Below are positions 1 through 64,000 of a stretch of DNA of 64,000 bases, in pieces (the stretch's first letter is position 1; every line of letters begins with the position of its first letter). The translations under genes were made by a program, and so were the position numbers. The stretch spans positions 28,109-92,108 of the forward strand of contig CASFMW010000003.1 of the NCBI GenBank assembly GCA_949295935.1, given 5' to 3'. Source of the stretch: an uncultured Pseudomonadota bacterium (GTDB taxonomy: Bacteria > Pseudomonadota > Alphaproteobacteria > RF32 > CAG-239). The notes under the pieces were generated by a model that saw only the letters and a list, made by a program, of their open reading frames with translations, was not told the origin of the DNA and ran no database searches.

Positions 1-35
1 GTTAAAAAGTGAGATTTTATTGAATTTACAATACA

Positions 36-545
36 TTAATATGTTGGATAATCCGTAATGGTTGGTTGAGGTTCAGCCTGAATCCGCTCAACGTCCGTAT
101 CTGGATAAGATTGAACATCATAAATTCTACCACCAGACTCATAAAGCGTGTTTTGAATCTGATTATTAACCTGTGCCGGATTCGGCTCTTGAGCAATAGT
201 CGGATCTTGAGGTTCTGACTCTGAAACAACATTAGACGGTACCGAAGCTGCTGTTGGAGCAACCGAAACATCCGGAATCGAAGCATCTGGTGTCACTCCT
301 GCAGATGCATTTGATGAATTATCGGCAGGTTGATCAACGATCGGATTTCCAAGAGGATTTTCGTTACTGTTGCTTTGTTCTAAAAACATAACATTTTCTG
401 TTCCATTAGCATTTTCGGCTTCTCCAAAAACTTCCACTTCTTGCTGGTTTGAAGAAGGGGCATTTTGCGCCTCTGCAGACATTTCTGCCATAGCGCTTCC
501 GCTAGCCAAAAGAGCGGCAATCAAAGCAAAAGAAAATTTATTCAT
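36..545 (-). CDS. Exported acidic low-complexity protein (169 aa); signal peptide MNKFSFALIAALLASGSAMA then Ser/Pro/Asn/Glu-rich sequence
   Basis: ORF with cleavable signal-peptide-like N-terminus; AGGAGG SD 5 nt upstream of ATG (rc of 546-557); no recognisable enzymatic motifs. Confidence 0.6.
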   Translation of the reverse strand: MNKFSFALIAALLASGSAMAEMSAEAQNAPSSNQQEVEVFGEAENANGTENVMFLEQSNSNENPLGNPIVDQPADNSSNASAGVTPDASIPDVSVAPTAASVPSNVVSESEPQDPTIAQEPNPAQVNNQIQNTLYESGGRIYDVQSYPDTDVERIQAEPQPTITDYPTY

Positions 546-605
546 AAGTTCCTCCTGAAAAAAATTTTTTTAACGGTCATAAAAAAAATATAATCTGTAA
601 TTATA

Positions 606-650
606 TTAAAAAAAGGGCAATGGCTTAAAAAGTCCTGCCCTTTTCAAAAA
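606..650 (-). terminator. Rho-independent terminator downstream of ackA (stem AAGGGCA/TGCCCTT flanked by A/T runs)
   Basis: Inverted repeat 613-619/636-642 followed on minus strand by T-run. Confidence 0.55.
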
Positions 651-655
651 ACAAA

Positions 656-1840
656 TTATTTTACCAAATTGACCGTATCTTTGGCAATCATAAGCTCTTC
701 GTTTGTCGGAATAACAAAGACTTTAACTTTAGAATCCGGAGTCGAAATCTCGACCGTTTCACCTTTCAACGCATTATTTTCTTCATTAAGCCCAATTCCG
801 AGATAAGCCAAGCGCTTACAAATTTCCTTACGTAAAGAAGGCGCATTTTCGCCGATTCCCGCAGTAAAGATAATCGCATCAACACCACCCATAACTGCGA
901 TATATGACCCGATAAAACGAATAATCGTGTGAACATAAACTTCCATAGCGGCAAGAGCCTTTTCATCACCTTCATTGCACTTTTGTTCAACATCACGATT
1001 ATCAGAATAACCGCACAAACCAAGCATACCACTTTGTTTGTTCAGCATATCATTAACCTCATCAACGGTTTTGCGCTGATATTTCATAATATGAAGCGGA
1101 ATATACGGATCAATATCACCGCAACGAGTTCCCATCATAATACCAGCCAAAGGCGTAAATCCCATAGAAGTATCAACACACTTGCCATCAACCACAGCAG
1201 AGATTGAAGCTCCGTTACCTAGGTGACAAGTCACAAATTTTCCGGTTTTACCCATAAGCTTAGCCGCAACTTCAGAAACATACTTATGAGACGTTCCATG
1301 AGCACCATAGCGACGAATTTGATGTTCGCTATATTGTTCATAAGGCAACGGATACAAATAAGCGGCACGCGGCATTGTCTGATGAAAAGCCGTATCAAAA
1401 GCCACAACTTGCGGCACATTCGGCAATGCATTTTTAACCGCCTTAATACCAAGAACGGCAGCCGGATTATGCAGCGGTGCTAAAGTTGATAAATCATCAA
1501 TTTTTTGCAAAACATCATCATCAACCAAAACTGAGCGGTCAAAATAGCTTCCACCTTGAACCACACGGTGACCAACACCATCAAGTTCATCAAGACTTTT
1601 CAAAACACTGCCCAGCAAAAGATTCAAAACTTCGCGGATAGCCTCGTTATGAGAAGGCAGAGCCACTTCTTTAATAACCTTATCATTATCACCGGCTTTA
1701 ATGCTGACAAAAGAACCATAAATACCGATTCTCTCGGCATTACCTTTTGCCACAACGGTATAATTATCGCCTTCAACATCAAAAAGCTGATATTTCAGAG
1801 AAGAAGAACCTGAGTTAAGAACCAAAATTTTTTTCATCAA
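656..1840 (-). CDS. ackA: Acetate kinase
   Basis: 394 aa; N-terminus KILVLNSGSSSLKYQLF and overall acetate/propionate kinase family signature; TTG start followed by ATG at 1837. Confidence 0.95.
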   Translation of the reverse strand: MMKKILVLNSGSSSLKYQLFDVEGDNYTVVAKGNAERIGIYGSFVSIKAGDNDKVIKEVALPSHNEAIREVLNLLLGSVLKSLDELDGVGHRVVQGGSYFDRSVLVDDDVLQKIDDLSTLAPLHNPAAVLGIKAVKNALPNVPQVVAFDTAFHQTMPRAAYLYPLPYEQYSEHQIRRYGAHGTSHKYVSEVAAKLMGKTGKFVTCHLGNGASISAVVDGKCVDTSMGFTPLAGIMMGTRCGDIDPYIPLHIMKYQRKTVDEVNDMLNKQSGMLGLCGYSDNRDVEQKCNEGDEKALAAMEVYVHTIIRFIGSYIAVMGGVDAIIFTAGIGENAPSLRKEICKRLAYLGIGLNEENNALKGETVEISTPDSKVKVFVIPTNEELMIAKDTVNLVK

Positions 1841-1849
1841 AACCTCCCG

Positions 1850-2854
1850 TTACTTTTGTGCCTGCAAAGCCGTAATGGCAATAACACCAACAATATCATC
1901 TACCAACGCTCCGCGAGACAAATCATTAACCGGAGCATTCAACCCTTGAAGCATGGGGCCATAAGCCTCACACCCACCAAGACGTTGCAAAAGTTTATAA
2001 CCGATATTTCCGGCCTCAAGTGACGGAAAGATTAAAACACGGGCTTTACCGGCAACTTCGCTGGCAGAAGCTTTTTTCTTAGCCACAACTTCATCAAGGG
2101 CAGCATCAGCCTGCATTTCACCATCGATTCGAATAGGCAAATCTTTATATTCATCGCTCTTCAAATCGGCTTTAGCTAACTCGGTTGCACGCTTAACTTT
2201 ATCAACCCCATCACCTTTGCCGGATCCATAAGTCGAATAAGACAACATAGCTACATTAGCCTCGATTCCAAATTTCAAAGCACTTTCTGCAGCATCAAGG
2301 GCAATGTCTGCCATTTCGCGGTCTGTCGGATTAATCACGATGGCACAGTCCGAAAACAGATAAGGCTTGTCGTTTGAAACCATAATCAAACAAGAAGAAA
2401 CAGAGCGACCTTTTTTAGCAGATTTAATAATCTGCAAAGCCGGACGAACGGTATCAGCAGTTGAATGATTAGCGCCTGAAACCATACCATCAGCATGACC
2501 GGCCTTAATCATCAGTGTTCCGAAGTAGTTATAATTCAGCGCGAGCTTTTCAGCTGATTCCATACTCAAACCTTTATCCTTGCGCAGTTCATACAACAAA
2601 TTGGTATATTCCTGCAAATGCGGAGAGTTTTCCGGCTTAACAATAGAAATATCATCTAAATCCCAGCCTTTGGAAGCAAAATGATTTTTGATTTCATCTT
2701 CATTACCGAGAATAATAATTTTTGCCACTTTTTCAGAAGCAATAATATGAGCTGCCTCCAAAATGCGCAAATCTTCACCCTCAGGTAAAACAATAGTCTT
2801 ATGCAACAGCTTTGCTTTATCCATCAAGCCGCGCAAATATTTACTATAAGCCAT
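1850..2854 (-). CDS. pta: Phosphate acetyltransferase (short, catalytic-domain-only form)
   Basis: 334 aa; PTA_PTB family motifs; located immediately upstream of ackA in same orientation (pta-ackA operon). Confidence 0.88.
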   Translation of the reverse strand: MAYSKYLRGLMDKAKLLHKTIVLPEGEDLRILEAAHIIASEKVAKIIILGNEDEIKNHFASKGWDLDDISIVKPENSPHLQEYTNLLYELRKDKGLSMESAEKLALNYNYFGTLMIKAGHADGMVSGANHSTADTVRPALQIIKSAKKGRSVSSCLIMVSNDKPYLFSDCAIVINPTDREMADIALDAAESALKFGIEANVAMLSYSTYGSGKGDGVDKVKRATELAKADLKSDEYKDLPIRIDGEMQADAALDEVVAKKKASASEVAGKARVLIFPSLEAGNIGYKLLQRLGGCEAYGPMLQGLNAPVNDLSRGALVDDIVGVIAITALQAQK

Positions 2855-3023
2855 GACATTATCCTTAAAAAAACAATATAAAAAATTTTGCTAAAACTAA
2901 TAAACAATGCTTCAAGCAAATTGTCCACAAAAAACTTTTGATTTTTTAATGTAAATAGAATAACATCAAATAAATTTTTGGAGCACGATTATTTTAACCG
3001 CATAGGAAGGGTAGATAAAAACC

Positions 3024-3440
3024 ATGGAAAGAACACTTTCAATCATCAAACCGGACGCCACCGCACGCAACATCACCGGCCAAATCAACACAATGATAGA
3101 AGCCTCAGACTTACGCATTGTTGCCCAAAAGCGGATTCGCTTAACTCAAAGCCAAGCCGAAGAATTTTATCATGAATTAAAAGATAAAGTCTTTTTTGGC
3201 AGTATGGTCCAACAAATGATATCAGGTCCGGTTATTGTTCAGGTATTGGAAGGAGAAAACGCGATTGCACATTACCGCGAGATTATGGGCGCCACCAATC
3301 CTGCCGTTGCGGAAGAAGGCACGATTCGCAAAACCTTTGCTCTTTCAATAGAAAAAAATTCGGTACATGGCTCAGATTCGCCTGAATCTGCCAAAAGAGA
3401 AGTTGGATTTTTCTTCAGCAAAACAGAAATTGTCGGATAA
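3024..3440 (+). CDS. ndk: Nucleoside diphosphate kinase
   Basis: 138 aa; [12 protein letters not shown]... and conserved NDK active-site region ...NSVHGSDS... Confidence 0.95.
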
Positions 3441-3451
3441 GGAGCATTACC

Positions 3452-4504
3452 TTGCACAAAATAATTTTAGCCCTATTGATGAGCTTTGGCATCATACACA
3501 CAGCCAACGCAAAAAGCAGTGAAAAATATGTTGCGGAAGTCAGCATAGACATCACAGCCGAAGATGCTGCCTCCGCCCGAGAAAAAGGCATGAAAGAAGC
3601 TTATCGCAAAGCTTTTTTGACCGTTGCCGGAAAGTCTACTGACAGCGAGGGATTAGCGCGCCTGTCAAACTTAACCGATGATCAACTGGTAAATTTCATT
3701 CAAGAAGCCGAGGTCATCTCAGAAAAAGCCTCAAACGTGCGTTATATCGCCACGCTTAAAGTCCGCATAAATAATAATCTGCTTAAAACTTATATGGAAG
3801 AACAAGGGATAAACTACGTTATCCGCACAGCTTCAAACATCATTGTTGTTCCCGTATTCCGTGAATTCTCCGGCGATTCTCCTCTGCTGTGGGAAAGCCG
3901 CAACGAGTGGCGCAAAGCATGGGAGCAATCCCCCAAAACTGGCAGCGAAAACAACTATATATCCGTTCCTGCCGACAGCATGGTTTATTCTGTTTTAGAC
4001 GGCAACAAAGCGCTCCAACTCAACGGTCAAGCATTAGACCTTGTTGCCAGCCACCTCAACACTCGCAACATCTATGTTTTAGATGCTGTTTATAACGGCA
4101 TTGAAGGATTAAGAATAAACATCATGCCCTACAACGGCCAACCATCAAAAACCATAGACATCAGCGGAGAAAGAAGCCCTGAGCTTTTCCAAAAGGCGAT
4201 TCCCGAAGTTGCGGCCTATATCGACAGCACCATTCAGGAACAAAACATTGCCTCTGACACAAGCCGACAGGAATTAATCGGAATGTATAGCTATGACAAG
4301 CTTTCAGACTGGATTAAAACCGAAAACCAGCTCAAAAACATTCCCCAGATAAGCAGTGTAAAAATTGAAGCAATGGGCAAAGGCAAAGTCCAATTCCGTC
4401 TGGAATACATCGGTCAAATTTATGACTTGATAACCGCCTTAAAAGCTTATCGCTTAAACCTTCAGGATATGAACGGATATTATAACCTCAGCACGGGAGC
4501 ATAA
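3452..4504 (+). CDS. Hypothetical exported protein (350 aa) with N-terminal signal peptide
   Basis: TTG start 7 nt after AAGGAG SD; signal peptide ...FGIIHTANA/K; no recognisable catalytic motifs. Confidence 0.6.
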   Translation: MHKIILALLMSFGIIHTANAKSSEKYVAEVSIDITAEDAASAREKGMKEAYRKAFLTVAGKSTDSEGLARLSNLTDDQLVNFIQEAEVISEKASNVRYIATLKVRINNNLLKTYMEEQGINYVIRTASNIIVVPVFREFSGDSPLLWESRNEWRKAWEQSPKTGSENNYISVPADSMVYSVLDGNKALQLNGQALDLVASHLNTRNIYVLDAVYNGIEGLRINIMPYNGQPSKTIDISGERSPELFQKAIPEVAAYIDSTIQEQNIASDTSRQELIGMYSYDKLSDWIKTENQLKNIPQISSVKIEAMGKGKVQFRLEYIGQIYDLITALKAYRLNLQDMNGYYNLSTGA

Positions 4505-4508
4505 AAAC

Positions 4509-5585
4509 ATGATGACCGCCGACAAACCTTTAACCGCTAATCGCAATTGGATGTTTTGGCTCGCTCTATTCATCCTCTTTTGCTATGGACTATACATTTT
4601 GCGCTCGGTTTTATTGCCATTTGTCGCCGGCATCATCATCGGATATCTGCTTGATCCGTGGGTCAGAAAAATAAATAAATGGGGCATGAACCGCACCTTG
4701 GCTACCTTTCTCGTTTTGCTGGCTTTAGTGCTCATCATTGTACCGTCCGTCATTTTGCTCCTTGGCGTAATCAACGATCAAATCACGCGTTTTATCTCTG
4801 TTGTACCGGAATATTTGGCCTCATTAACCAAAAAACTTGAACCATGGATTAATGACTTGCAAAAAAATATTCCTGCTCTCGACGCTGACAAAGTCAAAAG
4901 CTACTTAAAAAGCAACATGGCAAATAACTTAAAACTCGCTGGCAAAGTTTTACAAAGTGTCGTCACCAGCGGATTCGCTCTGATGAACATTATTTCTTTG
5001 CTGCTTATTACGCCGGTTGTTGCCTTTTATATGTTACGTGACTGGGATGGCTTCATCAAAAAGATTGATAGCTTATTGCCACGCAAATCAAAAAAATCGA
5101 TTCGTATTCAAGCCAAAGAAATCGACCGTACTTTAGCCGGCTTCATCCGCGGACAATTAAGCGTCTGCATTTTGCTTGGTGCTTTTTATTCCGCCGGACT
5201 TTACTTTGTCGGCCTAGAACTTGGCGTTTTGATTGGCTTTATCGCCGGCGTCATCTCTTTCATTCCTTATGTTGGCAGCATCACCGGCTTTTTGGTCAGC
5301 TTAGGCGTCGCTTTTGCTCAGTTTGACAGCTTAGGACCAATTGCTCAAGTTGTCGGCGTATTTATCGTCGGACAATTTTTAGAAGGCAACTTCCTAACGC
5401 CGAAATTAGTCGGCGACAGCGTAGGCCTTCATCCGGTATGGATAATGTTTGCCTTGCTGGCCGGCGGCGTCTTGCTGGGCTTTTTAGGCTTGATGATTGC
5501 GGTTCCTTTGGCCGCAATTATCGGCGTCCTGATTCGCCACGCCATTGAAAATTACAAACATAGCAGTCTTTACTTAGAGGACTAA
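4509..5585 (+). CDS. AI-2E family (PerM/YhhT-like, UPF0118) inner-membrane transporter
   Basis: 358 aa, ~8 predicted TM segments, characteristic Gly-rich C-terminal TM region (GFIAGVISFIPYVGS...). Confidence 0.7.
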   Translation: MMTADKPLTANRNWMFWLALFILFCYGLYILRSVLLPFVAGIIIGYLLDPWVRKINKWGMNRTLATFLVLLALVLIIVPSVILLLGVINDQITRFISVVPEYLASLTKKLEPWINDLQKNIPALDADKVKSYLKSNMANNLKLAGKVLQSVVTSGFALMNIISLLLITPVVAFYMLRDWDGFIKKIDSLLPRKSKKSIRIQAKEIDRTLAGFIRGQLSVCILLGAFYSAGLYFVGLELGVLIGFIAGVISFIPYVGSITGFLVSLGVAFAQFDSLGPIAQVVGVFIVGQFLEGNFLTPKLVGDSVGLHPVWIMFALLAGGVLLGFLGLMIAVPLAAIIGVLIRHAIENYKHSSLYLED

Positions 5586-5629
5586 AAAAAATAACCTTAG
5601 AGCCACCAAACTCTAAGGTTATTTTTTTA
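5583..5629. terminator. Bidirectional rho-independent terminator between convergent AI-2E transporter and methyltransferase genes
   Basis: Perfect 13-bp stem AATAACCTTAGAG/CTCTAAGGTTATT flanked by A-run and T-run. Confidence 0.75.
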
Positions 5630-6337
5630 GCTTTCCTTATAACGTTCTTTGCGCTCGCGCCGTGACAAGCTCCACAAATTTCCCCAACCGTTAATCGGCT
5701 GAACATCATATTTTGACTTAAAATCAAAATTCCGAGAAAAAAACAAAGACGTTGTTTTAGTATAATTATTCATCGGGCAAAAACCATAAAAATCGACTTG
5801 TAGCAAATTGGCCGCTTTCAAAGCCGCAACCGCATCTTTATATTCTTGACTGGTGTTAATGCGGTCGCTGTCGTCTAAAATAACCAGCCCACCATCAGCA
5901 AGAGCATTAACTGCGGCTTTAGCACATTCGGCACGCCTTTTACCATCAACCACAATCACATCATAGCGGCAATCGTCTTCAAATACGGCATTTTCATAAA
6001 TTTCACCTTCATCACGCCAGCGCACATCCAAATTCTCTTCATTAAATTCGTGTTGCCACTTATCAAACCATTTTGGATTATCTTCAATACTCACCACATT
6101 TTTGGCGCGTGCCGCCCAGAATAAAGATGAATTTCCGCAACCAAATTCAAAAATTTTTTTATCGCTATAATCAAATTGCGACAAATATTCTATTGCCGGA
6201 TAAGTATACCACGGCAGCGGCTTACCGTCGCGATCGACACAAACTTTCTCGTCAATCGTACGCTCAATGGCAAAATCCACCCGCCACATATCTATAAATT
6301 TTTGAAACTTTTCGCTATACATCACAAAATTCCACAA
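5627..6337 (-). CDS. Class I SAM-dependent methyltransferase (stand-alone, 236 aa)
   Basis: Motif I-like FEFGCGNSSLFWA and motif with acidic residue (VVSIEDN); no adjacent partner gene. Confidence 0.6.
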   Translation of the reverse strand: MWNFVMYSEKFQKFIDMWRVDFAIERTIDEKVCVDRDGKPLPWYTYPAIEYLSQFDYSDKKIFEFGCGNSSLFWAARAKNVVSIEDNPKWFDKWQHEFNEENLDVRWRDEGEIYENAVFEDDCRYDVIVVDGKRRAECAKAAVNALADGGLVILDDSDRINTSQEYKDAVAALKAANLLQVDFYGFCPMNNYTKTTSLFFSRNFDFKSKYDVQPINGWGNLWSLSRRERKERYKES

Positions 6338-6427
6338 TAAAAAATTTAACCCTCTTATTTTGCTTTATTTTTTTATAAATAAAGTCTATAAAGAAAGCAA
6401 GCACGAAAAATCAGCAAGGAACGATAA

Positions 6428-6736
6428 ATGAAAAAGGCTGAACTTATCTTAAAAAACCCCCGCACCGAGAAGTTAAAAACCGTATCAACCGGTTACTCTT
6501 GGAGCGTATTACTGTTTTGCTTTTTGGTTCCGCTGTATCACCGCAATTTGAAACAGAGCCTTTTGTTTTTAACCTTGTGGCTCTGCACCTTAGGCGCAGC
6601 ATCACTTATCTTAGGCTTTTACTACAATCGCCTCTATGGACGCAGCCTAATAAAAAAAGGCTATAAACTATTTCACATCCAAGGGCAGATTTCTCAAAAA
6701 CAGCTACAAAAAATATTGCCTAATAACCTCGGCTGA
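6428..6736 (+). CDS. Small hypothetical membrane protein (102 aa, two hydrophobic segments)
   Basis: ORF only; convergent with and 3'-overlapping holA. Confidence 0.35.
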   Translation: MKKAELILKNPRTEKLKTVSTGYSWSVLLFCFLVPLYHRNLKQSLLFLTLWLCTLGAASLILGFYYNRLYGRSLIKKGYKLFHIQGQISQKQLQKILPNNLG

Positions 6737-7808
6737 GTTTGGCGGCGGCATTAGCCGCGGCGGAAGAAACCTGCATCAATAAATAACTGACCATCTCCTC
6801 GACCGGCATAGCTGCATTACGAGTATCTCTTTCGCAGTTATAGAGCAATTCCAAAACACTAAAAACACGATCACGATTCCAAATGCTAAGCTGTTTTTTG
6901 AAACTAGATTCGCGGAAAAAAATAATCCTCGGCACCAGCTTTTTCACCGCTGTGTCAATCGTGTCACCCTTTTCCATAGACCCAAGACAAACCAAAATCT
7001 TCTGAAAATGATAAAATAAAGAACGCACCACTTGCGCCGGATCAATCCCTTCATTCAACAAACGTTGATAAGCTTGAAGCGTTTTATCTTTCAAACCACT
7101 GGCAGCAAAAAAACACACGTCATCGGTTGAAGAAGAAGCCGTATCACTAACCACCGCCCGCACATCTTCAGGCAAAACCGTTTTCTTATCTCCGAGATAA
7201 GTCACCAGTTTTTCCAGCTCGCCCAAATTGCTTTTTCTGTCATTAGAAAGACGCGCACATAAAAGCTGCAGCGCCTCATTTCCGATAGACACACCATTTT
7301 CACTCAAAAAGGTCCTGACTGTTGAAAAAACATCTTCATCGCGATCTTCATAACAAGCAATAACGCCGGCAAACTCAGCATCTTCGGCAAACTTCACCAA
7401 AGAAGACTTTTTATTCAAAGACGCCGAATAAATAATTAAAAGTGTGTCCGACTTTGCATCATCAAATAAAGACTTAAGAACTTTAGTCAGATTATTGTCG
7501 GCGTTTTTAATCACAACAACCCGACGTCCCCCCATCAGAGATTGAGCATTAAATTCGCCGATAAGCAAACCGGCATCAGCATTCACATCTTCTCCGTTAA
7601 GATACACCACCTGAAACGGATCATAAATATCGGGACTTATAGCCTTTGTCAGATTGCGCACATATTCTGACATCAAACCTTCGTTTGAGCCATAAACCAA
7701 CCAAAATTTAACGGAACTATCCGGCTTTTTCAAATAGCGGTCAATTTGCGGAGACTTAAATATCACTGGTTGACCCCTGCTTTGTAATAACTGAATGGAA
7801 ATAAGCAC
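6720..7808 (-). CDS. holA: DNA polymerase III delta subunit
   Basis: Position downstream of leuS-lptE and delta-subunit-like sequence (…VYGSNEGL…); annotated 5' end overlaps lptE by ~50 bp so true start may be an internal non-ATG codon. Confidence 0.8.
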   Translation of the reverse strand: MLISIQLLQSRGQPVIFKSPQIDRYLKKPDSSVKFWLVYGSNEGLMSEYVRNLTKAISPDIYDPFQVVYLNGEDVNADAGLLIGEFNAQSLMGGRRVVVIKNADNNLTKVLKSLFDDAKSDTLLIIYSASLNKKSSLVKFAEDAEFAGVIACYEDRDEDVFSTVRTFLSENGVSIGNEALQLLCARLSNDRKSNLGELEKLVTYLGDKKTVLPEDVRAVVSDTASSSTDDVCFFAASGLKDKTLQAYQRLLNEGIDPAQVVRSLFYHFQKILVCLGSMEKGDTIDTAVKKLVPRIIFFRESSFKKQLSIWNRDRVFSVLELLYNCERDTRNAAMPVEEMVSYLLMQVSSAAANAAAKLSRGY

Positions 7809-8311
7809 CTATGCGCAGAGCAATATCATCACCGATAATTTTTGCCGCATCTGTATCAGCCTTTTGCTCTGCCACTGTTGTTGAATAAGGATTCTTCAAA
7901 ATATCATAACTGGTATAGGCTATGCTATTACTGGTAAAGAGCTTTTCCGTCCCTTCCATCATATAATACGTGACCTTAAAGACCACCATTCGGCGAGTAG
8001 CAGTAATATCTTGACGAATAGCCTGGTCATAAGTTCGTTTACTTGCTAGTTTAACAAACAAACGATATTTAGGATTCTTAGGCGTTCCTTTTGGGGTCAA
8101 AGAATCCAGAAGATTATTGCGCAGCTGTTGTCCGAAACGATCGGCAATCGGCTCGACCTTAATCTGTTGCATTTCCTCAATAATAGAGGGATTAAAATTG
8201 GCATTATAATACCACTTACTTTCGGATTCGCGCTCCACATACAGTGGAGAAAAACCGCATCCGGTAATAAGGAACAAGATTAAAATCAGAGCCGATTTCC
8301 GCATTCTCATC
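7756..8311 (-). CDS. lptE: LPS-assembly lipoprotein LptE
   Basis: Lipobox LILFLITGCGF after start MRMRK (ATG at 8309-8311, overlaps leuS stop); conserved leuS-lptE-holA order. Confidence 0.8.
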
Positions 8312-8317
8312 TCCTGA

Positions 8318-10804
8318 CTAAGCCGCCACAATATTAACGATTTTATTAGGAACAACAATCACTTTACGAATTGTCTTTCCAGCAGTTTGACGCTGAATAT
8401 TATCCAAATTGAGCGCCGCTGCTTCAACCTCGTTCTGAGGCGTATCTTTCGGCATTTCGATTGTGCCGCGCATTTTACCGTTAAGCTGAACGGCGATTGT
8501 GACAACGTTATCTTCAGCCAAGTTTTTATCAAACTTCGGCCAAGCAGCCATAACCGCCAACCCCTCATGACCGAGGCGCGCCCACATTTCTTCAGACAAA
8601 TGCGGCGTAAACGGACAGAGCAACACAATCAGAGTTTCATAAAGCTCCGGTGCAATTTCAGCTTTGTCTGACAAATAGTTTGTATAAGTCATCAAAGAAG
8701 AAACCGCAGTGTTAAACTTCATCTGGTCGATTCTCTCGGTCACTTCTTTAATACACTTGTGCATAGCGCGCAAATCTTTTTCAGAAGCAACTGCAGACTT
8801 ATTTACCTTTTTGAACAAACCATAAACTTTGTTTACAAAACGATAAACGCCCATCAAACTTTCATCAGACCACATAGCAGTTTGATCAAACGGTCCGATA
8901 AACATTTCATACAAACGGAAGGTATCGGCACCATAAGCATCGACAATATCATCAGGATTAATAACATTGCCGCGTGACTTTGACATTTTCTCACCGTTTG
9001 AAGCCAAAATCATACCATGAGACGTACGTCTTTTGTATGGTTCTTTAGTCGGAACAAGCCCACAATCATACAAAAACTTGTGCCAAAAACGAGAATAGAG
9101 CAAGTGCAAGGTTGTATGCTCCATACCACCATTGTACCAATCAACCGGCATCCAGTAATCCAACGCCTCTTTAGAAGCAAATTCTTTGTCGTTGTGTGGA
9201 TCACAATAACGTAAGAAGTACCAGGATGAACCGGCCCAATTTGGCATGGTATCGGTTTCACGACGAGCCTTACCGCCACATTTCGGACAAGCTGTTTCAA
9301 GCCAAGCCCCAGCTTTTGACAAAGGCGATTCGCCTTCATCATTCGGCAAATAATCGGGGACTTCCGGCAAGGTCAACGGCAGCTGATTTTCCGGAATTGG
9401 CTGCCAACCGCAATGCTCACAATAAACCATCGGAATAGGCTCACCCCAATAACGCTGACGAGAAAAGACCCAATCACGCAGCTTATAGTTCACTTTGGCA
9501 TTACCGAAATTATTTTTAGCGGCAAAATCAATAGCGGCGCGAATACCGTCTTCTTTGTTCATTCCGTTCAAAAAGCCGGAATTAATATGAGCACCGTCTT
9601 CTTCCCATGCTTTTTCAGAAATATCGCCGCCTTCCAAAACTTGAATAATCGGCAGATTAAACTTCTTAGCAAAATCATAGTCGCGTTGGTCATGTGCCGG
9701 CACCGCCATAATCGCGCCCGTTCCATATCCGGTTAAAACATAATCAGAAATAAAGACCGGAATAAGCTCACCATTATACGGATTCTTAGCTTTAATTCCT
9801 TTGAGTTCAACACCGGTTTTAGAATCATCGGCCGTACGTTGCAAATCAGACTTCTTAGCCGTCTCGGCAACATAGTTTTTAATATCTTCCTGATTAGCAA
9901 AACGCGGCATCAGTTCAGCAATAAATTCATGCTCTGGCGCCATAACCATATAGGTCACACCAAAAGCAGTATCCGGACGCGTTGTAAAGACCTTAAGCTT
10001 TTTACCTTCCAGCGGTGTTCCGTCATCAAGACACAGCTCAAAATCAAGCTCAGCACCTTCAGAACGACCAATCCAATTAACTTGCTGAGACTTAACACGG
10101 TCGATAAAATCCAAATCATCTAAATCACTAATCAAACGGTCAGCATATTTGGTAATAGCCACCATCCACTGTTCTTTATCTCGGCGCACAACCTGAGCAC
10201 CGCAGCGCTCACAACATCCATTGACAACCTCTTCGTTCGCCAATCCGACTTTACAAGACGGGCACCAGTTAATAGCAATTTTATCTTTATAAGCTAAGCC
10301 TTTTTCAAACAGTTTGATAAACATCCACTGTGTCCACTTATAATATTCCGGATCACAAGTGGCAAAACTTCTGTCCCAATCAAAGCTAAAACCGAGTGAC
10401 TTCAGCTGACGCGTAAAAGTTTCAATATTTTTCTTGGTTGAAACAGCCGGATGAACACCGGTCTTAATGGCATAATTTTCTGCCGGCAAACCAAAGGCAT
10501 CAAACCCCATCGGATAAAGAACATTAAAGCCCTGCATTCTTTTTTTGCGCGCAATCACATCAAGCGCGGTATAAGAGCGCGGATGTCCGACATGAAGTCC
10601 GGCACCGGAAGGATAAGGGAATTCAACCAAAGCATAAAACTTCTCTTTAGACTTATCGACATCAACCTTATAAGCCTTTTCATCATCCCAAATTTTCTGC
10701 CATTTAGATTCGATTGTTCTAAAATTATAACGGTCTTCAACATCCCATTGTTTTTGCCATTCCTCAAAAGAGGCGCAACCGTTATAGTGTGTATTTCCTG
10801 TCAT
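8318..10804 (-). CDS. leuS: Leucyl-tRNA synthetase
   Basis: 828 aa; class I aaRS HIGH (HVGH) and KMSKS motifs, leucyl-specific editing/CP regions. Confidence 0.97.
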   Translation of the reverse strand: MTGNTHYNGCASFEEWQKQWDVEDRYNFRTIESKWQKIWDDEKAYKVDVDKSKEKFYALVEFPYPSGAGLHVGHPRSYTALDVIARKKRMQGFNVLYPMGFDAFGLPAENYAIKTGVHPAVSTKKNIETFTRQLKSLGFSFDWDRSFATCDPEYYKWTQWMFIKLFEKGLAYKDKIAINWCPSCKVGLANEEVVNGCCERCGAQVVRRDKEQWMVAITKYADRLISDLDDLDFIDRVKSQQVNWIGRSEGAELDFELCLDDGTPLEGKKLKVFTTRPDTAFGVTYMVMAPEHEFIAELMPRFANQEDIKNYVAETAKKSDLQRTADDSKTGVELKGIKAKNPYNGELIPVFISDYVLTGYGTGAIMAVPAHDQRDYDFAKKFNLPIIQVLEGGDISEKAWEEDGAHINSGFLNGMNKEDGIRAAIDFAAKNNFGNAKVNYKLRDWVFSRQRYWGEPIPMVYCEHCGWQPIPENQLPLTLPEVPDYLPNDEGESPLSKAGAWLETACPKCGGKARRETDTMPNWAGSSWYFLRYCDPHNDKEFASKEALDYWMPVDWYNGGMEHTTLHLLYSRFWHKFLYDCGLVPTKEPYKRRTSHGMILASNGEKMSKSRGNVINPDDIVDAYGADTFRLYEMFIGPFDQTAMWSDESLMGVYRFVNKVYGLFKKVNKSAVASEKDLRAMHKCIKEVTERIDQMKFNTAVSSLMTYTNYLSDKAEIAPELYETLIVLLCPFTPHLSEEMWARLGHEGLAVMAAWPKFDKNLAEDNVVTIAVQLNGKMRGTIEMPKDTPQNEVEAAALNLDNIQRQTAGKTIRKVIVVPNKIVNIVAA

Positions 10805-10823
10805 ACTAAATAATCCTTAAATA

Positions 10824-11279
10824 TTAACGTGTCATAACATCACGATGATACAGTTCTCTGGCCTGCATCAAGATAGCATTTTCTGTTTCAGCGGAGAGTC
10901 GGTTATCGACGGTATCATCAACCCACGCTCCATTCTTAAGTCGTCTTTTATAAACTTCCGCCTTAAGGCTGTTTGCTTGCAACTTTTGAGAATAGATATG
11001 AACCACAACCTTAAACTGCTCATTATTAGAAAACGTCTTCCAGTCAGTAACAATCACACCGCCTTCGGCATCAGATGACGCCAACGGCATAAAAGAAAGT
11101 TTATCAAGAGAAGCCTGCCACAAATAAGGATTAACTTTAAGAGCATCAGCCTTCTCAATAACAGCTTCTTTAGTTTGGTTTTCCGCAGGTTTTTCATCTC
11201 CGAAAGGCCAAACCTCACGCAGATAAGAACATCCGTTTAACATCAACAGTCCGACAAACAAGCATAAATATTTTTTCAT
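10824..11279 (-). CDS. Small lipoprotein (151 aa), possibly DUF3576-type that commonly precedes leuS in alphaproteobacteria
   Basis: Lipobox LMLNGCSY; operonic with leuS (20-bp gap); family assignment from memory only. Confidence 0.65.
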   Translation of the reverse strand: MKKYLCLFVGLLMLNGCSYLREVWPFGDEKPAENQTKEAVIEKADALKVNPYLWQASLDKLSFMPLASSDAEGGVIVTDWKTFSNNEQFKVVVHIYSQKLQANSLKAEVYKRRLKNGAWVDDTVDNRLSAETENAILMQARELYHRDVMTR

Positions 11280-11399
11280 AACTCTATCCTCAATAAAAAA
11301 AATTCGTCACCATTATAAAAGCAAATAGAAAAAACTCAAGGGTTTAACTTGCAATTAACCCTAAAAGAACTAAAATAAATCCCAAAAGAAGGAAAAAAG

Positions 11400-12680
11400 A
11401 TGATAAACGCACGAGAAAAAACGCTAAAAGCAGTGAATAAATGCCTTGAAGAAAAAGCACTTATGCAAATAAATGCCAAGGAAGAAGATTCCGGTTTTAT
11501 TAAAATGCTATCACAAAGCCTGTTTCGTCACTGGGTTGAACTGGAGTCGATTCTCAAACAATATATAAAAAAGCCTCTTCCACCCAAAGAACAAACAACC
11601 AAAATCATCTTATTACTCGGAGCGGCAGAATTATGCTATATGCAAACACCGGCCTATGCCGCCATAAACGAATGGGTTGAACTCTGCAAAAAATATGGTG
11701 GAAAATTTCAAAGAGGCATGGTCAACGCTGTTTTAAGAAAAGTCGCCGAACACAAAACAAAGGGCTTAAAACCGGCACCATTTTTTCCTGAAAACTTTTT
11801 AAGAATATTAAAGCAGGACTACACGCCTGAACAAATCAAAAAAATGGAAACAGCCGCGCAAAAAGGCGAACCACCGCTAAACATCACAACCAAACAATCG
11901 CCCGAACTTTGGGCCGAAAAATTAAGTGGAAAACAAATAGCTAACAACAGCATCGCAACCTTATCCAAAGGCGCAATAACCGGCTTTGAAGGCTATCAAG
12001 AAGGCGCATGGTGGGTGCAAGACTTTGCCGCCACTTTGGCTGTATCAACTCTGGGTGATATCAAGAACAAACGTATTCTTGACCTCTGCGCTGCCCCCGG
12101 AGGAAAAACGGCACAGCTCATTTCTGCCGGAGCAAAAGTAACGGCACTCGATTCGTCTGCTCCCAGACTTGAAACATTGAAAAAAAATTTAGAAAGATTA
12201 CATCTAGAAGCTGAAGAAATTGTGTGTGCAGATGCCGTAAGTTTTTTGCAAAATTTTCAGGGCAAAAAATACGACCATATTTTACTTGATGCTCCCTGCT
12301 CGGCAACCGGCATATTCCGCCGCCACCCCGAGATTCTGCAGCATAAAAGCTTATCCGACATCAAAAAACAGGCTGAAATACAGCGTTTAATTTTACAAGA
12401 AAGCGACAAAGCCCTAAAGACCGACGGCTATTTAGTCTACTGCGTCTGCTCTTTAGCTAAAGCCGAAGGCAAAAGCCAAATCCGTCGTTTCCTCGAAAAA
12501 AACAACTGCTTTCAGCTAATAAAATTGCAAGAAGCCGACATCAAACATCAAGGTCCGGCCTCTCTGCAAGAAGCCATCACTCCGGAAGGCTATGTATCCA
12601 CTCTAAGTTACATGCTCTCCGAATACGGCGGACTGGATTCGTTTTTTATAGCAAAACTGCAAAAGGTAAAAGAAAGATGA
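11400..12680 (+). CDS. rsmB: 16S rRNA (cytosine-C5)-methyltransferase, RsmB/Sun family
   Basis: N-terminal NusB-like region; SAM motif LDLCAAPGGKT; catalytic DAPCSATG and ...CVCS... motifs. Confidence 0.88.
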   Translation: MINAREKTLKAVNKCLEEKALMQINAKEEDSGFIKMLSQSLFRHWVELESILKQYIKKPLPPKEQTTKIILLLGAAELCYMQTPAYAAINEWVELCKKYGGKFQRGMVNAVLRKVAEHKTKGLKPAPFFPENFLRILKQDYTPEQIKKMETAAQKGEPPLNITTKQSPELWAEKLSGKQIANNSIATLSKGAITGFEGYQEGAWWVQDFAATLAVSTLGDIKNKRILDLCAAPGGKTAQLISAGAKVTALDSSAPRLETLKKNLERLHLEAEEIVCADAVSFLQNFQGKKYDHILLDAPCSATGIFRRHPEILQHKSLSDIKKQAEIQRLILQESDKALKTDGYLVYCVCSLAKAEGKSQIRRFLEKNNCFQLIKLQEADIKHQGPASLQEAITPEGYVSTLSYMLSEYGGLDSFFIAKLQKVKER

Positions 12681-13594
12681 TTGAAAACAAAACCACAACG
12701 AAAGAAAAACCGATATACATTCTAGGACTAAACGCTGTGGGGCTGTATCTGGCTTCAAAATTTCAGCTTGGAGGAGAACGAGTTATTGTCCTAACCGACA
12801 AACGAGATAATGGCAACTTAAGCGGAACCGACTTTAACATAAAAGAAGATTCGGGCATCAAAAAAGGCGACATAAGCTTCACCACCTCTTTCTGGACCAA
12901 GGAAGAAGGCAAACTCGTCGTTATCGCCTCCAATCCACAAGATATAAATGCAGACATATTCAGACTGGGCAAAGAAAAACTGGCTCATTGTCCCACGGTT
13001 TGTGTTTCTCTGTGTGAAGACATTACCTTGGTAAAAAGAAGTCTGGAAACAAATGTCATACAAGTCTGGTTTGATGGCTGGATCAACCGCAAAAGCAACC
13101 ATATCTTTGCTTACGGAAAAATACCGGAACTAATATTTTATTCCTTACCGGAAAAAGAAACCAGCCGCAAACTCGAAAAACTTTTTTCACCTTCGGGAAT
13201 AAAGTTCAATAATGACACGCCCAATGAATCAAAAGAAAAGCTCTATTGCTATATGGGCTGTTCTCTGGCCTGCGCCGTCTGCGGCAAAAACATAAATCAA
13301 ATATTCAAAAACAAAAGCGACACAGCCTTACTGGAACAATATTTCAAAGAAATCAGCAGCGTGTCAGAGGTCGAAAAAAACACTGTTTCGGCAGAAAAGC
13401 TGCTTGAAATGGCAAAATCAACCCCTGCCAATTACACCTTTCCGCTGATTGAAAGCCTAAACCAAAACCGCAGCGGTGAATACAGCTTTTTCTGCGACTA
13501 CATCTTACGCTACAGCCGACGCAACGACTGCAATGTAGAACATCTGGCACAAGGGCTTAAAAAAATTTATCACACATATCTTAGTATAACCTAA
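12677..13594 (+). CDS. Ketopantoate-reductase (ApbA/PanE)-like protein, divergent (305 aa)
   Basis: N-terminal Rossmann-like IYILGLNAVGLYLASKF...RVIVLT; C-terminal helix resembling PanE C-domain; start overlaps rsmB stop (ATGA). Confidence 0.45.
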   Translation: MIENKTTTKEKPIYILGLNAVGLYLASKFQLGGERVIVLTDKRDNGNLSGTDFNIKEDSGIKKGDISFTTSFWTKEEGKLVVIASNPQDINADIFRLGKEKLAHCPTVCVSLCEDITLVKRSLETNVIQVWFDGWINRKSNHIFAYGKIPELIFYSLPEKETSRKLEKLFSPSGIKFNNDTPNESKEKLYCYMGCSLACAVCGKNINQIFKNKSDTALLEQYFKEISSVSEVEKNTVSAEKLLEMAKSTPANYTFPLIESLNQNRSGEYSFFCDYILRYSRRNDCNVEHLAQGLKKIYHTYLSIT

Positions 13595-13670
13595 TTGTAA
13601 TAGTTGAAGCTCAAAAGAAAACATAATATAAAATAACAAGGATGAGAACAATTTTGAGGCCCAAGCGCTT

Positions 13671-14717
13671 ATGGAAAAAAGCTTAATAGCAATCACAATC
13701 GCCATAATCCTGTGCTTTTTAGGAAGCTTTATCGGATTAAAACAAATCTCTGCCTACAATGGCAAAGGAACGTTTTGGCTTTTGTGGACCGCAATTTTTG
13801 CCGGCTGGATGAGCCTCTATTTTGCACTGCCGCCTCAAACCGATTTTATCTCAGCACTTTATATCTGGGAAATTCCATCTCTAGCTACCATCAGTGCCAT
13901 TCTTTACATTTTGCTCCAAAAATTTCCTAAGCTAAGTTTAATAATACTTTTTCTCGGTTCCGAAATTGCTAGTTTCACACTCCCTGCCAATGGCATGATA
14001 TTTAATGGAGAATTAGACTTTTGGGCTGACAGAAGCACACTCATCTTGCTCTGGACAATTTATGCTTATTGCTTCAGCTGGCTAAGCACCACCGACGGCA
14101 TAACCGGTGCACAAAGCCTCGGAACCCTGGCCGGCATCGGCATTCTCAGCCTAATTGGCGGAGCTCCTTTATTCATGGGCATCATGGCACTATGCGCTAT
14201 TAGCATTTTTAGTGCTTGGCAGTTATTTAACAACTACCCCGCAAAACTAAAATTATCAAAAGCAGATAGCTGGGCACTTGGTTTTATTTTAGCATGGTTT
14301 AACTTAAAAGCCGCCACTGAAGGCGCCGGCAGCTGCATACTCTGCTTCAACATGTTTTTTGCTTATCAAATAATCATCAGCCTCGGACGTTACTTCTTAA
14401 CAAGAGGCAGCAAAAATCAATTATCTCAAAACTCTGACTATTATTTAATCGGATTAAGCGGCTTGGCTCCTGCAGAAACAACTGCAGCCATCAGCAAACT
14501 CTTGTTGCTTTTAATCATATTGGGAGGATTTTCGGCTTTTGCTCCAAACGCATATTCATTGCCGATATTTGCACTCATGAGCTGCATCTGGTTTTTCCAT
14601 CGCCTCTGGCACTGGAAAGAAGCTATCCCGACATTAAAAGAAATTAATAGCACAGTAATAAATGACATTAAAACCAATGTCAGCAACATCGCCGACGGGC
14701 TAAAGACGAAAGACTAG
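13671..14717 (+). CDS. Polytopic membrane protein, degenerate MraY/WecA-like (glycosyltransferase family 4) features
   Basis: ~10 TM segments; ...LSTTDGITGAQSLGTLAG... resembles the N-x-x-DG-x-DGL loop; C-terminal HRLWH histidine cluster; other catalytic motifs poorly conserved. Confidence 0.45.
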   Translation: MEKSLIAITIAIILCFLGSFIGLKQISAYNGKGTFWLLWTAIFAGWMSLYFALPPQTDFISALYIWEIPSLATISAILYILLQKFPKLSLIILFLGSEIASFTLPANGMIFNGELDFWADRSTLILLWTIYAYCFSWLSTTDGITGAQSLGTLAGIGILSLIGGAPLFMGIMALCAISIFSAWQLFNNYPAKLKLSKADSWALGFILAWFNLKAATEGAGSCILCFNMFFAYQIIISLGRYFLTRGSKNQLSQNSDYYLIGLSGLAPAETTAAISKLLLLLIILGGFSAFAPNAYSLPIFALMSCIWFFHRLWHWKEAIPTLKEINSTVINDIKTNVSNIADGLKTKD

Positions 14718-14721
14718 ACCA

Positions 14722-16083
14722 ATGAACTTAGTGCAAAAGCTTTTTAGTCTTATATACCCCCAGCAAAAGGCTAAGGAAAAAACCTTAAACCTTTCAGACT
14801 ACAAACACATATATTTTTCTGTCGGTGTTATAGAATTTGCAGACAATGTAGAAAATGATTCAGGAAAAGTGCTGGCCCGTTTGCTCGGAGATGCCGACTA
14901 CTTCAAAAGTTTTTACTATGAGCATGACTATCCGCAAAATATATTATCACTGGAAAGCCGCACTATATTTGACCTGATAGACAGAGGACAATCTCTTCTT
15001 GACCGCACCAAAGCCGATGTCATCATCTGGGGCAAAAGAGAAGGCGATAAAATCAGACTCAATTTTCAAACCGGAAAACAGTATGAAACCGAGGATAAAT
15101 CCTTTGTCAGCTTGCTGGACAGCCTTTACATACCGGCCTCATTCTTAGAAAATCCGGCCTTATTTCCGCCAGCCATTCATAATTTGATAAACGGAGCCAT
15201 CCTCAGCGCCATCAGCCCTCTTGACGCACAACAAAGAATCTACCGCCGTTACCTTTTAAAAAGAACAATTTACAACCTGACAAAAGATGATTCGGCAAAA
15301 AACATGCCTGAAGAATATCTGCCTTATATATTAAACTTCTTAGGCATAATATATTTGAGTTACGCACACGAAGAAGAAGACGGCAGAAACTTCCGCACCA
15401 TAAACCAGCTTTTGAATGCCGCCCTAAAAAAACAAGATTTAATCAGCAATCCGATTCATCTGGGCTGCATATATTACCACTTTGGGCAACTATACGATTC
15501 GGCAGCACAATGCACAACACGCAACCCGATTAATTACTACCGCGGAGCAATCAGCTATTACCGCCAAGCACAAAAATATCTAAGCAAATACACTTATGCT
15601 TACGACTACGGCTACATATCTTACAAGTTATCAAATCTGTATTATAATTATTGGAAACAAAAAGAAGATTTACAGGCTTTAAGAGACGCTGTTTTTCACC
15701 TAAGAGAAGCCGAAAAAATATACACCTTTGCACTATTTCCAAATTTTTGGGCCGAGCTTCAAGGACAGTTAGGAAAAATGCTTGCTTTACTGGGAAGCAT
15801 AACCCACAGCACCGAGATTTCAGAAGTGGCAATTAACAGCTACCGCAACCAACAAAAGGTGGTTACCGAACGACGCAATCCGCTGGCTTGGGCGCATATC
15901 CAAGAAGCCATTGGCAACATTCATTATCAACTTGGGCAAAATGGCGGCGGCAATTCTCATTTTGAAGAAGCCATGGAATATTTTCACGACGCATTGTATA
16001 TTTATGAAAATATGGAACTCTCTGAAAATATCAGAAAAATCACTTCCAGCATTTCCCGCACCCAGCGCCTTCTGATAAAATAA
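14722..16083 (+). CDS. TPR-like repeat protein (453 aa), Tyr-rich helical repeats
   Basis: Repeated aromatic-rich alpha-helical hairpins (YYRGAISYYRQAQKYL..., NLYYNYWKQKEDLQALRDAV...); 5 bp after preceding gene. Confidence 0.55.
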   Translation: MNLVQKLFSLIYPQQKAKEKTLNLSDYKHIYFSVGVIEFADNVENDSGKVLARLLGDADYFKSFYYEHDYPQNILSLESRTIFDLIDRGQSLLDRTKADVIIWGKREGDKIRLNFQTGKQYETEDKSFVSLLDSLYIPASFLENPALFPPAIHNLINGAILSAISPLDAQQRIYRRYLLKRTIYNLTKDDSAKNMPEEYLPYILNFLGIIYLSYAHEEEDGRNFRTINQLLNAALKKQDLISNPIHLGCIYYHFGQLYDSAAQCTTRNPINYYRGAISYYRQAQKYLSKYTYAYDYGYISYKLSNLYYNYWKQKEDLQALRDAVFHLREAEKIYTFALFPNFWAELQGQLGKMLALLGSITHSTEISEVAINSYRNQQKVVTERRNPLAWAHIQEAIGNIHYQLGQNGGGNSHFEEAMEYFHDALYIYENMELSENIRKITSSISRTQRLLIK

Positions 16084-16126
16084 AAAAAGGGCTACCCACA
16101 GGCAACCCCGAAACAAAGGAAGAGAT

Positions 16127-16912
16127 TTAAACCGAAACTTTCCCCTTAATCGCCGGATGATACTGATATCCTTCCAACGTAAAATCTTTAAGCGTAAAGC
16201 CGTCGATTTCACGAACAGCTGGATTCAAAACCATTTTGGGCAACGGATAAGGCTCACGAGAGAGTTGCTCTTTCACCTGCGCAAAGTGGTTTTTATAGAT
16301 ATGAGCATCACCCAAAACATGAATATACTCACCGGCTTCAAGCCCACAAACCTGTGCTAACATCATGGTCAGCAAGGCATAAGAGGCAATATTGAACGGC
16401 ACACCGAGAAACATATCACCGCTACGCTGATACATCATAAGTGACAGCTTTCCATCCTGCACATAGCATTGATACATCATGTGGCATGGCGGCAAAGCCA
16501 TTTCATCAAGTTGCGTCGGATTCCAAGCCGAAACAACAAGGCGGCGGCTATCCGGCGTATTTTTGATGTCATCAACCAGCTTTTTCAATTGGTCAATACC
16601 GAGATTATCCCAATTACGCCATTGCGCACCATAGATAGGCCCAAGGTCACCTTTTTCATCAGCCCATTCGTCCCAGATATGAACACCGTTATCATGCAGG
16701 AACTCTATATTCGTGTCCCCTTTAACAAACCACAAAAGCTCAGAAATAACACCCTTGAGAAACATTCGCTTCGTCGTCAGCAACGGAAATCCTTGCGATA
16801 AGTCAAACCTCATACTACGCCCAAAAACCGAGCGTGTTCCTGTACCTGTGCGGTCTTCTTTGTCATGACCGTTTTCAATAATGTCCTTAAGTAAATCAAG
16901 ATACTGTTTCAT
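16127..16912 (-). CDS. thyA: Thymidylate synthase
   Basis: [15 protein letters not shown]... and catalytic-Cys region (…[10 protein letters not shown]…); ATG at 16910-16912 (ORF-track extension to 16957 is upstream read-through from a TTG). Confidence 0.97.
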
Positions 16913-16967
16913 AAAAAATAATATTTTAGAATTAATAATAAAGTTAATTGAGCTCAATATATCCTAT

Positions 16968-16992
16968 TTTAGACAAAGGTCAACAAAAAAGC
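16968..16992 (-). promoter_or_regulatory. Conserved promoter-like element upstream of thyA (minus-strand reading TTTTTTGTTGACCTTTGTCTAAAA; -35 TTGACC, 16-bp spacer, -10 TATATT)
   Basis: Near-identical motif recurs at 25830, 34065, 40992 and, related, 18699. Confidence 0.5.
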
Positions 16993-17076
16993 ATATCAAA
17001 AAAGCGGTTGCAATCTCGATTGAATTCAGTTATAACCAAATCAATTTTTAAGATTTTGTTTTTAAGGAGTTTTTTA

Positions 17077-18189
17077 ATGGGTTTTAATTGCGGAATAGTC
17101 GGTTTGCCGAATGTCGGAAAATCAACGTTGTTTAACGCTTTAACACAAACGATTGCGGCACAGGCGGCAAATTTTCCGTTTTGCACGATTGAGCCGAACA
17201 CCGGCCGCGTCGCCGTTCCGGACGAAAGATTAAAACAGCTGACCGAGATTGTAAAACCACGGATGGTCACGCCGACACAGCTTGAATTTGTTGATATTGC
17301 CGGATTGGTAAAAGGCGCATCCAAAGGCGAAGGCTTAGGCAACCAGTTCTTGGCCAACATCCGCGAGGTTGACGCGATTATTCATGTTTTGCGTTGTTTT
17401 GAAGATGATAACATTACCCATGTCGAAGGCTCAGTCGACCCCATTCGCGATGCCGACATTGTCGAAACAGAATTAATGATTGCCGACTTAGAGTCTTTAG
17501 AAAAACGCTTTGAACAAACCAAGAAAAAAGCCCAAACCGGCGGCGATAAAGAGGCAAAAATCCGCGCACAGGTAATGGAACCGATTATCGAGGCTCTTCG
17601 TGCTGGCAAGCCGGCTCGTTCTGCTGCACCGGATAAATCGGATAAAGAAGCCTATAAACAATACGAAATGCTCCAGCTTCTGACCTCAAAACCGGTTTTA
17701 TATGTCTGCAACGTTGACGAAGCCTCTGCCGCTGAGGGCAATAATTTTTCAAAGCAAGTTGAAGAACGTGCGAAAAAAGAAGGAACCGAAGCGGTCATTA
17801 TTTCAGCCGAAATCGAATCAGAAGTCGCTCAACTTGATAATGAAGATGAGAAAAAAGAATTTTTGGACTCTTTAGGCTTGTCAGAAACCGGCTTAGCCAA
17901 AATTATCCGCGCCGGTTACAAGCTTTTAGGCTTGCAAACTTACTTCACTTGCGGCCCGAAGGAAGTCCGTGCATGGACCTTTATCAAAGGCTCAAAAGCC
18001 CCGCAATGCGCCGGAATCATCCACTCTGACTTTGAAAAAGGCTTCATCCGCGCCGAAACCATCGCCTTTGATGACTTCATCAAGTTCGGCGGAGAACAAG
18101 GCTGCAAAGAAGCCGGAAAAGTCCGTTCCGAAGGCAAAGAATATGTCGTCCAAGATGGTGATGTCTTGCTCTTCTTGTTTAATGTATAA
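17077..18189 (+). CDS. ychF: Ribosome-binding ATPase YchF (Obg-family GTPase)
   Basis: [24 protein letters not shown]1 motif; AAGGAG SD 7 nt upstream; ORF-track N-terminal extension (from 16948) is spurious. Confidence 0.95.
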
Positions 18190-18205
18190 AGAATAAGGTA
18201 AAAAG

Positions 18206-18676
18206 ATGCGCTTAGCTTTGTTTCAACCCGACATTCCGCAAAACACCGGCACGTTACTGCGACTTGGAGCTTGTTTGGATGTTGCTCTGGATATCATTGA
18301 ACCTTGCGGCTTTATTTTTAATGAAAAAGCCATGCGCCGTGCCGGTATGGATTACCTGGAACAAGTATCATACCGCCGACACAATTCTTGGCAAGATTTC
18401 TTAGCGTTTCGCCAAGAGCATCCCGAAGAATACGGGCGATTGGTTTTAATGACAACCCACGCTTCTAATCCTTATACCGAGTTCAGTTTTGCAAAAAACG
18501 ACATTATCTTAATGGGCAGAGAAAGCGCAGGCGTTCCGCAAGAAGTCCATGAAACCGTTGACGCACGGCTTTTAATTCCGATGAACAAAAACGCTCGTTC
18601 AATTAATATGGCTGTTTCCGCAGCCATGGTCTTGGGTGAAGGCTTACGCCAAACAAACCTCTTTCCTCAAGCCTAA
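18206..18676 (+). CDS. trmL: tRNA (cytidine/uridine-2'-O)-methyltransferase, SpoU/TrmL family
   Basis: 156 aa; SPOUT-family motifs (…NTGTLLRLG…, …AGVPQEV…). Confidence 0.85.
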   Translation: MRLALFQPDIPQNTGTLLRLGACLDVALDIIEPCGFIFNEKAMRRAGMDYLEQVSYRRHNSWQDFLAFRQEHPEEYGRLVLMTTHASNPYTEFSFAKNDIILMGRESAGVPQEVHETVDARLLIPMNKNARSINMAVSAAMVLGEGLRQTNLFPQA

Positions 18677-18698
18677 AAACAAAAGTATAAATCTTTTA

Positions 18699-18777
18699 TT
18701 TGACATTTTTGTCACAAAGTGCTACCTAAAAATCAGAGAATTATTATTTTAGTTATTAATCTATAAATCTTATTATC
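18699..18777 (+). promoter_or_regulatory. Promoter (TTGACA-N17-TACCTAAAAAT) plus conserved A/U-rich SD-less leader for the first of two tandem membrane paralogs
   Basis: ~57-bp block 18721-18777 ~93% identical to 19315-19372. Confidence 0.5.
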
Positions 18778-19257
18778 ATGAGTACGATAGAAATTTTATT
18801 ACTGGGCATCATGGCCGTCATTGCGATTAATTTTTTCTATGTTCTTTTCAAGAAGCCGTTTTGGAATCTTTTCAAACAAGCAGTATGGAACACATGGAAC
18901 GGATTGTGCCTTATTATTTTAGGCATACTGTTTGTAATTTATGCAATCAACACGGAAAGAATAAACGGATTCTTTTTGCTGGCCGTATTTGTCGCAACCT
19001 TCGTGAGCTATATCTCGACCAAAATGATAGAAAGAAAATTCTGCACAGTTATGTATGGAGAAACTCATTTTTTCCGCATTACATCTTTTGTCGGCAAAAA
19101 GATATACGGAGAATTAGCCATCACTGGCTCGGGTGAAACTGTTCCAGCACGATTGGTTTGTCCGCTTCACGCCGATTACAAGTATAATGACATCATACCG
19201 GTTGCGGTTTTGTTATGCAAACAAAATGAAATCATCGTCGAACCGACGGAAAATTAA
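18778..19257 (+). CDS. Hypothetical membrane protein, tandem paralog 1 (159 aa; N-terminal TM helices, C-terminal soluble domain)
   Basis: Shares NFFYVL(F/Y)K.PFWN, HFF(R/K)I...G(K/R)I(Y/F)GEL and C-terminal VEP motifs with the ORF at 19373-19849. Confidence 0.65.
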   Translation: MSTIEILLLGIMAVIAINFFYVLFKKPFWNLFKQAVWNTWNGLCLIILGILFVIYAINTERINGFFLLAVFVATFVSYISTKMIERKFCTVMYGETHFFRITSFVGKKIYGELAITGSGETVPARLVCPLHADYKYNDIIPVAVLLCKQNEIIVEPTEN

Positions 19258-19261
19258 ACCT

Positions 19262-19291
19262 CAAGGAGAGCTTTAAGCTCTCCTTTTTTTG
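19262..19291 (+). terminator. Rho-independent terminator after paralog 1 (GGAGAGCT-tta-AGCTCTCC + T7)
   Basis: Perfect stem and T-run. Confidence 0.75.
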
Positions 19292-19372
19292 TTTGACTTT
19301 TTAAGCATAAAATGCTTACCTAAAAATCAGAGAATTATTATTTTAGTTATTAATTTATAAAATCTTATTTTT
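19291..19372 (+). promoter_or_regulatory. Promoter (TTGACT-N18-TACCTAAAAAT) plus conserved leader of tandem paralog 2
   Basis: Duplicate of 18699-18777 element. Confidence 0.5.
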
Positions 19373-19849
19373 ATGGAAACGCTTAAAATTTTTTTATGTA
19401 TTGTCATTTTCATAAACATGACAAATTTTTTTTATGTGTTATATAAAGCTCCTTTCTGGAACTTTGATAAACAATTTTTATGGAAATTATGGGTTTTATT
19501 CTGTTGCTCTGCATTAATTGTATTAGCCTTAATTTGTTATTTTCATAACATTAATAACAAATGGATTATAACAACAATATTGTTAGCTCTCGGAATGGAT
19601 TTAAACTCCATCCCCCTTGTGCTGTCAGATTTTAATAAAGTGATAAAAGAAAGACCTCACTTTTTTAAAATAGAGAGAATAGAAAACGGACGAATTTTCG
19701 GTGAACTTTTTATAGCCGAAAAGGACGACACATTCCCTGCTGAGATGATAAACGTTCCACAAGGAAAATACAAAATCGGAAATAAAATAACAGTAAACGT
19801 CGTTATCTGTACAATTGAAAAAATAAAAGTTGAGCCTCAAACAACTTAA
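19373..19849 (+). CDS. Hypothetical membrane protein, tandem paralog 2 (158 aa)
   Basis: Paralog of 18778-19257 (roughly 30% identity, same architecture). Confidence 0.65.
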   Translation: METLKIFLCIVIFINMTNFFYVLYKAPFWNFDKQFLWKLWVLFCCSALIVLALICYFHNINNKWIITTILLALGMDLNSIPLVLSDFNKVIKERPHFFKIERIENGRIFGELFIAEKDDTFPAEMINVPQGKYKIGNKITVNVVICTIEKIKVEPQTT

Positions 19850-19852
19850 TCC

Positions 19853-19882
19853 AAAGAAGGAAGCTACGGCTTCCTTTTTTTA
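19853..19882 (+). terminator. Rho-independent terminator after paralog 2 (GGAAGC-tacg-GCTTCC + T-run)
   Basis: Stem-loop followed by TTTTTTT. Confidence 0.75.
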
Positions 19883-20012
19883 TGAGAAATCAGCCATTTT
19901 TGCAAAAAAGTTCTTGCATTTTAAACAAATAAGAGGTAAACAGAACTTGCTTTAGAACACCCCTGGAGGTTTTAAGGCATAAAATTTGTTTTTATAATAA
20001 AGGAATTTTAAA

Positions 20013-20303
20013 ATGGCTGATTTAATTTTTAATGCTAAAAAGCGTGAAACAGCAGGTAAGGGGGCAGCTCGCGCATGTCGTCGTGAGGGCCGTATTCCTG
20101 CCGTAATTTATGGTGGAAAAGAAGCTCCGGTCATGATTAGTCTTGACCCTGTTCAAGTTGAAAAAGCTTTGGATATGGCTGGCTTATACAGCTTTGACAT
20201 TGACGTTAACGTTGACGGCAAAAACTATGCCGTTAAATGTCAGGATGTTCAATTCCATCCGGTTAGCGACAAAGCTATTCACGTCGATTTTCTCAGAAAG
20301 TAA
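20013..20303 (+). CDS. rplY: 50S ribosomal protein L25, short (N-terminal-domain-only, 96 aa) form
   Basis: …RIPAVIYG… L25/Ctc N-domain; stop directly after ...HVDFLRK; no room for the Ctc C-terminal domain before the terminator. Confidence 0.85.
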   Translation: MADLIFNAKKRETAGKGAARACRREGRIPAVIYGGKEAPVMISLDPVQVEKALDMAGLYSFDIDVNVDGKNYAVKCQDVQFHPVSDKAIHVDFLRK

Positions 20304-20371
20304 GTCTCTTCATCGTGAAAGTCGTCCACTATGCTTCTCTCGGATGGGCTTTGCGATGATGAATTGCTCAT

Positions 20372-20401
20372 AGAACGGGAGTTTAGCTCCCGTTTTTTTT
20401 G
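20372..20401 (+). terminator. Rho-independent terminator after rplY (AACGGGAG-ttta-GCTCCCGTT + T8)
   Basis: Stem-loop plus long T-run. Confidence 0.7.
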
Positions 20402-20414
20402 AAGGTAAAAAAAT

Positions 20415-20987
20415 ATGTTTTTGATTGTCGGTTTAGGAAACCCCGGAGCAGAATATTCAGCCACCCGCCACAATGTCGGATTTATGGCTGCCGATGCTCT
20501 GCATGAAAACTATGCGTTCGGAACATTTAAAAATAAGTTTGACGGCTTGATTGCCGAAGGAAAAATCGGCAATGAAAAAGTTTATTTGTTAAAACCGCAA
20601 ACCTTTATGAATTTATCCGGCAATTCTGTCGTTAAAGCAGCTTCTTTTTATAAGATTTTGCCGCAAAATATCGTGGTTATCCATGACGACATGGACTTAC
20701 CTGTTGGCAAGCTCAAAGCCAAACTTGGCGGCGGCGCCGGCGGACACAACGGGCTAAAATCCATTGACGCCGCAATTACGCCGAATTACAACCGCATCCG
20801 CATTGGCGTCGGCCACCCGCAAGGACACGGTGAAGATGTGGTAAATTATGTTTTAGGCGGCTTTTCAAAAGCAGATAAAGAAACCATTTTTGCTGAGATT
20901 GATATGATAAGCGAAACCCTGCCGACTTTGCTGGAAAAAGGCATGGCCGCTTACTCCAACCTCATTGGCCAAAAACAACATTCGTAG
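20415..20987 (+). CDS. pth: Peptidyl-tRNA hydrolase
   Basis: MFLIVGLGNPG..., catalytic His region, 190 aa. Confidence 0.95.
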   Translation: MFLIVGLGNPGAEYSATRHNVGFMAADALHENYAFGTFKNKFDGLIAEGKIGNEKVYLLKPQTFMNLSGNSVVKAASFYKILPQNIVVIHDDMDLPVGKLKAKLGGGAGGHNGLKSIDAAITPNYNRIRIGVGHPQGHGEDVVNYVLGGFSKADKETIFAEIDMISETLPTLLEKGMAAYSNLIGQKQHS

Positions 20988-21192
20988 AATATTTGCTAGC
21001 TTGATAACGCTGTATTAGTTGCTCGCTATACAAACTTTGTAAAAGTTCGGAGAATGAGTCGAGTAGTAGGCGTCAAGGGCAAAAGTACCACTGCCGCAAA
21101 AGAAAGCACTTGAATGTGCTTTCTTTAAGGATAAGCAATGAGACTTTCCTTTGTTAGAATGCGACAGCTTTCGCAACAAAGGTTTAGACGCA

Positions 21193-21334
21193 CTAATCGA
21201 CCATTATACAAACTTTTCTACAACTTAAAACTGGGGATAATAGTACAGATAGAGGCATTTCTAGCTGCGAGAAAAATTTTAGTGGGTACATGAATTTTCC
21301 GAGACAGCGTAAAATGCCTCTAGATGTGCTGTTA
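21193..21334 (+). repeat. Intergenic repeat copy A (~142 bp) containing 11-bp inverted repeat TAGAGGCATTT...AAATGCCTCTA; candidate small RNA / REP-like element
   Basis: ~97% identical to 34865-34994 apart from an 11-bp indel. Confidence 0.7.
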
Positions 21335-21347
21335 TACACAGTTTTTT

Positions 21348-23465
21348 TTATTCGAGGTCTTCCCCAGTCTCCTGATTAACTCTCTTTGCAGAAAGCTTAA
21401 CCTTGCCACGATTGTCCGTACCAAGACATTTTACCCAAATTGAGTCGCCTTCTTTGTAGAAGTCGGAAACAGAAGCAATGCGCTCGTTCTTGACTTCGGA
21501 AATGTGAACCAAACCTTCGGTTGTTCCGAGGAAGCGAACAAAAGCACCAAAATCCATAATCTTGGTAATAACACCATGATAGATTTTGCCTTCTTCCGGC
21601 TCGGCAACAATACCGGTAATCCATTCAAGAGCAGCATCACCGTCTTCTTTCTTAAGCGAAGCAATTTTGATAACACCATCGTCGCTGATATCAATTTTAC
21701 AATGTGTTTTTTCGGTAATTTCACGAATAACTTTACCGCCTGAACCAATAACTTCACGAATTTTATCAACCGGAATCTTAATCGCAACAATACGCGGTGC
21801 TTTATCCGAAACATGAGGACGCGGTTCAGAAATAGCCTTTGCCATCTCACCCAAGATATGGATACGACCTTCGTGAGCCTGAGCCAAAGCAGTTTTCATA
21901 ATATCTTTGGTGATTGATGTGATTTTAATATCCATCTGCAAAGCGGTAACACCGTCTTTTGTACCGGCAACCTTGAAATCCATATCGCCGAGGTGGTCTT
22001 CATCACCGAGAATATCGGTCAAAACGGCCACACGACCATCTTCTTCCTTAATCAAGCCCATAGCAATACCGGCAACTGGTTTAGCCATTGGCACACCGGC
22101 CGACATCAAAGACATTGTTGTTCCACAAACCGTCGCCATTGACGAAGACCCGTTTGATTCCAAGATTTCGGAAACAACACGAACAGCATAAGGAAATGTA
22201 TCTTTATTTTTCGGCATCATCGGGTGAATAGCGCGCCAAGCCAATTTTCCGTGACCGATTTCACGACGTCCGGGGCTACCGATACGACCACATTCACCAA
22301 CCGAGAACGGCGGAAAGTTATAGTTCAGCATAAAGTCTTCTTTATATTCTTCCATCAAACCGTCAACAATTTGAGCATCTTCGCCCGTACCCAAAGTTGT
22401 AACAACCAAAGCCTGTGTTTCGCCACGAGTAAAGATAGCTGAACCATGGGCCATCGGCAAAACATCAACTTCGCACCAAATCGGACGAACGGTTTTGGTG
22501 TCACGACCGTCAATACGTTTTCCGGTTGTCAAAACTTTTTCGCGAACAACTTTGTGCATCAATTTTTCAATAGCGTCTTGAGCAAACTTTTGTTCAAACT
22601 CATTTTCCGGATCAAGGGTTGCCTTAAATTCTTCAGAAGCCTGAGCAACAAGTTCGCCACGTTTCAGTTTATCGGTTTCTTTGAAAGCTTCTTCAAACTT
22701 AGAGATAAAGCCTTTTTCCAGTTTGTTATAGAGTTCATCAAACTCCGGCGGGAATTTCGGCATTTCCCAACGCGGCTTGCCGGCTTCTTTAACCATTTCA
22801 TTAATCATGGCAATAACCGGCTGGAAGTTTTCAAATCCGAACATAACCGCGCCAAGCATGGTTTCTTCAGACAATTCCTGAGCCTCAGATTCAACCATCA
22901 GCACGCCTTCAGATGTACCGGCCACTGCCAGCTCAAGTTCAGATTCTTTTTGTTGTTCTACTGTCGGGTTCAAGATATATTCACCGTTTTTATAACCGAT
23001 TTTAGCAGCACCGATAGGTCCGAGGAACGGAATACCGGAAATTGCCAAAGCGGCTGAAGCGGCAATCATAGCCACAACATCAGAATCTGTCTGCTGGTCA
23101 TGAGAAAGAACGGTACAAATAACCTGAACTTCATTTTTAAAAGCATCCGGAAACAGCGGACGAATAGGTCTGTCAATCAAGCGAGAGATAAGAACTTCGC
23201 GCTCAGAAGGCTTACCTTCACGCTTCATAAATCCACCGGGGATTTTTCCGGTAGCATAATATTTTTCTTGATAATTAACGGTCAAAGGGAAGAAATCCTG
23301 ATCGGGCGCAGCCTCTTTTGCGGCACAAACGGTAGCCAAAACCGCCGTTCCGCCATAAGTAGCCTCAACGGCACCGAGAGCCTGCTTCGCAACTTTACCT
23401 GTTTCCAACACCAACTTTCTGCCGCCCCAATCCAGTTCTTTGCGGCAAATATTCAATTCGACCAT
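21348..23465 (-). CDS. pnp: Polyribonucleotide nucleotidyltransferase (PNPase)
   Basis: 705 aa; two RNase PH domains, KH and S1 domains; follows rpsO. Confidence 0.97.
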
Positions 23466-23560
23466 ATTTCAAACACCTTTCATAACATCTTTAACATCTT
23501 TATAAACCTCACCCTGACTTGGTCATTAAAGCCACGGGATTTTTAATAAAGCATAATAAT

Positions 23561-23665
23561 TAAAACAAAAGCCCCGAGGGGCAAAAAAGCGCTTGGAAGA
23601 AAGAGCTGAAAGCTAAAACTTTCTTTGCCGTTAATAGAAAAAACGGCCCCTCTCTTCCAAACGCC
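23561..23665 (-). promoter_or_regulatory. rpsO terminator / structured pnp leader (GC hairpin GCCCCGAGGGGC + U-run preceded by long imperfect stem TTGGAAGAAAGAG...CTCTCTTCCAA)
   Basis: Inverted repeats in rpsO-pnp intergenic region, as in the autoregulated pnp leader of other proteobacteria. Confidence 0.55.
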
Positions 23666-23674
23666 AAAAGTCTC

Positions 23675-23944
23675 TTACTTACGCAGATCCAGTTTCTTAA
23701 TGATATCCTGATATCTGTCGCTGTTTTTAGCTTTAAGATAGTCGAGCAAGTGACGACGACGGCTAACCATCTTCATCAAGCCCAAACGAGAGTGCAAATC
23801 TTTGTTGTGAACATTAAAATGCTCAATAAGTTTGTTAATACGAGCGGTCCAAATAGCGATTTGAACTTCCGGAGAACCGGTATCATTCGGATTCAAACCA
23901 AATTTGCTAACAATATCTTTAACTTCATCTTGACTAATCGACAT
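23675..23944 (-). CDS. rpsO: 30S ribosomal protein S15
   Basis: 89 aa, MSISQDEV...[23 protein letters not shown]. Confidence 0.97.
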
Positions 23945-23965
23945 CTGTATATTTCCTTTTTAATT

Positions 23966-24871
23966 TTAAAGATTAAACACACGAACGGGAGCAATTCTGC
24001 GCTCCTCGATTCGCACCACGGCCACCGACTTACCCTCACAAACGGCAACCGCCTCTTGCCCGACAAGGTTTTGAACATCAAAAGCCTTTGGCGAGAGCGC
24101 CTGCCCGAGTTTAAGCTTAGCGGCCTCAACTTCCGAAACAGCAATAACCGTGATGTCGCACAGAAATGTTTCTATCGGAAGCAAAACTCCATTTAGGGCA
24201 TCACCATACACCATATTTTCTAAATTTTCCAGTAAAATTTTATGTCTAAGGTCAAATTGCCCGCATTTTAAACGCCGAAGCTCCTGCAAATAGCCCAAAG
24301 TACCGAGTTTTTGAGCAATATCATGTCCCAAAGTGCGCACATAAGTTCCTTTCGAGCAAACCACGCGGAACTTTGCCCGATTCGCCGGCAGAATTTCTAC
24401 GAGTTCAAGTTCAAAAATTTCAACCTCGCGCGGCGGAATAGAAAATTCAACCCCTTTCCGTGCTAAATCATAAGCTCTCTGCCCATTAATTTTCAGAGCG
24501 GAATAAGCCGGCGGCACTTGCATGATTTTTCCTAAAAAAGCCGGCAAAATATTAAGAATTTCTTCTTGCGTCGGAATTTTATCACAGCGATCAATAATCT
24601 CGCCGTCTGAATCATCAGTATTGGTTGCAGCACCCCACTGCACCACAAATTCGTATTCTTTAACCCCGTCAGTCACAAACGGCAAAAGTTTTGTCGCCTC
24701 ACCGAAAGCAATTGGCAAAACTCCGGTGGCAAAAGGATCGAGTGTTCCGGCATGACCATTTTTCTTAGCATTAAAAATCCGTTTTGTACGGCGCACAACC
24801 TCGGTTGAGCCCATTCCGCGAGGTTTATCTATAATCAACCAACCATTTATGTCTTGCCCTTTATGTTTCAT
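23966..24871 (-). CDS. truB: tRNA pseudouridine(55) synthase
   Basis: …INGWLIIDKP…MGSTEVV…HAGTLDP… catalytic Asp motif; ATG at 24871 (ORF-track extension upstream is non-coding read-through). Confidence 0.93.
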   Translation of the reverse strand: MKHKGQDINGWLIIDKPRGMGSTEVVRRTKRIFNAKKNGHAGTLDPFATGVLPIAFGEATKLLPFVTDGVKEYEFVVQWGAATNTDDSDGEIIDRCDKIPTQEEILNILPAFLGKIMQVPPAYSALKINGQRAYDLARKGVEFSIPPREVEIFELELVEILPANRAKFRVVCSKGTYVRTLGHDIAQKLGTLGYLQELRRLKCGQFDLRHKILLENLENMVYGDALNGVLLPIETFLCDITVIAVSEVEAAKLKLGQALSPKAFDVQNLVGQEAVAVCEGKSVAVVRIEERRIAPVRVFNL

Positions 24872-24981
24872 TCCAAAATTCCGTAACATTAAAACCTTAT
24901 ACCGAAGGTGATAAAGGATAAAGCACCCCCTGTCAACTGATTTAAAACGAAAAAAGCCCTGCATAAGCAGAGCTTTTGTTC

Positions 24982-25785
24982 TTAAAGAGCTGACTTCAAC
25001 TGACACAACCTAGATAGCACATAGGCTGTATCTTTCACAATTTCACCAAAGCTTCGAGGTGCTGTCAAATACAAATAATCAGTATTATCAACCCCATAAG
25101 CCAAAGTCATCGGCTTTTTCAAACTCAGCAATTCTTTACAGCGCTTGAGCAGGCTTGGCAACACAATCGGCTTTTTATAATAGACATCTTTATGACGATT
25201 ACGATCAAGCAACATTCCTTTACCATGTCGCACCACCAAGAGCAAATCAGCAAATGTTCGTTCAAGTATGCCTTGTCGGTTATCATACCAAACATCAAAA
25301 CTCTTAAAATCCATTTCCGCACAAACAATCTGCTTAGGATTATATTCATTACGAAAAACGGAAAAATAAGTTTTTTGCTTAAGACCGATATTTGTATCAA
25401 AAAATGAAAAACAGTTACCATCGACATACAGCGAACCTTTTTCAACCAACGCCCCCAAGCGTTTTATTTGACAATCAGCGCCAATAGCATAATAACAATC
25501 GCCATTATAAGCTTTCATCTGCCTACCATTTTGATATTCACCACTGCATTTTCCTGAAGGATAAAGCAAATATCCGCTTTTTACGCTAATGGAACGCACA
25601 TGAGAAACCAATACCTCCAATGCCGGAAAACTAAGAATCATACTCATCTTTGTTTCTGTGCAGTGAAGCACGGCTAGATTACGAAAAGTCCAAAATTCAC
25701 CTTTTTCAACATGTGTCTCAATACCGCCGATTTCTCTTGAAGTCACTTTCAGAACAGCTGTTCCGTTTTGAATAAATTTTTCCAT
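24982..25785 (-). CDS. Hypothetical protein (267 aa), Cys/Tyr-rich, no recognisable domain; inserted between rbfA and truB
   Basis: ORF preceded by the conserved TTGACTTTTGTCTA promoter motif; shares an F-D/S-x-x-(Y/W)-W motif with the 144/179/180-aa paralogs. Confidence 0.55.
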   Translation of the reverse strand: MEKFIQNGTAVLKVTSREIGGIETHVEKGEFWTFRNLAVLHCTETKMSMILSFPALEVLVSHVRSISVKSGYLLYPSGKCSGEYQNGRQMKAYNGDCYYAIGADCQIKRLGALVEKGSLYVDGNCFSFFDTNIGLKQKTYFSVFRNEYNPKQIVCAEMDFKSFDVWYDNRQGILERTFADLLLVVRHGKGMLLDRNRHKDVYYKKPIVLPSLLKRCKELLSLKKPMTLAYGVDNTDYLYLTAPRSFGEIVKDTAYVLSRLCQLKSAL

Positions 25786-25829
25786 AATATATAATCTTTA
25801 ATAATAAATTCTCGAACTTTAAGAATACA

Positions 25830-25852
25830 CCATTTTAGACAAAAGTCAAGCG
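25830..25852 (-). promoter_or_regulatory. Conserved promoter-like element (minus strand CGCTTGACTTTTGTCTAAAAT) upstream of the 267-aa ORF
   Basis: Motif family; -35 TTGACT, ~16-bp spacer, TATTCT. Confidence 0.5.
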
Positions 25853-25912
25853 TTTTACACAAAAAAAATACACTGTCACAATTGCGAACAGTGTATTTAA
25901 ATTCAAAAACGA

Positions 25913-26827
25913 CTAAAATTCGAGCATTAGAGATTCTGTCTTTTTAAACAATTTATTTCCAATTTTAAGGTGTTTACTAGGAATGCACTCTAAAAAGCCA
26001 CCAGAAGCCAAAACCACCTTTCGGTTCTGATTATCAAACCCCAACAATGTAAATGGCGTTGAAGAATCAGATAAGACAACCGTGTTCATCCATAAAGAAT
26101 AAAAGTCTTTTTCTTTGTTTAACAATAAAAAAGAGGCAGATTTTTCATCCCAACCATACAATCGATTATTAGATTTAAGAAAACAATGTCGGCGTGGTTT
26201 ATAAAGACGACCAACAGGTGTCAATACATCAAACCTGCCATCCAATCGCTCTCCTACAACAAATTTTCCTTGATGTCCCCAAAAATCAATTATTTCATAA
26301 TTCTTCCAAACAGTTTCACGCACCACATTTTTATTAAAATAACGAACAGTCATCGTCCCATCTGAAAAAGGAGTAATAAAAACATTGTTTTCATCTAATT
26401 TCTTTTTTCCTAACAAGACTTCATCTTCGCCACAATACCAAGATTTTTTTCCCTTTCGATATATAAAAATATAAGGAGAAAAACTAAAATCTTTTACACT
26501 GCATGAAAGTTTCACAAAAGAACATCTTTTAGAACAATAACGATAAAGAACATAAAGACCATCGAGTTTACTAAAAACTAATAAATCTCCCTCATGAAAA
26601 GAAAAGCTTCCTTTAAGTCCCTCATTATAACAAACATACTTTCTTTCCTGTTCCGAATACAGATAAGCAGCCTTCAAATCACCAATAAACGTTTGCATTC
26701 CAAATTTTGAACGAACAAAAAACTTCGTCTCGGTTAATACAAAAGATTTCATAATTATAAAGATTAAAATTAAACATAAAAATAAATTAAAGTAACCAAG
26801 AGATAGCACAAGTTTTTCATTTGTCAA
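25913..26827 (-). CDS. Hypothetical membrane-anchored protein (304 aa; single N-terminal TM helix, Tyr/Lys-rich beta-rich ectodomain)
   Basis: ORF; hydrophobic segment LVLSLGYFNLFLCLILIFII; located inside the infB-rbfA-truB-rpsO-pnp gene string. Confidence 0.55.
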   Translation of the reverse strand: MTNEKLVLSLGYFNLFLCLILIFIIMKSFVLTETKFFVRSKFGMQTFIGDLKAAYLYSEQERKYVCYNEGLKGSFSFHEGDLLVFSKLDGLYVLYRYCSKRCSFVKLSCSVKDFSFSPYIFIYRKGKKSWYCGEDEVLLGKKKLDENNVFITPFSDGTMTVRYFNKNVVRETVWKNYEIIDFWGHQGKFVVGERLDGRFDVLTPVGRLYKPRRHCFLKSNNRLYGWDEKSASFLLLNKEKDFYSLWMNTVVLSDSSTPFTLLGFDNQNRKVVLASGGFLECIPSKHLKIGNKLFKKTESLMLEF

Positions 26828-26874
26828 ACAAAAAAAGAAGCCGCAAACGCGACTTCTTAAGCAATCACAAAGCG

Positions 26875-27264
26875 TTATTCTTCATCATTTTTAGCCAAAT
26901 CACGCGCCACTTTGGGGTCTCGCAAAAGCTTTTCGATTTTATCAACTTCCTCAAAACTCTTATCAATTCTAAAACTAAGCTCCGGCACATAACGCAACTC
27001 GGTTTTTGCCATAATCACTTTGCGCAAATAGTTTGCCGCAAGTTGCAACCCGCCGATAACCTGCTGTTCTGCTTCTTTTGATGAAGTTATGATATAAACG
27101 GAAGCATATTTCAAATCCGGAGAAACCTTAACTTCCATAACCGTAACAAGGGTGTTAATTCCTTGCAGATTGCGAATTTCATCACGCTCAATTTGCTTGG
27201 CAATAATTTTCTTAATTTCTTGCCCGACACGCAACTGCCGCTGAGAAGGTTCTTTATCAGCCAT
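26875..27264 (-). CDS. rbfA: Ribosome-binding factor A
   Basis: MADKEPSQRQLRVGQEIKKIIA... KH-like RbfA signature; start at internal ATG 27264. Confidence 0.9.
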   Translation of the reverse strand: MADKEPSQRQLRVGQEIKKIIAKQIERDEIRNLQGINTLVTVMEVKVSPDLKYASVYIITSSKEAEQQVIGGLQLAANYLRKVIMAKTELRYVPELSFRIDKSFEEVDKIEKLLRDPKVARDLAKNDEE

Positions 27265-27389
27265 AAAACATCTCCTAAAACAAAATCTAACGCGACTATA
27301 GCACGAAAACGCCGTCAAATCAAGAAAAAACAAACGGCAGGCAAAGAGAAAATCTCCCGCCTACCGCTTTTATTGTTTTTGAAAACAGA

Positions 27390-30230
27390 CTATTTTCTTT
27401 CGGTCTTATCCATCGGCAACGGTTCTTTAGAACCACTGTTGAACAAAATAGCCTCACTGATAGCCGTGTTCTTAACCGGAATATCAGTAATCTGCTTACC
27501 GCAAATCTCAAGTCCGACACTCTTAAGAGCCGTCGCAATCGGCAAGAACAAGTCTGTATTTTCACCGCTGGCACCTGAATGAGCAAATCCAGTGACCGTA
27601 CCGTCCTTATCAATCAAAGCACCGCCCAGCGTAATATTTTGAACATAAGTATCAAGCAAGATTTCTGTACCTCTGCTCTCACTGTAACGATATCCTTTAA
27701 TCTTACCGGAATCTTCCAGATAGCCTTCACCGGTATCAAAGTCAAGAATACCAAGGCTCATATAAGTCTTCTGGTTAATCAGAGGCAAAGACAAATTGAG
27801 CGACAGCGGCGTATACTCAGTCTTTCTGTCAAGATAAAGCAGAGCCGTATTCTTATCAGGATTAATTCTAACCGCATAACCGGTAAATTGACCACCATTA
27901 ATCGTGCGCAGATTATAACTGTTGTTATCTTTGGTAATCAAATCGGCAGAAGTCAAAACAAACTGATCAGAAACAATCAAGCCCGCACCTTCTTTACCAT
28001 TGGCATTAGTAATTGAGATAATTGAAGTACGAACCTTATAAACATCTTCGGCAGAAAGAGGGATGGTATAAGGCGCACGCTCAACAATGCAAAGCATATT
28101 CTGAGCTTCGATAGCATTTTTATCATCAACAGGAACATTAACCCAAGTCTCTTTGCTCAAAGAGCCACTGGCTTTAACACCACCGTCTTCTTCAATGCTA
28201 ACCGGAATCTTGCACATCTTTTCATCTTCATCACAACAGGTATTGAAGATGCTATCGCACTTGTCACAAGGTTCATTAAGCTTGTTGTCTTCACAACCAC
28301 CATAAAACTTATTCGGTTCACAACCGCCGTAAATCTTATTATTGCAGTCACAATCAGGTCCAAACAAAGTCATGTTGTTACACGGCGTTGCCGGAGCGTC
28401 TGAAGTCAAAGCTGCGATTGGAGCAGCCACGGCAGCAACCGGAGCACCAACAACGGCTAATAACGGAGAAATACCCTCACCATCTTTAACTTCTTTTGAA
28501 TAACGCTCATCAGACGGAACCGGACTAATGCTGGGGTCAAGCGGCTCAGGAGCAGCTTCTTTACTCAACAAAATATCTGCAGGCTCAGCAACCGGTTGCT
28601 CTGTAACAACAGTCTCCTCAACCACAGCTTCTTCCAAATCAAGACTATTCAAAACAGTTGGTTGAGCATCTGTTGCAGGCTGTGCCACTGGAGCTGGAAC
28701 AGGCGCCGAAAGCGGAGCCGGCGCAGGTTCAGGAGCAGGTTGCGGCATTGGAACCGATTGTGGAGCAGCCATCGGGGCCGGAGCCGGCAATGGAGCTGGC
28801 TGCGGCGTTGGTGCCGGTTGCGGCGTTGGAAGCGGTGGAACCGGTGGAACCGGTGTAAGCGCAGAACCAACTTCCGACTGCTTATTTTCAACCGGAATCA
28901 ACGGTTGCTCTGCTTTTTGAGGAACAACCGGACTTGGCATAACTGGCTTATCATCAGGAGTATAAACATATTTTGTAACACTGTTTTTACGAGCTTCATG
29001 ATCAGTATATTGACACTTAATCGGATTATGAGCTTTTTCATGTTCAATATATTGAATCCGCTGGCTTTCTTTTTCAGCAGATGTAAAGCGATGAGAAACC
29101 ACCTTCAAAAAAGCCGGATGACTGCGAAGATTGTTAGCGGCATCAGCAAAAGCTTTTTCAACCAACAAAACCTCACCATTAGGCTCACCGCGCATCAAAT
29201 CAGCATAACCATCAGTCTCGCCCGACCAATAAATAACTTCACGGTTAATATCGGTAACCGTCCATTTAACCGTAATCTCAGAAGACCCGATACGACTGTT
29301 TTCCATAATGGCTTCATTCCAATTATACTTATCACAAATATTCATAAAATAATTGGTGATTTCTGCCGTAATCAAATACTCTGGCAAGGGGCTCGGTGTT
29401 TCTTCAATACAAACATCATCAGGAATTTTAACAATATTGAAGCAGTCTTTAAGTTGATTATCAAAAACGGAAATAAGACGCATATTGCTTTCCATCAACC
29501 GCCCTTGGTTCAAAATCGCTTCTTTGGTAAAACGACGGCAACCGAAAATACGGAATCGATAATTTCCGAGCTTTTGCATCAAAGGCCCGTTAATATCTTC
29601 ATCATTGAGCTTAAAATCAACCCATTCTAACTGGATAGGTGCATATTGCCCACATTTTCCATGAATTTTATCATAAACACTGCCGCTTGGACGAACAACA
29701 TAATTCTGCACAAAGTTATAGCGCACAACTTCTTTAACCCTAACTTTAGGAGCTTGCTGCTTTGCCTTGCATTTCTGAGGATTAATCGTGCAAGCTGAGG
29801 GTTGGACAGCAACTTTTTTATCACAAAGAATAGGATCATTTCCGCAACCTTGCCCCGGAAAGATGCTATTATCTTGCCCACTGCTCGCTTCGCAGCAAGT
29901 ACCGCCAAAAATGCTGCCATCACGATAAGTCTTGCCCTTAACCGTTACCACCGGAATATTTGCCGCTCTTCCATCTTGCTGAGGGTTCAATGCTTCTTTG
30001 CGCTGCTGAATACGAGTTGTAATTTCACCGGCATATTTGCTTTTCTGATCAAAAAAGCCCATACTCGAACTTGTATCGGCATATTCGGTCCGAATTTCTA
30101 TTTCCCCGTTGCCATCATAAGCATTATTATCATATTGAGAAGCCCAAGACGCCCTCAACGCAACAGCACTCACGCTCAGCGCCAAAACAGAACAGGCCAA
30201 CGGCTTGAAATAGCTATTTATTTTCATCAA
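27390..30230 (-). CDS. Large secreted multidomain protein (946 aa): signal peptide, Cys-containing N-terminal domain, Pro-rich PxP linker, Cys-rich CxC module, C-terminal trypsin-like (S1C/DegP-like) domain with apparent loss of catalytic His and Ser
   Basis: Signal peptide …AVALRASWA; 28.65-28.9 kb encodes PAPTPQPAPLPAPAP repeats; C-terminus aligns to S1 landmarks: VLTSADL (TAAHC with H->D), NTALLYLD, ITLGGALID (GNSGGPL with S->L). Confidence 0.85.
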   Translation of the reverse strand: MMKINSYFKPLACSVLALSVSAVALRASWASQYDNNAYDGNGEIEIRTEYADTSSSMGFFDQKSKYAGEITTRIQQRKEALNPQQDGRAANIPVVTVKGKTYRDGSIFGGTCCEASSGQDNSIFPGQGCGNDPILCDKKVAVQPSACTINPQKCKAKQQAPKVRVKEVVRYNFVQNYVVRPSGSVYDKIHGKCGQYAPIQLEWVDFKLNDEDINGPLMQKLGNYRFRIFGCRRFTKEAILNQGRLMESNMRLISVFDNQLKDCFNIVKIPDDVCIEETPSPLPEYLITAEITNYFMNICDKYNWNEAIMENSRIGSSEITVKWTVTDINREVIYWSGETDGYADLMRGEPNGEVLLVEKAFADAANNLRSHPAFLKVVSHRFTSAEKESQRIQYIEHEKAHNPIKCQYTDHEARKNSVTKYVYTPDDKPVMPSPVVPQKAEQPLIPVENKQSEVGSALTPVPPVPPLPTPQPAPTPQPAPLPAPAPMAAPQSVPMPQPAPEPAPAPLSAPVPAPVAQPATDAQPTVLNSLDLEEAVVEETVVTEQPVAEPADILLSKEAAPEPLDPSISPVPSDERYSKEVKDGEGISPLLAVVGAPVAAVAAPIAALTSDAPATPCNNMTLFGPDCDCNNKIYGGCEPNKFYGGCEDNKLNEPCDKCDSIFNTCCDEDEKMCKIPVSIEEDGGVKASGSLSKETWVNVPVDDKNAIEAQNMLCIVERAPYTIPLSAEDVYKVRTSIISITNANGKEGAGLIVSDQFVLTSADLITKDNNSYNLRTINGGQFTGYAVRINPDKNTALLYLDRKTEYTPLSLNLSLPLINQKTYMSLGILDFDTGEGYLEDSGKIKGYRYSESRGTEILLDTYVQNITLGGALIDKDGTVTGFAHSGASGENTDLFLPIATALKSVGLEICGKQITDIPVKNTAISEAILFNSGSKEPLPMDKTERK

Positions 30231-30239
30231 AATACTCCA

Positions 30240-31772
30240 TCATTTTTTATAATGCGGCATCATACGGCGGTATGACAAAGCTTCAGCTACGTGCATTTTA
30301 AGCACTTTTTCATTATTTTGCAAGTCTGCAATTGTCCTTGCTAACCGCAAAATGCGATGATAAGCTCTGGCCGAAATTTTATTTTTATCGGCATAATTGA
30401 TAAGAAGCTTCTGAGCCTCATCATCTAATACAACAGCATTATCCAGTGCTTTTCCTTTCAAATCAGCATTTGTATGACAACCCTTAAGGCCCAAAGCTTT
30501 AAAACGATCGCTCTGAATTTTTCTTGCCACCAAAACACGTTCACGAATTTGGGCCGAGGTTTCTCCGGCCTTAACCGAAGAAAGCTCCCACGGAGAAACA
30601 GCATGCATTTCTATTTGAATATCAATACGATCAAGTAAAGGACCTGAAATTTTAGATTGATATTCTGCAGCACAAAGCGGCGCCCTCGGACATTCAAATT
30701 CCGGCGTTCCGAGGTGTCCGCAACGACAAGGATTCATCGCAGCAATAAGCTGCACTTTTGCCGGATAAGTCGTATGAGCATTAACGCGAGATATGGTAAT
30801 TTTACCGTTTTCCAAGGGTTGACGCAACGCTTCCAAAGTTGCGCGATTAAACTCCGGCAACTCATCAAGAAACAAAACACCATTGTGAGCCAAAGAAATT
30901 TCACCCGGTTCGGCACGACGTCCGCCGCCAACCAAAGCTGGCGTCGACGCATTGTGGTGCGGCGCACGAAACGGACGAGAAAAACATAACATACCGCCCT
31001 TAAGCTCACCGGCAATCGAATGAATAATACTGGTTTCAAGAGCCTCTTCTGGTGTTAGCGGCGGCAAAATCCCCGGCAACCTGGCGGCCAACATAGACTT
31101 ACCAGACCCCGGAGGCCCAATCATAAGCATATTATGCCCACCGGCTGCGGCAATCTCAAGAGCACGCTTAGCACTTTCTTGACCTTTAACATCTGCCATA
31201 TCAGGATAAATATTATTTTCAGGCATTTGCTGTTTAATCGGCTGAGGAATCAACTGTGTCCCTTTGAAATGATTGATAAGCTCAAGCAAATTATGAGGCG
31301 CCAAAATCTCTTTAATACCAGACCAAGCAGCTTCTGAACCTTGCTCTGCCGGACAAACCAACCCTTTGTTAAGACGATTAGCATGAATAGCCGCCGGAAG
31401 AATACCGTTTACCGGCAAGATAGAAGCATCAAGCCCAAGCTCACCAAGCACGATATAGTTATCTACTTCCTCCAGAGGAATAATCCCCAGACAAGAGATA
31501 ATACCAAGCGCCACTGGCAAATCATAATGAGAACCTTCTTTGAGCAAATCTGCCGGCGCAAGATTAATTGTCACTCTCTTTGCCGGAAAACTTATTCCTA
31601 TAGAATTAAGCGCTGCTCGCACACGTTCGCGACTTTCGGCCACAGCCTTATCCGGCAACCCGACAATAGAAAAAGCAGGCATTCCCGAAGAAATCTGAAC
31701 CTGCAAATCCACATCTTGAGTATCCAAGCCATTAAAAGCAAGAGTGTTAACGCGGCTAAGCATGCCTACCAC
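30240..31772 (-). CDS. comM: YifB/ComM family Mg-chelatase-like AAA+ ATPase
   Basis: 510 aa; N-terminal Lon-protease-like domain, Walker A GPPGSGKS, ChlI-type AAA+ core, C-terminal domain. Confidence 0.93.
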   Translation of the reverse strand: MVGMLSRVNTLAFNGLDTQDVDLQVQISSGMPAFSIVGLPDKAVAESRERVRAALNSIGISFPAKRVTINLAPADLLKEGSHYDLPVALGIISCLGIIPLEEVDNYIVLGELGLDASILPVNGILPAAIHANRLNKGLVCPAEQGSEAAWSGIKEILAPHNLLELINHFKGTQLIPQPIKQQMPENNIYPDMADVKGQESAKRALEIAAAGGHNMLMIGPPGSGKSMLAARLPGILPPLTPEEALETSIIHSIAGELKGGMLCFSRPFRAPHHNASTPALVGGGRRAEPGEISLAHNGVLFLDELPEFNRATLEALRQPLENGKITISRVNAHTTYPAKVQLIAAMNPCRCGHLGTPEFECPRAPLCAAEYQSKISGPLLDRIDIQIEMHAVSPWELSSVKAGETSAQIRERVLVARKIQSDRFKALGLKGCHTNADLKGKALDNAVVLDDEAQKLLINYADKNKISARAYHRILRLARTIADLQNNEKVLKMHVAEALSYRRMMPHYKK

Positions 31773-32107
31773 CGCGGCGTACGCTCACCGTCACGCCAAC
31801 GGCGAGTAGGATAAGTTCCGCGATGCAAAAAGTCATAGCTTGCGGTTTTATAAGGGATATCCCTATAGCGAACATATCCTTTTCTTTCAAAAATCAAAGC
31901 ACATTCTTCAGAACTGGTTGTCGGCGTTGAATAGCAATGGACAATATATTTGCTCATCGGATTAAGCAGGCTGATTTTGGTCGGCGTATTAACAAAACAA
32001 GGAGGCGCCGCCACATAATTAACCTTTCCTTCCTCGGGAAATTCCCAAAGAGAAGAACATGCGCTCAAAATAAAAAGCAACGGAGCGATAAGAAAAATCC
32101 TGAACAT
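31766..32107 (-). CDS. Small lipoprotein (lipobox LFILSACSS), C-terminus overlapping comM start by 7 bp
   Basis: ORF with lipobox after MFRIFLIAPL; Arg-rich C-terminal tail. Confidence 0.45.
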   Translation of the reverse strand: MFRIFLIAPLLFILSACSSLWEFPEEGKVNYVAAPPCFVNTPTKISLLNPMSKYIVHCYSTPTTSSEECALIFERKGYVRYRDIPYKTASYDFLHRGTYPTRRWRDGERTPRW

Positions 32108-32193
32108 AACACCAATTCCAAAGATAATTTCAAATAATAGCAACCATAGCATTTAATAATTAAAATATCCTAAATCTTTTTGAAAAATTTTTC

Positions 32194-32221
32194 TTGATTT
32201 TCTTCAATTTTCGTGTATATT
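32194..32221 (+). promoter_or_regulatory. Putative sigma70 promoter of rpsF-rpsR-rplI (TTGATT-N16-TATATT)
   Basis: Hexamers at 32194-32199 and 32216-32221, ~110 nt leader to rpsF ATG. Confidence 0.4.
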
Positions 32222-32330
32222 CCGAATGTTCCTTGCTCGAAGAGCTTGCTTTTCGGGCTATACAAATAAGGACTGAGCCGAGTTTTACTTTGGCTTAGAA
32301 TTGTTGAGAATCCATAAGGAGAATAATATA

Positions 32331-32669
32331 ATGAATAATTACGAGAGCGTGCTTATTGCACGTCAGGATCTGGGTGCATCTCAGGTTAACAACATTGTAG
32401 AAGAGCTCTCCAATGTTATCAAGAACGAAGGCGGAAACGTTGTCCGCGTTGACAACTGGGGCTTGAAAAACCTCGCTTATCGTATCAAAAAGAACCGCAA
32501 AGGCCACTATGTTTTGATGAACATCACGGCTCCGGCTTCTGCAATTGCCGAATTTGAAAGAATTATGCGCTTTAACGAAGACATCATTCGTTATATGACC
32601 GTAAGAGTTGAACAATTCAGCGATGCTAATGACGCCAGCAGCGAATCAACCGCCTCGGCAGAAGAATAA
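32331..32669 (+). CDS. rpsF: 30S ribosomal protein S6
   Basis: [14 protein letters not shown]...; AAGGAG SD 9 nt upstream; acidic C-terminal tail. Confidence 0.95.
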
Positions 32670-32681
32670 GGAGAATCGAAA

Positions 32682-32909
32682 ATGGCAAAACAAGTATTCT
32701 TTAGAAGAAAGAAAGCATGTCCGTTTTCAGGCGAAGACGCTTTGAAGATTGACTACAAAGACGTAAAACTTCTCTCCAGATATATTTCTGAAAAAGGGAA
32801 GATTATCCCCAGCCGCATTACCTCCGTTTCTGTTAAGAAGCAGAGAGAATTGGCAAGAGCAATCAAACGTGCACGTTACATCGGCTTATTGCCGTTTGTA
32901 GCCGACTAA
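32682..32909 (+). CDS. rpsR: 30S ribosomal protein S18
   Basis: 75 aa, ...[44 protein letters not shown]. Confidence 0.95.
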
Positions 32910-32927
32910 GCGGAAGGAGAGAAAGAA

Positions 32928-33413
32928 ATGGAAATCATTCTTCTGGAACATGTTGAAAAATTAGGCAAGATGGGCGACAAAGTAAACGTTAAAAACGGTT
33001 ATGCCCGCAACTACCTTTTACCTTCAAAGAAAGCTTTGCGCGCTACTGAAGCAAACATCGCTTTTTATGAAAAGAAAAAAGCAGAGCTTGAAGCTCACAA
33101 CAAAGCTTTGTTTGATGAAGCAAACAAAAAAGCAGAAGCATTAAAAGGCTTCAATGCAGTTTTGATTCGTCAAGCAGCAGAAACAGGCCAATTATATGGT
33201 TCTGTTACAATCCGCGACATTGCAAGTGCAATCAAAGAAGCCGGATTCGATGTTGAACGCCGCTGCGTATTCCTTGAGAAACCGATTAAAGACTTGGGCG
33301 TATATGAAGTAAAACTCAACTTACACCCTGAAGTATCTCAAGTTATTTTGGTAAACGTCGCTCGTACAGAAGACGAAGCCAAGAAGCAGGCAAAAGCTCA
33401 TTCTGCTGAATAA
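32928..33413 (+). CDS. rplI: 50S ribosomal protein L9
   Basis: 161 aa, MEIILLEHVEKLGKMGDKVNVKNGYARNYLLP... Confidence 0.95.
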   Translation: MEIILLEHVEKLGKMGDKVNVKNGYARNYLLPSKKALRATEANIAFYEKKKAELEAHNKALFDEANKKAEALKGFNAVLIRQAAETGQLYGSVTIRDIASAIKEAGFDVERRCVFLEKPIKDLGVYEVKLNLHPEVSQVILVNVARTEDEAKKQAKAHSAE

Positions 33414-33427
33414 AACTTCGGTTTTAA

Positions 33428-33467
33428 CAAAAAAGCTCTGAGTAGTGAAACTCAGAGCTTTTTTTAA
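33428..33467. terminator. Bidirectional terminator between rplI (+) and the 180-aa paralog (-): AGCTCTGAG-tagtgaa-CTCAGAGCT flanked by A/T runs
   Basis: Perfect 9-bp stem. Confidence 0.75.
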
Positions 33468-34006
33468 TCTAAAGAAGCAACCGGACAGGCAAAATAAGTA
33501 TTGAGTTTTCCACCAGCAATAAGACTATCAGGACTATCCAAAAAATAAACAATTCCAGCAGCCCCTCCATTTCCATACTCACTATCTGTCCACAAAATAT
33601 CATGAGGACAAATCGGCTCAAAGCCCATTCTTATTCGCTGAATATTAATCTGCGTTAAACGAGGACAAACTTCTACCAGCCAAAAATGCCTATCCCCGCG
33701 AGAACATTTATTGCCAAGAATAGTTTGTTTTTCACAATACTTTCCTGCTTCAAACCAATCTAAATGATTAGTTGAATGCTCAATAAATACAGCTTTTCCA
33801 GCAATAATTATTGCTTTAGGATGTACCCCTTTCAAAGGAAACCAAGAACGTTTATCATTTTCATAAACAACTTCAAAAGAAAAGCGTTCTTTAGGACCTC
33901 CTTTCTGAACAAAATACCCTCCAAAATAACGAGCAATTTCTGCCGGAAGAATTTTATTCTCTTTCATAAGAGTTACCACTTGTTCTATAACTTCTTTTTT
34001 TTCCAT
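33464..34006 (-). CDS. Paralog-family protein 1 (180 aa) of a three-member small-protein family; possible SUKH/Smi1-Knr4-like fold (speculative)
   Basis: Shares with 34123-34662 and 40491-40925 the core ...(V/L)(V/L)Y(K/E)N..(K)RS..PL.GV.P.AI..GK... and YC(E/Q)KQ...G...FW and F(D/S)xx(Y/W)W blocks. Confidence 0.7.
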   Translation of the reverse strand: MEKKEVIEQVVTLMKENKILPAEIARYFGGYFVQKGGPKERFSFEVVYENDKRSWFPLKGVHPKAIIIAGKAVFIEHSTNHLDWFEAGKYCEKQTILGNKCSRGDRHFWLVEVCPRLTQINIQRIRMGFEPICPHDILWTDSEYGNGGAAGIVYFLDSPDSLIAGGKLNTYFACPVASLD

Positions 34007-34064
34007 ATAATATAATTATTAAATTGACATCATAATAAAAAAACAAAATAAGGCTACATTAAGT

Positions 34065-34088
34065 ATAGACAAAAGTCAACAAAAAAAG
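34065..34088 (-). promoter_or_regulatory. Conserved promoter-like element (minus strand TTTTTTTGTTGACTTTTGTCTATA) upstream of the 180-aa paralog, abutting the upstream gene's terminator
   Basis: Motif family. Confidence 0.5.
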
Positions 34089-34118
34089 GTTTTATCCTTT
34101 AAGATAAAACCTTTTTTG
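34081..34118 (-). terminator. Rho-independent terminator of the 179-aa paralog gene (AGGTTTTATCCTT / AAGATAAAACCT + T-run)
   Basis: Inverted repeat with flanking A/T runs. Confidence 0.7.
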
Positions 34119-34122
34119 AAAA

Positions 34123-34662
34123 TCACGGCATCAATAACATCGGTCGAACACTAAAATTTTGAGATTTAGAAGCAATTTTCTCCACTCCTTTCTTAAAACA
34201 AGAACAGGAACATCCATACCTAGAAGAATAAATCCAATAAGCAGAAGAAAAATCAATTTTTTGCCCACCAAGAATTTCTATCTCCTGATTAATGTTATCA
34301 GCATTCTTAAACAAGAAATCCCAAATCTTACGAGTACCCATATTGGCCGAATAACCATAAAATTTAATTTGAGCAGCTCCATCTAAAGCTTCTGCAAAAG
34401 AAAGCCTTTGTGGCAAATCCCAAAGCGAAACAAAACAACGTTCCACAAAAATAGCAATTGGAATCTCGCCCAAAACTTTACAATCATAAACGTGCCCTGA
34501 CTTATACAAAACCTTAAAAGGCAAAGGCTCAGAAACAACACTCACTTCTGTATCAGCAACAAATTTCCCGCCCCATCGTTTGCATAAATCATCAATTGAA
34601 ATACCTTTTCTCAACATCTCACTAAAAAGGTAATCTACCGCTTCACTTTTACTTAGTTCCAT
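34123..34662 (-). CDS. Paralog-family protein 2 (179 aa)
   Basis: Homologous to 33464-34006 (N-terminal ...RWGGKFV... vs ...RYFGGYFV...; core PLPFKVLYKSG...GEIPIAIFVER) and to 40491-40925. Confidence 0.7.
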   Translation of the reverse strand: MELSKSEAVDYLFSEMLRKGISIDDLCKRWGGKFVADTEVSVVSEPLPFKVLYKSGHVYDCKVLGEIPIAIFVERCFVSLWDLPQRLSFAEALDGAAQIKFYGYSANMGTRKIWDFLFKNADNINQEIEILGGQKIDFSSAYWIYSSRYGCSCSCFKKGVEKIASKSQNFSVRPMLLMP

Positions 34663-34864
34663 AATAAAAATATTAATAATACAAATAAAAATTCAAAATC
34701 AAATTATCTTTAAATGAAAAAACAATTTTTGTCAATGTCTGGATTAGTTGCCCGTTGCTATATAAAAAGCTCGGAGAACGAGGCAAATAATAAGATTTTA
34801 GGGCGACGACACCGCAGCGTACAAACTAGTACGTGAGAATGTCGGAGACCCGCAGACAACACCC

Positions 34865-34994
34865 TAATCGACCATTATACAAACTTAAAACTGGGGATAA
34901 TAGTACAGATAGAGGCATTTCTAGCTGCGAGAAAAATTTTAGTGAGTACATGAATTTTTCGAGACAGCGTAAAATGCCTCTAGATGTGCTGTTA
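34865..34994 (+). repeat. Intergenic repeat copy B (~130 bp), near-identical to 21193-21334, embedded in a 450-bp intergenic region with additional mosaic sub-repeats
   Basis: Direct sequence comparison; flanking sub-repeat GAGtCGAATAATAAGAaTTTAGGG...AGCGTACA.A..AGTACGTGA occurs at 34775 and 35011, with a related copy at 21055. Confidence 0.7.
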
Positions 34995-35114
34995 AAAGTT
35001 TAATATGTGAGTCGAATAATAAGAATTTAGGAATTTTGCGAGGAGCGTACACAGAAGTACGTGACCGAGCAAAATATCCGACAATTCTGTATTAGTCGAC
35101 CACAGAGTAAACTT

Positions 35115-37622
35115 TTAAAGGGTTGGAGCTATCTCCTCCACCTCATAACACTCAATAAAATCGCCAACTTGAATGTCGTTGTAGTTTTCAAAACTCATAC
35201 CACATTCATAACCGGATTTTACTTCACGAACATCTTCTTTGAAGCGTTTGAGTTGAGCAAGAGCACCATCGTGAATAACAACGTTATCACGCAACAGACG
35301 AACCTTTGCCCCACGCTTAACAAAGCCCTCGGTAACCATACAACCGCCAACTTTACCAACGCCGGTAATATTGAAGACATTGCGAATTTCAGCATATCCG
35401 ATAATCTTTTCTTTAAGCTCAGGCGTTAACATTCCCTCCAGCGCTTTCTTAATATCGTCAACCACATCATAGATGATAGAATAATAACGAATATCAACAC
35501 CGTCTTGACGGGCAAGATCACGCGCATGAGGAATGGCTCGAACGTTAAATCCGATAATAAAGGCATTTGAAGCCTTCGCCAAAGTAACGTCTGAATCCGA
35601 AATAGGACCAACCGCCGAATGCAAAATCTGAACACTGACTTCGTCATTAGAGAGCTTTTTAATTGTTCCCTCAATAGCTTCGATAGAACCTTGAACGTCG
35701 GCCTTGATAATAACCGGAAGATGTTTAACTTCACCGGATTTAATTTTATCAAGCATTTGCTCCATTGCCGATTTCGCACTCTTAACAAGCTTAGCGTCAC
35801 GCTCTTTACGAATACGATAATTGGTAACTTCTTTAGCCTGAGCCTCGTCTTTAACGATAACAAAATCATCACCTGCGGCCGGTGTACCTTGCAAACCAAG
35901 GATTTCAACCGGAGTGGCCGGACCGGCCTCAGTCATTTTCTTACCATGTTCATTAAACATCGCACGAATATGACCCCATTCTTTTCCGGCAATACAAATA
36001 TCGCCGACATGAAGTGTTCCGTTCTGAACCAAAACAGTTGCAACCGAACCACGGCCTTTTTCCATTTTAGCTTCAACCACAGCACCTTGAGCCAAACGGT
36101 TTGGATTTGCTTTCAAATCAAGAATTTCTGCTTGCAACAAAATAGCTTCGACCAACTTATCAATATTGATTCTCTTCTTAGCAGAAACCTCGGCGCACAA
36201 ACTATCACCGCCCATCTCTTCAACCGCAATCCCATGTTGCAGCAAAGCTGTCTTAACTTTCATCGGATCAGCACCCGGCAAATCGATTTTATTAATAGCA
36301 ACCACAATTGGCACTTCAGCGGCTTGAGCATGACGAATAGCTTCAACTGTCTGCGGCATAATACCATCATTAGCAGCTACAACCAAAACCACAATATCCG
36401 TAACTTTTGCACCACGAGCACGCATTTCAGAGAAAGCCTCGTGTCCCGGAGTATCAATAAAGGTAATTTTTTTACCACCGGCAACTTCAATCTGATAAGC
36501 ACCGATATGCTGTGTAATACCACCAGCTTCACGAGCAGCCACATTGGTCTCACGCAAAGCATCAAGCAATGATGTTTTACCATGGTCAACGTGTCCCATA
36601 ACCGTAACAACCGGCGCTCTTGGCAACAAATCATCAGCCGTATCTTGCGGACCGGTCAAACCTTGTTCCACATCACTATCGGCCACACGTTTAACCTTAT
36701 GACCAAATTCTTCAACCACGATCTGAGCCGTATCAGCATCAATTGGTTGGTTAATAGTAGCCATAACACCGAGAGCCATCAACTTTTTAATAACCTCAGC
36801 ACTTTTTTCTGCCATACGGTTAGCCAATTCCTGAACAGTAATAATCTCAGGAACAACAACCTCTTTAATAATTTTTTCAGCAGGTTGTTGCGGAGCTTGC
36901 TGAGGTTTCGGCTGTTTTTTCTTAAAGCGACGACGCGGAGCTCCATAACCATAATCATCGTCATCATCATCCATTGAGCCCATAACATTATGAAGATTAA
37001 CTTTCCCTCCACGACGTTGTGGTTCAAAGCTACGCTTCATAATTTTTTTGCGCTCTTGTTCAAAAACTTCTTCTTTGCTTAAAGACTTTCCGCCTTTCTG
37101 AGAACGATAAGAACTATCATCATTATCTTCATCATCATCAAAATCACGAGGTCTCTTATCCTTAGCCTTTGAAGCTGCACGTTCTTCTGCCGCTGCTGAT
37201 TTTTCAGGATTAACGGCAGAATCAGCCTTAGCCTCAACTTTTTGCGGCTGCTTAACTTCTTGCTTTTGCTGACTTTGAGTCTTTTCTTTTTCTTGTTCTT
37301 CAGCCTGTTTTTGCGCCTTAAGAGCCTCTTCTTGCTCACGACGCAACTGACGTTGACGCTCTTTTTCTTCCTCTTCAAGACGACGCTTTGCCTCATGCTC
37401 CTTTGCCTCGGCAATCAACTTAAGCTTAGCAGCCGTAGCATCATCAATCTGCACTTTAGGCTCTTCTTTTTTAGCTGCAGAAATAATTCTTTTTTTGCGC
37501 ACCTCAACCTGAACGACCTTTTTGCCGTCATTATGGCTTTTAGCGGCATCCCCCACATTTTTAAGGGTAAGGGTAGATTTCCCTGATAATGTCAACCTGC
37601 TTTTTGCACTATCTTCTGTCAT
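35115..37622 (-). CDS. infB: Translation initiation factor IF-2
   Basis: 835 aa; Lys/Glu/Ala-rich N-terminal region, GTPase domain ([16 protein letters not shown]), C-terminal IF2 domains. Confidence 0.97.
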
Positions 37623-37652
37623 TAATATCTTTCTCCATATCGTCTTTTTAAT

Positions 37653-38222
37653 TTACGCATTCAAAAACTGCTCATAACGTTTCAGTTCTCGATAAACGGC
37701 ATTTGCCATATCGCCCTTGAGTAAAGCGGCATGAACCGTATTAACTTTATCCAATGCCTTATCCAACTCCTCAACATTAAACAAAGCCAAAACCTCTAAA
37801 CTTCCGGCAACAGCCAAAATTTTCTGATGTCCATCATCACCGGCATCAACAGCCTCTAACAAGAAAGCTGCTTTATTTTTGATAACAGCATCTTTAACTT
37901 TTTCAAAACCGGCAACAAACAGCCCTGCTTTTCGTGCAAAATTAAGCATATCAAAGCATTTTTTCTTCAACAAAGCCTCAACCATAGGCACAAGGGCATC
38001 TTCCACATGAGCCTTTCCTTTTGTAACTTTGGCAAAAAGATGTTTATTTATTGCCGTTTCGAGCAACTTCTTTGAATTAGAAACATAAATTCCCTTTCCC
38101 GCCAGTTTTTTATAAAAATCGGGCACAACCGTATTACCATTAACCAACACAAAACGAAGCATATCGGTCTTAGGCTTTATCTCGCCACTGGCAATACATT
38201 TTCTATGAATATCTTTTTCCAT
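37653..38222 (-). CDS. ylxR: YlxR (DUF448)-L7Ae fusion RNA-binding protein typical of the alphaproteobacterial nusA-infB operon
   Basis: RKCIASGEIKPKTDMLRFV DUF448 motif; C-terminal L7Ae-like region; position between nusA and infB. Confidence 0.8.
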   Translation of the reverse strand: MEKDIHRKCIASGEIKPKTDMLRFVLVNGNTVVPDFYKKLAGKGIYVSNSKKLLETAINKHLFAKVTKGKAHVEDALVPMVEALLKKKCFDMLNFARKAGLFVAGFEKVKDAVIKNKAAFLLEAVDAGDDGHQKILAVAGSLEVLALFNVEELDKALDKVNTVHAALLKGDMANAVYRELKRYEQFLNA

Positions 38223-38263
38223 TATGTTTCACCCTCAAAGCCGCCAGAGCGGAGGAAAAGCTA

Positions 38264-39814
38264 TTACAGCTTTTCCCCGTCAGAAGCGTTTTCATCATCA
38301 GCAAACCAGTGCTCACGAGCTTCCATGATGATTTTATTAGCCTCGGTCTGCGAAATAACATTTTCACCGAGCATTTCAATAAGCTCATCAGCGGCCAAAT
38401 CACCAAGATCATCAAGAGTTTTAACACCTTTTTCAGCAAGGGTCAAAATCATATCCTGATCCAAACCACTAATACCCATAAGCTGGTCATCAATACCGAG
38501 AGACTTTTTCTTGTTTGCAAATTCGGCATCACGTTTTGCAACAAACTCTTTTGCACGATTCTGCAACTCTTTAGCCACATCTTCATCAAAACCTTCGATT
38601 TCAGAAAGCTCAGACAAATCAACCAAAGCAACTTCATCAACAGTAGAGAAACCTTCGGCAATCAAGAGATGAGCAATCATCTCATCAACATCCAAAGCTT
38701 CCATAAAGCGCTGAGAACGAACCTTGTTTTCATTAGAACGACGTTCTTGCTCTTGTTCTTCAGTCAAGACATCAATATCACAACCCAAAAGCTGAGAAGC
38801 AAGCTTAACATTCTGACCACGGCGACCGATAGCAATAGAGAACTGGTCTTGAGCAACAACAGCCTCTATACGATTATTTTCCTCATCAAGAACAACTTTT
38901 GTAACTTCTGCCGGAGCCAGTGCGCTGACAATATACTGAGCTTTATCGTCAGAATAAGGAACAACGTCGATTTTTTCACCTTGAAGTTCATTAACAACGG
39001 CTTGAACTCTGATACCGCGCAATCCAACACAAGCACCAACAGCATCAACAGTCATATCGTCTGCTTTAACGGCAATCTTAGCCTTAGACCCAGGATCACG
39101 AGCAACGCCCATAATTTTAACAATTCCATCATAAATTTCAGGAACTTCTTGGGTAAAGAGCTTAGCCATAAATTCAGGGCAAGTACGAGATAAAAAGATT
39201 TGCGGCCCTTTGTTTTCGCGACGAACATCTAAAACATAAGCACGAATGCGGTCACCATTTTTAAACTTTTCTCTCGGAATAATTTCATCACGACGCAAAA
39301 CAGCCTCGGTCTTACCAATATCGAGAACCACATTGCCAAATTCGATTCTTTTAACAGTACCGTTAACAATCGTACCGATTTTTTCTTTATATTCTTCAAA
39401 CTGTTTGTTGCGTTCAGCTTCACGAACTTTTTGTACGATAACCTGTTTTGCGGTTTGAGCGGCAATACGACCAAAATCAATCGGCGGAAGAGCATCAACC
39501 AAAAAATCACCGACTTTAGCATCAGCTTTATAATTTTTAGCCAACTTCAAAGGCAGCTGAGCCGCTTCATTTTCAATAATGGCATCATCAGCCACAACTT
39601 CACGATAACGAGACAAAGCAATCGCACCGGTCTTACGGTCAATTTTAGCGCGAATATCATGCTCAGCACCATATTTAGAGCGAGCACCTTTTTGAATGGC
39701 AACTTCCATTGCTACAAAAACATCTTCGCGGTCAATATTTTTTTCACGAGCCACAGTATCGGCAACTAAAATAATTTCCGGTCTCGGCATGCTTTCCATA
39801 TTTTCCATTATCAA
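38264..39814 (-). CDS. nusA: Transcription termination/antitermination factor NusA
   Basis: 516 aa; S1 and tandem KH domains, C-terminal acidic repeats. Confidence 0.97.
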   Translation of the reverse strand: MIMENMESMPRPEIILVADTVAREKNIDREDVFVAMEVAIQKGARSKYGAEHDIRAKIDRKTGAIALSRYREVVADDAIIENEAAQLPLKLAKNYKADAKVGDFLVDALPPIDFGRIAAQTAKQVIVQKVREAERNKQFEEYKEKIGTIVNGTVKRIEFGNVVLDIGKTEAVLRRDEIIPREKFKNGDRIRAYVLDVRRENKGPQIFLSRTCPEFMAKLFTQEVPEIYDGIVKIMGVARDPGSKAKIAVKADDMTVDAVGACVGLRGIRVQAVVNELQGEKIDVVPYSDDKAQYIVSALAPAEVTKVVLDEENNRIEAVVAQDQFSIAIGRRGQNVKLASQLLGCDIDVLTEEQEQERRSNENKVRSQRFMEALDVDEMIAHLLIAEGFSTVDEVALVDLSELSEIEGFDEDVAKELQNRAKEFVAKRDAEFANKKKSLGIDDQLMGISGLDQDMILTLAEKGVKTLDDLGDLAADELIEMLGENVISQTEANKIIMEAREHWFADDENASDGEKL

Positions 39815-39834
39815 ATCCTCATTATTTATAAAAG

Positions 39835-40338
39835 TTATTGTAAATCAGAATCATCTTGTGCGTCGGCAAACTCTTGCAACAGCGCATCGGTAATTAAAAT
39901 TTTGGACTTTGCCACATCAGCAAAAGGAATGGCATAAACTTTTTCATCCATTTCAAATGAGATAATACCCTTATCATCAATAGAAATAATTTTACCCTTG
40001 AAGCGCTTTCTCTTCTCAATTTCGCAAGAAGTTTCAACTTTAGCCTCATATCCGGCAAAGCGCTTAAAATGCTCAGGCTTAGTTAATGGCCTGTCGATTC
40101 CCGGAGAGCTAACCTCCAAAGAATATTGGCTTTCGATAGGATCTTTATCATCAAGCACATCAGACAAAGCGCGGCTAACTTTAGCACAATCATCAACCGT
40201 AATATTTTTACCGTCTTTGCGATCAATCATAACCTGCAAAGTCGGATTTTTAGCGCCTACCGTCAAAACACGAATAAGCTCATAGCCTTCTTTTTCAACA
40301 ACGGGCTCAATCAAAGAATAAAGCGGATGTTCCTGCAT
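39835..40338 (-). CDS. rimP: Ribosome maturation factor RimP
   Basis: 167 aa; immediately upstream of nusA; RimP N/C-domain pattern. Confidence 0.88.
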   Translation of the reverse strand: MQEHPLYSLIEPVVEKEGYELIRVLTVGAKNPTLQVMIDRKDGKNITVDDCAKVSRALSDVLDDKDPIESQYSLEVSSPGIDRPLTKPEHFKRFAGYEAKVETSCEIEKRKRFKGKIISIDDKGIISFEMDEKVYAIPFADVAKSKILITDALLQEFADAQDDSDLQ

Positions 40339-40457
40339 AAGGTCGATTCCTTTTAACTAAGTTAACAAAAAAGCGGGGTTTTTTGACCCCACTTTCAAAC
40401 TAATATTCCCAACTATGTCAACCTTATACCATAAATTTTAAAAAAATCAAGCACAAA

Positions 40458-40486
40458 ATAAAAAAAGCCCTGCAAAAGCAGAGCCT
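40458..40486 (-). terminator. Rho-independent terminator of the 144-aa paralog gene (minus strand GGCTCTGC-tttt-GCAGGGC + T7)
   Basis: Stem-loop plus T-run directly after stop codon. Confidence 0.7.
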
Positions 40487-40490
40487 AAAA

Positions 40491-40925
40491 TCATGGTAAA
40501 TATATAACCGGTCGCACTTTAAATAATGGATTATCATCCAGAGCACAGCTCCGTACCTGCCATTTCCCACTGATACCAAAACCATAAAGCTTATCTTTTT
40601 GCTCATACCAATAAGGAGCATCAAAAACAATAGGCTTAAAACCAGCCAGCTCAGCCGTTTTATTAAAATCATTAAACTGATCTGAAAAACAAATCAACGA
40701 CTTCCAAAAATCCTTTTTTCCAAGAGAAATCCGATAAGTTTTAAATTTTTGTTTTTGACAATAGTTCTGTGCCGACGATAAAAGCATTTTTTTAGGCGCT
40801 TCATCTAAAATAGCAAACTTTCCAAAAACAATAGCCAAAGGTTCAACACCTTCTAACGGAACAAGCGAACGTTTTCCATTTTTATAAAGAACCGGCAACG
40901 GAAATTGAATATTGTTATTATCCAT
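40491..40925 (-). CDS. Paralog-family protein 3 (144 aa), lacks the N-terminal segment of the other two
   Basis: PLPVLYKNGKRSLVPLEGVEPLAIVFGKF..., YCQKQKFKTYRISLGKKDFW, FDAPYWYEQ blocks shared with 180/179-aa proteins. Confidence 0.7.
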   Translation of the reverse strand: MDNNNIQFPLPVLYKNGKRSLVPLEGVEPLAIVFGKFAILDEAPKKMLLSSAQNYCQKQKFKTYRISLGKKDFWKSLICFSDQFNDFNKTAELAGFKPIVFDAPYWYEQKDKLYGFGISGKWQVRSCALDDNPLFKVRPVIYLP

Positions 40926-40991
40926 AAAAATAAATATTAAAATTATAAAATAAAAAAATACAAATCACTAATTTGGGATATAAAGCAAGAT

Positions 40992-41014
40992 TAGACAAAA
41001 GTCAACAAAAAAAA
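40992..41014 (-). promoter_or_regulatory. Conserved promoter-like element (minus strand TTTTTTTTGTTGACTTTTGTCTAA) upstream of the 144-aa paralog; T-run abuts lptF/G stop codon
   Basis: Motif family; -35 TTGACT, 17-bp spacer, TATATC. Confidence 0.5.
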
Positions 41015-42124
41015 TTATCCATCTTCCAACCGCAATAGGACTGAAACACTGACCAACGCCGTAATCAAAATCGGCGTCCACACGGCCATAAACGGCGGCA
41101 AATAAGAATTAAGCCCAAATGCATAAATAACCTGCGAAGCAAAATAAACTACAAAGCCGGAAACAATACCGCCAACGATAAGGAACAAGACACCGCCTTT
41201 ACGCATATTCGGACGCAAAGCAAAAACAGCTGCGACCAAAACCATCGCACAAAGCAAAAATGGTGACGCTAACAAAGATAAATAACGCATTTTATGTTTC
41301 ACGGCCGAAAAACCCGATTTTTCATAAAACCGAATTGTGTCAGGCAAATCCCAAAAAGATATTGCCTCCGGATCCACAAAATTTTCTTTAATTCTATCCA
41401 GATTTATTGATGTTTTATAAGAAACTTTGTTCAAATCAATACGCGGCTTTCCTGTTTCAAAAACCTTAACATCTCTAAGCTCAAACTTCTGATCTTTCAG
41501 CACCGCCATAAAAGAATTAAGCTGGCGCAAGATTTGAGAATCACGATCAAGCTCTAAAATATCCACATCATAAAGATAAAGCGTATCTTCATCTTGCTGA
41601 TGAACAGACTTTGCCTCCAGCACAAGCACTCTGTCATTATCAACAGCTTCTCTGATCCACAACCCTTTGTTCGAAAAAAGAACCGCTTTTGGATTTTTCG
41701 TTTTCAAACGATAATCAAGAGTTTCAAAAATCTCATTCATATAAGAGGCCACCGGATTGATCACGGCCACATTAATAACTCCGACCATAAACACGGCAAA
41801 CAGTAGCGGCGCCAAAAAGCCCCAAACGGAAACACCGGCCGCCCGCACAATCACAAATTCGCTGTTTTTGCTCAAACGCCAAAAAGTAGCCATCGCTGCA
41901 ATCATCATCACGAACGGAAACACCATTTCCAAGGTTTTTGGCAGCTTCATGATCACCAGCTGGACTACAAAACCGGCAGAAATATCCGGCCGATCAGCCA
42001 CACGACGCAGCATATCAATCATCTCAAACATAAACACGATACCGATGACCATCAGCAATACGGACAAAAAGTTCCATATTATCTGCTTCATCAAATAGCG
42101 ACCGAGAATTGAGTTTGGGTTCAT
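41015..42124 (-). CDS. LPS export ABC permease, LptF/LptG (YjgP/YjgQ) family
   Basis: 6-TM permease with large periplasmic beta-jellyroll region; likely start MNPNSILGRYL... (ORF-track start 42190 adds 22 aa). Confidence 0.8.
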   Translation of the reverse strand: MNPNSILGRYLMKQIIWNFLSVLLMVIGIVFMFEMIDMLRRVADRPDISAGFVVQLVIMKLPKTLEMVFPFVMMIAAMATFWRLSKNSEFVIVRAAGVSVWGFLAPLLFAVFMVGVINVAVINPVASYMNEIFETLDYRLKTKNPKAVLFSNKGLWIREAVDNDRVLVLEAKSVHQQDEDTLYLYDVDILELDRDSQILRQLNSFMAVLKDQKFELRDVKVFETGKPRIDLNKVSYKTSINLDRIKENFVDPEAISFWDLPDTIRFYEKSGFSAVKHKMRYLSLLASPFLLCAMVLVAAVFALRPNMRKGGVLFLIVGGIVSGFVVYFASQVIYAFGLNSYLPPFMAVWTPILITALVSVSVLLRLEDG

Positions 42125-42204
42125 AAAACTACGCCTTACAAAATCATCATTAATTGTTGCTAAGATAAACAAAAAGAAAAATCTTCGCAATCAAAAAATA
42201 ACAG

Positions 42205-43161
42205 CTAGAGCAAATTCATGGAAAGATAACGCTCAAAAGCATCAGGTAAAATAACCACAATATTTTTATACTTAAAGACAGGACGTTCTGCTAATTTAAC
42301 CGCTGCACACAAAGCCGCACCGGCAGAAATACCGATAGAAAGCCCCTCAAACCGTGCCGCAAGTTTGAGCATTTCAACAGCCTCTTCATCACTCACATCA
42401 AAAACCTCATCAACCAGCTCCGGATTATAAAACTTTGGCACAAAACCGGCACCGATTCCCAAAATTTTATGCGCTCCGGCTTGACCACCGTTCAAAACCG
42501 GACTAGATAAGGGCTCTACCGCAGCCACAAACAAATCAGGATTACAACTTTTCAACGCCGAGGCAACACCGGCCAAGGTACCGGCAGTTCCGACCGCACT
42601 AACAATCGCATCAACATTTCCGCCGGTTTGTTCCATAATTTCCATACTGGTACCCAAACGATGAGCATTCGGATTAGCCTCGTTTTCAAATTGCTTAAGT
42701 AAAATCACATTCGGATTTTTTTGAGCAAGAATAGCCGCTTTATTAATAGCACCAGTCATTCCGTCTTCTTTCGGAGTCAAAATAACTTCTGCCCCAAACA
42801 GTTTCATCAACCCAATTCTTTCAGCCGACATATTTTCAGGCATGGTAATAACCAGTTTATACCCTTTTGCCGCGCATAAAGCCGCCAAACCGATACCCAT
42901 ATTGCCGGAAGTTGCTTCAACAAAAACCGAATTTTCATTAACCCGACCGGATTTTTCCGCCTCTTCAATCATCTTAAGAGCCGCGCGGTCTTTTATTGAA
43001 AAAGCCGGATTATAAGCCTCACATTTGGCTAAAACATTGGCTTTAAGATTAAAATGTTTCATCAGCTGATTCATTTTCAGCATCGGCGTATTTCCGACCA
43101 TTTCCGCCACGGAATTATAAATTCTACGCATAGTTTCCTCTAATTTGTTCATAAAGCGCAA
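42205..43161 (-). CDS. cysK: Cysteine synthase A (O-acetylserine sulfhydrylase)
   Basis: PLP-lysine motif SIKDRAALKMI, glycine-rich PLP loop GTAGT; true start may be internal Met (43131). Confidence 0.9.
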   Translation of the reverse strand: MRFMNKLEETMRRIYNSVAEMVGNTPMLKMNQLMKHFNLKANVLAKCEAYNPAFSIKDRAALKMIEEAEKSGRVNENSVFVEATSGNMGIGLAALCAAKGYKLVITMPENMSAERIGLMKLFGAEVILTPKEDGMTGAINKAAILAQKNPNVILLKQFENEANPNAHRLGTSMEIMEQTGGNVDAIVSAVGTAGTLAGVASALKSCNPDLFVAAVEPLSSPVLNGGQAGAHKILGIGAGFVPKFYNPELVDEVFDVSDEEAVEMLKLAARFEGLSIGISAGAALCAAVKLAERPVFKYKNIVVILPDAFERYLSMNLL

Positions 43162-43226
43162 AATAAACTTCTTTTATCGTCGCTTTTTGTTATGATAAGA
43201 ACACTATAAAGGAAAATACTAAATAA

Positions 43227-43805
43227 ATGATAAAATTCAAAGCAAAAATAGCATTAATCGCAACAGCTCTGCTCCTAAGCTCAAACGCACAGGGAACAAG
43301 CCTTGATGAGATATATCGCGATGTTATTCGCTCAGATAACAGTGGCTATCTCCCGATATATGTAAAAAACCGCAATGCACCACAGTTTTTGCTTGATGAA
43401 AAAAAACTCAAAGAAGCTCAAGATATTCCGCCGGTTGTGACCGAACCTCAAAAAAATATGGTAATAGACTTTGAGGATTACCGCTTAAAAAGAGAACAAG
43501 CAGAAACAGCCAAAACAGAACGCTGGCTCAAAGCAATTGACGCGGTAAAAAAGAACAACGTCACCCCAATGGATCTTCATGAAATTGAGATAAGAGAAGA
43601 AGCCTCTGACCCAACAGCCACAGAAATTTTAGCTTTTATGTATGCACGCGGCATCGGCGTTAAAATGAACCTCATAAAAGCATTCAAACTTTATCGCAAA
43701 GCAGAACAACTCAATATTCCCAATGCAAAAGACAATGCCATAAAAGTCTATAAAGTCATGACGCCCGATCAACGCGCAAAACTCAATACTTCTTCAAACA
43801 ATTAA
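43227..43805 (+). CDS. Exported protein (192 aa) with a Sel1-like repeat
   Basis: Signal peptide ...LSSNAQG; ...AFMYARGIGVKMNLIKAFKLYRKAEQLN resembles Sel1 repeat. Confidence 0.55.
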   Translation: MIKFKAKIALIATALLLSSNAQGTSLDEIYRDVIRSDNSGYLPIYVKNRNAPQFLLDEKKLKEAQDIPPVVTEPQKNMVIDFEDYRLKREQAETAKTERWLKAIDAVKKNNVTPMDLHEIEIREEASDPTATEILAFMYARGIGVKMNLIKAFKLYRKAEQLNIPNAKDNAIKVYKVMTPDQRAKLNTSSNN

Positions 43806-43808
43806 AAA

Positions 43809-44333
43809 TCACTCAGCCAAAGCTTTCAGTGCTATTTCGTGAAAAAAATTAAGCTTTACCTTCTGCTGCAACACATCATCAATCGCCACCCATTCGGCAA
43901 ATCCGTTCTCCGGTGTTTTCCACTTTTCCTGTGCCACATCAAACCGAAAAGATGAAACATCATAAAGCATAAACTTTTGTTTATAAATATAAAAAGTCCC
44001 TTCCGGAGGTTCATCATCGGCAAAATAACGCACCACCTGTTCAAAAGCTTTTTCATAACGATCAAGCATAATTTCGAGCCCTGTTTCTTCATAAAGTTTT
44101 CTAAACAAACAGTCTCGAACATTTTCTTTTCTTCGACAACTTCCACCCGGAAATTCCGCAACATCATAATGAGGAGGATAAGTCAGCAAAAGACACCCAT
44201 CTTTCACCAACAAAGCAAAAAATCCTTCTTTTTCAGAGGGAATAGCCGCCTCACAATAATGTTCGCGCCCGTTACGGTCGAAAAAAATCAAAGAATTATC
44301 CATTTTTTGCTTCTCTGCGCAAAGCTTCAACAA
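43809..44333 (-). CDS. NUDIX hydrolase
   Basis: Nudix box FPGGSCRRKENVRDCLFRKLYEETGLEI. Confidence 0.8.
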   Translation of the reverse strand: MLKLCAEKQKMDNSLIFFDRNGREHYCEAAIPSEKEGFFALLVKDGCLLLTYPPHYDVAEFPGGSCRRKENVRDCLFRKLYEETGLEIMLDRYEKAFEQVVRYFADDEPPEGTFYIYKQKFMLYDVSSFRFDVAQEKWKTPENGFAEWVAIDDVLQQKVKLNFFHEIALKALAE

Positions 44334-44958
44334 ATTCTTTCAAACCAGTCTGACGCACACGCTTCATTCTCTCGCCCGAAATAATTTTCTGCACTTTTAA
44401 GACGGTTTCGTTCAAATTAACGTTCACAATCACATAGTCAAACTCGTCCCAATGGCTGACTTTATCATCAAACTGCGCCATTCTTTTAGCAATAACTTCG
44501 GCAGAATCTGTTCCTCGTCCCACCAAACGCCGGCGCAATTCCTCAACCGAAGGCGGCAAAATATAAATCGTGACCACATCATCGGGGGCTTTTTTCTTCA
44601 TCTGACGCGCACCGACCCAGTCCATATCAAACAACACATCTTCCCCGACATTAATAAAGCTGTCCACTTCACGGCGAAGCGTTCCATAACGATGGCCGTA
44701 TTGAGAATCAACATGCTCATAAAAAGCATCTTCGGCAATCAGCTTGTCATATTCCTCATCACTTAAGAAATAATAATCAACACCATCGACCTCTCCTTCT
44801 CGTTTTGCGCGTGTTGTAGCAGAAACCGAAAATTTAATATGCGGGTCTTGCGCTAAAACTTCTTTGCAAACAGCACCTTTGCCTGCACCGGAAGGTCCTT
44901 CAATAATAAACATCGCACCGCGGCGAACTTTTTTAAGATAATCAATAACATCAGCCAT
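44296..44958 (-). CDS. gmk: Guanylate kinase
   Basis: P-loop GPSGAGKG, GMP-binding region; follows yicC as in many alphaproteobacteria. Confidence 0.9.
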   Translation of the reverse strand: MADVIDYLKKVRRGAMFIIEGPSGAGKGAVCKEVLAQDPHIKFSVSATTRAKREGEVDGVDYYFLSDEEYDKLIAEDAFYEHVDSQYGHRYGTLRREVDSFINVGEDVLFDMDWVGARQMKKKAPDDVVTIYILPPSVEELRRRLVGRGTDSAEVIAKRMAQFDDKVSHWDEFDYVIVNVNLNETVLKVQKIISGERMKRVRQTGLKEFVEALRREAKNG

Positions 44959-44963
44959 AGTCT

Positions 44964-45869
44964 TTACTCCATATTTTGCACTTGTTCGCGCAGTTGTTCA
45001 ATCAAAGCCTTAAGCTCCATACCAAAATTTGTAAGCGTTATATTCATTGACTTTGAGCAAGTAGTGTTCGCCTCACGATTAAGCTCCTGACAAAGAAAAT
45101 CAAGCCGTCTTCCTGCCGGTTGCGATGATTCCAACAACTCGGCAAAAGTCTTCATATGTGCTTTAAGGCGGTCAATTTCTTCTCTTATATCAGCACGCGT
45201 AATATAAAGAACAATTTCTTGAGCCAATCGCTCTTCTGACACAGCCGGCAAGTCACCGCTAAGCTCAGCCACACGACTTTGCAACCCTTCCTTAATTTTC
45301 TGAGGTAGCTTTTCAAACAAAACCTCTATCTGCCCAACAATTTTATTAATCTTCGCGCCGATTTCGAGCAATGCCCCCTTAATTTTTTCACCTTCGGCAA
45401 AGCGTGCTTCTTTAAGCTTTTCACAAGCTTTCACAAAACTGTCTTTAAGAGCTTTCTTCAATTCTTCTATCTGATTGTCATCAAGACGTTTGTCGGCAAA
45501 ATCAATCACCTGTGGCAAAGCCAAAAGCTCGCCCAAAGACGGCGCCCGAAACTTATCGCCATATTTAGCCGCTACCGCATCAGCCGCCTCTGCCAGCTGA
45601 TTAAGCAAATCAATATTCACCTGCGGCTGTTTCTCCAAAAGCTGAGAATTCAGCTCTAAAAAAACACTGACGCTTCCACGAGAAAAATATCGCGCCGCAA
45701 TTTCTTTAAGCTCCAAAGATAAACTATCCAAAAAGGCCGGCAACTTAAACTTGATATCCAAATTTTTACCATTCACGCTTTTTATTTCAAAAGCCCAGTC
45801 ATATTTAAGATTTGCAATATCAGCCTTTCCCTCAACACGGGCAAACCCCGTCATACTAGCAATGTGCAA
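44964..45869 (-). CDS. yicC: YicC-family stress-induced protein (301 aa)
   Basis: YicC N- and C-terminal domain pattern; yicC-gmk linkage. Confidence 0.85.
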   Translation of the reverse strand: MHIASMTGFARVEGKADIANLKYDWAFEIKSVNGKNLDIKFKLPAFLDSLSLELKEIAARYFSRGSVSVFLELNSQLLEKQPQVNIDLLNQLAEAADAVAAKYGDKFRAPSLGELLALPQVIDFADKRLDDNQIEELKKALKDSFVKACEKLKEARFAEGEKIKGALLEIGAKINKIVGQIEVLFEKLPQKIKEGLQSRVAELSGDLPAVSEERLAQEIVLYITRADIREEIDRLKAHMKTFAELLESSQPAGRRLDFLCQELNREANTTCSKSMNITLTNFGMELKALIEQLREQVQNME

Positions 45870-45947
45870 AACCGCTCTCCTAAGATTTTATTTTTTAGAA
45901 TTATAGATTAAACTGAATAAAAAATATTTCAATAAGGAATTTCAAAA

Positions 45948-46727
45948 ATGAATGACACATCAAGACAAAACAATATCCTCATCACCGGCGCCAGCAGCGG
46001 CATTGGCGAGGCTTTAGCAATATATTATGCTAAAACCAGTGCTAAAAATCTTTATATTTGCGGCCGCAATAAAGAAAGATTGGAAGAAGTCGCCCGCAAA
46101 TGCAAAGAACTAGGCACCGAGGTCGAAAGCAAAATTCTTGATGTAACAAACAGAGAAGAAATGAAAAACTGGATTGAAAGCAGTAACCAGAAATCGCCGT
46201 TAAATATTGTTATAGCCAATGCCGGCGTCGGTACGGTCAATGAAACACCGGATTCGATATACAATACTTTTAACATAAATTTGTTTGGCGTCTTAAATAC
46301 GGTTCTACCAACTGTTGAAATCTATCGTCAAAATCCGTTAACTTCGGCTTCTCGCCGCCCAACCATTGTATTGCTCAGCTCTATTGCCGGTTATCACGGC
46401 TTGGCCACCTGCCCGTCATACAGCGCCAGCAAAGCCGCTGTTAAAGCTTATGGCGAAGCTCTGAGAGTCAAGCTCAAACCCGAAGGTATTAATGTCAACG
46501 TCGTCTGTCCCGGATTCGTCCGCTCACGCATTACCGATCAAAACACATGCCCCATGCCGTTTTTCATGGAAGCACCGGAAGCAGCCAAAGCCATCGCCGA
46601 AGGCATCAAACAAGATAAAGCGATTATCTCTTTCCCGTTTCCGTTGCGTTTTGCCGCATGGTTTGGTTCGATTCTACCAAACTGCATCAGTGACTTTATC
46701 TACCGCAAATTACCTTACAAGGCTTAA
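45948..46727 (+). CDS. Short-chain dehydrogenase/reductase (SDR) family oxidoreductase
   Basis: TGASSGIG cofactor motif, YxxxK active site (YSASK). Confidence 0.85.
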   Translation: MNDTSRQNNILITGASSGIGEALAIYYAKTSAKNLYICGRNKERLEEVARKCKELGTEVESKILDVTNREEMKNWIESSNQKSPLNIVIANAGVGTVNETPDSIYNTFNINLFGVLNTVLPTVEIYRQNPLTSASRRPTIVLLSSIAGYHGLATCPSYSASKAAVKAYGEALRVKLKPEGINVNVVCPGFVRSRITDQNTCPMPFFMEAPEAAKAIAEGIKQDKAIISFPFPLRFAAWFGSILPNCISDFIYRKLPYKA

Positions 46728-48016
46728 GGTTTATCAGGATTTTTGACCGCGCGTTTTTGCAAAAGATAAAGCACAAACAACCCCGGAATAACCATCAATG
46801 AGGTAATGGAGAAAAACATCGGCCAACCGACCAATTCGACCATTTTTCCGGAAGTTGCCGCCACAGCGTCGCGTGCCAAACTCATTAGTGAAGACAACAA
46901 CGCATATTGCGTTGCGGTATAAGCCACGCTGCATAAAGACGAAAGATAAGCCACAAAAGCGGCCATACTCATACCGCCGGAAATATTATCAAGGGTAATA
47001 CAACCGACCAACATCCAAATATTATGTCCTGCATAAGCCTGCGCCACAAAGACCAGCGTCGTCACCCCTTGCAAAATTCCGCAAATCCACAAAGAACGAA
47101 ACAACCCGCACCGACTAACCACAATACCGCCGATAATTCCGCCCAAAATTGTCGCCCCCATACCAAAAAACTTTGACACCGAGGCAATCTCGATCATCGA
47201 AAATCCCATAGCTTTGTAAAACACATTGGCCATCGGCCCCATATAGGCATCACTCATTTTATAAAGAAAAACAAAGAGCAAAATAAGCTTCCAGTCCGAC
47301 CGTTTCATAAAATCGGCAAAAGGCGCAACAACCGCTTTTTGCATAAAAGCGATAAAGCGTTCTCGCCGAGAGCCAATAACCTTAATCTCATGAAATTCGG
47401 CGTCTTTGCACGGTTCCTTAGCCTGCAATATCGTAAAGATTCCAACCAACGCACCACCGGCCATAATCAAATAAACCTCTTGCCAAGACAAAAACGAAGC
47501 CAGCCATAAAGCTACCGCACCGGAAAACAACATTCCCAAACGATAGCCCAAAACAAAGATAGCCGCGGCCGCTCCTTGCTCTTCGTCATCAAAAGATTCG
47601 ATTCGAAAAGCATCAAGCACTACATCTTGCGAGGCAGACGCCAGAACCACCACCACCGCAACTGTTGCCAAAAGCAACGGATTTTCGGCAGGATTAATCA
47701 ACGCCATAAGGACTAAAGAAACCAGCAAAACAATCTGCGTCAACAAAGCCCAGCTTCTCCTCCGCCCCATGCGCCCCAAAACCGGAAGGCGCAAGCGGTC
47801 AATCAACGGCGCCCAAAGCCATTTAAAACTGTATGGCGTTTTAACTAAAGAAAACACCCCGATAAGCGCATAAGACACCTCGGCTGCATCAAGCCATAAG
47901 CTAAGCGTTCCTCCCACCAACATAAGGGGAAGCCCGCTTGAAAAACCAAGCCCGACCATAACCGCCATCCGACGGTCAGCATAAATTTGAAGCGCACGAA
48001 GCCATCTGTTTAACAT
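46724..48016 (-). CDS. ampG: AmpG-family MFS muropeptide permease
   Basis: 430 aa, ~12-14 TM, AmpG-type N-terminal motifs (LGFSSGLPLMLVGGTLSLWL). Confidence 0.8.
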   Translation of the reverse strand: MLNRWLRALQIYADRRMAVMVGLGFSSGLPLMLVGGTLSLWLDAAEVSYALIGVFSLVKTPYSFKWLWAPLIDRLRLPVLGRMGRRRSWALLTQIVLLVSLVLMALINPAENPLLLATVAVVVVLASASQDVVLDAFRIESFDDEEQGAAAAIFVLGYRLGMLFSGAVALWLASFLSWQEVYLIMAGGALVGIFTILQAKEPCKDAEFHEIKVIGSRRERFIAFMQKAVVAPFADFMKRSDWKLILLFVFLYKMSDAYMGPMANVFYKAMGFSMIEIASVSKFFGMGATILGGIIGGIVVSRCGLFRSLWICGILQGVTTLVFVAQAYAGHNIWMLVGCITLDNISGGMSMAAFVAYLSSLCSVAYTATQYALLSSLMSLARDAVAATSGKMVELVGWPMFFSITSLMVIPGLFVLYLLQKRAVKNPDKP

Positions 48017-48088
48017 AACATTTCCTCTAAAATTGGCTTTCAGCTTAGCCCAACAAGCTTAAAAAAAACTAAAGAAGACAAGACAAGC

Positions 48089-48117
48089 CTTGCATTTTTC
48101 GCCCCGACATCCTAAAT
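48089..48117 (+). promoter_or_regulatory. Possible alphaproteobacterial RpoH (sigma32)-type promoter for hslVU (CTTG-N18-CCTAAAT)
   Basis: Match to CTTG-N17/18-CYTATNT consensus ~40 nt upstream of hslV; tentative. Confidence 0.3.
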
Positions 48118-48155
48118 AAAAACAAAAGAACAAAAAAAATAACGAAAGGAAAAGC

Positions 48156-48686
48156 ATGACAACCATACTCTGCGTCCGCAAGAACGGCACGGTAGCCATG
48201 GCCGGAGACGGACAAGCCACGTTAGGAGAATCAACCATATTCAAATCAACTTCGGTAAAAGTCAGACGCATCGGCAACGGCAGCATCATTGCAGGATTCG
48301 CCGGCGCCGCCGCAGATGGCATTACCTTAATCGAGCGGCTGGAAGAAAAGCTTGAACAAAACGCTTATCAGTTAAAACGTGCCGCTGTATCTTTGGCAAA
48401 AGATTGGCGCATGGATAAATATTTAAGGCAGCTCCAAGCCGTAATGATTGTTGCCGACAAAGACATCTCGCTGGTTATTTCCGGCACCGGAGAAGTCATG
48501 GAACCCGATGACGGCATTATCGGCATCGGCTCGGGTGGAAATTACGCCATGGCCGCAGCCAAAGCCTTAGCGGAAGTCAGCGATTTCAGCGCCGAAGAAA
48601 TCGCCCAAAAAGCCTTAAAAATCGCCGGCGATATTGATGTTTATACCAACCACAACGTAATCATAGAAAAAATAGAGAGCAAATAA
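48156..48686 (+). CDS. hslV: ATP-dependent protease subunit HslV
   Basis: [11 protein letters not shown]... N-terminal Thr nucleophile after Met. Confidence 0.95.
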
Positions 48687-48687
48687 G

Positions 48688-50001
48688 ATGACCGCAAATT
48701 TCAGCCCGAGAGAGATTGTCTCGGAACTCGACCGCTTTATTGTCGGCCAAGAAGAAGCCAAAAAAGCCGTAGCCATAGCCTTAAGAAACCGCTGGCGCCG
48801 CATGCAGCTACCGGAACAATTAAAAGAAGAAATTGTCCCGAAAAACATTTTAATGGTCGGCCCGACCGGTGTCGGTAAAACTGAAATTTCACGCCGCTTG
48901 GCCAAATTGGTAAAAGCCCCATTTGTAAAAGTTGAGGCCACTAAATTTACCGAAATAGGCTACGTCGGCCGCGATGTGGAATCAATCATTCGCGACTTAG
49001 TCGAAACCGCTATAAATACCACCAAGCTTGAACAACGCAAATCCGTTCGGGTTAAGGCGGAGGCCGCCGCTGAAGAACGTCTGTTAAAAGCCTTGGTCGG
49101 TAAAGATTCGGGCGAAGAAACCCGCCAAAAATTCAGAGAAATGCTGCGCTCTGGTTCTTTGGATAATAACGAAATTGAGATTGATATTATCGACAACGGC
49201 AATGCCAGCATGCCAACAATCGACATCCCCGGAATGCCTGGCGCCCAAATGGGGATGATAAGCTTGGGCGATTTACTGGGCAAACCTTTTGGTGACAAAT
49301 ACAAAACCCGCAAACTCAAAGTCGCAGACGCCCGCAAAATCATCATTGATGAAGAAAGCGACAAACTTTTGGATAACGATAACATCACCGTTCAAGCCAT
49401 TAAATCGGTTGAAAACGACGGCATTGTCTTTATTGATGAGATTGATAAAATCTGCGCCAAAGACGAGCGACGCGGCGGTGATGTCTCCAGAGAAGGCGTC
49501 CAGCGCGACCTCTTGCCATTGATTGAAGGCACAATCGTCAACACCAAATACGGTGCAGTCAAAACCGACCATATTTTGTTCATTTGCTCGGGTGCTTTTC
49601 ACTTGTCCAAACCATCGGATTTGCTACCGGAATTACAAGGACGCTTACCGATTCGCGTTGAATTAAAGGCTTTGAGCAAAGAAGACTTCATCAAAATCTT
49701 GAAGGAGCCTGAAGCCAACCTGATCGAGCAATATATCGCTCTTTTGGGAACAGAAAACTTCACTCTCAAATTTGAAGATGAAGCAATTGAAAAAATTGCT
49801 GACATAGCGGTTGCGATTAACGAAAATGTTGAAAACATCGGCGCCCGCCGCCTGCACACGGTTTTAGAGATTTTGCTTGAAGACATCAGCTTCAACGCCT
49901 CGGACCGTAGCGGCCAAACCGAAACCATAACCGCTCAAATGGTTGAAGACAAACTTCAAAAATTCACCAAAGCAACCGACCTTTCAAAATTCATTTTATA
50001 A
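48688..50001 (+). CDS. hslU: ATP-dependent protease ATPase subunit HslU
   Basis: Walker [11 protein letters not shown], ClpX/HslU AAA+ architecture with I-domain. Confidence 0.97.
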
Positions 50002-50015
50002 GGCGAGTGCAAAAG

Positions 50016-51110
50016 ATGAACCGTCGCAATTTCGGCATTTACATTCATTGGCCCTTTTGCCGCAGTAAATGCCCTTATTGCGACTTTTTTTCACAAGTCA
50101 AAAAAGACATTCCGCAAGAAAAAATCATCGAAGACTATATCCAAGAGCTTGATTTTTACCATGGCTTAACTTCAACAGAACAAGTCAGCAGCATTTTTTT
50201 CGGCGGCGGCACACCTTCATTAATCAAGCCTCAACTTATTGCGCGCTTAATTGAAGAAATCGAAAAAAAATGGAGCTTGAAAAAAGATATCGAGATTTCA
50301 CTTGAAGCCAACCCCAACACCGACAGCCCAACATTATTTTCTGACTTAAAATCAGCAGGAATCAATCGCTTGTCACTTGGCGTTCAGGCTCTAAACGATA
50401 AAGATTTAAAGTTTTTAGGCCGCACGCATAACAGCGCCCAAGCCCAAACAGCCATCGAGAAAGTTATTAAAACTTTTGACAATCACTCCATGGACTTAAT
50501 TTACGCCCGCCCCGAGCAAAAACCAGAGGGTTGGAAACAAGAACTATCTCAAGCCATCGGATTCGGTTTTAAACACTTATCGCTGTATCAATTAACAATT
50601 GAAGAAGGCACCAACTTTGCCAAACGCGGTATTAAGGCTTTGGAAGAAAACGCCGCCGCCGAAATGTACGACTTCACCACCGACTTTTTAGCAGAACATG
50701 GCTACCCGCGTTACGAAGTTTCAAACTTTGCCACACCACAATATCAGTGCCGCCACAATTTGCTTTATTGGCAAGGAGACAATTACCTCGGCATCGGCCA
50801 AGGCGCACACGGTCGAATAAAAACCACGGAAAACAAAATTTATGCCTCCACCTACCGCTGCCGGCTTGAAGAACTAACCCAAGAAGAACGTGCCGAAGAA
50901 CTATTGCTAATGGGCCTCCGCCTTGATGAAGGAATTAGCAAAAAAAACTTTAAGACGCTTTGCGGAAAAGACTTTTCAAATATAACCGATTCGCAAAAAA
51001 TCAAAGAGCTCGAAAAACTTGGTTTCATACAAAACACCCAAGACACCATCCGCCTAACAAAAACAGGCTTTCCGCTCATGAATCGCATCTTGTCTGAAAT
51101 AGTAATTTAA
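50016..51110 (+). CDS. hemW: Radical SAM heme chaperone HemW (HemN-like, oxygen-independent coproporphyrinogen oxidase family)
   Basis: CxxxCxYC radical-SAM motif (FCRSKCPYCDF), HemN C-terminal domain; follows hslU. Confidence 0.88.
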   Translation: MNRRNFGIYIHWPFCRSKCPYCDFFSQVKKDIPQEKIIEDYIQELDFYHGLTSTEQVSSIFFGGGTPSLIKPQLIARLIEEIEKKWSLKKDIEISLEANPNTDSPTLFSDLKSAGINRLSLGVQALNDKDLKFLGRTHNSAQAQTAIEKVIKTFDNHSMDLIYARPEQKPEGWKQELSQAIGFGFKHLSLYQLTIEEGTNFAKRGIKALEENAAAEMYDFTTDFLAEHGYPRYEVSNFATPQYQCRHNLLYWQGDNYLGIGQGAHGRIKTTENKIYASTYRCRLEELTQEERAEELLLMGLRLDEGISKKNFKTLCGKDFSNITDSQKIKELEKLGFIQNTQDTIRLTKTGFPLMNRILSEIVI

Positions 51111-51352
51111 TTTTCTTGGTCAAAATACGCAACCGCATCAATAATCTTAGTCAAATCAAGCGGCGAAATTTTTTCTTTTCCCTCAAGAAGGGCCTCAAGC
51201 CGAACCGGCTCAATACCGGATTTTTTTGAAATTTCTTCTCTTGACAAAGAGGAAGCCTCAACCAATCGGCTAACTTTAGCCAGCATCTGCGCTTGCAAAG
51301 TTGCAAGCACAAAATCATCATCAGAAAAAACACCGGAAACCAAATCAGTCAT
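51107..51352 (-). CDS. Small XRE-family helix-turn-helix protein (~81 aa)
   Basis: HTH-like SREEISKKSGIEPVRLEALLEGK; strong GGAGG SD 6 nt upstream of ATG 51352; ORF-track 93-aa form adds 12 N-terminal residues. Confidence 0.55.
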   Translation of the reverse strand: MTDLVSGVFSDDDFVLATLQAQMLAKVSRLVEASSLSREEISKKSGIEPVRLEALLEGKEKISPLDLTKIIDAVAYFDQEN

Positions 51353-51529
51353 AAAAAATCCTCCAATCAAACAACAAAACTCTGCCAAAGGCCAAGAGCT
51401 GGAGGGAAATAGGCACGTTCAAAAAAGTCCGAGTCCACATTTCCACGATAATTTCGCAAAAACACTCAAATGTGTCCCTAGAAGATAATCATGATTTTTT
51501 AAAAGACAAGAGAAAAGATAAAAATTTTT

Positions 51530-51558
51530 ATAAAAAAAGAGGGCTCAAAGCCCTCTCC
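51530..51558 (-). terminator. Rho-independent terminator of trxA (minus strand GAGAGGGC-tttga-GCCCTCT + T7)
   Basis: Stem-loop and T-run right after trxA stop. Confidence 0.75.
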
Positions 51559-51576
51559 AAACCCAAAGAATAAAAA

Positions 51577-51891
51577 CTACAGATTAGCCTCAATCCAAGA
51601 AACCATAGCAGACTTCGGATTAAGTCCCACTTTAACATCAATCTGTTTTCCGTCTTTGAATAAAAAGATTGAAGGAATGCTTCTAATTCCAAGCTCAGAA
51701 GCCTTGTCCGGAGATTCATCAACATTCATTTTGCAGATTTTTACTTTATCACCCATCTCCTTAGAAATCTCTTCCAAAATCGGAATCATCTGACGGCACG
51801 GACCGCACCATTCAGCCCAAAAATCAACCAATACCAAACCTTTTGCATTCAAAACTTCGGCATCAAACTGAGAATCATTAATTGCTAACAT
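51577..51891 (-). CDS. trxA: Thioredoxin
   Basis: WCGPC active site, 104 aa. Confidence 0.95.
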   Translation of the reverse strand: MLAINDSQFDAEVLNAKGLVLVDFWAEWCGPCRQMIPILEEISKEMGDKVKICKMNVDESPDKASELGIRSIPSIFLFKDGKQIDVKVGLNPKSAMVSWIEANL

Positions 51892-51972
51892 AGAATCTCC
51901 CTTTCATAAAAAAACTGTTGTAACTTAATATAGGGTATAAAATCCAAGAATAAAAGACTTTTCTTATAAAAA

Positions 51973-54900
51973 TTAATCAAGCGGCATTAAAAAAGCAGTA
52001 TCCGTCCACAAAATAAAGCAATGCACGGCCTTTTCCGGATAAATTTTTTCAACCAACTGTTTATAAGCTGCCAATTGCTTCTTATAAATCTGCGGAACAT
52101 CATCAACCGTTTTGGCTGCCGGACGATTTGTTTTGAAATCAATAATCAAAACCTCATCATCTCGCACCACAAGACGGTCAATTTGTGCCGAAACAATCTT
52201 TCCTTCAACCTGCCCCATCAGCGGCACTTCCGCTTTTGAACCAACGCCAAAAACTTTTTCAAAAGCCGGATTTTCCAACAAATGCAAAACCTCATGCAAA
52301 ATAATTTCATGCTGTTTTGTTGGCAGATCCGCAGCATTAGCACTCAAAAAGTCCAAAATAACGGAACGCAAATCTCCCTGCTTAACATCTGGCAAAAATT
52401 GTAATAGCTTATGAATAACTCGCCCGCGACGAAAACGATGTTCATCTTCTTTAAAAATAGGGGAAACCAAGGCCGATTCTGAAAGCTCATCTTCTTCATC
52501 AGGACGCGACGGCGTATAAGGCTTTGCTAACAAATCCTCTTCGGGAGCAGGTTCAAGAAACCACTCGGGAACTTCTAAACTTTTATTTCCGGCCACATCG
52601 ACTTTTTGCTTCTTTTTCTCATCCTGCTCAACAAACTCTTGCTCTGTTTCCACAAACAAGCAACCATCATCATCTTCCTTAGCATTTTCATCAAAGTTGC
52701 GCCGACAAACATCATACCAACAGTCTTCCTTAATGGCGTTTTTATTCTTATATCCGCAAACACAAAGCCTGTCTTCAGCGCGTGTCAAAGCCACATAGAG
52801 CAAACGGCGATATTCTTCCAAGGCTTTTTGATTCTGCCTTTGATTAATTTTAAGACAAATATCATCATAATCTGCTGACTTAAGCGGAAAGTACATCAGC
52901 TCGTCCCACAACATCGCTGCTTCTTTCTTTTCCGAAGCAACACGTACCGTATCCGGCAAAATCACGATTGGCGCCTGCAAACCTTTAGAACCATGCACCG
53001 TCATCAAGCGAACAAGATTTTGCGAGGCTTGCTCTTGCTCACGCTTAATTTCAACCTCGTCCTGCGTAATCCAATCAATAAAAGATTGCAAACTCGGCAC
53101 ATGGTCCTGTTCAAAAGCAACAGTCAGATTCATAAATTCATCAATACCATCTTCAACCTCTTTTCCCATCCGAGCCACAAACTTTTTTCGCCCCGAAAGT
53201 TTGTTCAGAATAAAAGAATAAAGTTCAAACGGACGAACATAATCCACCTTGTTCAAAAGCTGCTGCAGCTCTGCATACACTGCAGCAAATTTTTCGCTTT
53301 TAGAAAGCCTTGTCAGCAAAGGAGCACCTTCGCGCTTATAACAAAGCTCAAACAAATCCATATCATCAAGTCCCCACAAAGGTGACTTCAAGATTTCGGC
53401 AAGTGTCAAATCATCAGTCGGCAACAGCAAAAACTTTCCGATTCCGATTAGGTCTTGAATTGCCATCTGCTCCAAGAGCTTAATTTTATCAACACCAGCG
53501 ACTTCCACCCCAATTTTCTTGCAGGCTCTGACAAATTCTTCCACAAAAGCATTACGACGTTGAACCAAAACCAAAAAATCACCATATCTGACCGGCCGAT
53601 TCTTAGATTTAAGGATTTCGCCTTTTTCAACCATAGACTTAATCTTTTTGGCAATATCCTCAGCCAAGCGCGAGCTGGTTGAAGCCGCACTTGTTTTTTC
53701 AATCGGAGGCAACCATTCATCCGGATTATCATCAGGCAAAGGCTCAACAAGCGGCCAAAGCTCAACTTTTCCGGCATCTCCCACACGAAAGGGCACATGC
53801 GTAATATCTTGCTCCGGCAAAACCACGCCTTTTTTAGCTGTTTCATCACCAAAAACAGTGTTTACAGTATCTAGAACCGCCGCGGTTGAACGAAAAGAAA
53901 CATCAAGCTTAACTTCCTCAAAGTTGTCTGAAACCTCATGAAAATAGCGCCGCATATTTTCAAATTCTTCCGGATCAGCCCCCTGAAAACTATAAATGGA
54001 TTGCTTGCGGTCACCAACGGCAAACACCGTCCGAATAATATCATCAGCCCCTATTCCGGCAAAAAACTCTTCCGTCAAAGCCTTAACAATTGCCCATTGG
54101 TCAGGAGATGTATCTTGCGCCTCATCAATCAAAACACTGTCTATACCACCATCAAGCTTATACATCACCCATTGCGCAACAGCCTGATTCTCCAACAAAT
54201 GCCGTGTCAGAACAATAAGGTCTTCATAGTCCATCTTTGAATGCAGAGCCTTATAAGCATTATAACCTCTAATAAGCTCTTCTGACAAAAGCAACACCGC
54301 TTTTGTTGACGTAAACACCCGCAAAGACACCAACTTGTTCTTCATATCAAGAACGTGGTGAGCCTCTTCCTTTATCAACGAATCAACCTCAGGATCAAAT
54401 GCTTTAGCGTCTTTTGTAGCAAGCTTCGTTTTTTCTTCTTGTGTTACAAAACAAGCGACATAATCTTTAAAAGAAACGCTTGCATCGCCTTCCCAAAATT
54501 TTGCAATCACCAAAGCGCGATCAACATCTGTTTTTGAGCCATGCTGAAGAACTAAAATAATTCTTTTCACATCCACCAGACGCCCTTTGTTCAAAAACGA
54601 GGCTATCAAAGTTTCTTCCGTATCATCAGGAGAAATACCGAACTTCTGCGCCAAAGCTGCAAGAATCTCCTGCATAGAATGATATGTCGAAAGAAAGCGC
54701 ACCAATTTGTTTCGATTTTCGGCAATCGCCTTAAATACTTTAGGAAATCTCGATTCGCTGATATTTTGTGTTAAGTAAACAATTGCTTTTGCCGCTTCAC
54801 TATCAGGAGATTGTTCAATTTTTTGCAATAAGTGAGTCTTCACATCATCAAGAGCTTCAGCCGCCATACGGTCATCCATCACCGAAAAATATGGCGAAAC

Positions 54901-55356
54901 CTGAGCCTCAAGCGGAAAGCGTTTTAACACTTCCTGACAAAAGCTGTGAATGGTCTGGATTTTCATCCCTCCAGGCGTATCAAGCAATAAGGCAAAAAGC
55001 TGGCGCGCTTTTGCTTCCAGCAAGGCATATTCTTTGGCCGATTCCGGTAAACTTCCAAGCAAATTATAAAGCTCTTTATGCAACGTTTCATCGCTTGCCA
55101 CCGCCCATTCGCTCAACCGCTTAGCAATACGGTCATTCATCTCAACTGCCGCCGCTTTTGTATATGTAAGACAAAGAATTTTAGCCGGATTCACATTATT
55201 TAAGAGCAAACGCAACACTCTATCCGACAACACCTTCGTTTTTCCGGTTCCGGCAGAGGCTTCTACCCAAACGGACTTTAACGGATTTGACGCACGTCTT
55301 TGCTGCCCACTGGCCAGCTCCCCACGGTTTTTACGAATATCGATACATTCGGTCAT
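51973..55356 (-). CDS. addA: Double-strand break repair helicase AddA (alphaproteobacterial UvrD-like helicase-nuclease)
   Basis: 1127 aa; Walker A SAGTGKT, UvrD/Rep helicase motifs, C-terminal PD-(D/E)xK nuclease. Confidence 0.95.
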   Translation of the reverse strand: MTECIDIRKNRGELASGQQRRASNPLKSVWVEASAGTGKTKVLSDRVLRLLLNNVNPAKILCLTYTKAAAVEMNDRIAKRLSEWAVASDETLHKELYNLLGSLPESAKEYALLEAKARQLFALLLDTPGGMKIQTIHSFCQEVLKRFPLEAQVSPYFSVMDDRMAAEALDDVKTHLLQKIEQSPDSEAAKAIVYLTQNISESRFPKVFKAIAENRNKLVRFLSTYHSMQEILAALAQKFGISPDDTEETLIASFLNKGRLVDVKRIILVLQHGSKTDVDRALVIAKFWEGDASVSFKDYVACFVTQEEKTKLATKDAKAFDPEVDSLIKEEAHHVLDMKNKLVSLRVFTSTKAVLLLSEELIRGYNAYKALHSKMDYEDLIVLTRHLLENQAVAQWVMYKLDGGIDSVLIDEAQDTSPDQWAIVKALTEEFFAGIGADDIIRTVFAVGDRKQSIYSFQGADPEEFENMRRYFHEVSDNFEEVKLDVSFRSTAAVLDTVNTVFGDETAKKGVVLPEQDITHVPFRVGDAGKVELWPLVEPLPDDNPDEWLPPIEKTSAASTSSRLAEDIAKKIKSMVEKGEILKSKNRPVRYGDFLVLVQRRNAFVEEFVRACKKIGVEVAGVDKIKLLEQMAIQDLIGIGKFLLLPTDDLTLAEILKSPLWGLDDMDLFELCYKREGAPLLTRLSKSEKFAAVYAELQQLLNKVDYVRPFELYSFILNKLSGRKKFVARMGKEVEDGIDEFMNLTVAFEQDHVPSLQSFIDWITQDEVEIKREQEQASQNLVRLMTVHGSKGLQAPIVILPDTVRVASEKKEAAMLWDELMYFPLKSADYDDICLKINQRQNQKALEEYRRLLYVALTRAEDRLCVCGYKNKNAIKEDCWYDVCRRNFDENAKEDDDGCLFVETEQEFVEQDEKKKQKVDVAGNKSLEVPEWFLEPAPEEDLLAKPYTPSRPDEEDELSESALVSPIFKEDEHRFRRGRVIHKLLQFLPDVKQGDLRSVILDFLSANAADLPTKQHEIILHEVLHLLENPAFEKVFGVGSKAEVPLMGQVEGKIVSAQIDRLVVRDDEVLIIDFKTNRPAAKTVDDVPQIYKKQLAAYKQLVEKIYPEKAVHCFILWTDTAFLMPLD

Positions 55357-55371
55357 TATAGCACGCCTCCG

Positions 55372-58263
55372 TTACTCGTCATCGGCATCTCCCTTAACTT
55401 TCCACTCCGGCACCCGAGCCAGATTAAAATAATCAGAATATTTCGGCGCATAAGAAGGATTCGGTTGACAATAATAAGGAGTGTCAAGTTTATCAAAAGT
55501 ATTAATCAAAATGAGTAGATTCTCTTGGTTTTTCTTCAAAACATCATCAATATTCTTAGATAAAAATGTTTCTTTTTTACCGAGTTGCCAATAAACTAAC
55601 CCTGCCGTTTTCTTTGGTGCTAATCCACTAAAACCACCGTTAGACGCAATCAATCCTTCAATTGGCAGCTGCGGCGCATAACCTTTAATGATTTCATTAG
55701 TTGAGCGCGCACTTCCGGTTTTATAATCAAGAATAATATATTGTCCGTCTTTTGTTTCATCAATTCGATCTGCTTTTGCGGTTATCTCAAAATCTCCGCC
55801 CGCAGCTTTAAAAACAATAGAGCCCGAAACTTCACAATAAATTCTGGCAATATCTTTACGATATTCTGATTCTGTCTGCACCAGCCACTGAACACTTTTA
55901 ACAAAACTCGGCCACCAAAAAGCCCGTTTTTCCAAATCGACTTCATTCTCGGCAAAATATTCTTCCCCGAGTTTTAGCAAAATCTCTTCGGCATTGTTTG
56001 GATATTCTGCCGGATAGCGACGATTAAACACTTCCAAAACCTTATGAACAAGTGTTCCGTAATCACTAAAATCAAGTTCACGATTCAAATCATTAAGCGG
56101 ATAAAGCTTAAGAATATGGCGTGCAAAAATCTGATACGGATCACGCATAAGCACTTCGACCGTACTGGCCGACAGCTTTCGCGGCCGAGCATCAAGCGGA
56201 GGCTTAGGAGCCGGAGGAAAGAACGGCACCGGTGCACTGGGTTTATCCAACAACTCACCCAAAGTCAAATATTCAAAAGCATAAAGATTTTCAATACTAC
56301 TTCCCAAAGCCGCCAATACGGTCTGCAAACGCATCCACCAACGAGAATAAGACATCGGCGTACTTTGCACCTTTGCGGCACGGGTTAAAACAACATTTTC
56401 ACCACAAAGAAAATCAGCAAAATCTTTTGCTAAAATACCAACGGCTTTTTCCGGCAACGGCAAGCCAAAACTTTTTTTCATCGGGCGCGACATCCACGGA
56501 TCAGCATCCGCGGCTTTTGGCCAAGCCCCTTCGTTAACTTCGCCAATAATCAATAAATCAAAATGACAAAGTCTGGCCTCTATCGGCCCCAAAATCTTTA
56601 AGCGAGGATGCGTTCCATAGCGCGGCCGCACCGTAACTCCGACCATAAGAGATTCGAGTAAATCAAGATACTCATTTCCGTTAAGCTTATCAAGCATAGC
56701 AGCTTCATCATAAAGAGAAGATAAAAATCCTGCTGCTGACTCGCCGTCATCGCCACGCCACAAAACAGCCGCACCATTTTTTTCAGGTGTAGACGCCAGC
56801 ATTTCTGATGCCAGAATATGCGCTTCCAACAAATTTTTAAGATTATCAGCAGAAGCAAGCAAATCATGCAAAGGACTGAGCTGCTGTTTCAAAGAATCAA
56901 AAATTCCGACAATATCCGGATTCTCCGACGGCTCATCGGCCCGCAAAACTAATTTTTCAAAATCGCGCACTTTTCGCCGAACCGTAGAATAATCCTCACC
57001 ATTAGCAAAAAACGGATGTTTCATCAAAGCCAACAGCGGCACCGGCGCAAAATCTTCCAAACAAGCCTGAATAATAAGCCGCAAAAATGCTCCGACCGGA
57101 GAAAGAGAAAGCGGTTTTCCGGCAGAATCATCAACCTTAACATCCCAGCGCTCCAGCTCTGCCGCAACCCGACGCGCCAAATTTCTGTCGGTAGTAACCA
57201 AAGCCGCCGTCTTTTCAGGCTTTTCCAAAACCTCCCTCATCAATAAAGAAACAGCCACTGCCTCTTGCCGCAAATCCGGACAATCTATAACCGAAAGCCC
57301 TTGTGCTGCTTGCGGCATAATTTTTTCAGTAACCAAACCACGCCACTTATCGGTAGTAGATGCCGGCCGCATAAGTTCGGAAACCATTTTTTCCCGCTGA
57401 GGATTAACCACGGAGCAAAAATCAACTACCTCAAAACGATTAACCTCGATAAAATCCAATAGTTGCTTGATTTCAAATTGCGGATGAGATTCATCAAGCT
57501 TGTCATAGCTTTGAGTGTCAAGATTTTTATCAACGCCATAAAGAACAAGCTCACCGTTAGGCAGATCAAGAACTGTTTTGACCAAACGTCGCATCATCGG
57601 ATAAGTTGCGGTTGTTCCGGCCACCACAATTCTCTTTGAAGGCGGATGCTTTTGCCAAAAGCGGCATTGCAAATCAAGCAAAATATTGCGCCTTTGCGCC
57701 GGATCAACCAAATTATTTTCTTTTAAATAAGCCGGCCATTTCTGTGTCACGATTTCCAAAAAGCGAAGCGTATCAAGCCAATGCTGAGCATATTCTTCGG
57801 GAACAAGATTTTTCAAATTATCAAAAGAAAGCTGTTCATTATGCACATCATCAATAAGCTGACACAAAGATTGCGCCAAAGAGCAAGCCTGCTGCGCTGA
57901 AAATTTATCCAAACCAAAGGACGGCGCTTCCTGCATAATCTGTTTTGTAAACCACAACAAACGCCTAAAAGACGGCACCGCCGCCGGCAAATTTTTAAGT
58001 TCTTCAGAAAAATCAAAGCCCGAAACAAACAGCTCATCTTCTTCGACATCACCTAAAGGCATCATCTGCGGCAAAAGTGTAGGCTCAAGCCCTTGCGCAC
58101 GCACAAATGCTTCCTTCAAATTTTGACACGCACGACGATTCGGCAACAGAAACAATACCTCTGACAAGCCCAAAGGCGCTGCCGAATATTCATCTAAAAA
58201 CTTTTGCGCCACAACGTCCACAAACGCCGCACTCGCAGGAACATTAAAAACATTTTTCATCAT
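55372..58263 (-). CDS. addB: Double-strand break repair protein AddB
   Basis: 963 aa, immediately upstream of addA, inactivated-helicase/nuclease architecture. Confidence 0.92.
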   Translation of the reverse strand: MMKNVFNVPASAAFVDVVAQKFLDEYSAAPLGLSEVLFLLPNRRACQNLKEAFVRAQGLEPTLLPQMMPLGDVEEDELFVSGFDFSEELKNLPAAVPSFRRLLWFTKQIMQEAPSFGLDKFSAQQACSLAQSLCQLIDDVHNEQLSFDNLKNLVPEEYAQHWLDTLRFLEIVTQKWPAYLKENNLVDPAQRRNILLDLQCRFWQKHPPSKRIVVAGTTATYPMMRRLVKTVLDLPNGELVLYGVDKNLDTQSYDKLDESHPQFEIKQLLDFIEVNRFEVVDFCSVVNPQREKMVSELMRPASTTDKWRGLVTEKIMPQAAQGLSVIDCPDLRQEAVAVSLLMREVLEKPEKTAALVTTDRNLARRVAAELERWDVKVDDSAGKPLSLSPVGAFLRLIIQACLEDFAPVPLLALMKHPFFANGEDYSTVRRKVRDFEKLVLRADEPSENPDIVGIFDSLKQQLSPLHDLLASADNLKNLLEAHILASEMLASTPEKNGAAVLWRGDDGESAAGFLSSLYDEAAMLDKLNGNEYLDLLESLMVGVTVRPRYGTHPRLKILGPIEARLCHFDLLIIGEVNEGAWPKAADADPWMSRPMKKSFGLPLPEKAVGILAKDFADFLCGENVVLTRAAKVQSTPMSYSRWWMRLQTVLAALGSSIENLYAFEYLTLGELLDKPSAPVPFFPPAPKPPLDARPRKLSASTVEVLMRDPYQIFARHILKLYPLNDLNRELDFSDYGTLVHKVLEVFNRRYPAEYPNNAEEILLKLGEEYFAENEVDLEKRAFWWPSFVKSVQWLVQTESEYRKDIARIYCEVSGSIVFKAAGGDFEITAKADRIDETKDGQYIILDYKTGSARSTNEIIKGYAPQLPIEGLIASNGGFSGLAPKKTAGLVYWQLGKKETFLSKNIDDVLKKNQENLLILINTFDKLDTPYYCQPNPSYAPKYSDYFNLARVPEWKVKGDADDE

Positions 58264-58297
58264 AAAACGAGTTTATGATATTAGGTATAATAGTCAA

Positions 58298-58338
58298 TAA
58301 AAAAAAACCTGAGTTTTAGAAACTCAGGTTTTTTTTAA
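58298..58338. terminator. Strong bidirectional terminator (AACCTGAGTTT-taga-AAACTCAGGTT flanked by A8/T8)
   Basis: Perfect 11-bp stem; immediately 3' of the 115-aa gene. Confidence 0.8.
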
Positions 58339-58686
58339 TTAAACATCAAGCACAGCAACACATTCAAAAATCCCTTCTTTAAAATAGAAAAGCTTGAAAT
58401 AAATTCCATGCATTGAACGAACCATTATTGCCTTACCAGAAAAACTCAAATTTCCGATTTTTTCTTCATCTTCATAAATCGGAGAAACAAAAGTCATACC
58501 ATAAGCTAAAAACTTACTCATATCATCATAGGTAAAATGAGCATAGCGTTCTACTTCTAAAGCAATTAACATACCATAAAAACAAGCGCCGACCGACAAA
58601 GAAATTTTTCCAACAGAATAATCTCCATTCAACGTCCGTAAGACATCTTCTTTAGTTGGTTTTCTGAATTCATCATTTTTTTTCAT
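58339..58686 (-). CDS. Hypothetical small protein (~115 aa), stand-alone unit with own TTGACA promoter and terminator
   Basis: ORF; ATG at 58686 (ORF-track TTG start at 58707); no recognisable domain. Confidence 0.5.
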   Translation of the reverse strand: MKKNDEFRKPTKEDVLRTLNGDYSVGKISLSVGACFYGMLIALEVERYAHFTYDDMSKFLAYGMTFVSPIYEDEEKIGNLSFSGKAIMVRSMHGIYFKLFYFKEGIFECVAVLDV

Positions 58687-58748
58687 AACCCAATAATTTA
58701 ATAACAATAAAACAATTGCTTTTGCATATCATGCTAAGCAAAGTCTTG

Positions 58749-59351
58749 TCAACTTTTCTTTTTTTCCTTAAAAATCTCAGCAATCATTTTCTGAAAAGCG
58801 CGTCCACGATGGGAAATAGCATTTTTTTCTTCATTAGTAAAATTAGCAAAACTTTTGCTATAACCTTCGGGAATAAAAATCGGATCATAGCCAAAACCGT
58901 TAGAGCCGGATTTTTTTTCAGCAATTGAGCCATTAACACGTCCTTCAAAAACCTTTGTTCTTCCGTTTGGCTTAGCCACCGCCAACACGCAAGAAAAGTA
59001 AGCAGAACGATCTTTTGAACCTGTTGCCTTAATCTCATCAAGCAACATATCCATAGCCTTATCAAAATCACGGTTTGGAGCATATCGTGCGGAATAGACC
59101 CCTGGTTTTCCATCCAAACAATTAACACACAAACCAGAATCATCACCCAAGCAATAAAAACCGCTCATCTTTGCCAGCGTCTCTGCCTTAAGGCGAGCAT
59201 TTTCTTCAAAAGTTTTGCCCGTTTCCTCAACATCAGGCAACTTCAAATCATCAGCAGAAACAACATCTACTTGATAAGGCGCAAGCATTTGCTTAATTTC
59301 TTTAATTTTTCCTTGATTATGACTGGCAACTACAAGTTTTGCAAATTTCAT
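58749..59351 (-). CDS. rdgB: dITP/XTP pyrophosphatase (HAM1 family)
   Basis: KLVVASHNQGKIKE... Ham1 motifs; overlaps rph stop (rph-rdgB-hemW-type linkage). Confidence 0.9.
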   Translation of the reverse strand: MKFAKLVVASHNQGKIKEIKQMLAPYQVDVVSADDLKLPDVEETGKTFEENARLKAETLAKMSGFYCLGDDSGLCVNCLDGKPGVYSARYAPNRDFDKAMDMLLDEIKATGSKDRSAYFSCVLAVAKPNGRTKVFEGRVNGSIAEKKSGSNGFGYDPIFIPEGYSKSFANFTNEEKNAISHRGRAFQKMIAEIFKEKKKS

Positions 59352-60064
59352 TTTGATACCCCTAAAACATTTTTCTGCACACCGATAAGCTCAGCAATGC
59401 CTTTTTTAGCCAAAGAAAAAAGCTTATTAAATTGCTCTTCGGAAAAAGGCTCGCCCTCTGCCGTTCCCTGAATTTCAACAATTCGATGATCCTCTGTCAG
59501 TACAAAATTCATATCTGCTTGAGCTGAAGAATCTTCCACATAATCCACATCAAGCACTTCCTCACCGTTTGACACAGCACAAGACACTGCTGCCACAAAA
59601 TGCGTAACCGGATTCTTAGCAATTTTTCCTTCTTTCAAAAGCTTTTCAAAAGCCAAATACAAGGCCACAAATCCACCGGTAATTGAGGCCGTGCGTGTTC
59701 CGCCATCTGCTTGCAAAACATCACAGTCAACAACAATTGAAATCTCAGGAATCAGTGCTAAGTCCACACCGGCACGCAAAGCTCTCCCGATAAGACGCTT
59801 AATTTCTTGTGACCGACCGGATGGTTTTGTTGTTTCACGAGAATTACGCGTTTGTGTTGCTCGCGGCAACATAGCATATTCGGCAGTAACCCAACCTCTT
59901 TCTTGTCCTTTCAGCCAAGCAGGTACTTTATCTTCAACAGAGGCCGTACAAACAACATGCGTATTTCCGCACTTAATCAAGCAAGAGCCCTCGGCATAAG
60001 GATTAAAATGCGGTATAATCTCAACCTGACGCAATTCATCAAATTTTCGCCCCGAATGACGCAT
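59348..60064 (-). CDS. rph: Ribonuclease PH
   Basis: 238 aa, RNase PH signature (…RSFDELR… region, TRTASITGG). Confidence 0.95.
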   Translation of the reverse strand: MRHSGRKFDELRQVEIIPHFNPYAEGSCLIKCGNTHVVCTASVEDKVPAWLKGQERGWVTAEYAMLPRATQTRNSRETTKPSGRSQEIKRLIGRALRAGVDLALIPEISIVVDCDVLQADGGTRTASITGGFVALYLAFEKLLKEGKIAKNPVTHFVAAVSCAVSNGEEVLDVDYVEDSSAQADMNFVLTEDHRIVEIQGTAEGEPFSEEQFNKLFSLAKKGIAELIGVQKNVLGVSK

Positions 60065-60083
60065 AATAACAAACTCCTAACCG

Positions 60084-62144
60084 TTAAATTCCATAATGAA
60101 ATAAGTTATAATACTTCTGAATAGCCCCTTCTGACCAACTAAAATCTTTCTTCATGGCAGCCACTTTCATCGCGGATATAATATCTGGATTTCGATAAAA
60201 AATTTCAAGCACATTTTTCAACATATCCGCAAACGCATTCACGTTATTTTTAAGCCTCTGTGCAGCCAAATTACTACCATAAACACGGCTTTTTCCAACA
60301 AAAAATACCTCTGTTCGAAAACCATCCACACCATTGGTTATTGTATCAACCAAACCACCCGTTGACATAGCCAAAGGCAAAGCCCCTTTTGCCATAGCCT
60401 CCATCTGGGTCAAACCACAAGGCTCAAAGCGGCAAGGCATCAAATAAAAATCTGAAGCAAGCTGTGCAGCATAAGCTAACTCATCTTTATACCCATGAAA
60501 GAGTATTATTCTTTCACCAAGTTTTGGATTCGCAAGACTAACTTCATCTTTAACTCGTTTCAAATACTCAAAAATCTCAGCATCACCGGCTCCACCTAAT
60601 ACAAAAATCGGAAAAGACCCACTGAAATTAACTTTTTTGGTCTTCTGAGCCAAGCGCAGCAAAGCATCCGCCACAATATCATAGCCTTTTTGTTCAACCA
60701 TTCGACTTGTGGCACAAAAGACCGGTGTCTTATCAAAATCATCAATCGACTTTGACAAATCTTTAAGTTTATAAAATTCAACTGCCGGAAATTTTTCTTT
60801 CCGAAGAACCTCATCTTTTGCCAATCGACCGATAAGATTCAGAAAAGCCTTTTTGTTCTGCGTTTTTTTAGCTAACGAATTTTCATCAAACACACAAAAC
60901 TCATTCGTATCAAAAAAGCGATTTAACTGCTCAATTTTAGCCGTATTCGGAGCAATTTTCACTTTGTCATAACCATTAACGATTCCAAGAAAGGTTCTAT
61001 GATCTTTTCTGATTTTAAGAATATCACGAAAATCCCAACCAAATTCCAAAAACCGAGACACTTCTTCCAAATAATTTTTAGAAACGGTCACCACACGGTC
61101 AGCCAAATGCAAACTACATGCTGCTTGGTTATAACAGTCATAAACGATGAGTGTATTTTGCGTTCTCGGATTCGCATTTTTAACGGCTTTTGCATTTTTA
61201 TAAATCAGATTTGCCGCATATTCATAAGCCGAATTTAACAACCGACGTGTATTTTTATAATCCCATCCTTGATACCCAAGATGATGAGCAATGTGAATAA
61301 TCGGCAAATTTCTAAGCTTTTCACCTAAAGCGGAATCCATCACACCTTGCTCTTCTTGCGCAAAGGTAAAATATTTAAGCAAACCGGCCAACTCACCACA
61401 ATGCCAATCATTTGCCACAATCATATTTGGATAAGCTAACGGATTATAGCTATTTTCGGCAACATCTTTCAGCAAGACATAAATTGCTTTTGAGAAAAAG
61501 GCAAAACGCTCAACCTCATTTACTCCATTTTTATTAAGCACATAGCAACCGCCTTGTGCTGAAGGATTGCTTTTATGAGGATTAATTGAAAAGAAATGGT
61601 TATTTTCCAATAAAATATAATCCACCCCATCCAAACAGGTTTGGTAAACTACAACCCGATGGTTTGAAAGTTTGTTTTCTTCAACAATGAAAGGAACCTC
61701 AATAGTGGTCAAGCGCTTAAGCTGAACCTTTTTTCCTTCTGCACCAATATAAACAAGTGTTTCAGGATTAAACTCTGCCTTCTTTTTTCCGGTATCACCA
61801 ACATAGAGCGGCGTAACAACTTTTATATTGTCACCTTCATTTCCATAAGTCCGATTATAAGCTTCCGGCAATTCTGAGGCAATAACCCCCAGTCCGCCCA
61901 TTTTCATAAAACTTGCCGTTTCGGCGCTTACCATCCAAGCATCAAGCATTCCCGAAAACGGCCAAATTTCTTTGCCATAACATTGTGTACGAGCAAGTTG
62001 TTGAATTTCTCGAGTGATATAAGTTGTAGGGATAAAAAAGCGTTGAGAATTTTTTTTGCGATTAAATAACGGCGGCAGCATTTTGAAATTAGACATTACA
62101 AAAATTTCTTCAGTACCGACACCCATCGACATATTTCCCTTCAA
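60084..62144 (-). CDS. Glycogen/starch-synthase-like GT5 glycosyltransferase, unusually long (up to 686 aa; start uncertain)
   Basis: N-terminal K-x-GGL motif (KMGGLGVIASELP) and C-terminal GT-B motif PCRFEPCGLTQMEAMAKGALPLAMSTGGLVDTI as in GlgA; extra ~130-200 aa relative to canonical GlgA. Confidence 0.8.
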   Translation of the reverse strand: MKGNMSMGVGTEEIFVMSNFKMLPPLFNRKKNSQRFFIPTTYITREIQQLARTQCYGKEIWPFSGMLDAWMVSAETASFMKMGGLGVIASELPEAYNRTYGNEGDNIKVVTPLYVGDTGKKKAEFNPETLVYIGAEGKKVQLKRLTTIEVPFIVEENKLSNHRVVVYQTCLDGVDYILLENNHFFSINPHKSNPSAQGGCYVLNKNGVNEVERFAFFSKAIYVLLKDVAENSYNPLAYPNMIVANDWHCGELAGLLKYFTFAQEEQGVMDSALGEKLRNLPIIHIAHHLGYQGWDYKNTRRLLNSAYEYAANLIYKNAKAVKNANPRTQNTLIVYDCYNQAACSLHLADRVVTVSKNYLEEVSRFLEFGWDFRDILKIRKDHRTFLGIVNGYDKVKIAPNTAKIEQLNRFFDTNEFCVFDENSLAKKTQNKKAFLNLIGRLAKDEVLRKEKFPAVEFYKLKDLSKSIDDFDKTPVFCATSRMVEQKGYDIVADALLRLAQKTKKVNFSGSFPIFVLGGAGDAEIFEYLKRVKDEVSLANPKLGERIILFHGYKDELAYAAQLASDFYLMPCRFEPCGLTQMEAMAKGALPLAMSTGGLVDTITNGVDGFRTEVFFVGKSRVYGSNLAAQRLKNNVNAFADMLKNVLEIFYRNPDIISAMKVAAMKKDFSWSEGAIQKYYNLFHYGI

Positions 62145-62243
62145 TTAAAAAACTCTTTGCTCTTGACACGACGAAACAGAATAACTAAGTTTTAAGATAA
62201 AGGTAATGTAACATAATTAACCGAACATTTAAAGAGGAAAGCA

Positions 62244-62828
62244 ATGAAAGACCACAAAAAAGAGACAGAACAACCGATTGATGAAGAAATTTTGGAAGAA
62301 GAAATAAAAGAACCTCAAGCAGAGGCCCTCTCAGCCGAAGTTTCTGCTGAAGAAGACGAGGAATTGCTTCGCCTCAAAGAAGAAAACCAAAAACTTAAAG
62401 AAGATTTTTTAAGAGCCTATGCCGACGCTGAAAACATCAAAAAGCGTTGCGCTCAAGAAATTGAAAAAAATAATAAATACGCAATTTCCTCTTTTGCAAA
62501 AAATTTGTTAAGCGTTGCCGATAACCTTGACCGCGCCTTAAAGTCGATTCCCGAGGACAAAAAGGACGATTGCGAACACTTAAAAAACCTCTTAGCCGGT
62601 GTTGAAATGACCCAGCACGAACTAACCAAGGTCTTTGAAAAATTCGGAATTAAAAAAATGGAAATTATCGGTACCAAGTTTGATCCGAATTTCCATCAGG
62701 TCATCCAAGAAGTTGAAGACAAAGAAAAAGCCAACGGTACGATTATCAACGAGCTTCAAAGCGGCTATATGATAAACGATCGTATCTTGCGCGAAGCCAT
62801 GGTTGTCGTCAGCAAAGGCGGAAAATAA
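62244..62828 (+). CDS. grpE: Nucleotide exchange factor GrpE
   Basis: 194 aa, acidic N-terminus, GrpE coiled-coil and C-terminal beta domain. Confidence 0.93.
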   Translation: MKDHKKETEQPIDEEILEEEIKEPQAEALSAEVSAEEDEELLRLKEENQKLKEDFLRAYADAENIKKRCAQEIEKNNKYAISSFAKNLLSVADNLDRALKSIPEDKKDDCEHLKNLLAGVEMTQHELTKVFEKFGIKKMEIIGTKFDPNFHQVIQEVEDKEKANGTIINELQSGYMINDRILREAMVVVSKGGK

Positions 62829-62842
62829 AAAATACAAATTCC

Positions 62843-62887
62843 ACAAAAAAAAGAGAGAAAGGCTTTCAGCAATCTCTCTTTTTTTTC
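62843..62887. terminator. Bidirectional terminator between grpE and ftsK (AAGAGAGA...TCTCTCTT + T-run)
   Basis: 8-bp stem with flanking A/T runs. Confidence 0.7.
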
Positions 62888-62937
62888 ATGTTAAGGTTTA
62901 CAAATATCACAAAACTATAACATTTTGCTCTTAAGAC

Positions 62938-64000
62938 TTACAACACTTGTCGCCGTCCGGTATGATCAGGAGCCGAAATAACCCCCTCTTCTTCCATACG
63001 GTCGATAATGGTTGCCGCGCGGTTATAGCCGATTCTTAAGCGCCGCTGAACATAACTTGTCGACACTTTTTTATCATTGCGCACAATCTCAACCGCTTGA
63101 CGATAAAGGTCTTCATCACTACCGCCGCCGCCCATATCCGACTTATCAAACACGGCTGATGAAGAACCGCCTTTATCGGTATTAAGCTCACCTTCGGTAA
63201 CTCCTTCAACATATTCGGGGGCTTTTTGCGCTTTAATAAATTCCACCACTTTTTCAATCTCGGCATCAGGAGCAAAACCACCATGAACACGCTGTGGACG
63301 TTGTCCTGCCGGCATATAGAGCATATCGCCTCGTCCCAAAAGTTGCTCCGCACCTTGCTCGCCCAAAATCGTACGACTATCGATTTTTGAGGTCACTTGA
63401 TAGCTGATTCGTGTTGGAAAGTTCGCTTTAATCGTACCGGTAATAACATCAACCGACGGACGCTGTGTCGACATAATCAAGTGCAAACCGGCTGCACGAG
63501 CCATCTGCGCCAAACGCTGAATAGCCGCCTCAACTTCTTTTCCGGCCACAAGCATTAAATCCGCCATTTCATCAACCACAATAACAATATACGGCAACGG
63601 TGTTAAATCTAATTCTTGCTCTTCATAAATCGGCTTGCCTGTTTCAGAATCAAATCCGGTTTGTACCGTGCGTTTAATAATTTCTCCGCTGGCCTTAAGC
63701 TCTTTAAGCTTTTGGTTATAACCCATGATATTACGCACATTAAGCTGCGCCATGGCACGATACCGTTCTTCCATTTCGCGCACTGCCCATTTCAAGCCGA
63801 TAACCGCTTTTGCCGGATCGGTAATAACCGGCGTCAACAAATGCGGAATACCATTATACATTGAAAACTCAAGCATTTTCGGGTCAATCATGATGAGCTT
63901 GCATTCATCAGGTGTCATTCGGAAGAGCAAAGATAAAATCATAGCATTAACACCGACAGACTTACCTGAACCGGTTGTACCGGCAACCAACAAGTGCGGC
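62938..64000 (-). CDS. ftsK: DNA translocase FtsK, C-terminal motor (alpha/beta) and gamma domains; gene continues beyond window end
   Basis: Walker A GTTGSGKS, FtsK/SpoIIIE motifs, C-terminal winged-helix gamma domain. Confidence 0.9.

Follow-up and report, generated by a model that had tools for sequence, protein, structure and literature searches.

A conserved spacer box in sigma70-type promoters of thyA and orphan genes from uncultured gut and rumen Alphaproteobacteria

Why would a thymidylate synthase gene share an almost identical upstream motif with small accessory genes of no evident relation to it? The question is raised by a 64-kb stretch of DNA from an uncultured alphaproteobacterium (hereafter the window, meaning the whole stretch analyzed), for which a first-pass annotation had reported a near-identical, promoter-like motif on the minus strand before thyA and three other genes. 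We find that the motif combines the −35 hexamer of a sigma70-type promoter with an invariant box in its spacer, that it forms just the 5′ end of a larger conserved unit including a leader and a terminator, both of which had been overlooked, and that it is restricted to a roughly family-level clade of uncultured gut/rumen Alphaproteobacteria.

Exact copies of the 14-mer TTGACYTTTGTCTA occur at four minus-strand positions in the window (16970-16983, 25836-25849, 34066-34079, and 40992-41005) and at no others, and these stand at the genes that had been named. All four sites are intergenic and lie 64–80 nt from the ATG of the gene they head, i.e. thyA (16912), o267 (25785), o180 (34006), and o144 (40925). 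With up to 2 mismatches allowed, the window holds 6 matches to TTGACYTTTGTCTA against 1.43 expected, a number that 0 of 100 shuffles reaches, and a 21-mer that includes the T-run matches 3 of the 4 sites (expected 0.03). The features are as follows.

16969..16990, minus strand: site 1 (thyA), with T-run TTTTTTG at 16984-16990, −35 TTGACC at 16978-16983, and spacer box TTTGTCTAA at 16969-16977
16956..16961, minus strand: −10 TATATT of site 1, 16 bp past the −35 (10/12 matches in the promoter scan)
16913..16955, minus strand: discriminator and A/U-rich leader of site 1, no Shine-Dalgarno, with TTATTATTAA at 16932-16941
16127..16912, minus strand: thyA, thymidylate synthase, 261 aa (PF00303); terminator at 16088-16109
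25835..25849, minus strand: site 2 (o267), with −35 TTGACT at 25844-25849 and spacer box TTTGTCTAA at 25835-25843; no adjacent T-run
25822..25827, minus strand: −10 TATTCT of site 2, 16 bp past the −35; TTATTATTAA at 25798-25807
24982..25785, minus strand: o267, orphan protein of family E, GC 0.379; terminator at 24952-24977, directly before truB
34065..34087, minus strand: site 3 (o180), with T-run at 34080-34087, −35 TTGACT at 34074-34079, and spacer box TTTGTCTAT at 34065-34073
34051..34056, minus strand: −10 TAGCCT of site 3 (weak), 17 bp past the −35
33464..34006, minus strand: o180, orphan protein of family A, GC 0.357; terminator at 33429-33463
40991..41014, minus strand: site 4 (o144), with T-run at 41006-41014, −35 TTGACT at 41000-41005, and spacer box TTTGTCTAA at 40991-40999
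40977..40982, minus strand: −10-like TATATC of site 4, 17 bp past the −35 (weak, last base C)
40491..40925, minus strand: o144, orphan protein of family A, GC 0.347; terminator at 40465-40486
18700..18716, plus strand: promoter of o159, related but different (TTGACATTTTTGTCACA, TGAC-N6-GTCA), likewise followed by an A/U leader that lacks a Shine-Dalgarno

No Rfam family and no tRNA is found in the window. The simplest account of these repeats is that they arose by chance or represent the ordinary promoter consensus of the organism, and one part of the motif does behave this way: the T-run followed by TTGAC is truly generic, as 6 other window promoters combine a T-run with TTGAC(A/T/G). None of these carries the box, which is present in 4 of about 10 recognizable promoters, and each of the 4 occurrences of TTTGTCTA in the 64 kb falls within TTGAC(T/C)TTTGTCTA. 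The TTTGTCTA half had been described as going beyond what sigma70 needs, and the box-less promoters bear this out as a real extra element. A related form had also been placed before the first tandem membrane paralog; TTGACATTTTTGTCACA is indeed present there, before o159, but because the gap between TGAC and GTCA is 6 nt and not 4, it is not the same box.

A scan of 185,579 species genomes with a 20-mer returns 51 loci, 48 of which are in 29 gut/rumen alphaproteobacterial MAGs, each having 1–6 matching loci and at most 7 sites. The 3 out-of-clade genome matches lack the −10/leader/ATG layout, as do 5 of the 6 viral 17-mer matches, the sixth being an ambiguous contig (L056). Metagenome contigs add 25 matches to the 20-mer, mostly in human-gut or ENA assemblies, and IMG/VR has none. 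A phage origin was rejected on this absence and on the lack of any megablast match of a 14–22 kb query to phage records. A full-text literature search with the core motif string returned only unrelated primer lists and no relevant paper, and we know of no published study of gene regulation in this MAG-only clade. The annotation had proposed that a generic consensus would be found before many unrelated genes; the scan finds about 1–7 copies per related genome. Together with the shuffles, the confinement of TTTGTCTA to the motif, and the box-less window promoters, the 20-mer scan refutes the reading as a chance repeat or ordinary consensus, to which we assign a practically negligible probability.

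The promoter itself is well supported across the related loci. A TAnnnT −10 lies 16–18 bp past the −35 at 49 of 70 unique sites, where a shifted control gives 5 of 70, and 20 of these 49 also have TGn before the −10, while the −35 is TTGACT or TTGACC, near TTGACA, at all sites. The description of a TTGAC(T/C) −35 with a TAT-rich −10 thus holds for the promoter in general but less well at sites 3 and 4, where the −10 is weak (TAGCCT and TATATC); the promoter scan passes only 2 of the 4 window candidates, TATATT (site 1) and TATTCT (site 2). In addition, a −10-like TATTAT, better than the assigned −10, peaks at +42/43 from the start of the −35 (29 of 77 sites), so that the true start site could differ from the predicted one. 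Alternative sigma factors (ECF/RpoE with GGAAC...GTCTAA, sigma54, sigma28, and sigma32) were rejected since no conserved −35/−24 is found at the needed distance from GTCTA; by inspection of the aligned sites, the region upstream of the motif is a variable hairpin. A Bacteroidetes-type promoter (TTTG / TAnnTTTG) was rejected for a spacing mismatch.

A T-run had been thought to precede every −35 and to resemble an UP element. An UP element is an A/T-rich alpha-CTD site covering about −40 to −60; the T-run spans just 5–9 nt directly 5′ of the −35. It is missing at site 2, where an upstream hairpin (25870-25894) is followed by a T-run that forms its tail, 11 nt further upstream. The site 3 T-run forms the tail of the terminator hairpin (34082-34117) of the upstream o179, and at site 4 the T-run begins just past the stop codon of an lptF/G-family permease gene. 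In 56 of 62 cases the upstream neighbor points the same way as the box gene (median gap 121 nt), which fits the T-run as the U-tract of a terminator; a stable hairpin lies just upstream of 42 of 70 sites, compared with 40% in the control. For the most part the T-run appears to be the U-tract that terminates the upstream gene, and not a proven UP element.

What keeps the box constant? Across about 427 kb of related DNA we count 60 exact copies and only 2 with one mismatch, a near-invariance that is partly by construction in loci gathered with the exact 20-mer; the unbiased samples (the window, non-seed matches, and loci found by protein identity) are smaller and come mostly from close relatives. 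Aligned orthologous loci all show the same box, while positions +14 to +21 and the flank upstream differ among them; the box is under tighter constraint than the −10 hexamer, in genomes that diverge down to 61–63% identity (RbfA and TruB). Its information content exceeds 20 bits, and it is conserved across 29 species-level genomes. At loci found by protein identity, a criterion independent of the motif, every o144-, o180-, or o267-like orthologue carries the exact box, and those resembling o179 and o279 invariably have TTGACA promoters without it. Since this gene-specific status is stable across species, the box is no measure of promoter strength. The sharing of the motif between thyA and accessory genes, which had been considered unexpected, is conserved in 4 species: site 1 is kept in thyA orthologue regions (L017, L019, and L021) despite differing flanks, and the thyA leader is conserved among the orthologues as well. 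An invariant box, randomized flanks, and stable presence per gene thus appear to favor selection for binding over recent mobilization.

These patterns also bear on whether the box needs a dedicated factor at all, as it could be an intrinsic promoter element that provides a strong or insulated constitutive promoter through spacer contacts or T-tract curvature. The consensus −35, the frequent TGn, and T-tracts with a 10-bp period (TTTTTTG-TTGAC-TTTTG-TCTAA) agree with this, as does the existence of family members that have TTGAC without the box, or TTTGTCTA with a degenerate −35, which indicates that the −35 and TTTGTCTA can be separated. T7 A1, a strong promoter in E. coli, is laid out similarly (TTGACT-TAAA-GTCTAA...GATACT, a sequence confirmed in T7 records), a resemblance that we take to be a lead only; its spacing, however, is N5 and not N4, and we know of no function for its GTCTAA. 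Conservation of the box beyond that of the essential −10 is unexpected for weak spacer contacts, the adjacent ribosomal-protein and translation-factor operons do without the box, and the adjacent paralogues o179 and o180 hold opposite box status across species. We therefore regard an intrinsic element as unlikely, though it deserves more weight than the other alternatives considered here.

Because the box tolerates less change than the −10 and its status per gene is stable, we read it as the binding site of a putative sequence-specific DNA-binding regulator. The annotation had noted an inverted repeat, TTGAC-N4-GTCTA, and the dyad is seen, in the form T(T/A)GAC-N4-GTC(A/T)A, with half-sites TTGAC and TAGAC and a center near −28 from the predicted start. 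It is imperfect, with 4 of 5 symmetric pairs (chance about 1.6%), and the N4 (TTTT) inside it does not vary either, although a simple dimer site would not need a fixed center. A sister promoter of gene family 11 has TTGACTTC(C/T)GTCAA at the same position as the box. No transcription-factor gene recurs beside the sites, and among the window ORFs scanned there is none, nor a CRP/FNR-family regulator; clustering of 660 ORFs from all loci, which cover 8–20 kb each and are partly annotated, surfaced only housekeeping neighbors. An Xre-type HTH gene lies beside o179-like genes in 4 loci and was rejected as the regulator, as those promoters are non-box.

The genes downstream of the box (n = 79) belong to 12 unrelated protein families, including thyA, an SPFH protein, and orphans, which rejects a single paralogue family carrying its own upstream region. 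No Pfam match is found for o267. Family A has only a faint Pfam match to Lcl_C (E 0.19), and its AlphaFold model (pLDDT 79) gives PDB matches that are all C-type-lectin-like and nonsignificant (E ≥ 0.4); the family is rare, with 98 representatives among 1.84 billion proteins. Core-gene neighbors include ychF, trmL, the lptF/G-family permease gene, rimP, nusA, infB, rbfA, truB, rpsO, and pnp, with frequent positions at junctions of the rimP-nusA-infB-rbfA-truB-rpsO-pnp and rpsF-rpsR-rplI clusters, and the box is absent from the adjoining ribosomal-protein and translation-factor operons themselves.

Each cassette follows the same order, i.e. upstream terminator or T-run, promoter, A/T leader, ORF, and, after nearly every box gene, another terminator. 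The leader is roughly 30–65 nt long and about 90% A/U, contains the promoter-anchored TTATTATTAA, and has no Shine-Dalgarno. By a simple pattern, a Shine-Dalgarno is found in 1 of 59 box genes compared with 121 of 306 other genes, and in 38 of the 62 genes of the window. Adenine is instead enriched at positions −14 to −11, −6, and −3 (0.63–0.86 vs 0.38–0.48 in other genes), with frequencies of 0.86 at −13, 0.76 at −12, 0.71 at −6, and 0.63 at −3. An A pattern at these positions has been shown to promote initiation without a Shine-Dalgarno in Flavobacterium (Baez et al. 2019, PMC6847099). The box probably marks a small co-regulated gene set with its own mode of translation.

Units of this kind may also suggest a mobile or recombining cassette that passes between intergenic junctions, with the box marking its 5′ end, either as a recombination site or as a short homology used, together with the terminators, for exchange, and conserved for that role. 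Several observations point this way: conservation begins abruptly at the T-run, and one thyA module (L019) has an entirely different upstream flank; the same junction holds different families by genome (rbfA-truB has family C, F/E, or A); an o180-like gene in L050 is linked to the terminator and truB junction which, in the window, comes after o267; and the accessory genes are low in GC (0.29–0.38, compared with a window gene mean of 0.414). By contrast, the GC of thyA is native (0.444), positions are orthologously stable across species, and no viral contigs match the 20-mer. The 3′ ends of the 4 window cassettes show neither terminal inverted repeats nor target-site duplications, nor any partial box, and a conserved 3′ cassette end was rejected since the terminators vary and are of the ordinary kind. 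In the common neighbor clusters, where most neighbors are unannotated, no family of integrases or transposases recurs. Moreover, the rest of the module has become near-random by divergence with the box unchanged, so that selection on the box sequence is needed in any case. We consider a mobile cassette signal decidedly improbable.

The cassette terminators raise one further alternative, in which the box is the loading site of a Q-like antiterminator or pause factor, and the modified polymerase reads through the terminator into truB-rpsO-pnp and similar operons. At lambdoid late promoters the factor binds between the −35 and the −10, and sigma70 pauses the polymerase at an early −10-like element. 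The TTGACT −35 with a conserved spacer element resembles this layout, the TATTAT peak would fall at about +7 to +12 in the predicted transcript, its position being fixed relative to the promoter instead of the ATG, and the cassettes, with terminators after them, are co-directional with the flanking operon genes. However, TATTAT-like words are common in a 90% A/T leader and the element could just as well enhance translation as an A/U sequence at the mRNA 5′ end, there are many sites per genome and not one per element, and no Q-like gene surfaced among the clustered, partly annotated neighbors. This alternative strikes us as very improbable.

We consider it somewhat more probable than otherwise that a sigma70-type box promoter opens single-gene cassettes and that the box is the operator of a putative regulator. 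The layout of promoter and cassette, the confinement to the clade, the low copy number per genome, and the constancy of the box are shown by the analysis; the operator and its regulator are a proposal. The terminator hairpin and T-run of a co-directional upstream gene precede the promoter, in which the −35 TTGAC(T/C) runs straight into a 9-bp box that does not vary, TTTGTCTA(A), filling the upstream spacer, with a TGn/TAnnnT −10 at 16–18 bp. A putative box-binding protein would provide a common transcriptional input to the cassette genes, which comprise lineage-specific, low-GC orphans plus the native thyA. Repression would be the most likely mode, because the −35 is consensus and the site overlaps the RNA polymerase binding region. 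The A/U leader may in turn direct Shine-Dalgarno-independent translation, probably via ribosomal protein S1. A bolder form of the proposal, which we hold to be quite unlikely, is that the putative box factor (a repressor, a sigma-contacting activator, or a Q-like antiterminator), TTATTATTAA, and the leader make up a dedicated expression system that switches on the orphan cassettes and thyA and couples them by terminator read-through to translation-machinery operons, with mRNAs that bypass Shine-Dalgarno initiation.

If the box were merely a strength element, it would be of local interest. The box is an unusually clean cis-regulatory signature that links thyA to at least 11 families of uncharacterized proteins, and a handle for finding the putative regulator. 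The module may also offer a natural, portable expression cassette for an uncultured clade, with an insulating terminator, a strong promoter, and a Shine-Dalgarno-independent leader, in an organism that uses a Shine-Dalgarno for most genes yet has a separate gene class with an adenine pattern described in Bacteroidetes.

Several known systems share parts of this arrangement. The Correia elements of Neisseria are likewise short intergenic repeats that give promoter function to unrelated genes; the box differs in its few copies per genome, its single orientation, its fixed distance to the ORF, and, at the 3′ ends of the 4 window cassettes, the lack of terminal inverted repeats or target duplications. 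Initiation regions of Bacteroidetes (PMC6847099) also have no Shine-Dalgarno and are enriched in A from −14 to −11 (highest at −13 and −12) and at −6 and −3, but here the host is alphaproteobacterial, many of its other genes have a Shine-Dalgarno, and the promoter is of the TTGAC type. Phage morons are also single-gene units of promoter, ORF, and terminator, with low-GC accessory ORFs between other genes, whereas the box cassettes are in core chromosome regions and not in prophage, have no viral matches, and share one invariant box, which in one case heads the housekeeping gene thyA.

Lambda PR′ with Q and the T4 middle promoters with MotA combine a factor element at the −35 or spacer with a sigma70 −10, and PR′ also has an early-transcript −10-like element and a downstream terminator. 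The box promoters differ from the T4 middle promoters in keeping an intact −35, and from both systems in their multiple chromosomal copies; no Q, MotA, or AsiA homologue surfaced among the ORFs examined. The CRP/FNR-FixK consensus of Proteobacteria is TTGAY-N4-RTCAA, and TTGAC-N4-GTCTA fits it at 9 of 10 positions. However, the right half of the box is invariably GTCTA and not GTCAA, with a perfect dyad in one sister promoter only, and its center lies 16 bp before TAnnnT, about −28 from the predicted start and not at −41.5 or −61.5, so that class I or II activation does not fit. Strong sigma70 promoters under repressor control share with the box promoters a consensus −35, a TGn/TAnnnT −10 at 16–17 bp, and extra conserved sequence over the RNA polymerase footprint, at few sites per genome that would define a regulon; the box, however, is a weak palindrome with a constant N4 at its center, and it is far less degenerate than typical operators.

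A pattern search of the window for the 14-mer TTGACYTTTGTCTA, i.e. a -35 hexamer TTGAC(T/C) joined to a spacer box (TTTGTCTA), returns four exact matches, all of them on the minus strand. Together with a related form read from the window sequence, the sites are:

16970-83, minus strand, exact match to TTGACYTTTGTCTA
25836-49, minus strand, exact match to TTGACYTTTGTCTA
34066-79, minus strand, exact match to TTGACYTTTGTCTA
40992-41005, minus strand, exact match to TTGACYTTTGTCTA
18700-18716, plus strand, related form TTGACATTTTTGTCACA

The four exact matches bear out the coordinates and description of a recurrent promoter-like motif in the first-pass annotation, minor corrections aside. With up to two mismatches to TTGACYTTTGTCTA, six sites are observed in the window vs 1.43 expected, a count reached in 0 of 100 shuffles, and the two 2-mismatch matches look like chance. 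Extended by the T-run to a 21-mer, the motif matches three window sites (0.03 expected), and all four occurrences of TTTGTCTA in the 64 kb lie within the motif. For example, the minus strand of 16850-17100 reads gcTTTTTTG-TTGACC-TTTGTCTAA-aataggaTATATT..., with the thymidylate synthase ATG 71 nt past the -35.

The window (GC ~41%) comes from the core chromosome and carries ndk, thyA, ychF, trmL, L25, pth, pnp, rpsO, truB, rbfA, comM, rpsF-rpsR-rplI, infB, ylxR, nusA, rimP, an lptF/G-family permease gene, rph, rdgB, and grpE; we find no phage similarity, Rfam family, or tRNA in it. A scan of 185,579 genomes, one per species, with TTTTTGTTGACYTTTGTCTA returns 51 loci, and 48 of these are from 29 species-level MAGs labeled uncultured Alphaproteobacteria, "Azospirillum sp. 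UMGS63", Pseudomonadota, or "uncultured proteobacterium", with human gut, deer rectum or omasum, and rumen among their sources. The three remaining loci (Fangia, a Bacteroidetes MAG, and a Pantoea symbiont) have none of the surrounding architecture and match by chance. Metagenome contigs add 25 loci with a motif-based 20-mer, the majority from human-gut or ENA assemblies, and the same 20-mer has zero matches in IMG/VR. The observation is solid and reaches well past the window. Identity of the housekeeping proteins common to these loci goes down to 61-63% for RbfA and TruB and 88% for NusA, which makes the clade with the box a roughly family-level one. The sole 17-mer match on a viral contig with promoter-like surroundings (an A/T-rich stretch, and an ATG ~90 nt downstream) is at 6953-6969, minus strand, of IMGVR_UViG_3300025133_001591 (L056); the contig may belong to a phage of this clade, or the match may be due to chance.

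In the promoters of the window, the T-run and TTGAC are generic and the box is specific. The ORFs o158, o279, o179, o115, and o129 (named by length in amino acids) have T-run or TTGAC(A/T/G)-N16-17-TAnnnT promoters from which the box is absent, as it is from the adjacent ribosomal and translation operons. The first-pass annotation had raised a generic strong-promoter consensus upstream of hundreds of genes; the motif is no such consensus, given that the box is found in 4 of ~10 recognizable window promoters and the 20-mer at 1-6 loci per related genome (up to 7 sites), with a single copy in contigs of 310-320 kb.

The promoter reading of the motif is well supported. With all unique instances anchored on the motif, conservation begins abruptly at the T-run (5-9 T plus G), which is followed by the -35 TTGAC(T/C), TTTGTCTA, and a position that is mostly A (45/60). 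Of 70 sites, 49 have a TGn/TAnnnT hexamer 16-18 bp past the -35, compared with 5 of 70 under a shifted control. Between this -10 and a TTATTATTAA-like block lies a short mixed segment. The block begins +41 to +45 from the -35 start and is anchored on the promoter, not on the ATG; good -10-like hexamers peak at it (+42/43 in 29/77 sites). The ATG is 59-100 nt from the -35 start, and the leader is 89-91% A/T. A Shine-Dalgarno site is present in 1 of 59 box genes vs 121 of 306 other genes of the same loci, and the leaders are enriched in A at -14 to -11 (0.63, 0.86, 0.76, and 0.64), -6 (0.71), and -3 (0.63). In Flavobacterium johnsoniae, ribosome profiling and mutagenesis indicate that the same A positions promote Shine-Dalgarno-less initiation (PMC6847099). 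Most housekeeping genes of the window have Shine-Dalgarno sites. An intrinsic terminator hairpin is found ~5-30 nt 3' of nearly every box-driven ORF; the upstream neighbor is co-directional in 56 of 62 cases (median gap 121 nt), and 42 of 70 sites have a stable hairpin directly 5' of the T-run vs 40% in a control. The intergenic region is therefore usually a terminator plus promoter module, the T-run doubling as the U-tract of the upstream terminator.

Five more window genes (GC 0.29-0.38), with promoters that lack the box, have Shine-Dalgarno-less, A/T-only leaders with A at -13/-12/-6/-3:

18778-19257, plus strand, boxless gene with A/T-only leader
19373-19849, plus strand, boxless gene with A/T-only leader
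25913-26752, minus strand, boxless gene with A/T-only leader
34123-34662, minus strand, boxless gene with A/T-only leader
58339-58686, minus strand, boxless gene with A/T-only leader

The Shine-Dalgarno-less class is therefore broader than the box class, at 9 of 62 window genes. The tandem membrane paralogues o159 and o158 have almost identical leaders (cctaaaaatcagagaattattattttagttattaat..., at 18717-18777 and 19312-19372, plus strand) and unlike promoter spacers (TTGACATTTTTGTCACA vs TTGACTTTTTAAGCATA).

Across ~427 kb of clade DNA, we find 60 exact 14-mers, two with one mismatch, and nine with two (~4 of which look like genuine promoters), an exactness that is partly ascertainment because the seeds were exact, but three samples with less bias point the same way. 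One is the window, where four copies are exact and no single-mismatch copy occurs. Another is the set of aligned orthologous promoters (thyA, 4 species; o144, 4; o180, 3), in which the box is invariant, while the 8 bp past it and the upstream flank vary, the flank being wholly replaced in one locus (L019). Among loci retrieved via protein identity, blind to the motif, the exact box is always upstream of o144-, o180-, and o267-like orthologues, and o179- and o279-like orthologues always have non-box TTGACA promoters. Conservation of the box exceeds that of the -10 hexamer. Variants in family members without the exact motif are TTGACTTTTGTCCA, TTGACTTTTTGTCTA (one extra T), TTGCTTTTTGTCTA, and TTGTTGTTTTTTTTGTCTAA, and gene family 11 has TTGACTTC(C/T)GTCAA, a perfect dyad. 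Three tandem paralogues at 3009-7219 of locus L022 (family 27, 180-444 aa, faint HEPN-like match) have graded promoters, with an exact box, TTGACTTTTTGTCTA with its extra T, and TTGACTTTG leading into unrelated sequence, possibly a natural series of box decay.

By BLASTP, the 79 genes downstream of the motif form 12 mutually unrelated families.

Downstream genes by family (of 79)
Family A (o180, o179, o144): 47
Family B: 11
Family C: 5
thyA: 4
Family 11: 3
o267 family: 2
o279 family: 2
SPFH/Band 7 protein: 1
singletons: 4

Only thyA and the SPFH protein have a significant Pfam match. Family A is small, a set of 1.84 billion proteins yielding 98 representatives. Its C-terminus matches Lcl_C/DUF1566 faintly (E 0.19), and the PDB matches of its AlphaFold model (pLDDT 79) are all C-type-lectin-like and non-significant. 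By eye, its window proteins (33464-34006, 34123-34662, and 40491-40925, all minus strand) have no signal peptide; longer members have an additional two-helix N-terminal segment. GC is 0.29-0.38 in the accessory window genes vs a mean of 0.414, and 0.444 in thyA. The cassettes sit at gene junctions of rimP-nusA-ylxR-infB-rbfA-truB-rpsO-pnp and rpsF-rpsR-rplI, co-oriented with those genes, and the same junction holds different cassette families in different genomes. This swapping would suit a box that acts as a cassette or recombination signal, a reading we regard as distinctly improbable.

The usual rimP-to-pnp order is broken up at 21348-42124 of the window, where o144 precedes rimP, and o179 and o180 follow infB. 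The infB-rbfA interval holds a block of rpsF-rpsR-rplI, comM, and a 945-aa Trypsin_2-like gene, and the rbfA-truB interval holds o279 and o267. The terminators of o267 (24952-24977) and o144 (40465-40486), both on the minus strand, are nearly identical (GCTCTGCTTnTGCAGGGCTTTTT), and at ~1200-1290 of locus L050 an o180-like gene is fused to an o267-type terminator and truB junction, which suggests rearrangement breakpoints in similar terminators. Between infB and o179 lies a non-coding gap of 452 bp (34663-35114) that appears by eye to contain internally repeated segments (gtacgct...ccctaaaatcttattatt...); in L050 and L086, parts of it recur 5' of family A genes. The only Rfam match in the gap is a weak one to group II intron domain 5 (35035-35094, plus strand, 18 bits, E 0.25). 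In L084, L086, L004, and L050, the corresponding region has a small gene of the Xre-type HTH kind within it or close by.

We favor the box as a putative operator for a sequence-specific protein, because its information content exceeds any known spacer requirement of RNA polymerase, whether a gene has it is a gene-specific trait that holds steady between adjacent paralogues, it marks out a small group of genes unrelated to one another, and it has dyad character (TTGAC / TAGAC), with a perfect palindrome as sister site. The box promoter loosely resembles T7 A1, whose sequence we verified, and the box may instead be an element of intrinsic strength or curvature; we hold this to be unlikely. There is a very slim chance that a Q-like factor loads at the box, in which case sigma-dependent pausing would occur at the TATTAT element. 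For a putative operator, the position of the box center, ~16 bp 5' of the -10 and so at about -28 relative to the predicted start, and the consensus -35 suggest that the bound protein would either repress or act together with sigma region 4. Neither class I nor class II activation fits this position. No regulator gene was found among neighboring ORFs at the loci or the scanned window ORFs.

Promoters that embed a regulatory box are of a known kind; what is new is the combination of features: the motif itself and its rigidity, its confinement to an uncultured gut clade, orphan-gene cassettes placed within the nusA-infB-rbfA-truB-rpsO-pnp region, thyA among the genes it heads, and its coupling to a Bacteroidetes-like, Shine-Dalgarno-less leader in a host that does use Shine-Dalgarno sites.

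Follow-up and report, generated by a model that had tools for sequence, protein, structure and literature searches.

The question raised by this locus was how two neighboring genes can lie behind nearly identical upstream leaders when the proteins that they encode are only about one-third identical. The locus lies in a 64,000-nt stretch of DNA from an uncultured alphaproteobacterium, referred to here as the window, and coordinates are those of the window unless a comparison locus (L followed by a number) is named. Gene A (18778-19257, plus strand) encodes 159 amino acids, and gene B (19373-19849, plus strand), which is paralogous to A and shares its domain layout, encodes 158; the layout is three transmembrane helices followed by a C-terminal beta barrel resembling an OB-fold. 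The order of the locus is trmL (a SpoU-family methylase gene, ending at 18676), A, B, and rplY at 20013. A sequence-only reading of the window had described transmembrane helices with a C-terminal domain, a protein identity of ~30%, a leader identity of ~93%, a TTGAC(A/T)-N17/18 promoter, and a separate terminator for each gene, and all of these points were borne out by the measurements given below. It had also proposed selection on a cis-regulatory element. This remains the best explanation, as three blocks are invariant in 16 distinct leaders and leader similarity shows no excess within genomes. The view taken here, held with about as much confidence as doubt, is that the leader is a selected cis-acting expression signal for two old membrane-protein paralogs.

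The two proteins share 52 of 159 residues (33% identity; BLASTP, E 1e-26), and their coding DNA differs at 80% of synonymous and 44% of non-synonymous sites. In contrast, the leaders are 93% identical from the -10 element to the ATG, which makes them the most similar pair seen; BLAST within the window gave 96% over 53 nt (E 1e-18), and another alignment gave 98% over 45 nt. Sliding-window comparison between strains revealed islands of 82-100% identity at the terminator, promoter, and leader, while the coding stretches between them dropped to 40-60%. In the spacer between the -35 and -10 elements of gene B, which adjoins the leader, identity falls to 74%.

A promoter-like site lies ahead of each gene and a terminator behind it. 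The gene A site was read from the letters at 18700..18728 (plus strand) and includes TTGACA (18700-18705), TGC (18720-18722), and TACCTA (18723-18728), with 17 nt between the hexamers; an alternative reading is TTGAC-N17-CTACCT. The gene B site at 19293..19322 (plus strand) includes TTGACT (19293-19298), TGC (19313-19315), and TACCTA (19317-19322), with a spacing of 18 nt. In both sites a TG lies exactly 14 nt past the -35 hexamer, and the -35 element and the TAC of the -10 element are conserved across 16 distinct copies, a pattern that suggests promoter function for both. A consensus sigma-70 scan flagged neither site because the -10 hexamer is weak. The gene B spacer is unlike that of gene A, yet it is position-specific across strains. 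The intrinsic terminator of gene A (19263..19292, plus strand) has a 10-bp G+C-rich stem followed by a U-tract (-15.2 kcal/mol, z -3.9), and that of gene B (19857..19883, plus strand) has the hairpin GGAAGC-uacg-GCUUCC followed by a U-tract (-16.1 kcal/mol, z -4.5). The presence of a strong terminator after each gene was counted in favor of independent transcription units. If transcription starts near A18735, the 5' untranslated leader of gene A would extend over 18735..18777 (plus strand; 14% G+C), and its counterpart in gene B, AU-rich and of the 43-44 nt class, over 19329..19372 (plus strand). An in-frame stop lies 21 nt 5' of the gene A ATG and the indels between leader copies are non-triplet, which together indicate that the leader is non-coding.

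The leaders might be alike merely for want of time, had the unit been duplicated recently with one copy now decaying, and a recent duplication of the whole unit under relaxed coding constraint was the outcome that the sequence-only reading had set against its own proposal. The 93% identity of the window pair, higher than in any other pair seen, and the dispensability of B in some strains would be consistent with such a history. However, synonymous sites between A and B are saturated (pS 0.80), distinct A-type and B-type orthologs are present in every related lineage, and tandem pairs occur in distant genera too. Both genes are also intact in every strain that carries them, and their dN/dS values of 0.06-0.38 are well below 1, which indicates that both are functional. 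The duplication is old, and a recent one with decay was rejected as refuted by the saturated sites, the intact genes under purifying selection, and the old tandem pairs; its chance of being correct is considered negligible.

Conservation of the leader was assessed in 24 copies (16 distinct) that represent both paralogs in at least five strain lineages among related strains. Within the leader core (18735-18760 and 19329-19354), 20 of 26 positions are invariant in the 24 copies, and these form discrete blocks in the arrangement AGAG-N3-TATTATTTT-N3-TATTAAT with variable positions between them. In leader A the blocks occupy 18735-18738, 18742-18750, and 18754-18760, and in leader B they occupy 19329-19332, 19336-19344, and 19348-19354, respectively (plus strand). 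Among the most divergent A alleles (L008 and L015), the leader is ~68% identical outside the blocks, so the constraint spans about 20 nt and not all 57. That all of the leaders cluster around one consensus reads as a signature of purifying selection.

A different explanation is that recombination, and not function, keeps the leaders alike, either by gene conversion between copies or by exchange between strains, with the shared segment serving as a crossover point for the swapping of divergent A and B alleles. The allele classes of A and B do reassort (L002 and L015), in L014 the two positions have exchanged the C/T and indel states seen near TATTAAT in the window, identity profiles change sharply at the leaders, and metagenome contigs often end there. 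Mean leader identity between A and B, however, was 82.2% within genomes (six) and 81.8% between genomes. This equality is better explained by purifying selection than by gene conversion, and no signal of concerted evolution, that is, no within-genome excess of leader similarity, was found in the six genomes. The invariant positions also fall in blocks instead of one uniformly identical tract, features of the leader persist in distant genera whose two leaders are unlike, and the one rearrangement that was mapped, a deletion of B and a further gene C in L006 and L013, shows microhomology and no recombination site. Recombination as the cause of the likeness is thus judged unlikely. An integron-like or site-specific cassette array was also considered and rejected: the leader has no stable inverted repeat, the ORFs scanned included no integrase or recombinase, and the junction consists of microhomology only.

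No third copy of the leader was found in the 64 kb, where a leader profile matched the two sites (E 1e-10) and the next match had an E of 1.9. A scan of 185,579 species-representative genomes for the leader core identified only two contigs, both from uncultured Alphaproteobacteria MAGs, with flanking DNA identities to the window of 95-96% for one and 88% for the other. The full leader is unique to the A and B genes in the window and the species representatives scanned. The leaders of distant family members (~20-25% protein identity) are likewise AT-rich and without a Shine-Dalgarno motif, and they have GAATTATTAATCT or TTATTTTTATG in common with the window leaders.

This uniqueness, together with the discrete blocks separated by variable positions, would suit a site for a specific trans-acting regulator that co-regulates A and B, as opposed to a general translation signal. 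Candidates for such a regulator are a repressor or activator that binds the DNA between +1 and +26, and an sRNA or RNA-binding protein that targets the 5' UTR. The blocks also include two similar hexamers, TATTAT and TATTAA, at a distance of 12 bp, which would fit binding by a dimer. Against it, none of the lineages has a regulator gene linked to the locus, the short motif also occurs upstream of unrelated genes such as thyA, and neither an RNA structure nor a match to a known RNA family was found. A dedicated regulator is considered possible but somewhat improbable, and it and the favored explanation are not exclusive. The invariant blocks taken by themselves could equally be a DNA operator over +1 to +26.

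The RNA of both leaders appeared to be unstructured, with minimum free energies of -1.8 kcal/mol (z +1.0) for leader A and -1.3 kcal/mol (z +1.1) for leader B, both weaker than those of shuffled sequences. A search of the whole window against Rfam 15 gave no match at gathering score, and no match at E <= 10 was obtained on the plus strand over the leaders; a weak minus-strand match to sraA at 19253-19348 (29.2 bits against a gathering score of 56) reaches into the beginning of leader B. For known cis-regulatory RNAs (riboswitches, ribosomal-protein leaders, and thermometers), there was neither a covariance-model match nor a stable conserved structure. Neither gene has a Shine-Dalgarno motif within 25 nt of its start codon. 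The sequence-only reading was correct in describing the leader as A/U-rich and without this motif, but about half of the genes in the window also lack one, so the feature is not special. The motif TATTATTWW occurs 12 times in the window against 5.2 expected, and six of the 12 occurrences, including one at thyA, are sense-oriented and no more than 40 nt ahead of a start codon.

AU-rich leaders that work independently of a Shine-Dalgarno sequence are known as S1-dependent translation enhancers in E. coli, and mRNAs without such a sequence are abundant in Caulobacter. The A and B leaders are similar to these in being unstructured, about 86% A+U, without a Shine-Dalgarno sequence, and directly abutting the start codon. 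They differ in that a specific sequence of ~26 nt, and not composition alone, is conserved among paralogs and strains. As a separate observation on the window, genes without a Pfam domain (13671-16083, 24982-26752, 31766-32152, 33464-34662, 40491-40925, and others) are scattered among translation and housekeeping genes. Most of them have very AT-rich upstream regions without a Shine-Dalgarno sequence, while most of the recognizable housekeeping genes have GGAG-type sites.

An AlphaFold2 model of the gene A protein, built from a 10-sequence alignment, had a pLDDT of 87 and included three long helices (residues 3-24, 31-58, and 64-94) followed by a five-strand beta domain (97-156). By the positive-inside rule, the N-terminus would be outside and the barrel cytoplasmic. 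Foldseek searches with this model matched only OB-folds (TRAM, S1, IF1, and the NfeD domain of YuaF), all with E > 1e-3; among the PDB matches, the YuaF domain 2k14 shared 22% identity and scored below the S1, TRAM, and IF1 OB-folds. The best match among predicted viral structures was a protein with an NfeD-like C-terminal domain, aligned over 130 columns and the whole length (E 1.8e-3).

Most NfeD homologs are 140-150 aa long, and in them three hydrophobic stretches at the N-terminus precede a soluble C-terminal domain of all-beta structure (PMC2636767). In size and layout, A and B resemble the short proteins of this type (YbbJ, YuaF, YqiJ, and PH0471; Pfam PF01957). However, with a cutoff as loose as E <= 1, the Pfam NfeD family (PF01957) still matched neither A and B nor any of nine distant members, and a profile search of PDB sequences retrieved no NfeD chain. 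An SPFH/Band_7 partner of the stomatin, flotillin, or YbbK type was not adjacent in any lineage and was not found among 55 window ORFs, the set covered by the domain scan, which left out 21348-23465 (pnp), 51973-55356, 55372-58263, and 60084-62132. Also unlike NfeD genes, A and B lie upstream of rplY-pth as tandem paralogs without an SPFH gene. Given the lack of both a profile match and an SPFH partner, the layout is NfeD-like and membership in the family is not demonstrable.

Relatives of the two proteins are few. For each of A and B, a search of 5.8 billion protein sequences yielded only four relatives, and among 1.84 billion cluster representatives an exhaustive profile search recovered 13 clusters. 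All relatives are metagenomic, and none has a name or a Pfam domain. Members of the family were always found directly upstream of rplY-pth, usually as a tandem pair, and the neighbors in all lineages were trmL, rplY, pth, ychF, or pnp. The tandem pair was observed again in distant genera (~20-25% protein identity, 45-49% G+C), where the upstream neighbor differs and rplY-pth is retained downstream; in one distant lineage, a third gene of 100 aa is added to the pair. A and B represent a new, small, lineage-restricted, and unannotated family with a known type of architecture, and their conserved leader is likewise new to annotation. The stable pairing is compatible with A and B acting together.

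Two observations concern a distant lineage whose strains are ~99% identical. Its second family gene differs by an in-frame deletion of 15 codons (L071 2443-2910 compared with L023 6654-7166), which falls inside a predicted transmembrane helix. In its first family gene, 5-8 amino acid changes were found against 1-4 synonymous changes (dN/dS 0.6-1.45, from small counts).

From the same genus-level group as the window, 20 related loci were recovered, and the setting from trmL to rplY is retained in all of them. Many of the comparison contigs are short metagenome assemblies that may be chimeric at the repeated leader, where several of them end. Gene content varied from A alone to A and B, as in the window, and to A, B, and C. 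Amino acid identities to the window ranged from 45% to 96% among A alleles (dN/dS 0.11-0.38) and from 62% to 91% among B alleles (dN/dS 0.06-0.25). Coding regions differ by 33-55% in amino acids between strains with 96-100% identical flanking proteins. In comparisons of the window with other strains, the flanking proteins had a dN/dS of 0.01-0.04 and a dS of 0.2-0.6. For matching strain pairs, dN was 0.19-0.49 in A and B and 0.006-0.021 in their neighbors, and protein evolution is roughly 10 to 80 times faster in the pair. Gene-wide positive selection was not found by the pairwise Nei-Gojobori method, which gave gene-wide ratios from few alleles. The transmembrane part was the most variable portion. 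Allele classes are reassorted between strains: the window shares A with L002 (96%) but not B (63%), while it shares B with L015 (91%) but not A (45%).

Gene C encodes a 113-aa membrane protein unrelated to A and B. It stands directly after B without a promoter or leader of its own (L008 3436-3777, L015 2233-2574, and L017 4130-4471), and in some contigs it is split into pieces of 48 and 58 aa by a frameshift in an A-run. It is missing from the window after 19849, where a different terminator stands in its place. In L005, L006, and L013 (MAG CALXTD01; 95-96% flanking DNA identity, conspecific), both B and C are absent. The deletion begins inside the second leader, and its ends share only GAAT/AGAAT microhomology; at the junction AAAATC|GAAGAAT, leader 2 continues into the 3' part of gene C with its terminator, and the second promoter is left. 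The arrangement resembles the outcome of a deletion at microhomology, with an orphan promoter remaining.

Other variants were observed at and near the pair. At the start of B in L003 (1060-1100), an 18-nt tandem duplication (ATGGAAAACCTTATTTTTATGGAA) results in a 165-aa product. The same locus has a third copy of the promoter and leader past the B terminator at the contig end (1577-1697), which may be a genuine third unit or may result from the assembly looping through the repeat. The rplY gene and its upstream region (window 19906-20400) are 96-100% identical to L008, L017, L013, and L002, while ychF and trmL of strains with near-identical rplY differ by 7-9% (dS 0.4-0.6). Either a recent recombinational sweep or exceptionally strong constraint beside the variable genes may be responsible, and it follows that short islands of identity can also come from recent recombination. 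A second variable spot lies 1-2 kb from A and B, where an extra gene of 179 aa between thyA and ychF in L001 (1601-2140) and L006 (1318-1857) is missing from the window (16912-17077).

The variation among strains bears on whether A and B are immunity or exclusion proteins, an analogy drawn in the sequence-only reading. Under this explanation, diversifying selection, for example by membrane-acting toxins or phage, would produce a variable array behind constant expression signals. It would account for the 45-67% identity beside nearly unchanged flanking proteins, a copy number from one to possibly three, the reassortment of alleles, the concentration of variability in the transmembrane part, and the short-range dN/dS near 1 in one distant lineage (0.6-1.45, from very few changes). 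In contrast, the 55 window ORFs and the related loci yielded no toxin, phage, or recombinase gene and none for a secretion system, and Pfam identified only housekeeping or unknown genes among those ORFs. No significant PADLOC, PHROG, or NCBIfam match was obtained, the gene-wide dN/dS is below 1, and the model predicts periplasm-exposed parts of only a few residues. The pair also keeps its place upstream of rplY-pth at ~20-25% protein identity, and such an old and positionally stable pair speaks against a mobile immunity island. Beyond its high variability, nothing at the locus favors the analogy, which found no support, and an immunity or exclusion role is regarded as quite improbable.

The vsp and vlp families of Mycoplasma are variable surface-protein gene families with conserved 5' regions. 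The A and B locus is similar to them in its divergent coding regions behind near-identical upstream sequences and in a copy number that varies among strains. It differs in that the ORFs scanned included no recombinase, inverted repeats and phase-variable tracts are absent, and the genes are co-oriented, each with a complete promoter. In addition, the proteins are predicted to be in the inner membrane with a cytoplasmic domain and are not surface lipoproteins.

In the favored explanation, in which the leader is a selected expression signal, A and B would be old inner-membrane paralogs in which three transmembrane helices are followed by an OB-fold barrel, probably in the cytoplasm, and each would form its own transcription unit of promoter, leader, and intrinsic terminator. 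The promoter would be of the alphaproteobacterial housekeeping type (TTGAC-N17-CTACCT with a TG just upstream), and transcription would start near the invariant AGAG. The unstructured leader of ~43 nt would be held near constant by purifying selection, most likely as an open AU-rich region for ribosome landing and translation start, and it may also bind a shared regulator. Either role would place both paralogs under one control and lead to matched amounts of the two proteins. Meanwhile, the coding regions would evolve fast under weak purifying selection, with recombination redistributing alleles among strains.

If the leader is a sequence-specific start signal independent of a Shine-Dalgarno sequence, it would be a compact example of how translation is specified in Alphaproteobacteria that are poor in such sequences, and it would show how paralogs stay at matched expression. 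A very small family with an NfeD-like architecture and no SPFH partner could also widen the view of membrane-anchored OB-fold proteins, and the conserved flanks around divergent, reassorting alleles mark a locus that varies within a species of an uncultured lineage. These points are of interest to specialists in translation initiation and membrane OB-fold proteins; they are modest and overturn nothing. A broader idea, which we consider quite improbable, is that the locus with A, B, and in some strains C is a strain-specificity module of gut-type uncultured Alphaproteobacteria, in which ancient, divergent alleles of membrane-anchored OB-fold proteins under balancing selection are exchanged as cassettes and the leader is both expression signal and crossover anchor. 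Such a module could, for example, serve in self/non-self discrimination or in resistance to a membrane-acting agent. More speculatively, the S1/TRAM-like OB domain might bind its own AU-rich leader and autoregulate translation at the membrane.

Two further elements were observed in the window. In the 5' UTR of rplY (~19948-19985; L021 ~1790-1830 and L023 ~7575-7610), CACCCCTGGAGG is invariant in three distant lineages, and flanking arms that differ in sequence between lineages can be paired by eye. This may be a leader hairpin of the ribosomal protein L25; automatic folding of the consensus gave a poor result (-3.2 kcal/mol), and Rfam provided no match. The other element is a direct repeat of 113 nt at 21222-21334 and 34882-34994, with an identity of 98%. 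A copy is also present in a related MAG, and the repeat has no Rfam match. It contains the inverted repeat gaggcatt...aatgcctc, and weaker similarity continues for ~200 nt on the upstream side of each copy. Of the two, one separates pth from the 3' end of pnp, and the other is upstream of a gene encoding 179 aa (34123-34662).

Follow-up and report, generated by a model that had tools for sequence, protein, structure and literature searches.

The window analyzed here, a stretch of 64,000 nucleotides (64 kb) from an uncultured alphaproteobacterium, holds two intergenic spacers that share a repeat. One separates the convergent genes pth (20415-20987, + strand) and pnp, encoding polynucleotide phosphorylase (21348-23465, - strand; TIGR03591, 1035.8 bits), and the other lies behind infB, encoding IF-2 (35115-37622, - strand; TIGR00487, 813.8 bits). 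The - strand neighborhood comprises pnp, rpsO, truB, and infB, and pth is a minority-strand gene. An earlier sequence-only reading of this DNA had assigned the flanking genes in the same way, and it had reported two intergenic copies of a repeat, in the same orientation and ~97% identical. Both statements hold. The core is a direct repeat of 113 nt (21222-21334 and 34882-34994) with 98% identity, preceded by a further 28-nt match (21188-21215 and 34859-34886, 93%) that is set off from the core by an 11-nt indel; a repeat search of the 64-kb window returned no other long repeats. The perfect 11-bp inverted repeat with a gap of ~50 nt that had also been reported is present in both copies (TAGAGGCATTT/AAATGCCTCTA, gap 51 nt) and is simply the best-paired stretch of a hairpin of ~100 to 120 nt. 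These two hairpins are the largest local hairpins of the window, with folding energies of -50.7 kcal/mol on the + strand and -43.5 kcal/mol on the - strand; the corresponding z-scores against shuffled sequence are -6.1 and -4.6, and 0 of 200 shuffles folded as low on either strand.

The repeat, which we call H1, is one subtype in a superfamily of rod-like hairpin modules ~125 nt long. Reading the flanks of H1 copies showed that their neighbors are more hairpins of equal length, with a common foot and tip and different arms; we name these other subtypes Ra, Rb, Rc, Rd, and so on. Read on the + strand of the window, a module runs from an A-run through 3 to 6 variable bases, GGAGAAY, the 5' arm, and the apex to the 3' arm, (R)TTATAC, the complement of the variable bases, and a T-run. 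The base (GGAGAAY...TTATAC) and the apex (AG-YGTAC-N6-GTACRT-GA) are conserved, and the arms between them carry subtype-specific sequence in which pairing is kept. A covariance model built from 59 modules and run unfiltered on the window recovers five modules in two arrays and nothing else: array A, a disrupted Ra followed by H1, and array B, composed of Rb, H1, and Rc. Three weak hits (33422-33472, 34071-34127, and 58294-58343) are ordinary terminators of this genome, whose match to the model is limited to its outer part. The interval originally described as a single element is therefore not a natural unit, since the ~25 nt at its start (CTAATCGACCATTATAC...) belong to the 3' end of a neighboring module of another subtype; it spans the tail of one module and most of the next, and the modules at 21041-21217, 34764-34886, and 34994-35117 had been missed in both spacers. 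What matters biologically is the - strand, which is the sense strand of pnp and infB.

Array A abuts the pnp stop codon. Its H1 module, copy A (21227-21349, - strand; model hit 21217-21354, 106 bits, E = 2.5e-21), begins on the + strand with an A-run (21227-21230) and has an outer stem of CTGGGG (21231-21236) and ACAG (21338-21341), a base of GGATAAT...GTTATAC (GTTATAC at 21331-21337), and arms at 21251-21261 (TAGAGGCATTT) and 21313-21323 (AAATGCCTCTA). The apex is 8 nt shorter, and the T-run (21342-21349) overlaps the stop codon itself (21348-21350). The Ra module beside it (21041-21217, - strand; partial model hit 21031-21132) was delimited by alignment to the intact Ra modules of loci L002 and L003. 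Its 5' part (AAAAGTTCGGAGAAT-GAGTCGAGTAGTAGGCGTCAAGGGCAAAAGTACC, 21041-21089) and its 3' part (GACGCACTAATCGACCATTATAC-AAACTTTT, 21187-21217) are intact; an unrelated segment of ~97 nt (21090-21186) stands in for the apex and for some of the 3' arm and contains two small hairpins, AAAGAAAGCAC-TTGAAT-GTGCTTTCTTT and CCTTTGTT...AACAAAGG. A remnant of a module arm (CTGTATTAGTTGCTCGCTATAC, 21010-21031, - strand) follows ~20 nt past the pth stop codon and is also found in L002. The array is not oriented for pth; it serves pnp, the leading-strand gene of the convergent pair.

Array B abuts the infB stop codon (35115-35117), which overlaps the T-run of its Rc module (34994-35117, - strand; model hit 35012-35100, 53 bits). 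Rc is laid out as AAAAGTTTAATATGT-GAGTCGAATAATAAGAATTTAGGAATTTTGCGAGG-apex AGCGTACACAGAAGTACGTGA-CCGAGCAAAATATCCGACAATTCTGTATTAGTCGACCACAGAG-TAAACTTTT. The H1 module of this array, copy B (34887-34994, - strand; model hit 34877-35011, 93.8 bits), shares with copy A the loss of 8 nt from the apex, abuts the next module directly, and lacks the 3' base and the outer stem as read on the + strand. Beyond it lie Rb (34764-34886, - strand; model hit 34777-34876, 57.8 bits), laid out as AAAAAGCTCGGAGAAC-GAGGCAAATAATAAGATTTTAGGGCGACGACACC-apex AGCGTACAAACTAGTACGTGA-...CCCTAATCGACCATTATAC-AAACTT, and, at the distal end of the array, a second arm remnant (CTGGATTAGTTGCCCGTTGCTATAT, 34739-34763, - strand).

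Relatives of these modules are numerous within a narrow range of genomes. When 185,579 species genomes were screened for the pair of 11-mers, with the gap left free, 33 loci matched, of which 30 are clear H1 homologues from ~10 metagenome-assembled genomes (MAGs) of uncultured gut Alphaproteobacteria (human and roe deer). Loci in Leadbetterella, Variovorax, and Nostoc proved to be chance matches with unrelated interiors. A second pattern restricted to the shared foot and tip yielded 118 further gut metagenome loci, and an HMM of the alignment resolved 223 modules in 151 arrays of 1 to 6 units each across gut MAGs and metagenomes; modules of both orientations occur together at 0 of these loci. 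The density of arrays that were not ascertained by the search patterns, ~1 per 30 to 70 kb, extrapolates to an estimated ~30 to 70 arrays per genome of the clade. The earlier reading had named two findings that would count against it: a genome-wide total of only two copies with no transcription, or identification of the repeat as the remnant of a known IS end. Related MAGs contain as many as 7 H1 copies each, and modules of other subtypes are much more numerous; an origin as an IS end finds no support: plasmids, phages, and viral contigs contain no similar DNA, and 5,426 genomes of Escherichia coli, a carrier of ERIC and REP elements, show no sequence similarity. An Rfam/Infernal scan, proposed at the same time, matched no family; the window has no hit at gathering score, and the two spacers yield only chance-level hits (E >= 0.2). 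One of these, to group II intron domain 5 in Rc, was rejected as chance (18 bits against the 61 needed, E = 0.21). The family is previously undescribed and restricted to one lineage, a clade of uncultured gut Alphaproteobacteria.

The hairpin is either under selection or copied as a hairpin, as pairing over its full length and covariation across subtypes indicate. The 59 modules, drawn from all subtypes, align column for column, and 92.1% of the alignment cells hold standard pairs, compared with 31 to 47% when partners are slid by 1 to 3 columns. Compensatory changes between subtypes affect 17 of 22 pairs, a level of covariation matched by 0 of 500 shuffles, and within H1 they affect 11 of 39 pairs. 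Base and apex also hold non-Watson-Crick positions that are invariant in all subtypes and in ~10 or more species, namely, a G.U pair in the stem of the apex and, at the foot, G.A mismatches. Three chimeric modules (L008:5229, L028:3341, and L030:2269) join the 5' arm of one subtype to the 3' arm of another, which indicates recombination at the shared apex. The outer stem CTGGG/CACAG has moved with H1 to at least 5 different loci; at infB, however, the outer stem is kept in the window and in L004 though the module differs.

The arrays keep a tight register with stop codons. Among the 146 arrays that lie away from a contig edge, 126 start within a few nucleotides of a stop codon on the sense strand, counting upstream ORFs of at least 80 aa; the offset from stop codon to model start is mostly -5 to +2. 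In all of these the sense strand of the gene is the reverse complement of the orientation read on the + strand of the window. Two apparent exceptions, L019 and the second array of L031, trace to wrong ORF calls, and the true neighbors are def, ending at the TAA of the module, and tRNA-Trp, respectively. At ~15 of 100 distinct junctions the ORF has no stop codon of its own and reads through the A-run and outer stem to end at the TAA within the conserved cGTATAAy of the module. The genes that bear arrays, which include pnp, infB, pheT, thyA, ftsH, htpG, ftsK, secA, groEL, def, fabZ, rplO, an ion channel, and a TonB-like protein, among others, have no common function. Arrays recur at pnp, infB, thyA, pheT, and other genes across species, with changing content.

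The choice of stop codon at these junctions is also constrained. TAA closes 79 and TAG 21 of the 100 distinct junctions, and TGA closes none, against a TGA background of 17.5% for long ORFs at the same loci (14 to 18% in both locus subgroups; P = 7e-9); TAG stands at its background frequency. The missing TGA could reflect selection against leaky UGA beside a strong hairpin, unlike behavior of RF1 and RF2, or a requirement of the target site. As a sequence pattern, its absence points to a possible interaction with translation termination.

Polarity is strict. Genes that carry arrays lie on the majority strand in 57 cases and on the minority strand in 1, even though the minority strand carries 25% of ORFs (P = 2e-6), and GC skew along the orientation of the window + strand is negative in 138 of 141 arrays. 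The polarity of a module is thus fixed relative to its upstream gene and apparently also relative to the replication fork; the polarity with respect to replication is not fully separable from the association with leading-strand genes.

Folding energies gave the initial impression that the + strand is the functional one. The strand antisense to the gene folds better in 145 of 162 distinct whole modules (means of -49.8 and -41.1 kcal/mol), and we had read these energies, together with the G.U and G.A positions, in that sense. The asymmetry, however, is confined to the conserved foot and tip: the variable arms differ between strands by ~1 kcal/mol, and their G.U pairs number 183 in the sense and 121 in the antisense direction. 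An asymmetry that resides in a foot and tip shared by descent supports no conclusion about the strand, and the conserved non-Watson-Crick positions are better read as a candidate feature for sequence-specific recognition.

On the sense strand, the modules have the general build of a transcript end. A U-run of at least 4 nt closes 84 of 112 distinct arrays (75%), directly after the distal outer stem, and 79 of these 84 have no other terminator within 90 nt. Array A of the window ends in CCCCAGUUUU, a hairpin followed by a U-run in sense to the gene. In G+C-richer relatives (L013, L020, L022, L025, L026, L001/L024, and L077) a classical terminator stands just beyond the module, which places the module between stop codon and terminator and hence in the 3'UTR; several arrays that lack a U-run lead straight into such a terminator. 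In the A+T-richer genomes, including that of the window, the array itself is likely the terminator, judging from its arrangement. The trait of a hairpin and U-run in sense, 3' of a gene, is present in the modules, and that of a short G+C-rich stem is absent: the outer stem amounts to 4 to 6 mostly weak pairs (e.g., GUUCG/CGAAC) below an internal loop, a simple terminator scan does not call the modules, and a short AU-rich stem beside a U-run is unlike an efficient intrinsic terminator. The ordinary terminators of this genome likewise consist of A-run, stem, and T-run at or near stop codons and receive weak scores from the model. Bidirectional intrinsic terminators share the build of the modules from the stop codon onward, but the hairpin of a module is 4 to 5 times longer, its sequence is common to loci and species, and it often occurs in tandem.

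Array content turns over rapidly. The pth/pnp spacers of the window and L002, whose PNPases are 99.3% identical, have a common framework and differ in the subtype at the first position and in an extra Ra beside pnp; an exact-protein look-up returned no record for the PNPase of the window. At infB, each of the window, L004, L008, and L023 has a different array. Both H1 copies in the window carry the 8-nt deletion in the apex stem and L002 does not, from which it follows that H1 copies have been homogenized within the genome of the window. Sites are also found empty: behind the ftsK-like gene at the end of the window stands a plain terminator (62845-62886), and the corresponding sites of L022 and L024 are filled with arrays; thyA and two other window genes likewise have plain terminators at sites that are filled in orthologues, although the orthologues at these four sites share 58 to 84% amino acid identity, at which exact insertion points are not definable. 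Arm remnants beside many arrays and chimeric modules are common, and assemblies break within arrays, with pth contigs ending there. The swapping of arms and the apex deletion common to both copies can be accounted for by gene conversion via the shared foot and tip; the colonization of new sites cannot.

A phmmer search of ~1 Mb of flanks (ORFs of at least 70 aa), with approximate sequences of the TnpA proteins of IS608 and IS200 and of the E. coli RAYT as queries, found no RAYT or Y1 gene beside the arrays. The only transposase match was one ordinary IS200 in L145, with unrelated hairpins of its own, and one further weak match was spurious. There is no consistent target-site duplication: the longest word shared by the two flanks averages 5.7 nt, against 5.2 nt for mismatched flanks, an excess driven by neighboring module remnants. 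Elements of the IS608 and IS200/IS605 type act on the lagging-strand template (PMC3333891), and the replication-linked polarity of the modules resembles theirs, an analogy that suggests a single-strand DNA step.

The modules are most like REP, BIME, and REPIN elements and not like an sRNA gene, and they also behave like repeats of the ERIC type, yet they depart from the definition of a REP and fit that of a REPIN only in part. REPINs are long hairpins with A/T flanks and variable but paired spacers, in tandem arrays of up to 5 (PMC3337134). The likeness to the REPIN/RAYT systems of Pseudomonas fluorescens and E. coli (PMC3337134, PMC3116915) extends to extragenic hairpins of ~90 to 130 nt with conserved ends and a variable, paired middle; A- and T-run flanks, which suggest co-option as terminators; arrays in which up to about five units follow in tandem; the presence of several sequence groups in one genome; and vertical inheritance within a lineage with turnover between strains. 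A REPIN, however, is made of two short inverted REP palindromes, whereas the arms and ends of a module contain no palindromes of their own; the module apex is as strongly conserved as the base, no RAYT occurs in the flanks, and the modules are asymmetric with a strict polarity toward gene and replication that is not described for REPINs. With REPs and BIMEs (PMC3333891, PMC12306157, PMC5082802) the modules share an extragenic, multicopy, and clustered distribution, mostly at gene 3' ends and often within 15 nt of the stop codon, as well as mosaic arrays and stem positions that vary between copies with complementarity kept. A REP, in contrast, is a short palindrome of 30 to 40 nt (about 20 to 40), in alternating orientation within BIMEs, and a module is one continuous rod of ~120 to 130 nt in direct orientation. 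The foot also differs, since REPs have GTAG (or CGTC) 5' of the hairpin foot (PMC3333891, PMC3733652) and the module foot is GGAGAAY/TTATAC; GTAG and CGTC occur only in the Ra arm (GAGTAGTAGGCGTC) and are absent from H1, Rb, and Rc. REPs stabilize upstream mRNA against 3' exonucleases and terminate transcription and, when they lie within 15 nt of a stop codon, cause ribosome stalling and trans-translation (PMC5082802, PMC12306157). By analogy, the modules may have a REP-like range of effects on mRNA 3' ends and ribosomes.

Other families of intergenic repeats are comparable in size. ERIC/IRU, Correia/NIME, RUP, BOX, RPE, and RIME elements are imperfect palindromes of 100 to 150 bp or modular intergenic repeats, and they are often transcribed; BOX and NIME are modular, and some of the families alter mRNA stability. 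Two of them, the Rickettsia palindromic elements (RPE) and the Rhizobium RIME, belong to the Alphaproteobacteria. To our knowledge, none of these families (ERIC, Correia, RUP, BOX, RPE, and RIME) has been described with a stop-codon register, TGA avoidance, or replication-linked polarity, nor with a conserved base and apex enclosing exchangeable arms, and it is by the descriptions of those families that the modules are set apart from them. Four features appear to be new: exchangeable arms between a conserved foot and a conserved tip, tandem arrays that combine unlike subtypes in direct orientation, the stop-codon register with TGA avoidance, and the near-absolute polarity.

We favor, with moderate confidence, a reading of the sequence data in which the modules are a mosaic repeat of the REP/BIME/REPIN kind that is transcribed as part of 3'UTRs, behind the stop codons of leading-strand genes, and that forms a terminator or 3'-end hairpin. 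The suggestion in the sequence-only reading of a REP-like or mobile miniature element was correct in kind, for the modules are dispersed, noncoding, palindromic, and extragenic, with many copies in relatives, a location at 3' ends, and fast turnover. The modules would be transcribed as the 3'UTR of the upstream gene (- strand in the window), and the RNA would form either the terminator hairpin or a 3'-end hairpin ahead of a separate terminator. Such a 3'-end hairpin would block 3'-to-5' exonucleases as REP elements do, and because it starts 0 to 10 nt from the stop codon, the terminating ribosome probably meets it. The family would multiply and homogenize as a repeat: by way of the base and apex, which are conserved, gene conversion or recombination would exchange arms and entire modules among loci. 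A single-strand DNA mechanism coupled to replication, of the kind seen in REPIN/RAYT or IS200/IS605, may give rise to new sites and would account for the polarity fixed relative to replication. Several observations count against this explanation: a purely selfish-repeat model does not predict the absence of TGA stops, the modules fold better in antisense, the stem beside the U-run is a poor match to an efficient intrinsic terminator, the polarity toward replication is entangled with the preference for leading-strand genes, and there is neither a consistent target-site duplication nor an adjacent RAYT or Y1 gene in ~1 Mb of flanks.

Alternatively, the modules may be host-selected, cis-acting 3'UTR elements and not mainly selfish repeats, a possibility we regard as unlikely. 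Base and apex would then be sites for a dedicated RNA- or DNA-binding protein, arrays would set the strength of the effect, and the hairpin next to the stop codon would modulate how translation of the upstream gene terminates, its trans-translation, or the decay of its mRNA. The invariant non-Watson-Crick positions of base and apex in all subtypes and ~10 or more species speak for it, as do the tight stop-codon register and the persistence of arrays at the same genes (pnp, infB, thyA, and pheT) across species; the lack of TGA with TAG at background suggests that the terminating ribosome "sees" the element, and REPs that lie within 15 nt of a stop codon and stall ribosomes are a precedent (PMC12306157). 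Set against this are the replacement of array content between strains whose neighboring genes are 99% identical, the many remnants and chimeras, orthologues in the window that do well with plain terminators, and the lack of a common function among the genes served. The modules could instead function at the level of DNA, serving as gyrase or nucleoid-protein binding or cleavage sites, or as replication signals, at the ends of leading-strand genes. Such a role has already been proposed for the BIME-2 arrays of E. coli, and it would suit the strict polarity relative to replication, the location at gene 3' ends where transcription-driven supercoiling builds up, and the nonpalindromic base and apex sequences. 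We nevertheless consider it quite improbable, as covariation over ~50 pairs argues for an intrastrand fold and not for a duplex binding site, and the link to stop codons with TGA avoidance argues for translation and RNA.

The same full-length covariation bears on the mobile-element end of the earlier suggestion, in the strict sense of a classical MITE: a nonautonomous cut-and-paste element whose arms would be the terminal inverted repeats of an unseen insertion sequence. The modules are dispersed, noncoding, palindromic, of MITE size, and present in many copies, with empty and filled sites. But their pairing covers the entire length and not the termini alone; a target-site duplication of fixed length, typical of MITEs, is absent, though the module arms are inverted repeats; strict polarity and direct tandem arrays are not shown by DDE-type MITEs; and plasmids, phages, viral contigs, and E. 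coli genomes hold no relative. We therefore judge this origin very unlikely. An independent small-RNA gene, the other proposal of the sequence-only reading, would be read from its own promoter on the + strand, which folds best, and the lower folding energy of that strand, the conserved G.U and tandem G.A positions, and the strong conservation of structure are compatible with it. Promoter-like sites in or upstream of the arrays do not exceed shuffle expectation, however, and none is sigma-70-like; no motif is conserved upstream of the arrays across at least 110 loci. The modules start at the stop codon in sense to the gene, so that an RNA from the + strand would run antisense into the end of the neighboring gene at every locus; units of different subtypes follow one another in tandem, the strand asymmetry resides in base and apex alone, and Rfam offers no match. 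Together these points make an sRNA gene highly improbable.

Beyond the REP/BIME/REPIN-like reading that we prefer, there is a more speculative interpretation, which we consider unlikely: that the modules represent a new class of polar hairpins anchored to stop codons. A dedicated protein, which may be a domesticated HUH/Y1 enzyme or an RNA-binding factor, would read base and apex; insertion or expansion would be restricted to one strand relative to the replication fork; arms would diversify by recombination; and translation termination at stops that RF1 can read (UAA or UAG, never UGA) would be coupled to what becomes of the mRNA 3' end. If this were true, the modules would constitute a host-integrated regulatory layer beyond a mere analogue of REPs, and interest in the family would rise if the polarity and the stop-codon rule do reflect a dedicated mechanism.

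The modules add a large and well-structured repeat family to a common but poorly known clade of gut Alphaproteobacteria that is represented by MAGs only. Practical uses follow from it. With the covariance model and the HMM, annotators could mask or label the arrays, which break metagenome assemblies, and array content is a sensitive strain marker. The stop-codon register, UGA avoidance, and near-absolute leading-strand polarity make the family an unusually clean natural system. It gives access to the long-standing question of whether REP-like elements are selfish DNA, host tools, or both, and that of how stop-proximal hairpins interact with terminating ribosomes and 3' exonucleases. One of the arrays stands directly behind pnp itself.

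The modules, hairpin repeats of ~125 nt that stand in arrays directly 3′ of coding sequences and in the sense orientation of the upstream gene, show a bias in the stop codon that precedes them. Across 100 distinct junctions, drawn from the window (21348-21350 and 35115-35117) and the numbered related loci L001 to L154, the stop codon directly before the module was TAA in 79 cases and TAG in 21, and TGA, which closes 17.5% of the long open reading frames (ORFs) of the same loci, was never found there (0/100; P = 7e-9). The upstream ORF lacks its own stop codon at ~15% of junctions and there terminates at the TAA within the module's conserved cGTATAAy, so that the last 4 to 5 codons and the stop codon are supplied by the repeat. 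The junction behind def at L019:764-800 is one example, and ORFs ending at a module-borne TAA also occur in L028, L032, L082, L085, L117, L125, and other loci. In the G+C-richer relatives, a conserved tail of ~15 nt, CTGGARATAGTGC (sense orientation), lies on the distal flank of the modules, between the module and a downstream classical terminator (L013, L020, L022, L024, L025, L026, and L077).

The array behind pnp holds a disrupted Ra module. Its apex has been replaced by ~97 nt of unrelated sequence (21090-21186) with two small hairpins, which may derive from an old terminator or from some other small insertion. All three public contigs that encode the window's exact Pth protein (L034 to L036) stop 80 to 130 nt past pth, inside this array; short-read assemblies are broken by the module repeat family.

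An IS200-type TnpA gene (L145:312-782, minus strand), the sole Y1 transposase in ~1 Mb of flanking sequence, adjoins a module remnant, a decayed arm at L145:1020-1060; its own hairpins, CCCCGCG...CGCGGGG, are unrelated to the modules. At L031:875-1340, tRNA-Trp is followed by two direct repeats of ~180 nt, a three-module array, and then secE. Each direct repeat holds the tRNA-Trp 3′ end and its terminator, and the pair looks like scars of repeated integration or excision at tRNA-Trp.

The window carries other repeats. A 45-nt direct repeat (98%; 18723-18767 and 19317-19361) lies upstream of two adjacent ORFs of ~158 amino acids (18778-19257 and 19373-19849), which have the look of a gene duplicated in tandem together with its upstream region; the one of the two scanned against NCBIfam gave no match. 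The motif TTAGACAAA(A/G)GTCAACAAAAAA is present three times (16969-16997, 34065-34093, and 40991-41019). On the minus strand the motif reads as a terminator T-run and then GTTGACnTTTGTCTAA; the latter is a candidate for a shared −35 region, or for a regulator site, serving the next gene.

Follow-up and report, generated by a model that had tools for sequence, protein, structure and literature searches.

Our results make it probable that, in this uncultured alphaproteobacterial clade, the spacer between rbfA and truB is a long-established accessory islet of variable content, made up of orphan genes that are specific to the lineage and arranged as autonomous units, and that the stretch of DNA analyzed here (64,000 nucleotides at its full length, referred to as the window) carries a two-gene version of it. 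The order of genes on the minus strand is rbfA, two uncharacterized genes that we designate A and B, truB, rpsO, and pnp, with spacers of 47 to 127 nt (Table 1). This confirms the original prediction that two co-oriented open reading frames (24982 to 25785, encoding 267 aa, and 25913 to 26827) interrupt the ancestral adjacency of rbfA and truB.

Gene order and flanking housekeeping genes

As in the E. coli-type cluster rimP-nusA-infB-rbfA-truB-rpsO-pnp, the genes rbfA, truB, rpsO, and pnp are co-oriented here and retain the ancestral order. The locus differs from that cluster in the two orphan genes between rbfA and truB, in the predicted terminators and promoters that split it into separate units, and in the distance of ~7.8 kb between infB and rbfA, which is occupied by two further orphan genes, an opposite-strand rpsF-rplI block, yifB, and a gene for a 946-aa protease; rimP-nusA-infB lies ~8 kb upstream on the same strand as rbfA. 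At the upstream boundary, rbfA is preceded by an AGGAG Shine-Dalgarno sequence, and rbfA of relatives is likewise called at 129 aa. At the downstream boundary, a mechanically called truB open reading frame of 346 aa that overlaps gene B was rejected as an over-extension, as the TIGR00431 match begins at residue 53 and the genes of relatives encode 301 aa.

Table 1. Genes and predicted expression signals between rbfA and truB, listed in the direction of transcription
Feature	Position	Strand	Description
Candidate promoter of rbfA	27323-27295	-	Found by promoter scan
rbfA	26875-27264	-	129 aa; upstream boundary of the islet; Pfam RBFA (1.9e-26) and TIGR00082
rbfA intrinsic terminator (predicted)	26835-26858	-	10-bp stem, then T7; found by scan; RNA fold -14.6 kcal/mol, z = -2.9
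Gene A promoter (predicted)	26800-26827	-	-35 TTGACA (26827-26822), 16-nt spacer, TG-extended -10 TATCTC (26805-26800)
Gene A leader	26753-26799	-	AT-rich, no Shine-Dalgarno sequence; conserved box TTTATTTTTATGTTTAATTTTAAT (26786-26763)
Gene A	25913-26752	-	279-aa orphan, predicted all-beta; family A (279-315 aa)
Gene A intrinsic terminator (predicted)	25861-25898	-	Hairpin AAAUACACUGU...ACAGUGUAUUU, then U8; RNA fold -15.5 kcal/mol, z = -3.7
Gene B promoter (predicted)	25822-25849	-	-35 TTGACT and conserved start of the spacer TTTGTCTA (25849-25836); -10 TATTCT (25827-25822)
Gene B leader	25786-25821	-	AT-rich, GC of last 40 nt 0.15; no Shine-Dalgarno-like motif
Gene B	24982-25785	-	267-aa orphan; family B (257-276 aa)
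Gene B intrinsic terminator (predicted)	24952-24977	-	11-bp stem, then T-tract; found by scan; RNA fold -18.0 kcal/mol, z = -6.3
Candidate truB promoter	24908-24936	-	TTGACA (24936-24931), 17-nt spacer, TATCAC (24913-24908); read by eye
truB	23966-24871	-	301 aa; downstream boundary of the islet; TIGR00431 (4.5e-71)

Corrected start of gene A and coding status of both genes

The product of gene A had been described as a 304-aa protein with an N-terminal transmembrane helix and an ectodomain, and neither the length nor the topology held up. Seven of the nine aligned database homologs begin with MKSFVL or MKYSAS (279 to 292 aa), the other two being one that is extended upstream like the longest open reading frame in the window and one fragment, and NCBI, ENA, and Logan all list exactly the 279-aa protein. 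The TTG taken as the start (26827 to 26825) is the first half of the TTGACA -35 hexamer, directly after the rbfA terminator, and in-frame stop codons occur 5 to 9 codons upstream of the ATG in five paralogous subtypes. The sole transmembrane-like segment (Kyte-Doolittle value of 2.63) lies wholly within the 25-codon extension, and the maximum for the 279-aa protein is 0.92. These features indicate that the supposed helix is the promoter and leader read as protein, an error worth bearing in mind in annotation generally. Neither A (279 aa) nor B has a transmembrane segment or signal peptide. The richness in Cys and Tyr attributed to both proteins stands, being fairly high (7 Cys and 15 Tyr in A; 8 Cys and 16 Tyr in B).

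The reading frames of A and B are intact in more than 10 loci, and gaps in the family alignments stay in frame over identities of 25 to 96%; homologs of gene B are 25 to 86% identical. Values of dN/dS are 0.10 to 0.15 for gene B and 0.14 to 0.41 for gene A (pairs with dS up to 1.5), and every pairwise value lies below 0.45, with no sign of positive selection. The alignment of family A contains 44 invariant residues. Together these data indicate that A and B are genuine protein-coding genes under purifying selection.

Predicted transcription units

The original prediction held that insertion among translation genes implies coexpression with ribosome-biogenesis genes, and this is not supported by the predicted signals. 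A hairpin followed by a U-tract ends rbfA, A, and B, and A, B, and truB are each preceded by a TTGAC-type -35 box with a -10 box 16 to 17 nt downstream (Table 1). The gene A promoter was read directly from the sequence and can be aligned to the promoter half of the common module described below. The truB promoter is omitted by the consensus scan because its -10 box is without the final T. The hairpin of gene A was missed by a simple terminator scan, probably because its outer loop exceeds the 3- to 8-nt limit of that scan. Since a consensus scan finds no more promoter- and terminator-like sites in this 4.1-kb region than in shuffled sequence, the case for autonomy rests on the position of the sites and on their conservation across loci.

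That the 267-aa gene has a conserved promoter of its own, as had been proposed, is supported: TTGACTTTTGTCTA lies upstream at 25836 to 25849 on the minus strand, recurs exactly at 34066 to 34079 and at 40992 to 41005 (both on the minus strand), and has five matches with two or fewer mismatches versus 0.99 expected by chance. No Shine-Dalgarno-like motif is found ahead of A or B, and most housekeeping genes in the window carry AAGG, GGAG, or a similar motif. In the gene A leader, 34 of the 35 nt beside the ATG are identical to those of the L007 ortholog, yet the dS of the coding sequence is 0.85; the box in this leader recurs ahead of nonhomologous genes.

We propose that A and B would each form a self-contained unit, in which a TTGAC-type -35 box stands directly past the T-run of the preceding terminator, a -10 box (TG-extended for A) lies 16 nt downstream, an AU-rich leader of ~35 to 50 nt without a Shine-Dalgarno sequence follows, and a predicted intrinsic terminator closes the unit. 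Expression of A and B is probably strong and would be insulated from that of rbfA and truB; ribosomes would initiate on the unstructured AU-rich leader with no need of a Shine-Dalgarno sequence. Read-through of the terminator from rbfA into the islet is possible.

Content and divergence of the islet in relatives

In related metagenomic genomes, between one and seven genes of this kind occupy the gap between rbfA and truB, and they fall into five families unrelated to one another. Gene A is the sole gene between rbfA and truB in L017 (rbfA-A-truB), and larger sets are found in L008 (rbfA-A-B-E-truB), in L022 (rbfA-A-[123 aa, opposite strand]-B-E-truB), and in L011 and L018 to L021 (rbfA-C-A-A'-B-D-E-truB); in L007, seven orphan genes stand after rbfA before the contig ends. 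In L003, the order is rbfA-B and then rearranged, with A absent from the locus; gene B of L015 has a deletion of ~140 nt; and a family A member adjoins pntAB in L023. These arrangements indicate that both A and B can be lost.

This occupation of the gap in relatives suggests that the insertion is old and clade-wide. The islet is found at this junction even where rbfA DNA identity is 72 to 85% and A protein identity is 25 to 57%, so that the recent acquisition considered in the original prediction is not supported. That prediction also allowed for A and B proving to be conserved, annotated housekeeping genes in relatives. The genes are indeed conserved at the locus; since they have no annotation, differ in number between genomes, and can be dispensed with, they are not housekeeping genes. 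Accessory hotspots and islets between core genes resemble this locus in their fixed core flanks, their content of one to seven genes, and their loss, gain, and replacement of types, but the islet described here is without an integrase or mobile-element signature, its content consists wholly of clade-specific orphans, and every gene has the same promoter-leader module.

Divergence varies along the locus. Between the window and L008, dS is 0.076 for rbfA, 0.24 for truB, and 0.17 for yifB versus 1.49 for A and 0.72 for B, and identity in 100-nt windows is 97 to 100% in rbfA, 57 to 70% across A, and 88% in the A-B spacer. The identity of rbfA DNA compared with that of the A protein is 98% versus 57% for the window and L008 and 83% versus 73% for the window and L007. 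These comparisons show that gene A falls into deeply divergent types, and the way these are distributed disagrees with the phylogeny of the housekeeping genes. The high dS of A and B may in part reflect weak constraint on codon usage instead of older alleles. We propose that the islet would change when homologous recombination takes place within its conserved flanks and spacers. Horizontal transfer of window-type A into the L007 lineage was considered and dropped because dS is close to saturation for both A (0.85) and rbfA (1.40) and because rbfA is short.

A promoter-plus-leader module shared by nonhomologous genes

Eight nonhomologous genes in the window have in common a promoter-plus-leader module of ~80 nt. 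A 98-position profile matches upstream of families A to E, S, and T and of the housekeeping gene thyA, with an identical 14-mer, and the same 14-mer stands ahead of island genes in relatives. The highly similar upstream sequence before these nonhomologous genes is the arrangement by which reused promoters, or putative mobile promoters (PMC3575422), are recognized. The unit found here differs from those in its length of ~80 nt, in that a translation leader is included besides the promoter, and in its conservation across lineages with saturated synonymous divergence, and a link to a mobile element was not seen. Its conservation despite that divergence points to selection, not recent copying. The leader box TTTATTTTTATGTTTAA(T/C)TTTAA is similar to AATAATTTTGTTTAACTTTAAG in the leader of phage T7 gene 10, which is used as a translational enhancer, and the 13-mer TGTTTAACTTTAA is common to that leader and the family C gene of L007; the T7 leader has a strong GAAGGAG Shine-Dalgarno sequence and the islet genes have none, the likeness being one of sequence. 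The window contains no rRNA gene.

This raises the possibility, which we regard as rather improbable, that the islet is the visible part of a larger regulon, specific to the clade, in which new genes, whether foreign or de novo, are adopted behind a standard module of ~80 nt. According to this reading, the module may consist of a consensus -35 box with the TTTGTCTA spacer, an often TG-extended -10 box, and an AU-rich leader resembling those of phages that functions with no Shine-Dalgarno sequence. It would drive strong, coregulated expression of fast-diversifying beta-rich proteins, and recombination between its conserved copies would exchange gene types among strains. A dedicated regulator could have its operator in the near-palindromic TTGAC-N4-GTCTA.

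Orphan families and predicted folds

The original prediction that neither protein has recognizable motifs was borne out, with no Pfam or NCBIfam match for either open reading frame. Searches of Pfam, NCBIfam, PADLOC, and PHROGs gave no match for A, B, or the island families C to E, the anti-phage defense models of PADLOC-DB 2.0 gave nothing at E <= 1 for the same families, and profile searches of PDB sequences with A and B were empty at E <= 10. Among 1.84 billion representative proteins, family A has only 10 matches; searches of 5.8 billion proteins yielded 5 to 12 clusters, and no relatives of either are present on 2.9 million viral contigs. Rfam matches over 20 to 42 kb of the window were at chance level. 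No paper on an insertion between rbfA and truB was found in the literature, the one candidate having used these genes only as phylogenetic markers. These searches indicate that A and B are uncharacterized orphan families.

The F-D-x-W-Y block had been taken to link the 267-aa protein to a small paralog family (family S), and this similarity is not significant (E = 0.5 to 0.9 with the family B HMM in a database of 140 sequences; hhalign probability of 0.1% over 9 columns). The members of family S in the window (180, 179, and 144 aa) match one another with E values of 1e-9 to 1e-13. A paralog search of the window detected A and B only once each, hhalign detected no kinship between A and B or among families A to E, S, and T, and no internal sequence repeats were detected in A or B.

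The AlphaFold2 model of A, built from only 10 sequences, is all-beta with 26 strands in 279 aa (pLDDT of 80.4). The model of B (pLDDT of 65.8) is beta-rich in its N-terminal two-thirds, with low-confidence C-terminal helices. The best Foldseek matches are exclusively propellers, with probabilities of up to 0.99 at TM-scores of 0.15 to 0.27 and rmsd values of 13 to 20 Å. The models resemble beta-propellers (BamB, WD40, Kelch) in their short antiparallel strands, with ~40 aa per four strands in A; they differ in that A and B are without a sequence repeat or a propeller Pfam family and in the low TM-scores. At most, A may be vaguely propeller-like. The products of A and B would be dispensable cytoplasmic binding proteins that serve in strain-level biotic conflict, with phage or competitors, or in niche adaptation, and not in ribosome biogenesis; the role in conflict or adaptation is our guess, and against it stand the lack of a PADLOC match, of any toxin or secretion gene close to A and B, and of signs of positive selection.

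Alternative explanations

We hold it to be unlikely that A and B are secreted or surface effectors that leave the cell by a non-Sec route, are directed against a host or competitor, and are co-regulated with other orphans through the shared promoter motif, in a manner comparable to the effector regulons of intracellular bacteria, which share a regulatory element. The families are orphan, fast-evolving, and strain-variable, the same 14-nt promoter element precedes many nonhomologous orphan genes, and weak matches to the adhesin domain Lcl_C occur in some of the adjacent orphans of relatives. However, A and B are without a signal peptide or transmembrane segment, no secretion-system gene is present among the 30 window open reading frames scanned against Pfam, the motif also stands ahead of thyA, and the gene content of the window (ackA-pta, glgA) resembles that of a free-living fermenter.

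Another explanation, quite unlikely in our judgment, is that A and B are co-transcribed additional members of the rbfA-truB-rpsO-pnp operon and serve as lineage-specific ribosome or RNA maturation factors. Both genes are on the same strand as the operon genes, contiguous with them, and tightly packed between rbfA and truB. Family A lies directly downstream of rbfA even at rbfA DNA identities of 72 to 79%, and in L017 it alone separates rbfA from truB; a functional tie to rbfA could instead account for this persistence beside it through deep divergence. Against membership in the operon are the internal signals (a predicted terminator behind each of rbfA, A, and B and a predicted promoter ahead of each of A, B, and truB) and a type of translation start that differs from that of rbfA and most housekeeping genes. 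Moreover, A is 57% identical where rbfA is 98 to 99% identical, unlike a core ribosome factor, and the absence of A from L003, the deletion in B of L015, and the family A member beside pntAB in L023 also argue against it.

That a mobile cassette, whether integron-like, transposon-borne, or a prophage remnant, landed in the operon recently seems very doubtful to us. The GC content of A (0.324) and B (0.379) is below that of the other genes (0.425 +/- 0.022), the leader resembles that of T7 gene 10, and the layout recalls phage morons. Phage morons are genes that bring along a promoter and a terminator and stand among conserved genes. Like morons, A and B each consist of a predicted promoter, one open reading frame, and a predicted intrinsic terminator, with conserved neighbors and atypical GC; unlike morons, they are located on a bacterial chromosome among housekeeping genes and not in a phage or prophage, with no nearby phage genes, PHROG match, or relatives on the viral contigs. 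The islet occupies the same junction clade-wide with saturated divergence, and no tRNA, att-like site, or direct or inverted flanking repeats were found around it, nor did any of the window open reading frames scanned match an integrase or transposase family. An integron cassette array, marked by attC-type inverted repeats, cassettes that are promoterless, and a nearby intI integrase, was considered separately and rejected: the hairpins at the gene ends differ in sequence and carry terminator-like U-tracts, each gene has a promoter, there are no flanking repeats, and there is no integrase among the open reading frames scanned. An ancient foreign origin of the islet is possible.

If the islet is an old accessory locus, as we favor, then a highly conserved bacterial gene cluster can host long-lived, strain-variable genes while its core genes are retained. 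The two new protein families, and three more in relatives, have clean boundaries, corrected starts, and population-level variation and are candidates for function discovery. The promoter-plus-leader module provides a testable handle on the expression of orphan genes in this lineage and is a possible marker for finding more of them.

Finally, the explanation that A and B are spurious open reading frames or degenerating pseudogenes within an enlarged AT-rich spacer, to which their low GC, lack of a Shine-Dalgarno sequence, and lack of database annotation might point, is largely refuted by their low dN/dS at dS values of up to 1.5, by the in-frame gaps, by the confident fold of A in AlphaFold2, and by the invariant residues of family A.

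Two orphan genes separate rbfA from truB

On the minus strand of the window the genes run, in ascending coordinates, pnp, rpsO, truB, gene B, gene A, and rbfA. The ORF map, together with Pfam and NCBIfam identification of rbfA, truB, and the flanking genes, confirms the original prediction that two co-oriented ORFs without recognizable motifs interrupt the rbfA-truB adjacency known from the nusA-infB-rbfA-truB-rpsO-pnp cluster of Escherichia coli; neither gene has a Pfam or NCBIfam match even at E = 1. A mechanical truB ORF of 346 aa that overlaps gene B was rejected as an over-extension, the true product being 301 aa long. Unlike the E. coli cluster, that of the window is also broken farther upstream of rbfA: two small orphans, an opposite rpsF-rplI block, a 128-aa lipoprotein-like gene, yifB, and the gene for a 946-aa trypsin-domain protein lie between rimP-nusA-infB and rbfA.

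Features of the window (window numbering)
Feature	Position	Strand	Remark
350-, 348-, and 453-aa ORFs	3452-4504, 13671-14717, 14722-16083	+	no Pfam match
thyA	16127-16912	-
Tandem orphan pair (159, 158 aa)	18778-19257, 19373-19849	+	between spoU and rplY
pnp	21348-23465	-
rpsO	23675-23944	-
truB	start at 24871	-
Gene B (267-aa ORF)	24982-25785	-	no Pfam/NCBIfam match
Gene A as longest ORF (304 aa)	25913-26827	-	no Pfam/NCBIfam match
946-aa trypsin-domain protein	27390-30230	-	immediately upstream of rbfA, where infB is expected
Small paralog family (180, 179, 144 aa)	33464-34006, 34123-34662, 40491-40925	-	between infB and rplI and between rimP and lptF/G; no Pfam match
rimP-nusA-infB	35115-40338
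Promoter-plus-leader module	26747-26838, 25788-25867, 34001-34090, 40921-41016, 16908-16993; also upstream of 34662	-
Promoter-plus-leader module	18692-18782, 19282-19377	+

The 946-aa protein carries Trypsin_2 at its C terminus and also has a Pro/Ala-rich core of low complexity (within which local GC reaches 0.53 at about 28500-29000), and Cys-rich stretches; in relatives it is 56-96% identical and 931 to 1041 aa long. The segment upstream of rbfA is rearranged among relatives (window 31766-33413 versus the related metagenomic loci L011, L016, and L018). In the window rpsF-rplI is directed away from rbfA and separated from it by yifB and the protease, whereas in the three relatives rplI lies on the same strand immediately upstream of rbfA, with yifB and the protease inverted.

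Genes A and B are real genes and orphans

Pairwise dN/dS was 0.10-0.15 for gene B and 0.14-0.41 for gene A (dS of the pairs reached about 1.5), and the reading frame and dozens of invariant residues are kept in alignments spanning 25-96% identity. By this conservation both are real genes, and by database search they are orphans: a word-indexed search of 5.8 billion proteins returned only 5 clusters for gene B with a single query and 12 with a profile, and 9 clusters for gene A, while the family-A profile, run exhaustively as an HMM against 1.84 billion representatives, found 10 proteins. PADLOC, PHROGs, and PDB sequence profiles gave no match for either. GC content is 0.324 in gene A and 0.379 in gene B, versus 0.425 ± 0.022 in the surroundings.

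Gene A had been read as a 304-aa protein with an N-terminal transmembrane helix, but several lines of sequence evidence point instead to a product of 279 aa. Of nine aligned database homologues, seven start with MKSFVL or MKYSAS, another is a fragment, and the last reaches farther upstream, as does the longest ORF of the window; NCBI, ENA, and Logan all record precisely the 279-aa product. The TTG at 26827-26825 makes up the first three bases of a TTGACA hexamer immediately past the T-run of the rbfA terminator, and in-frame stops occur 5-9 codons upstream of the ATG in five paralogous subtypes. The sole transmembrane-like segment of the long ORF (Kyte-Doolittle 2.63) lies entirely within the 25 extra codons, so that the supposed helix would be a translated promoter and AT-rich leader; the maxima of the 279-aa and 267-aa proteins are 0.92 and 1.36.

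AlphaFold2 predicted gene A confidently (pLDDT 80.4) as an all-beta protein of 26 strands and gene B more weakly (pLDDT 65.8), with a well-predicted beta N terminus and low-confidence C-terminal helices. Foldseek searches of PDB and BFVD returned beta-propellers only, at TM-scores of 0.15-0.3, and sequence repeats were not detectable in either protein; the fold is best described as a beta-meander, possibly propeller-like. An F-D-x-W-Y block had been thought to link the 267-aa protein to the small paralog family of the window. The three paralogs match one another at E = 1e-9 to 1e-13, but the family-B profile scores them at E = 0.5-0.9 and hhalign gives a probability of 0.1%, so that the link is not significant.

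An old and variable islet at the rbfA-truB junction

Five families, A to E, occupy the islet; all, A and B included, are mutually unrelated by all-against-all BLAST and hhalign.

Islet content at related loci (protein length in aa in brackets)
Locus	Genes
Window, L001	between rbfA and truB: A, B (likewise L014, without the rbfA end)
L008	between rbfA and truB: A, B, E(221)
L011, L018-L021	between rbfA and truB: C, A(292), A(309), B(259), D(185), E(218-226)
L007	after rbfA: A, C, A(292), A(309), B, D, E, then contig end
L017	between rbfA and truB: A(306) only
L022	between rbfA and truB: A(291), opposite-strand 123-aa gene, B(268), E(228)
L003	after rbfA: B only, then an unrelated transketolase; no truB

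The islet is present in lineages whose rbfA DNA identity falls to 72-85%, which makes the insertion an ancient one in the clade rather than the recent acquisition proposed originally as one possibility. At another locus (L023) a family-A member adjoins pntAB. Related genomes keep these genes at the rbfA-truB junction, but in varying number, and both are dispensable: gene B carries an ~140-nt deletion in L015 that truncates it to 175 aa (L015 7867-8394), and gene A and truB are absent from the locus in L003, where the transketolase follows B (L003 9730-10888).

The housekeeping proteins RbfA, YifB, Pnp, and TruB are 97-99% identical between the window and L008, with dS of 0.08 for rbfA, 0.17 for yifB, and 0.24 for truB (for pnp, which lacks an L008 pairing, dS is 0.16-0.18 against L014 and L015). 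In L008, pnp comes in two pieces of 68 and 626 aa (11796-13872), possibly through a frameshift or an assembly error. For the same two loci gene A is 55-57% identical (dS 1.49) and gene B 84% (dS 0.72), and in 100-nt windows identity is 97-100% in rbfA, 57-70% in A, 88% in the A-B spacer, 70-91% in B, and 90-100% in truB. Comparison with L014 gives a mosaic, with A 96% identical (dS 0.07) and B 85% (dS 0.50). The family-A tree conflicts with the housekeeping signal: in rbfA DNA the window shares 98% identity with L008 and 83% with L007, versus 57% and 73% in the A protein, a pattern that points to one slot in which gene types were replaced or old paralogs differentially lost.

No tRNA was found in the window, no flanking repeats at the islet, no integrase or transposase among the window ORFs scanned, no A or B relatives on viral contigs, and no Rfam family; a mobile-element or phage signature was thus not seen in the sequence. 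Comparison shows that the islet of orphan genes is old, variable, and spread across the clade, and that its gene types have been replaced and its genes lost; the conserved flanks and spacers may serve as substrates for homologous exchange of gene types. The products would be dispensable cytoplasmic binding proteins for strain-level conflict or niche adaptation; this role, suggested by variability, dispensability, and orphan status only, is the weakest step. As a kind of feature, orphan-gene islets flanked by core genes are already known. What goes beyond the ordinary is the location inside this cluster, the clade-wide persistence, the number of new families (five), the deep divergence among gene-A types, and a uniform expression module.

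Predicted transcription units and a shared module

A hairpin and U-tract follow rbfA, A, and B (-14.6, -15.5, and -18.0 kcal/mol; z-scores -2.9, -3.7, and -6.3), with a TTGAC-type -35 box immediately past each T-run. The predicted promoters are TTGACA, 16 nt, and TG-extended TATCTC for gene A; TTGACTTTTGTCTA with TATTCT 16 nt past the -35 box for gene B, whose promoter had been noted originally; and TTGACA, 17 nt, and TATCAC for truB. Such promoter- and terminator-like sites are not in excess over shuffled sequence in a simple scan of the region and draw their weight from position and cross-locus conservation. The leaders of A and B are AT-rich, about 35-50 nt long, and without a Shine-Dalgarno motif, whereas AGGAG precedes rbfA, and AAGG, GGAG, or a similar motif is present before most housekeeping genes of the window. 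Genes A and B would therefore each form an insulated unit with its own promoter, leader, and terminator around the ORF. Their expression is predicted to be independent of rbfA and truB, although some read-through may occur, and this speaks against the suggested co-expression with ribosome-biogenesis genes. Expression is probably strong because of the consensus -35 box, the TG-extended -10 box (A), the unstructured AU-rich leader, and the A-rich second codon. Initiation without Shine-Dalgarno motifs on A-rich, unstructured leaders is documented (PMC7043885).

The promoter-plus-leader layout is common to eight window genes: A, B, the three small paralogs, the tandem orphan pair, and thyA. A profile of the ~80-nt module matches upstream of seven of the eight (not the 179-aa paralog) and of every islet gene in relatives. 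The module consists of the terminator T-run, TTGAC(T/A)TTTGTCTA, a -10 box TAxxxT (often TG-extended), and an AT-rich leader without a Shine-Dalgarno motif that carries a box close to TTATTTTTATGTTTAA(T/C)TTTAA, followed by ATG and then GAA or AAA. A leader box like TTATTTTTATGTTTAAT is found in module copies of eight non-homologous genes, and beside the ATG of A 34 of 35 nt are identical between the window and L007 despite a coding dS of 0.85. The box is similar to the leader of phage T7 gene 10 (sequence checked against T7 records), a similarity and no more. Among published concepts, promoter reuse upstream of non-homologous genes comes closest (PMC3575422).

The 350-, 348-, and 453-aa ORFs lack the module and have an ordinary GC content (0.40-0.44). 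Downstream of pnp in relatives, a gene of 248-249 aa weakly matches Lcl_C (PF07603) and has the same upstream module (L018 16151-16986). The tandem orphan pair has almost identical leaders and one gene with a GC content of 0.294; the equivalent pair in L008 is 32% identical. thyA, whose mechanical ORF runs 15 codons upstream into the leader, is the sole recognizable housekeeping gene in the window with an orphan-type promoter and leader and no Shine-Dalgarno motif, and the L014 thyA has the same orphan-type upstream region (10109-10195).
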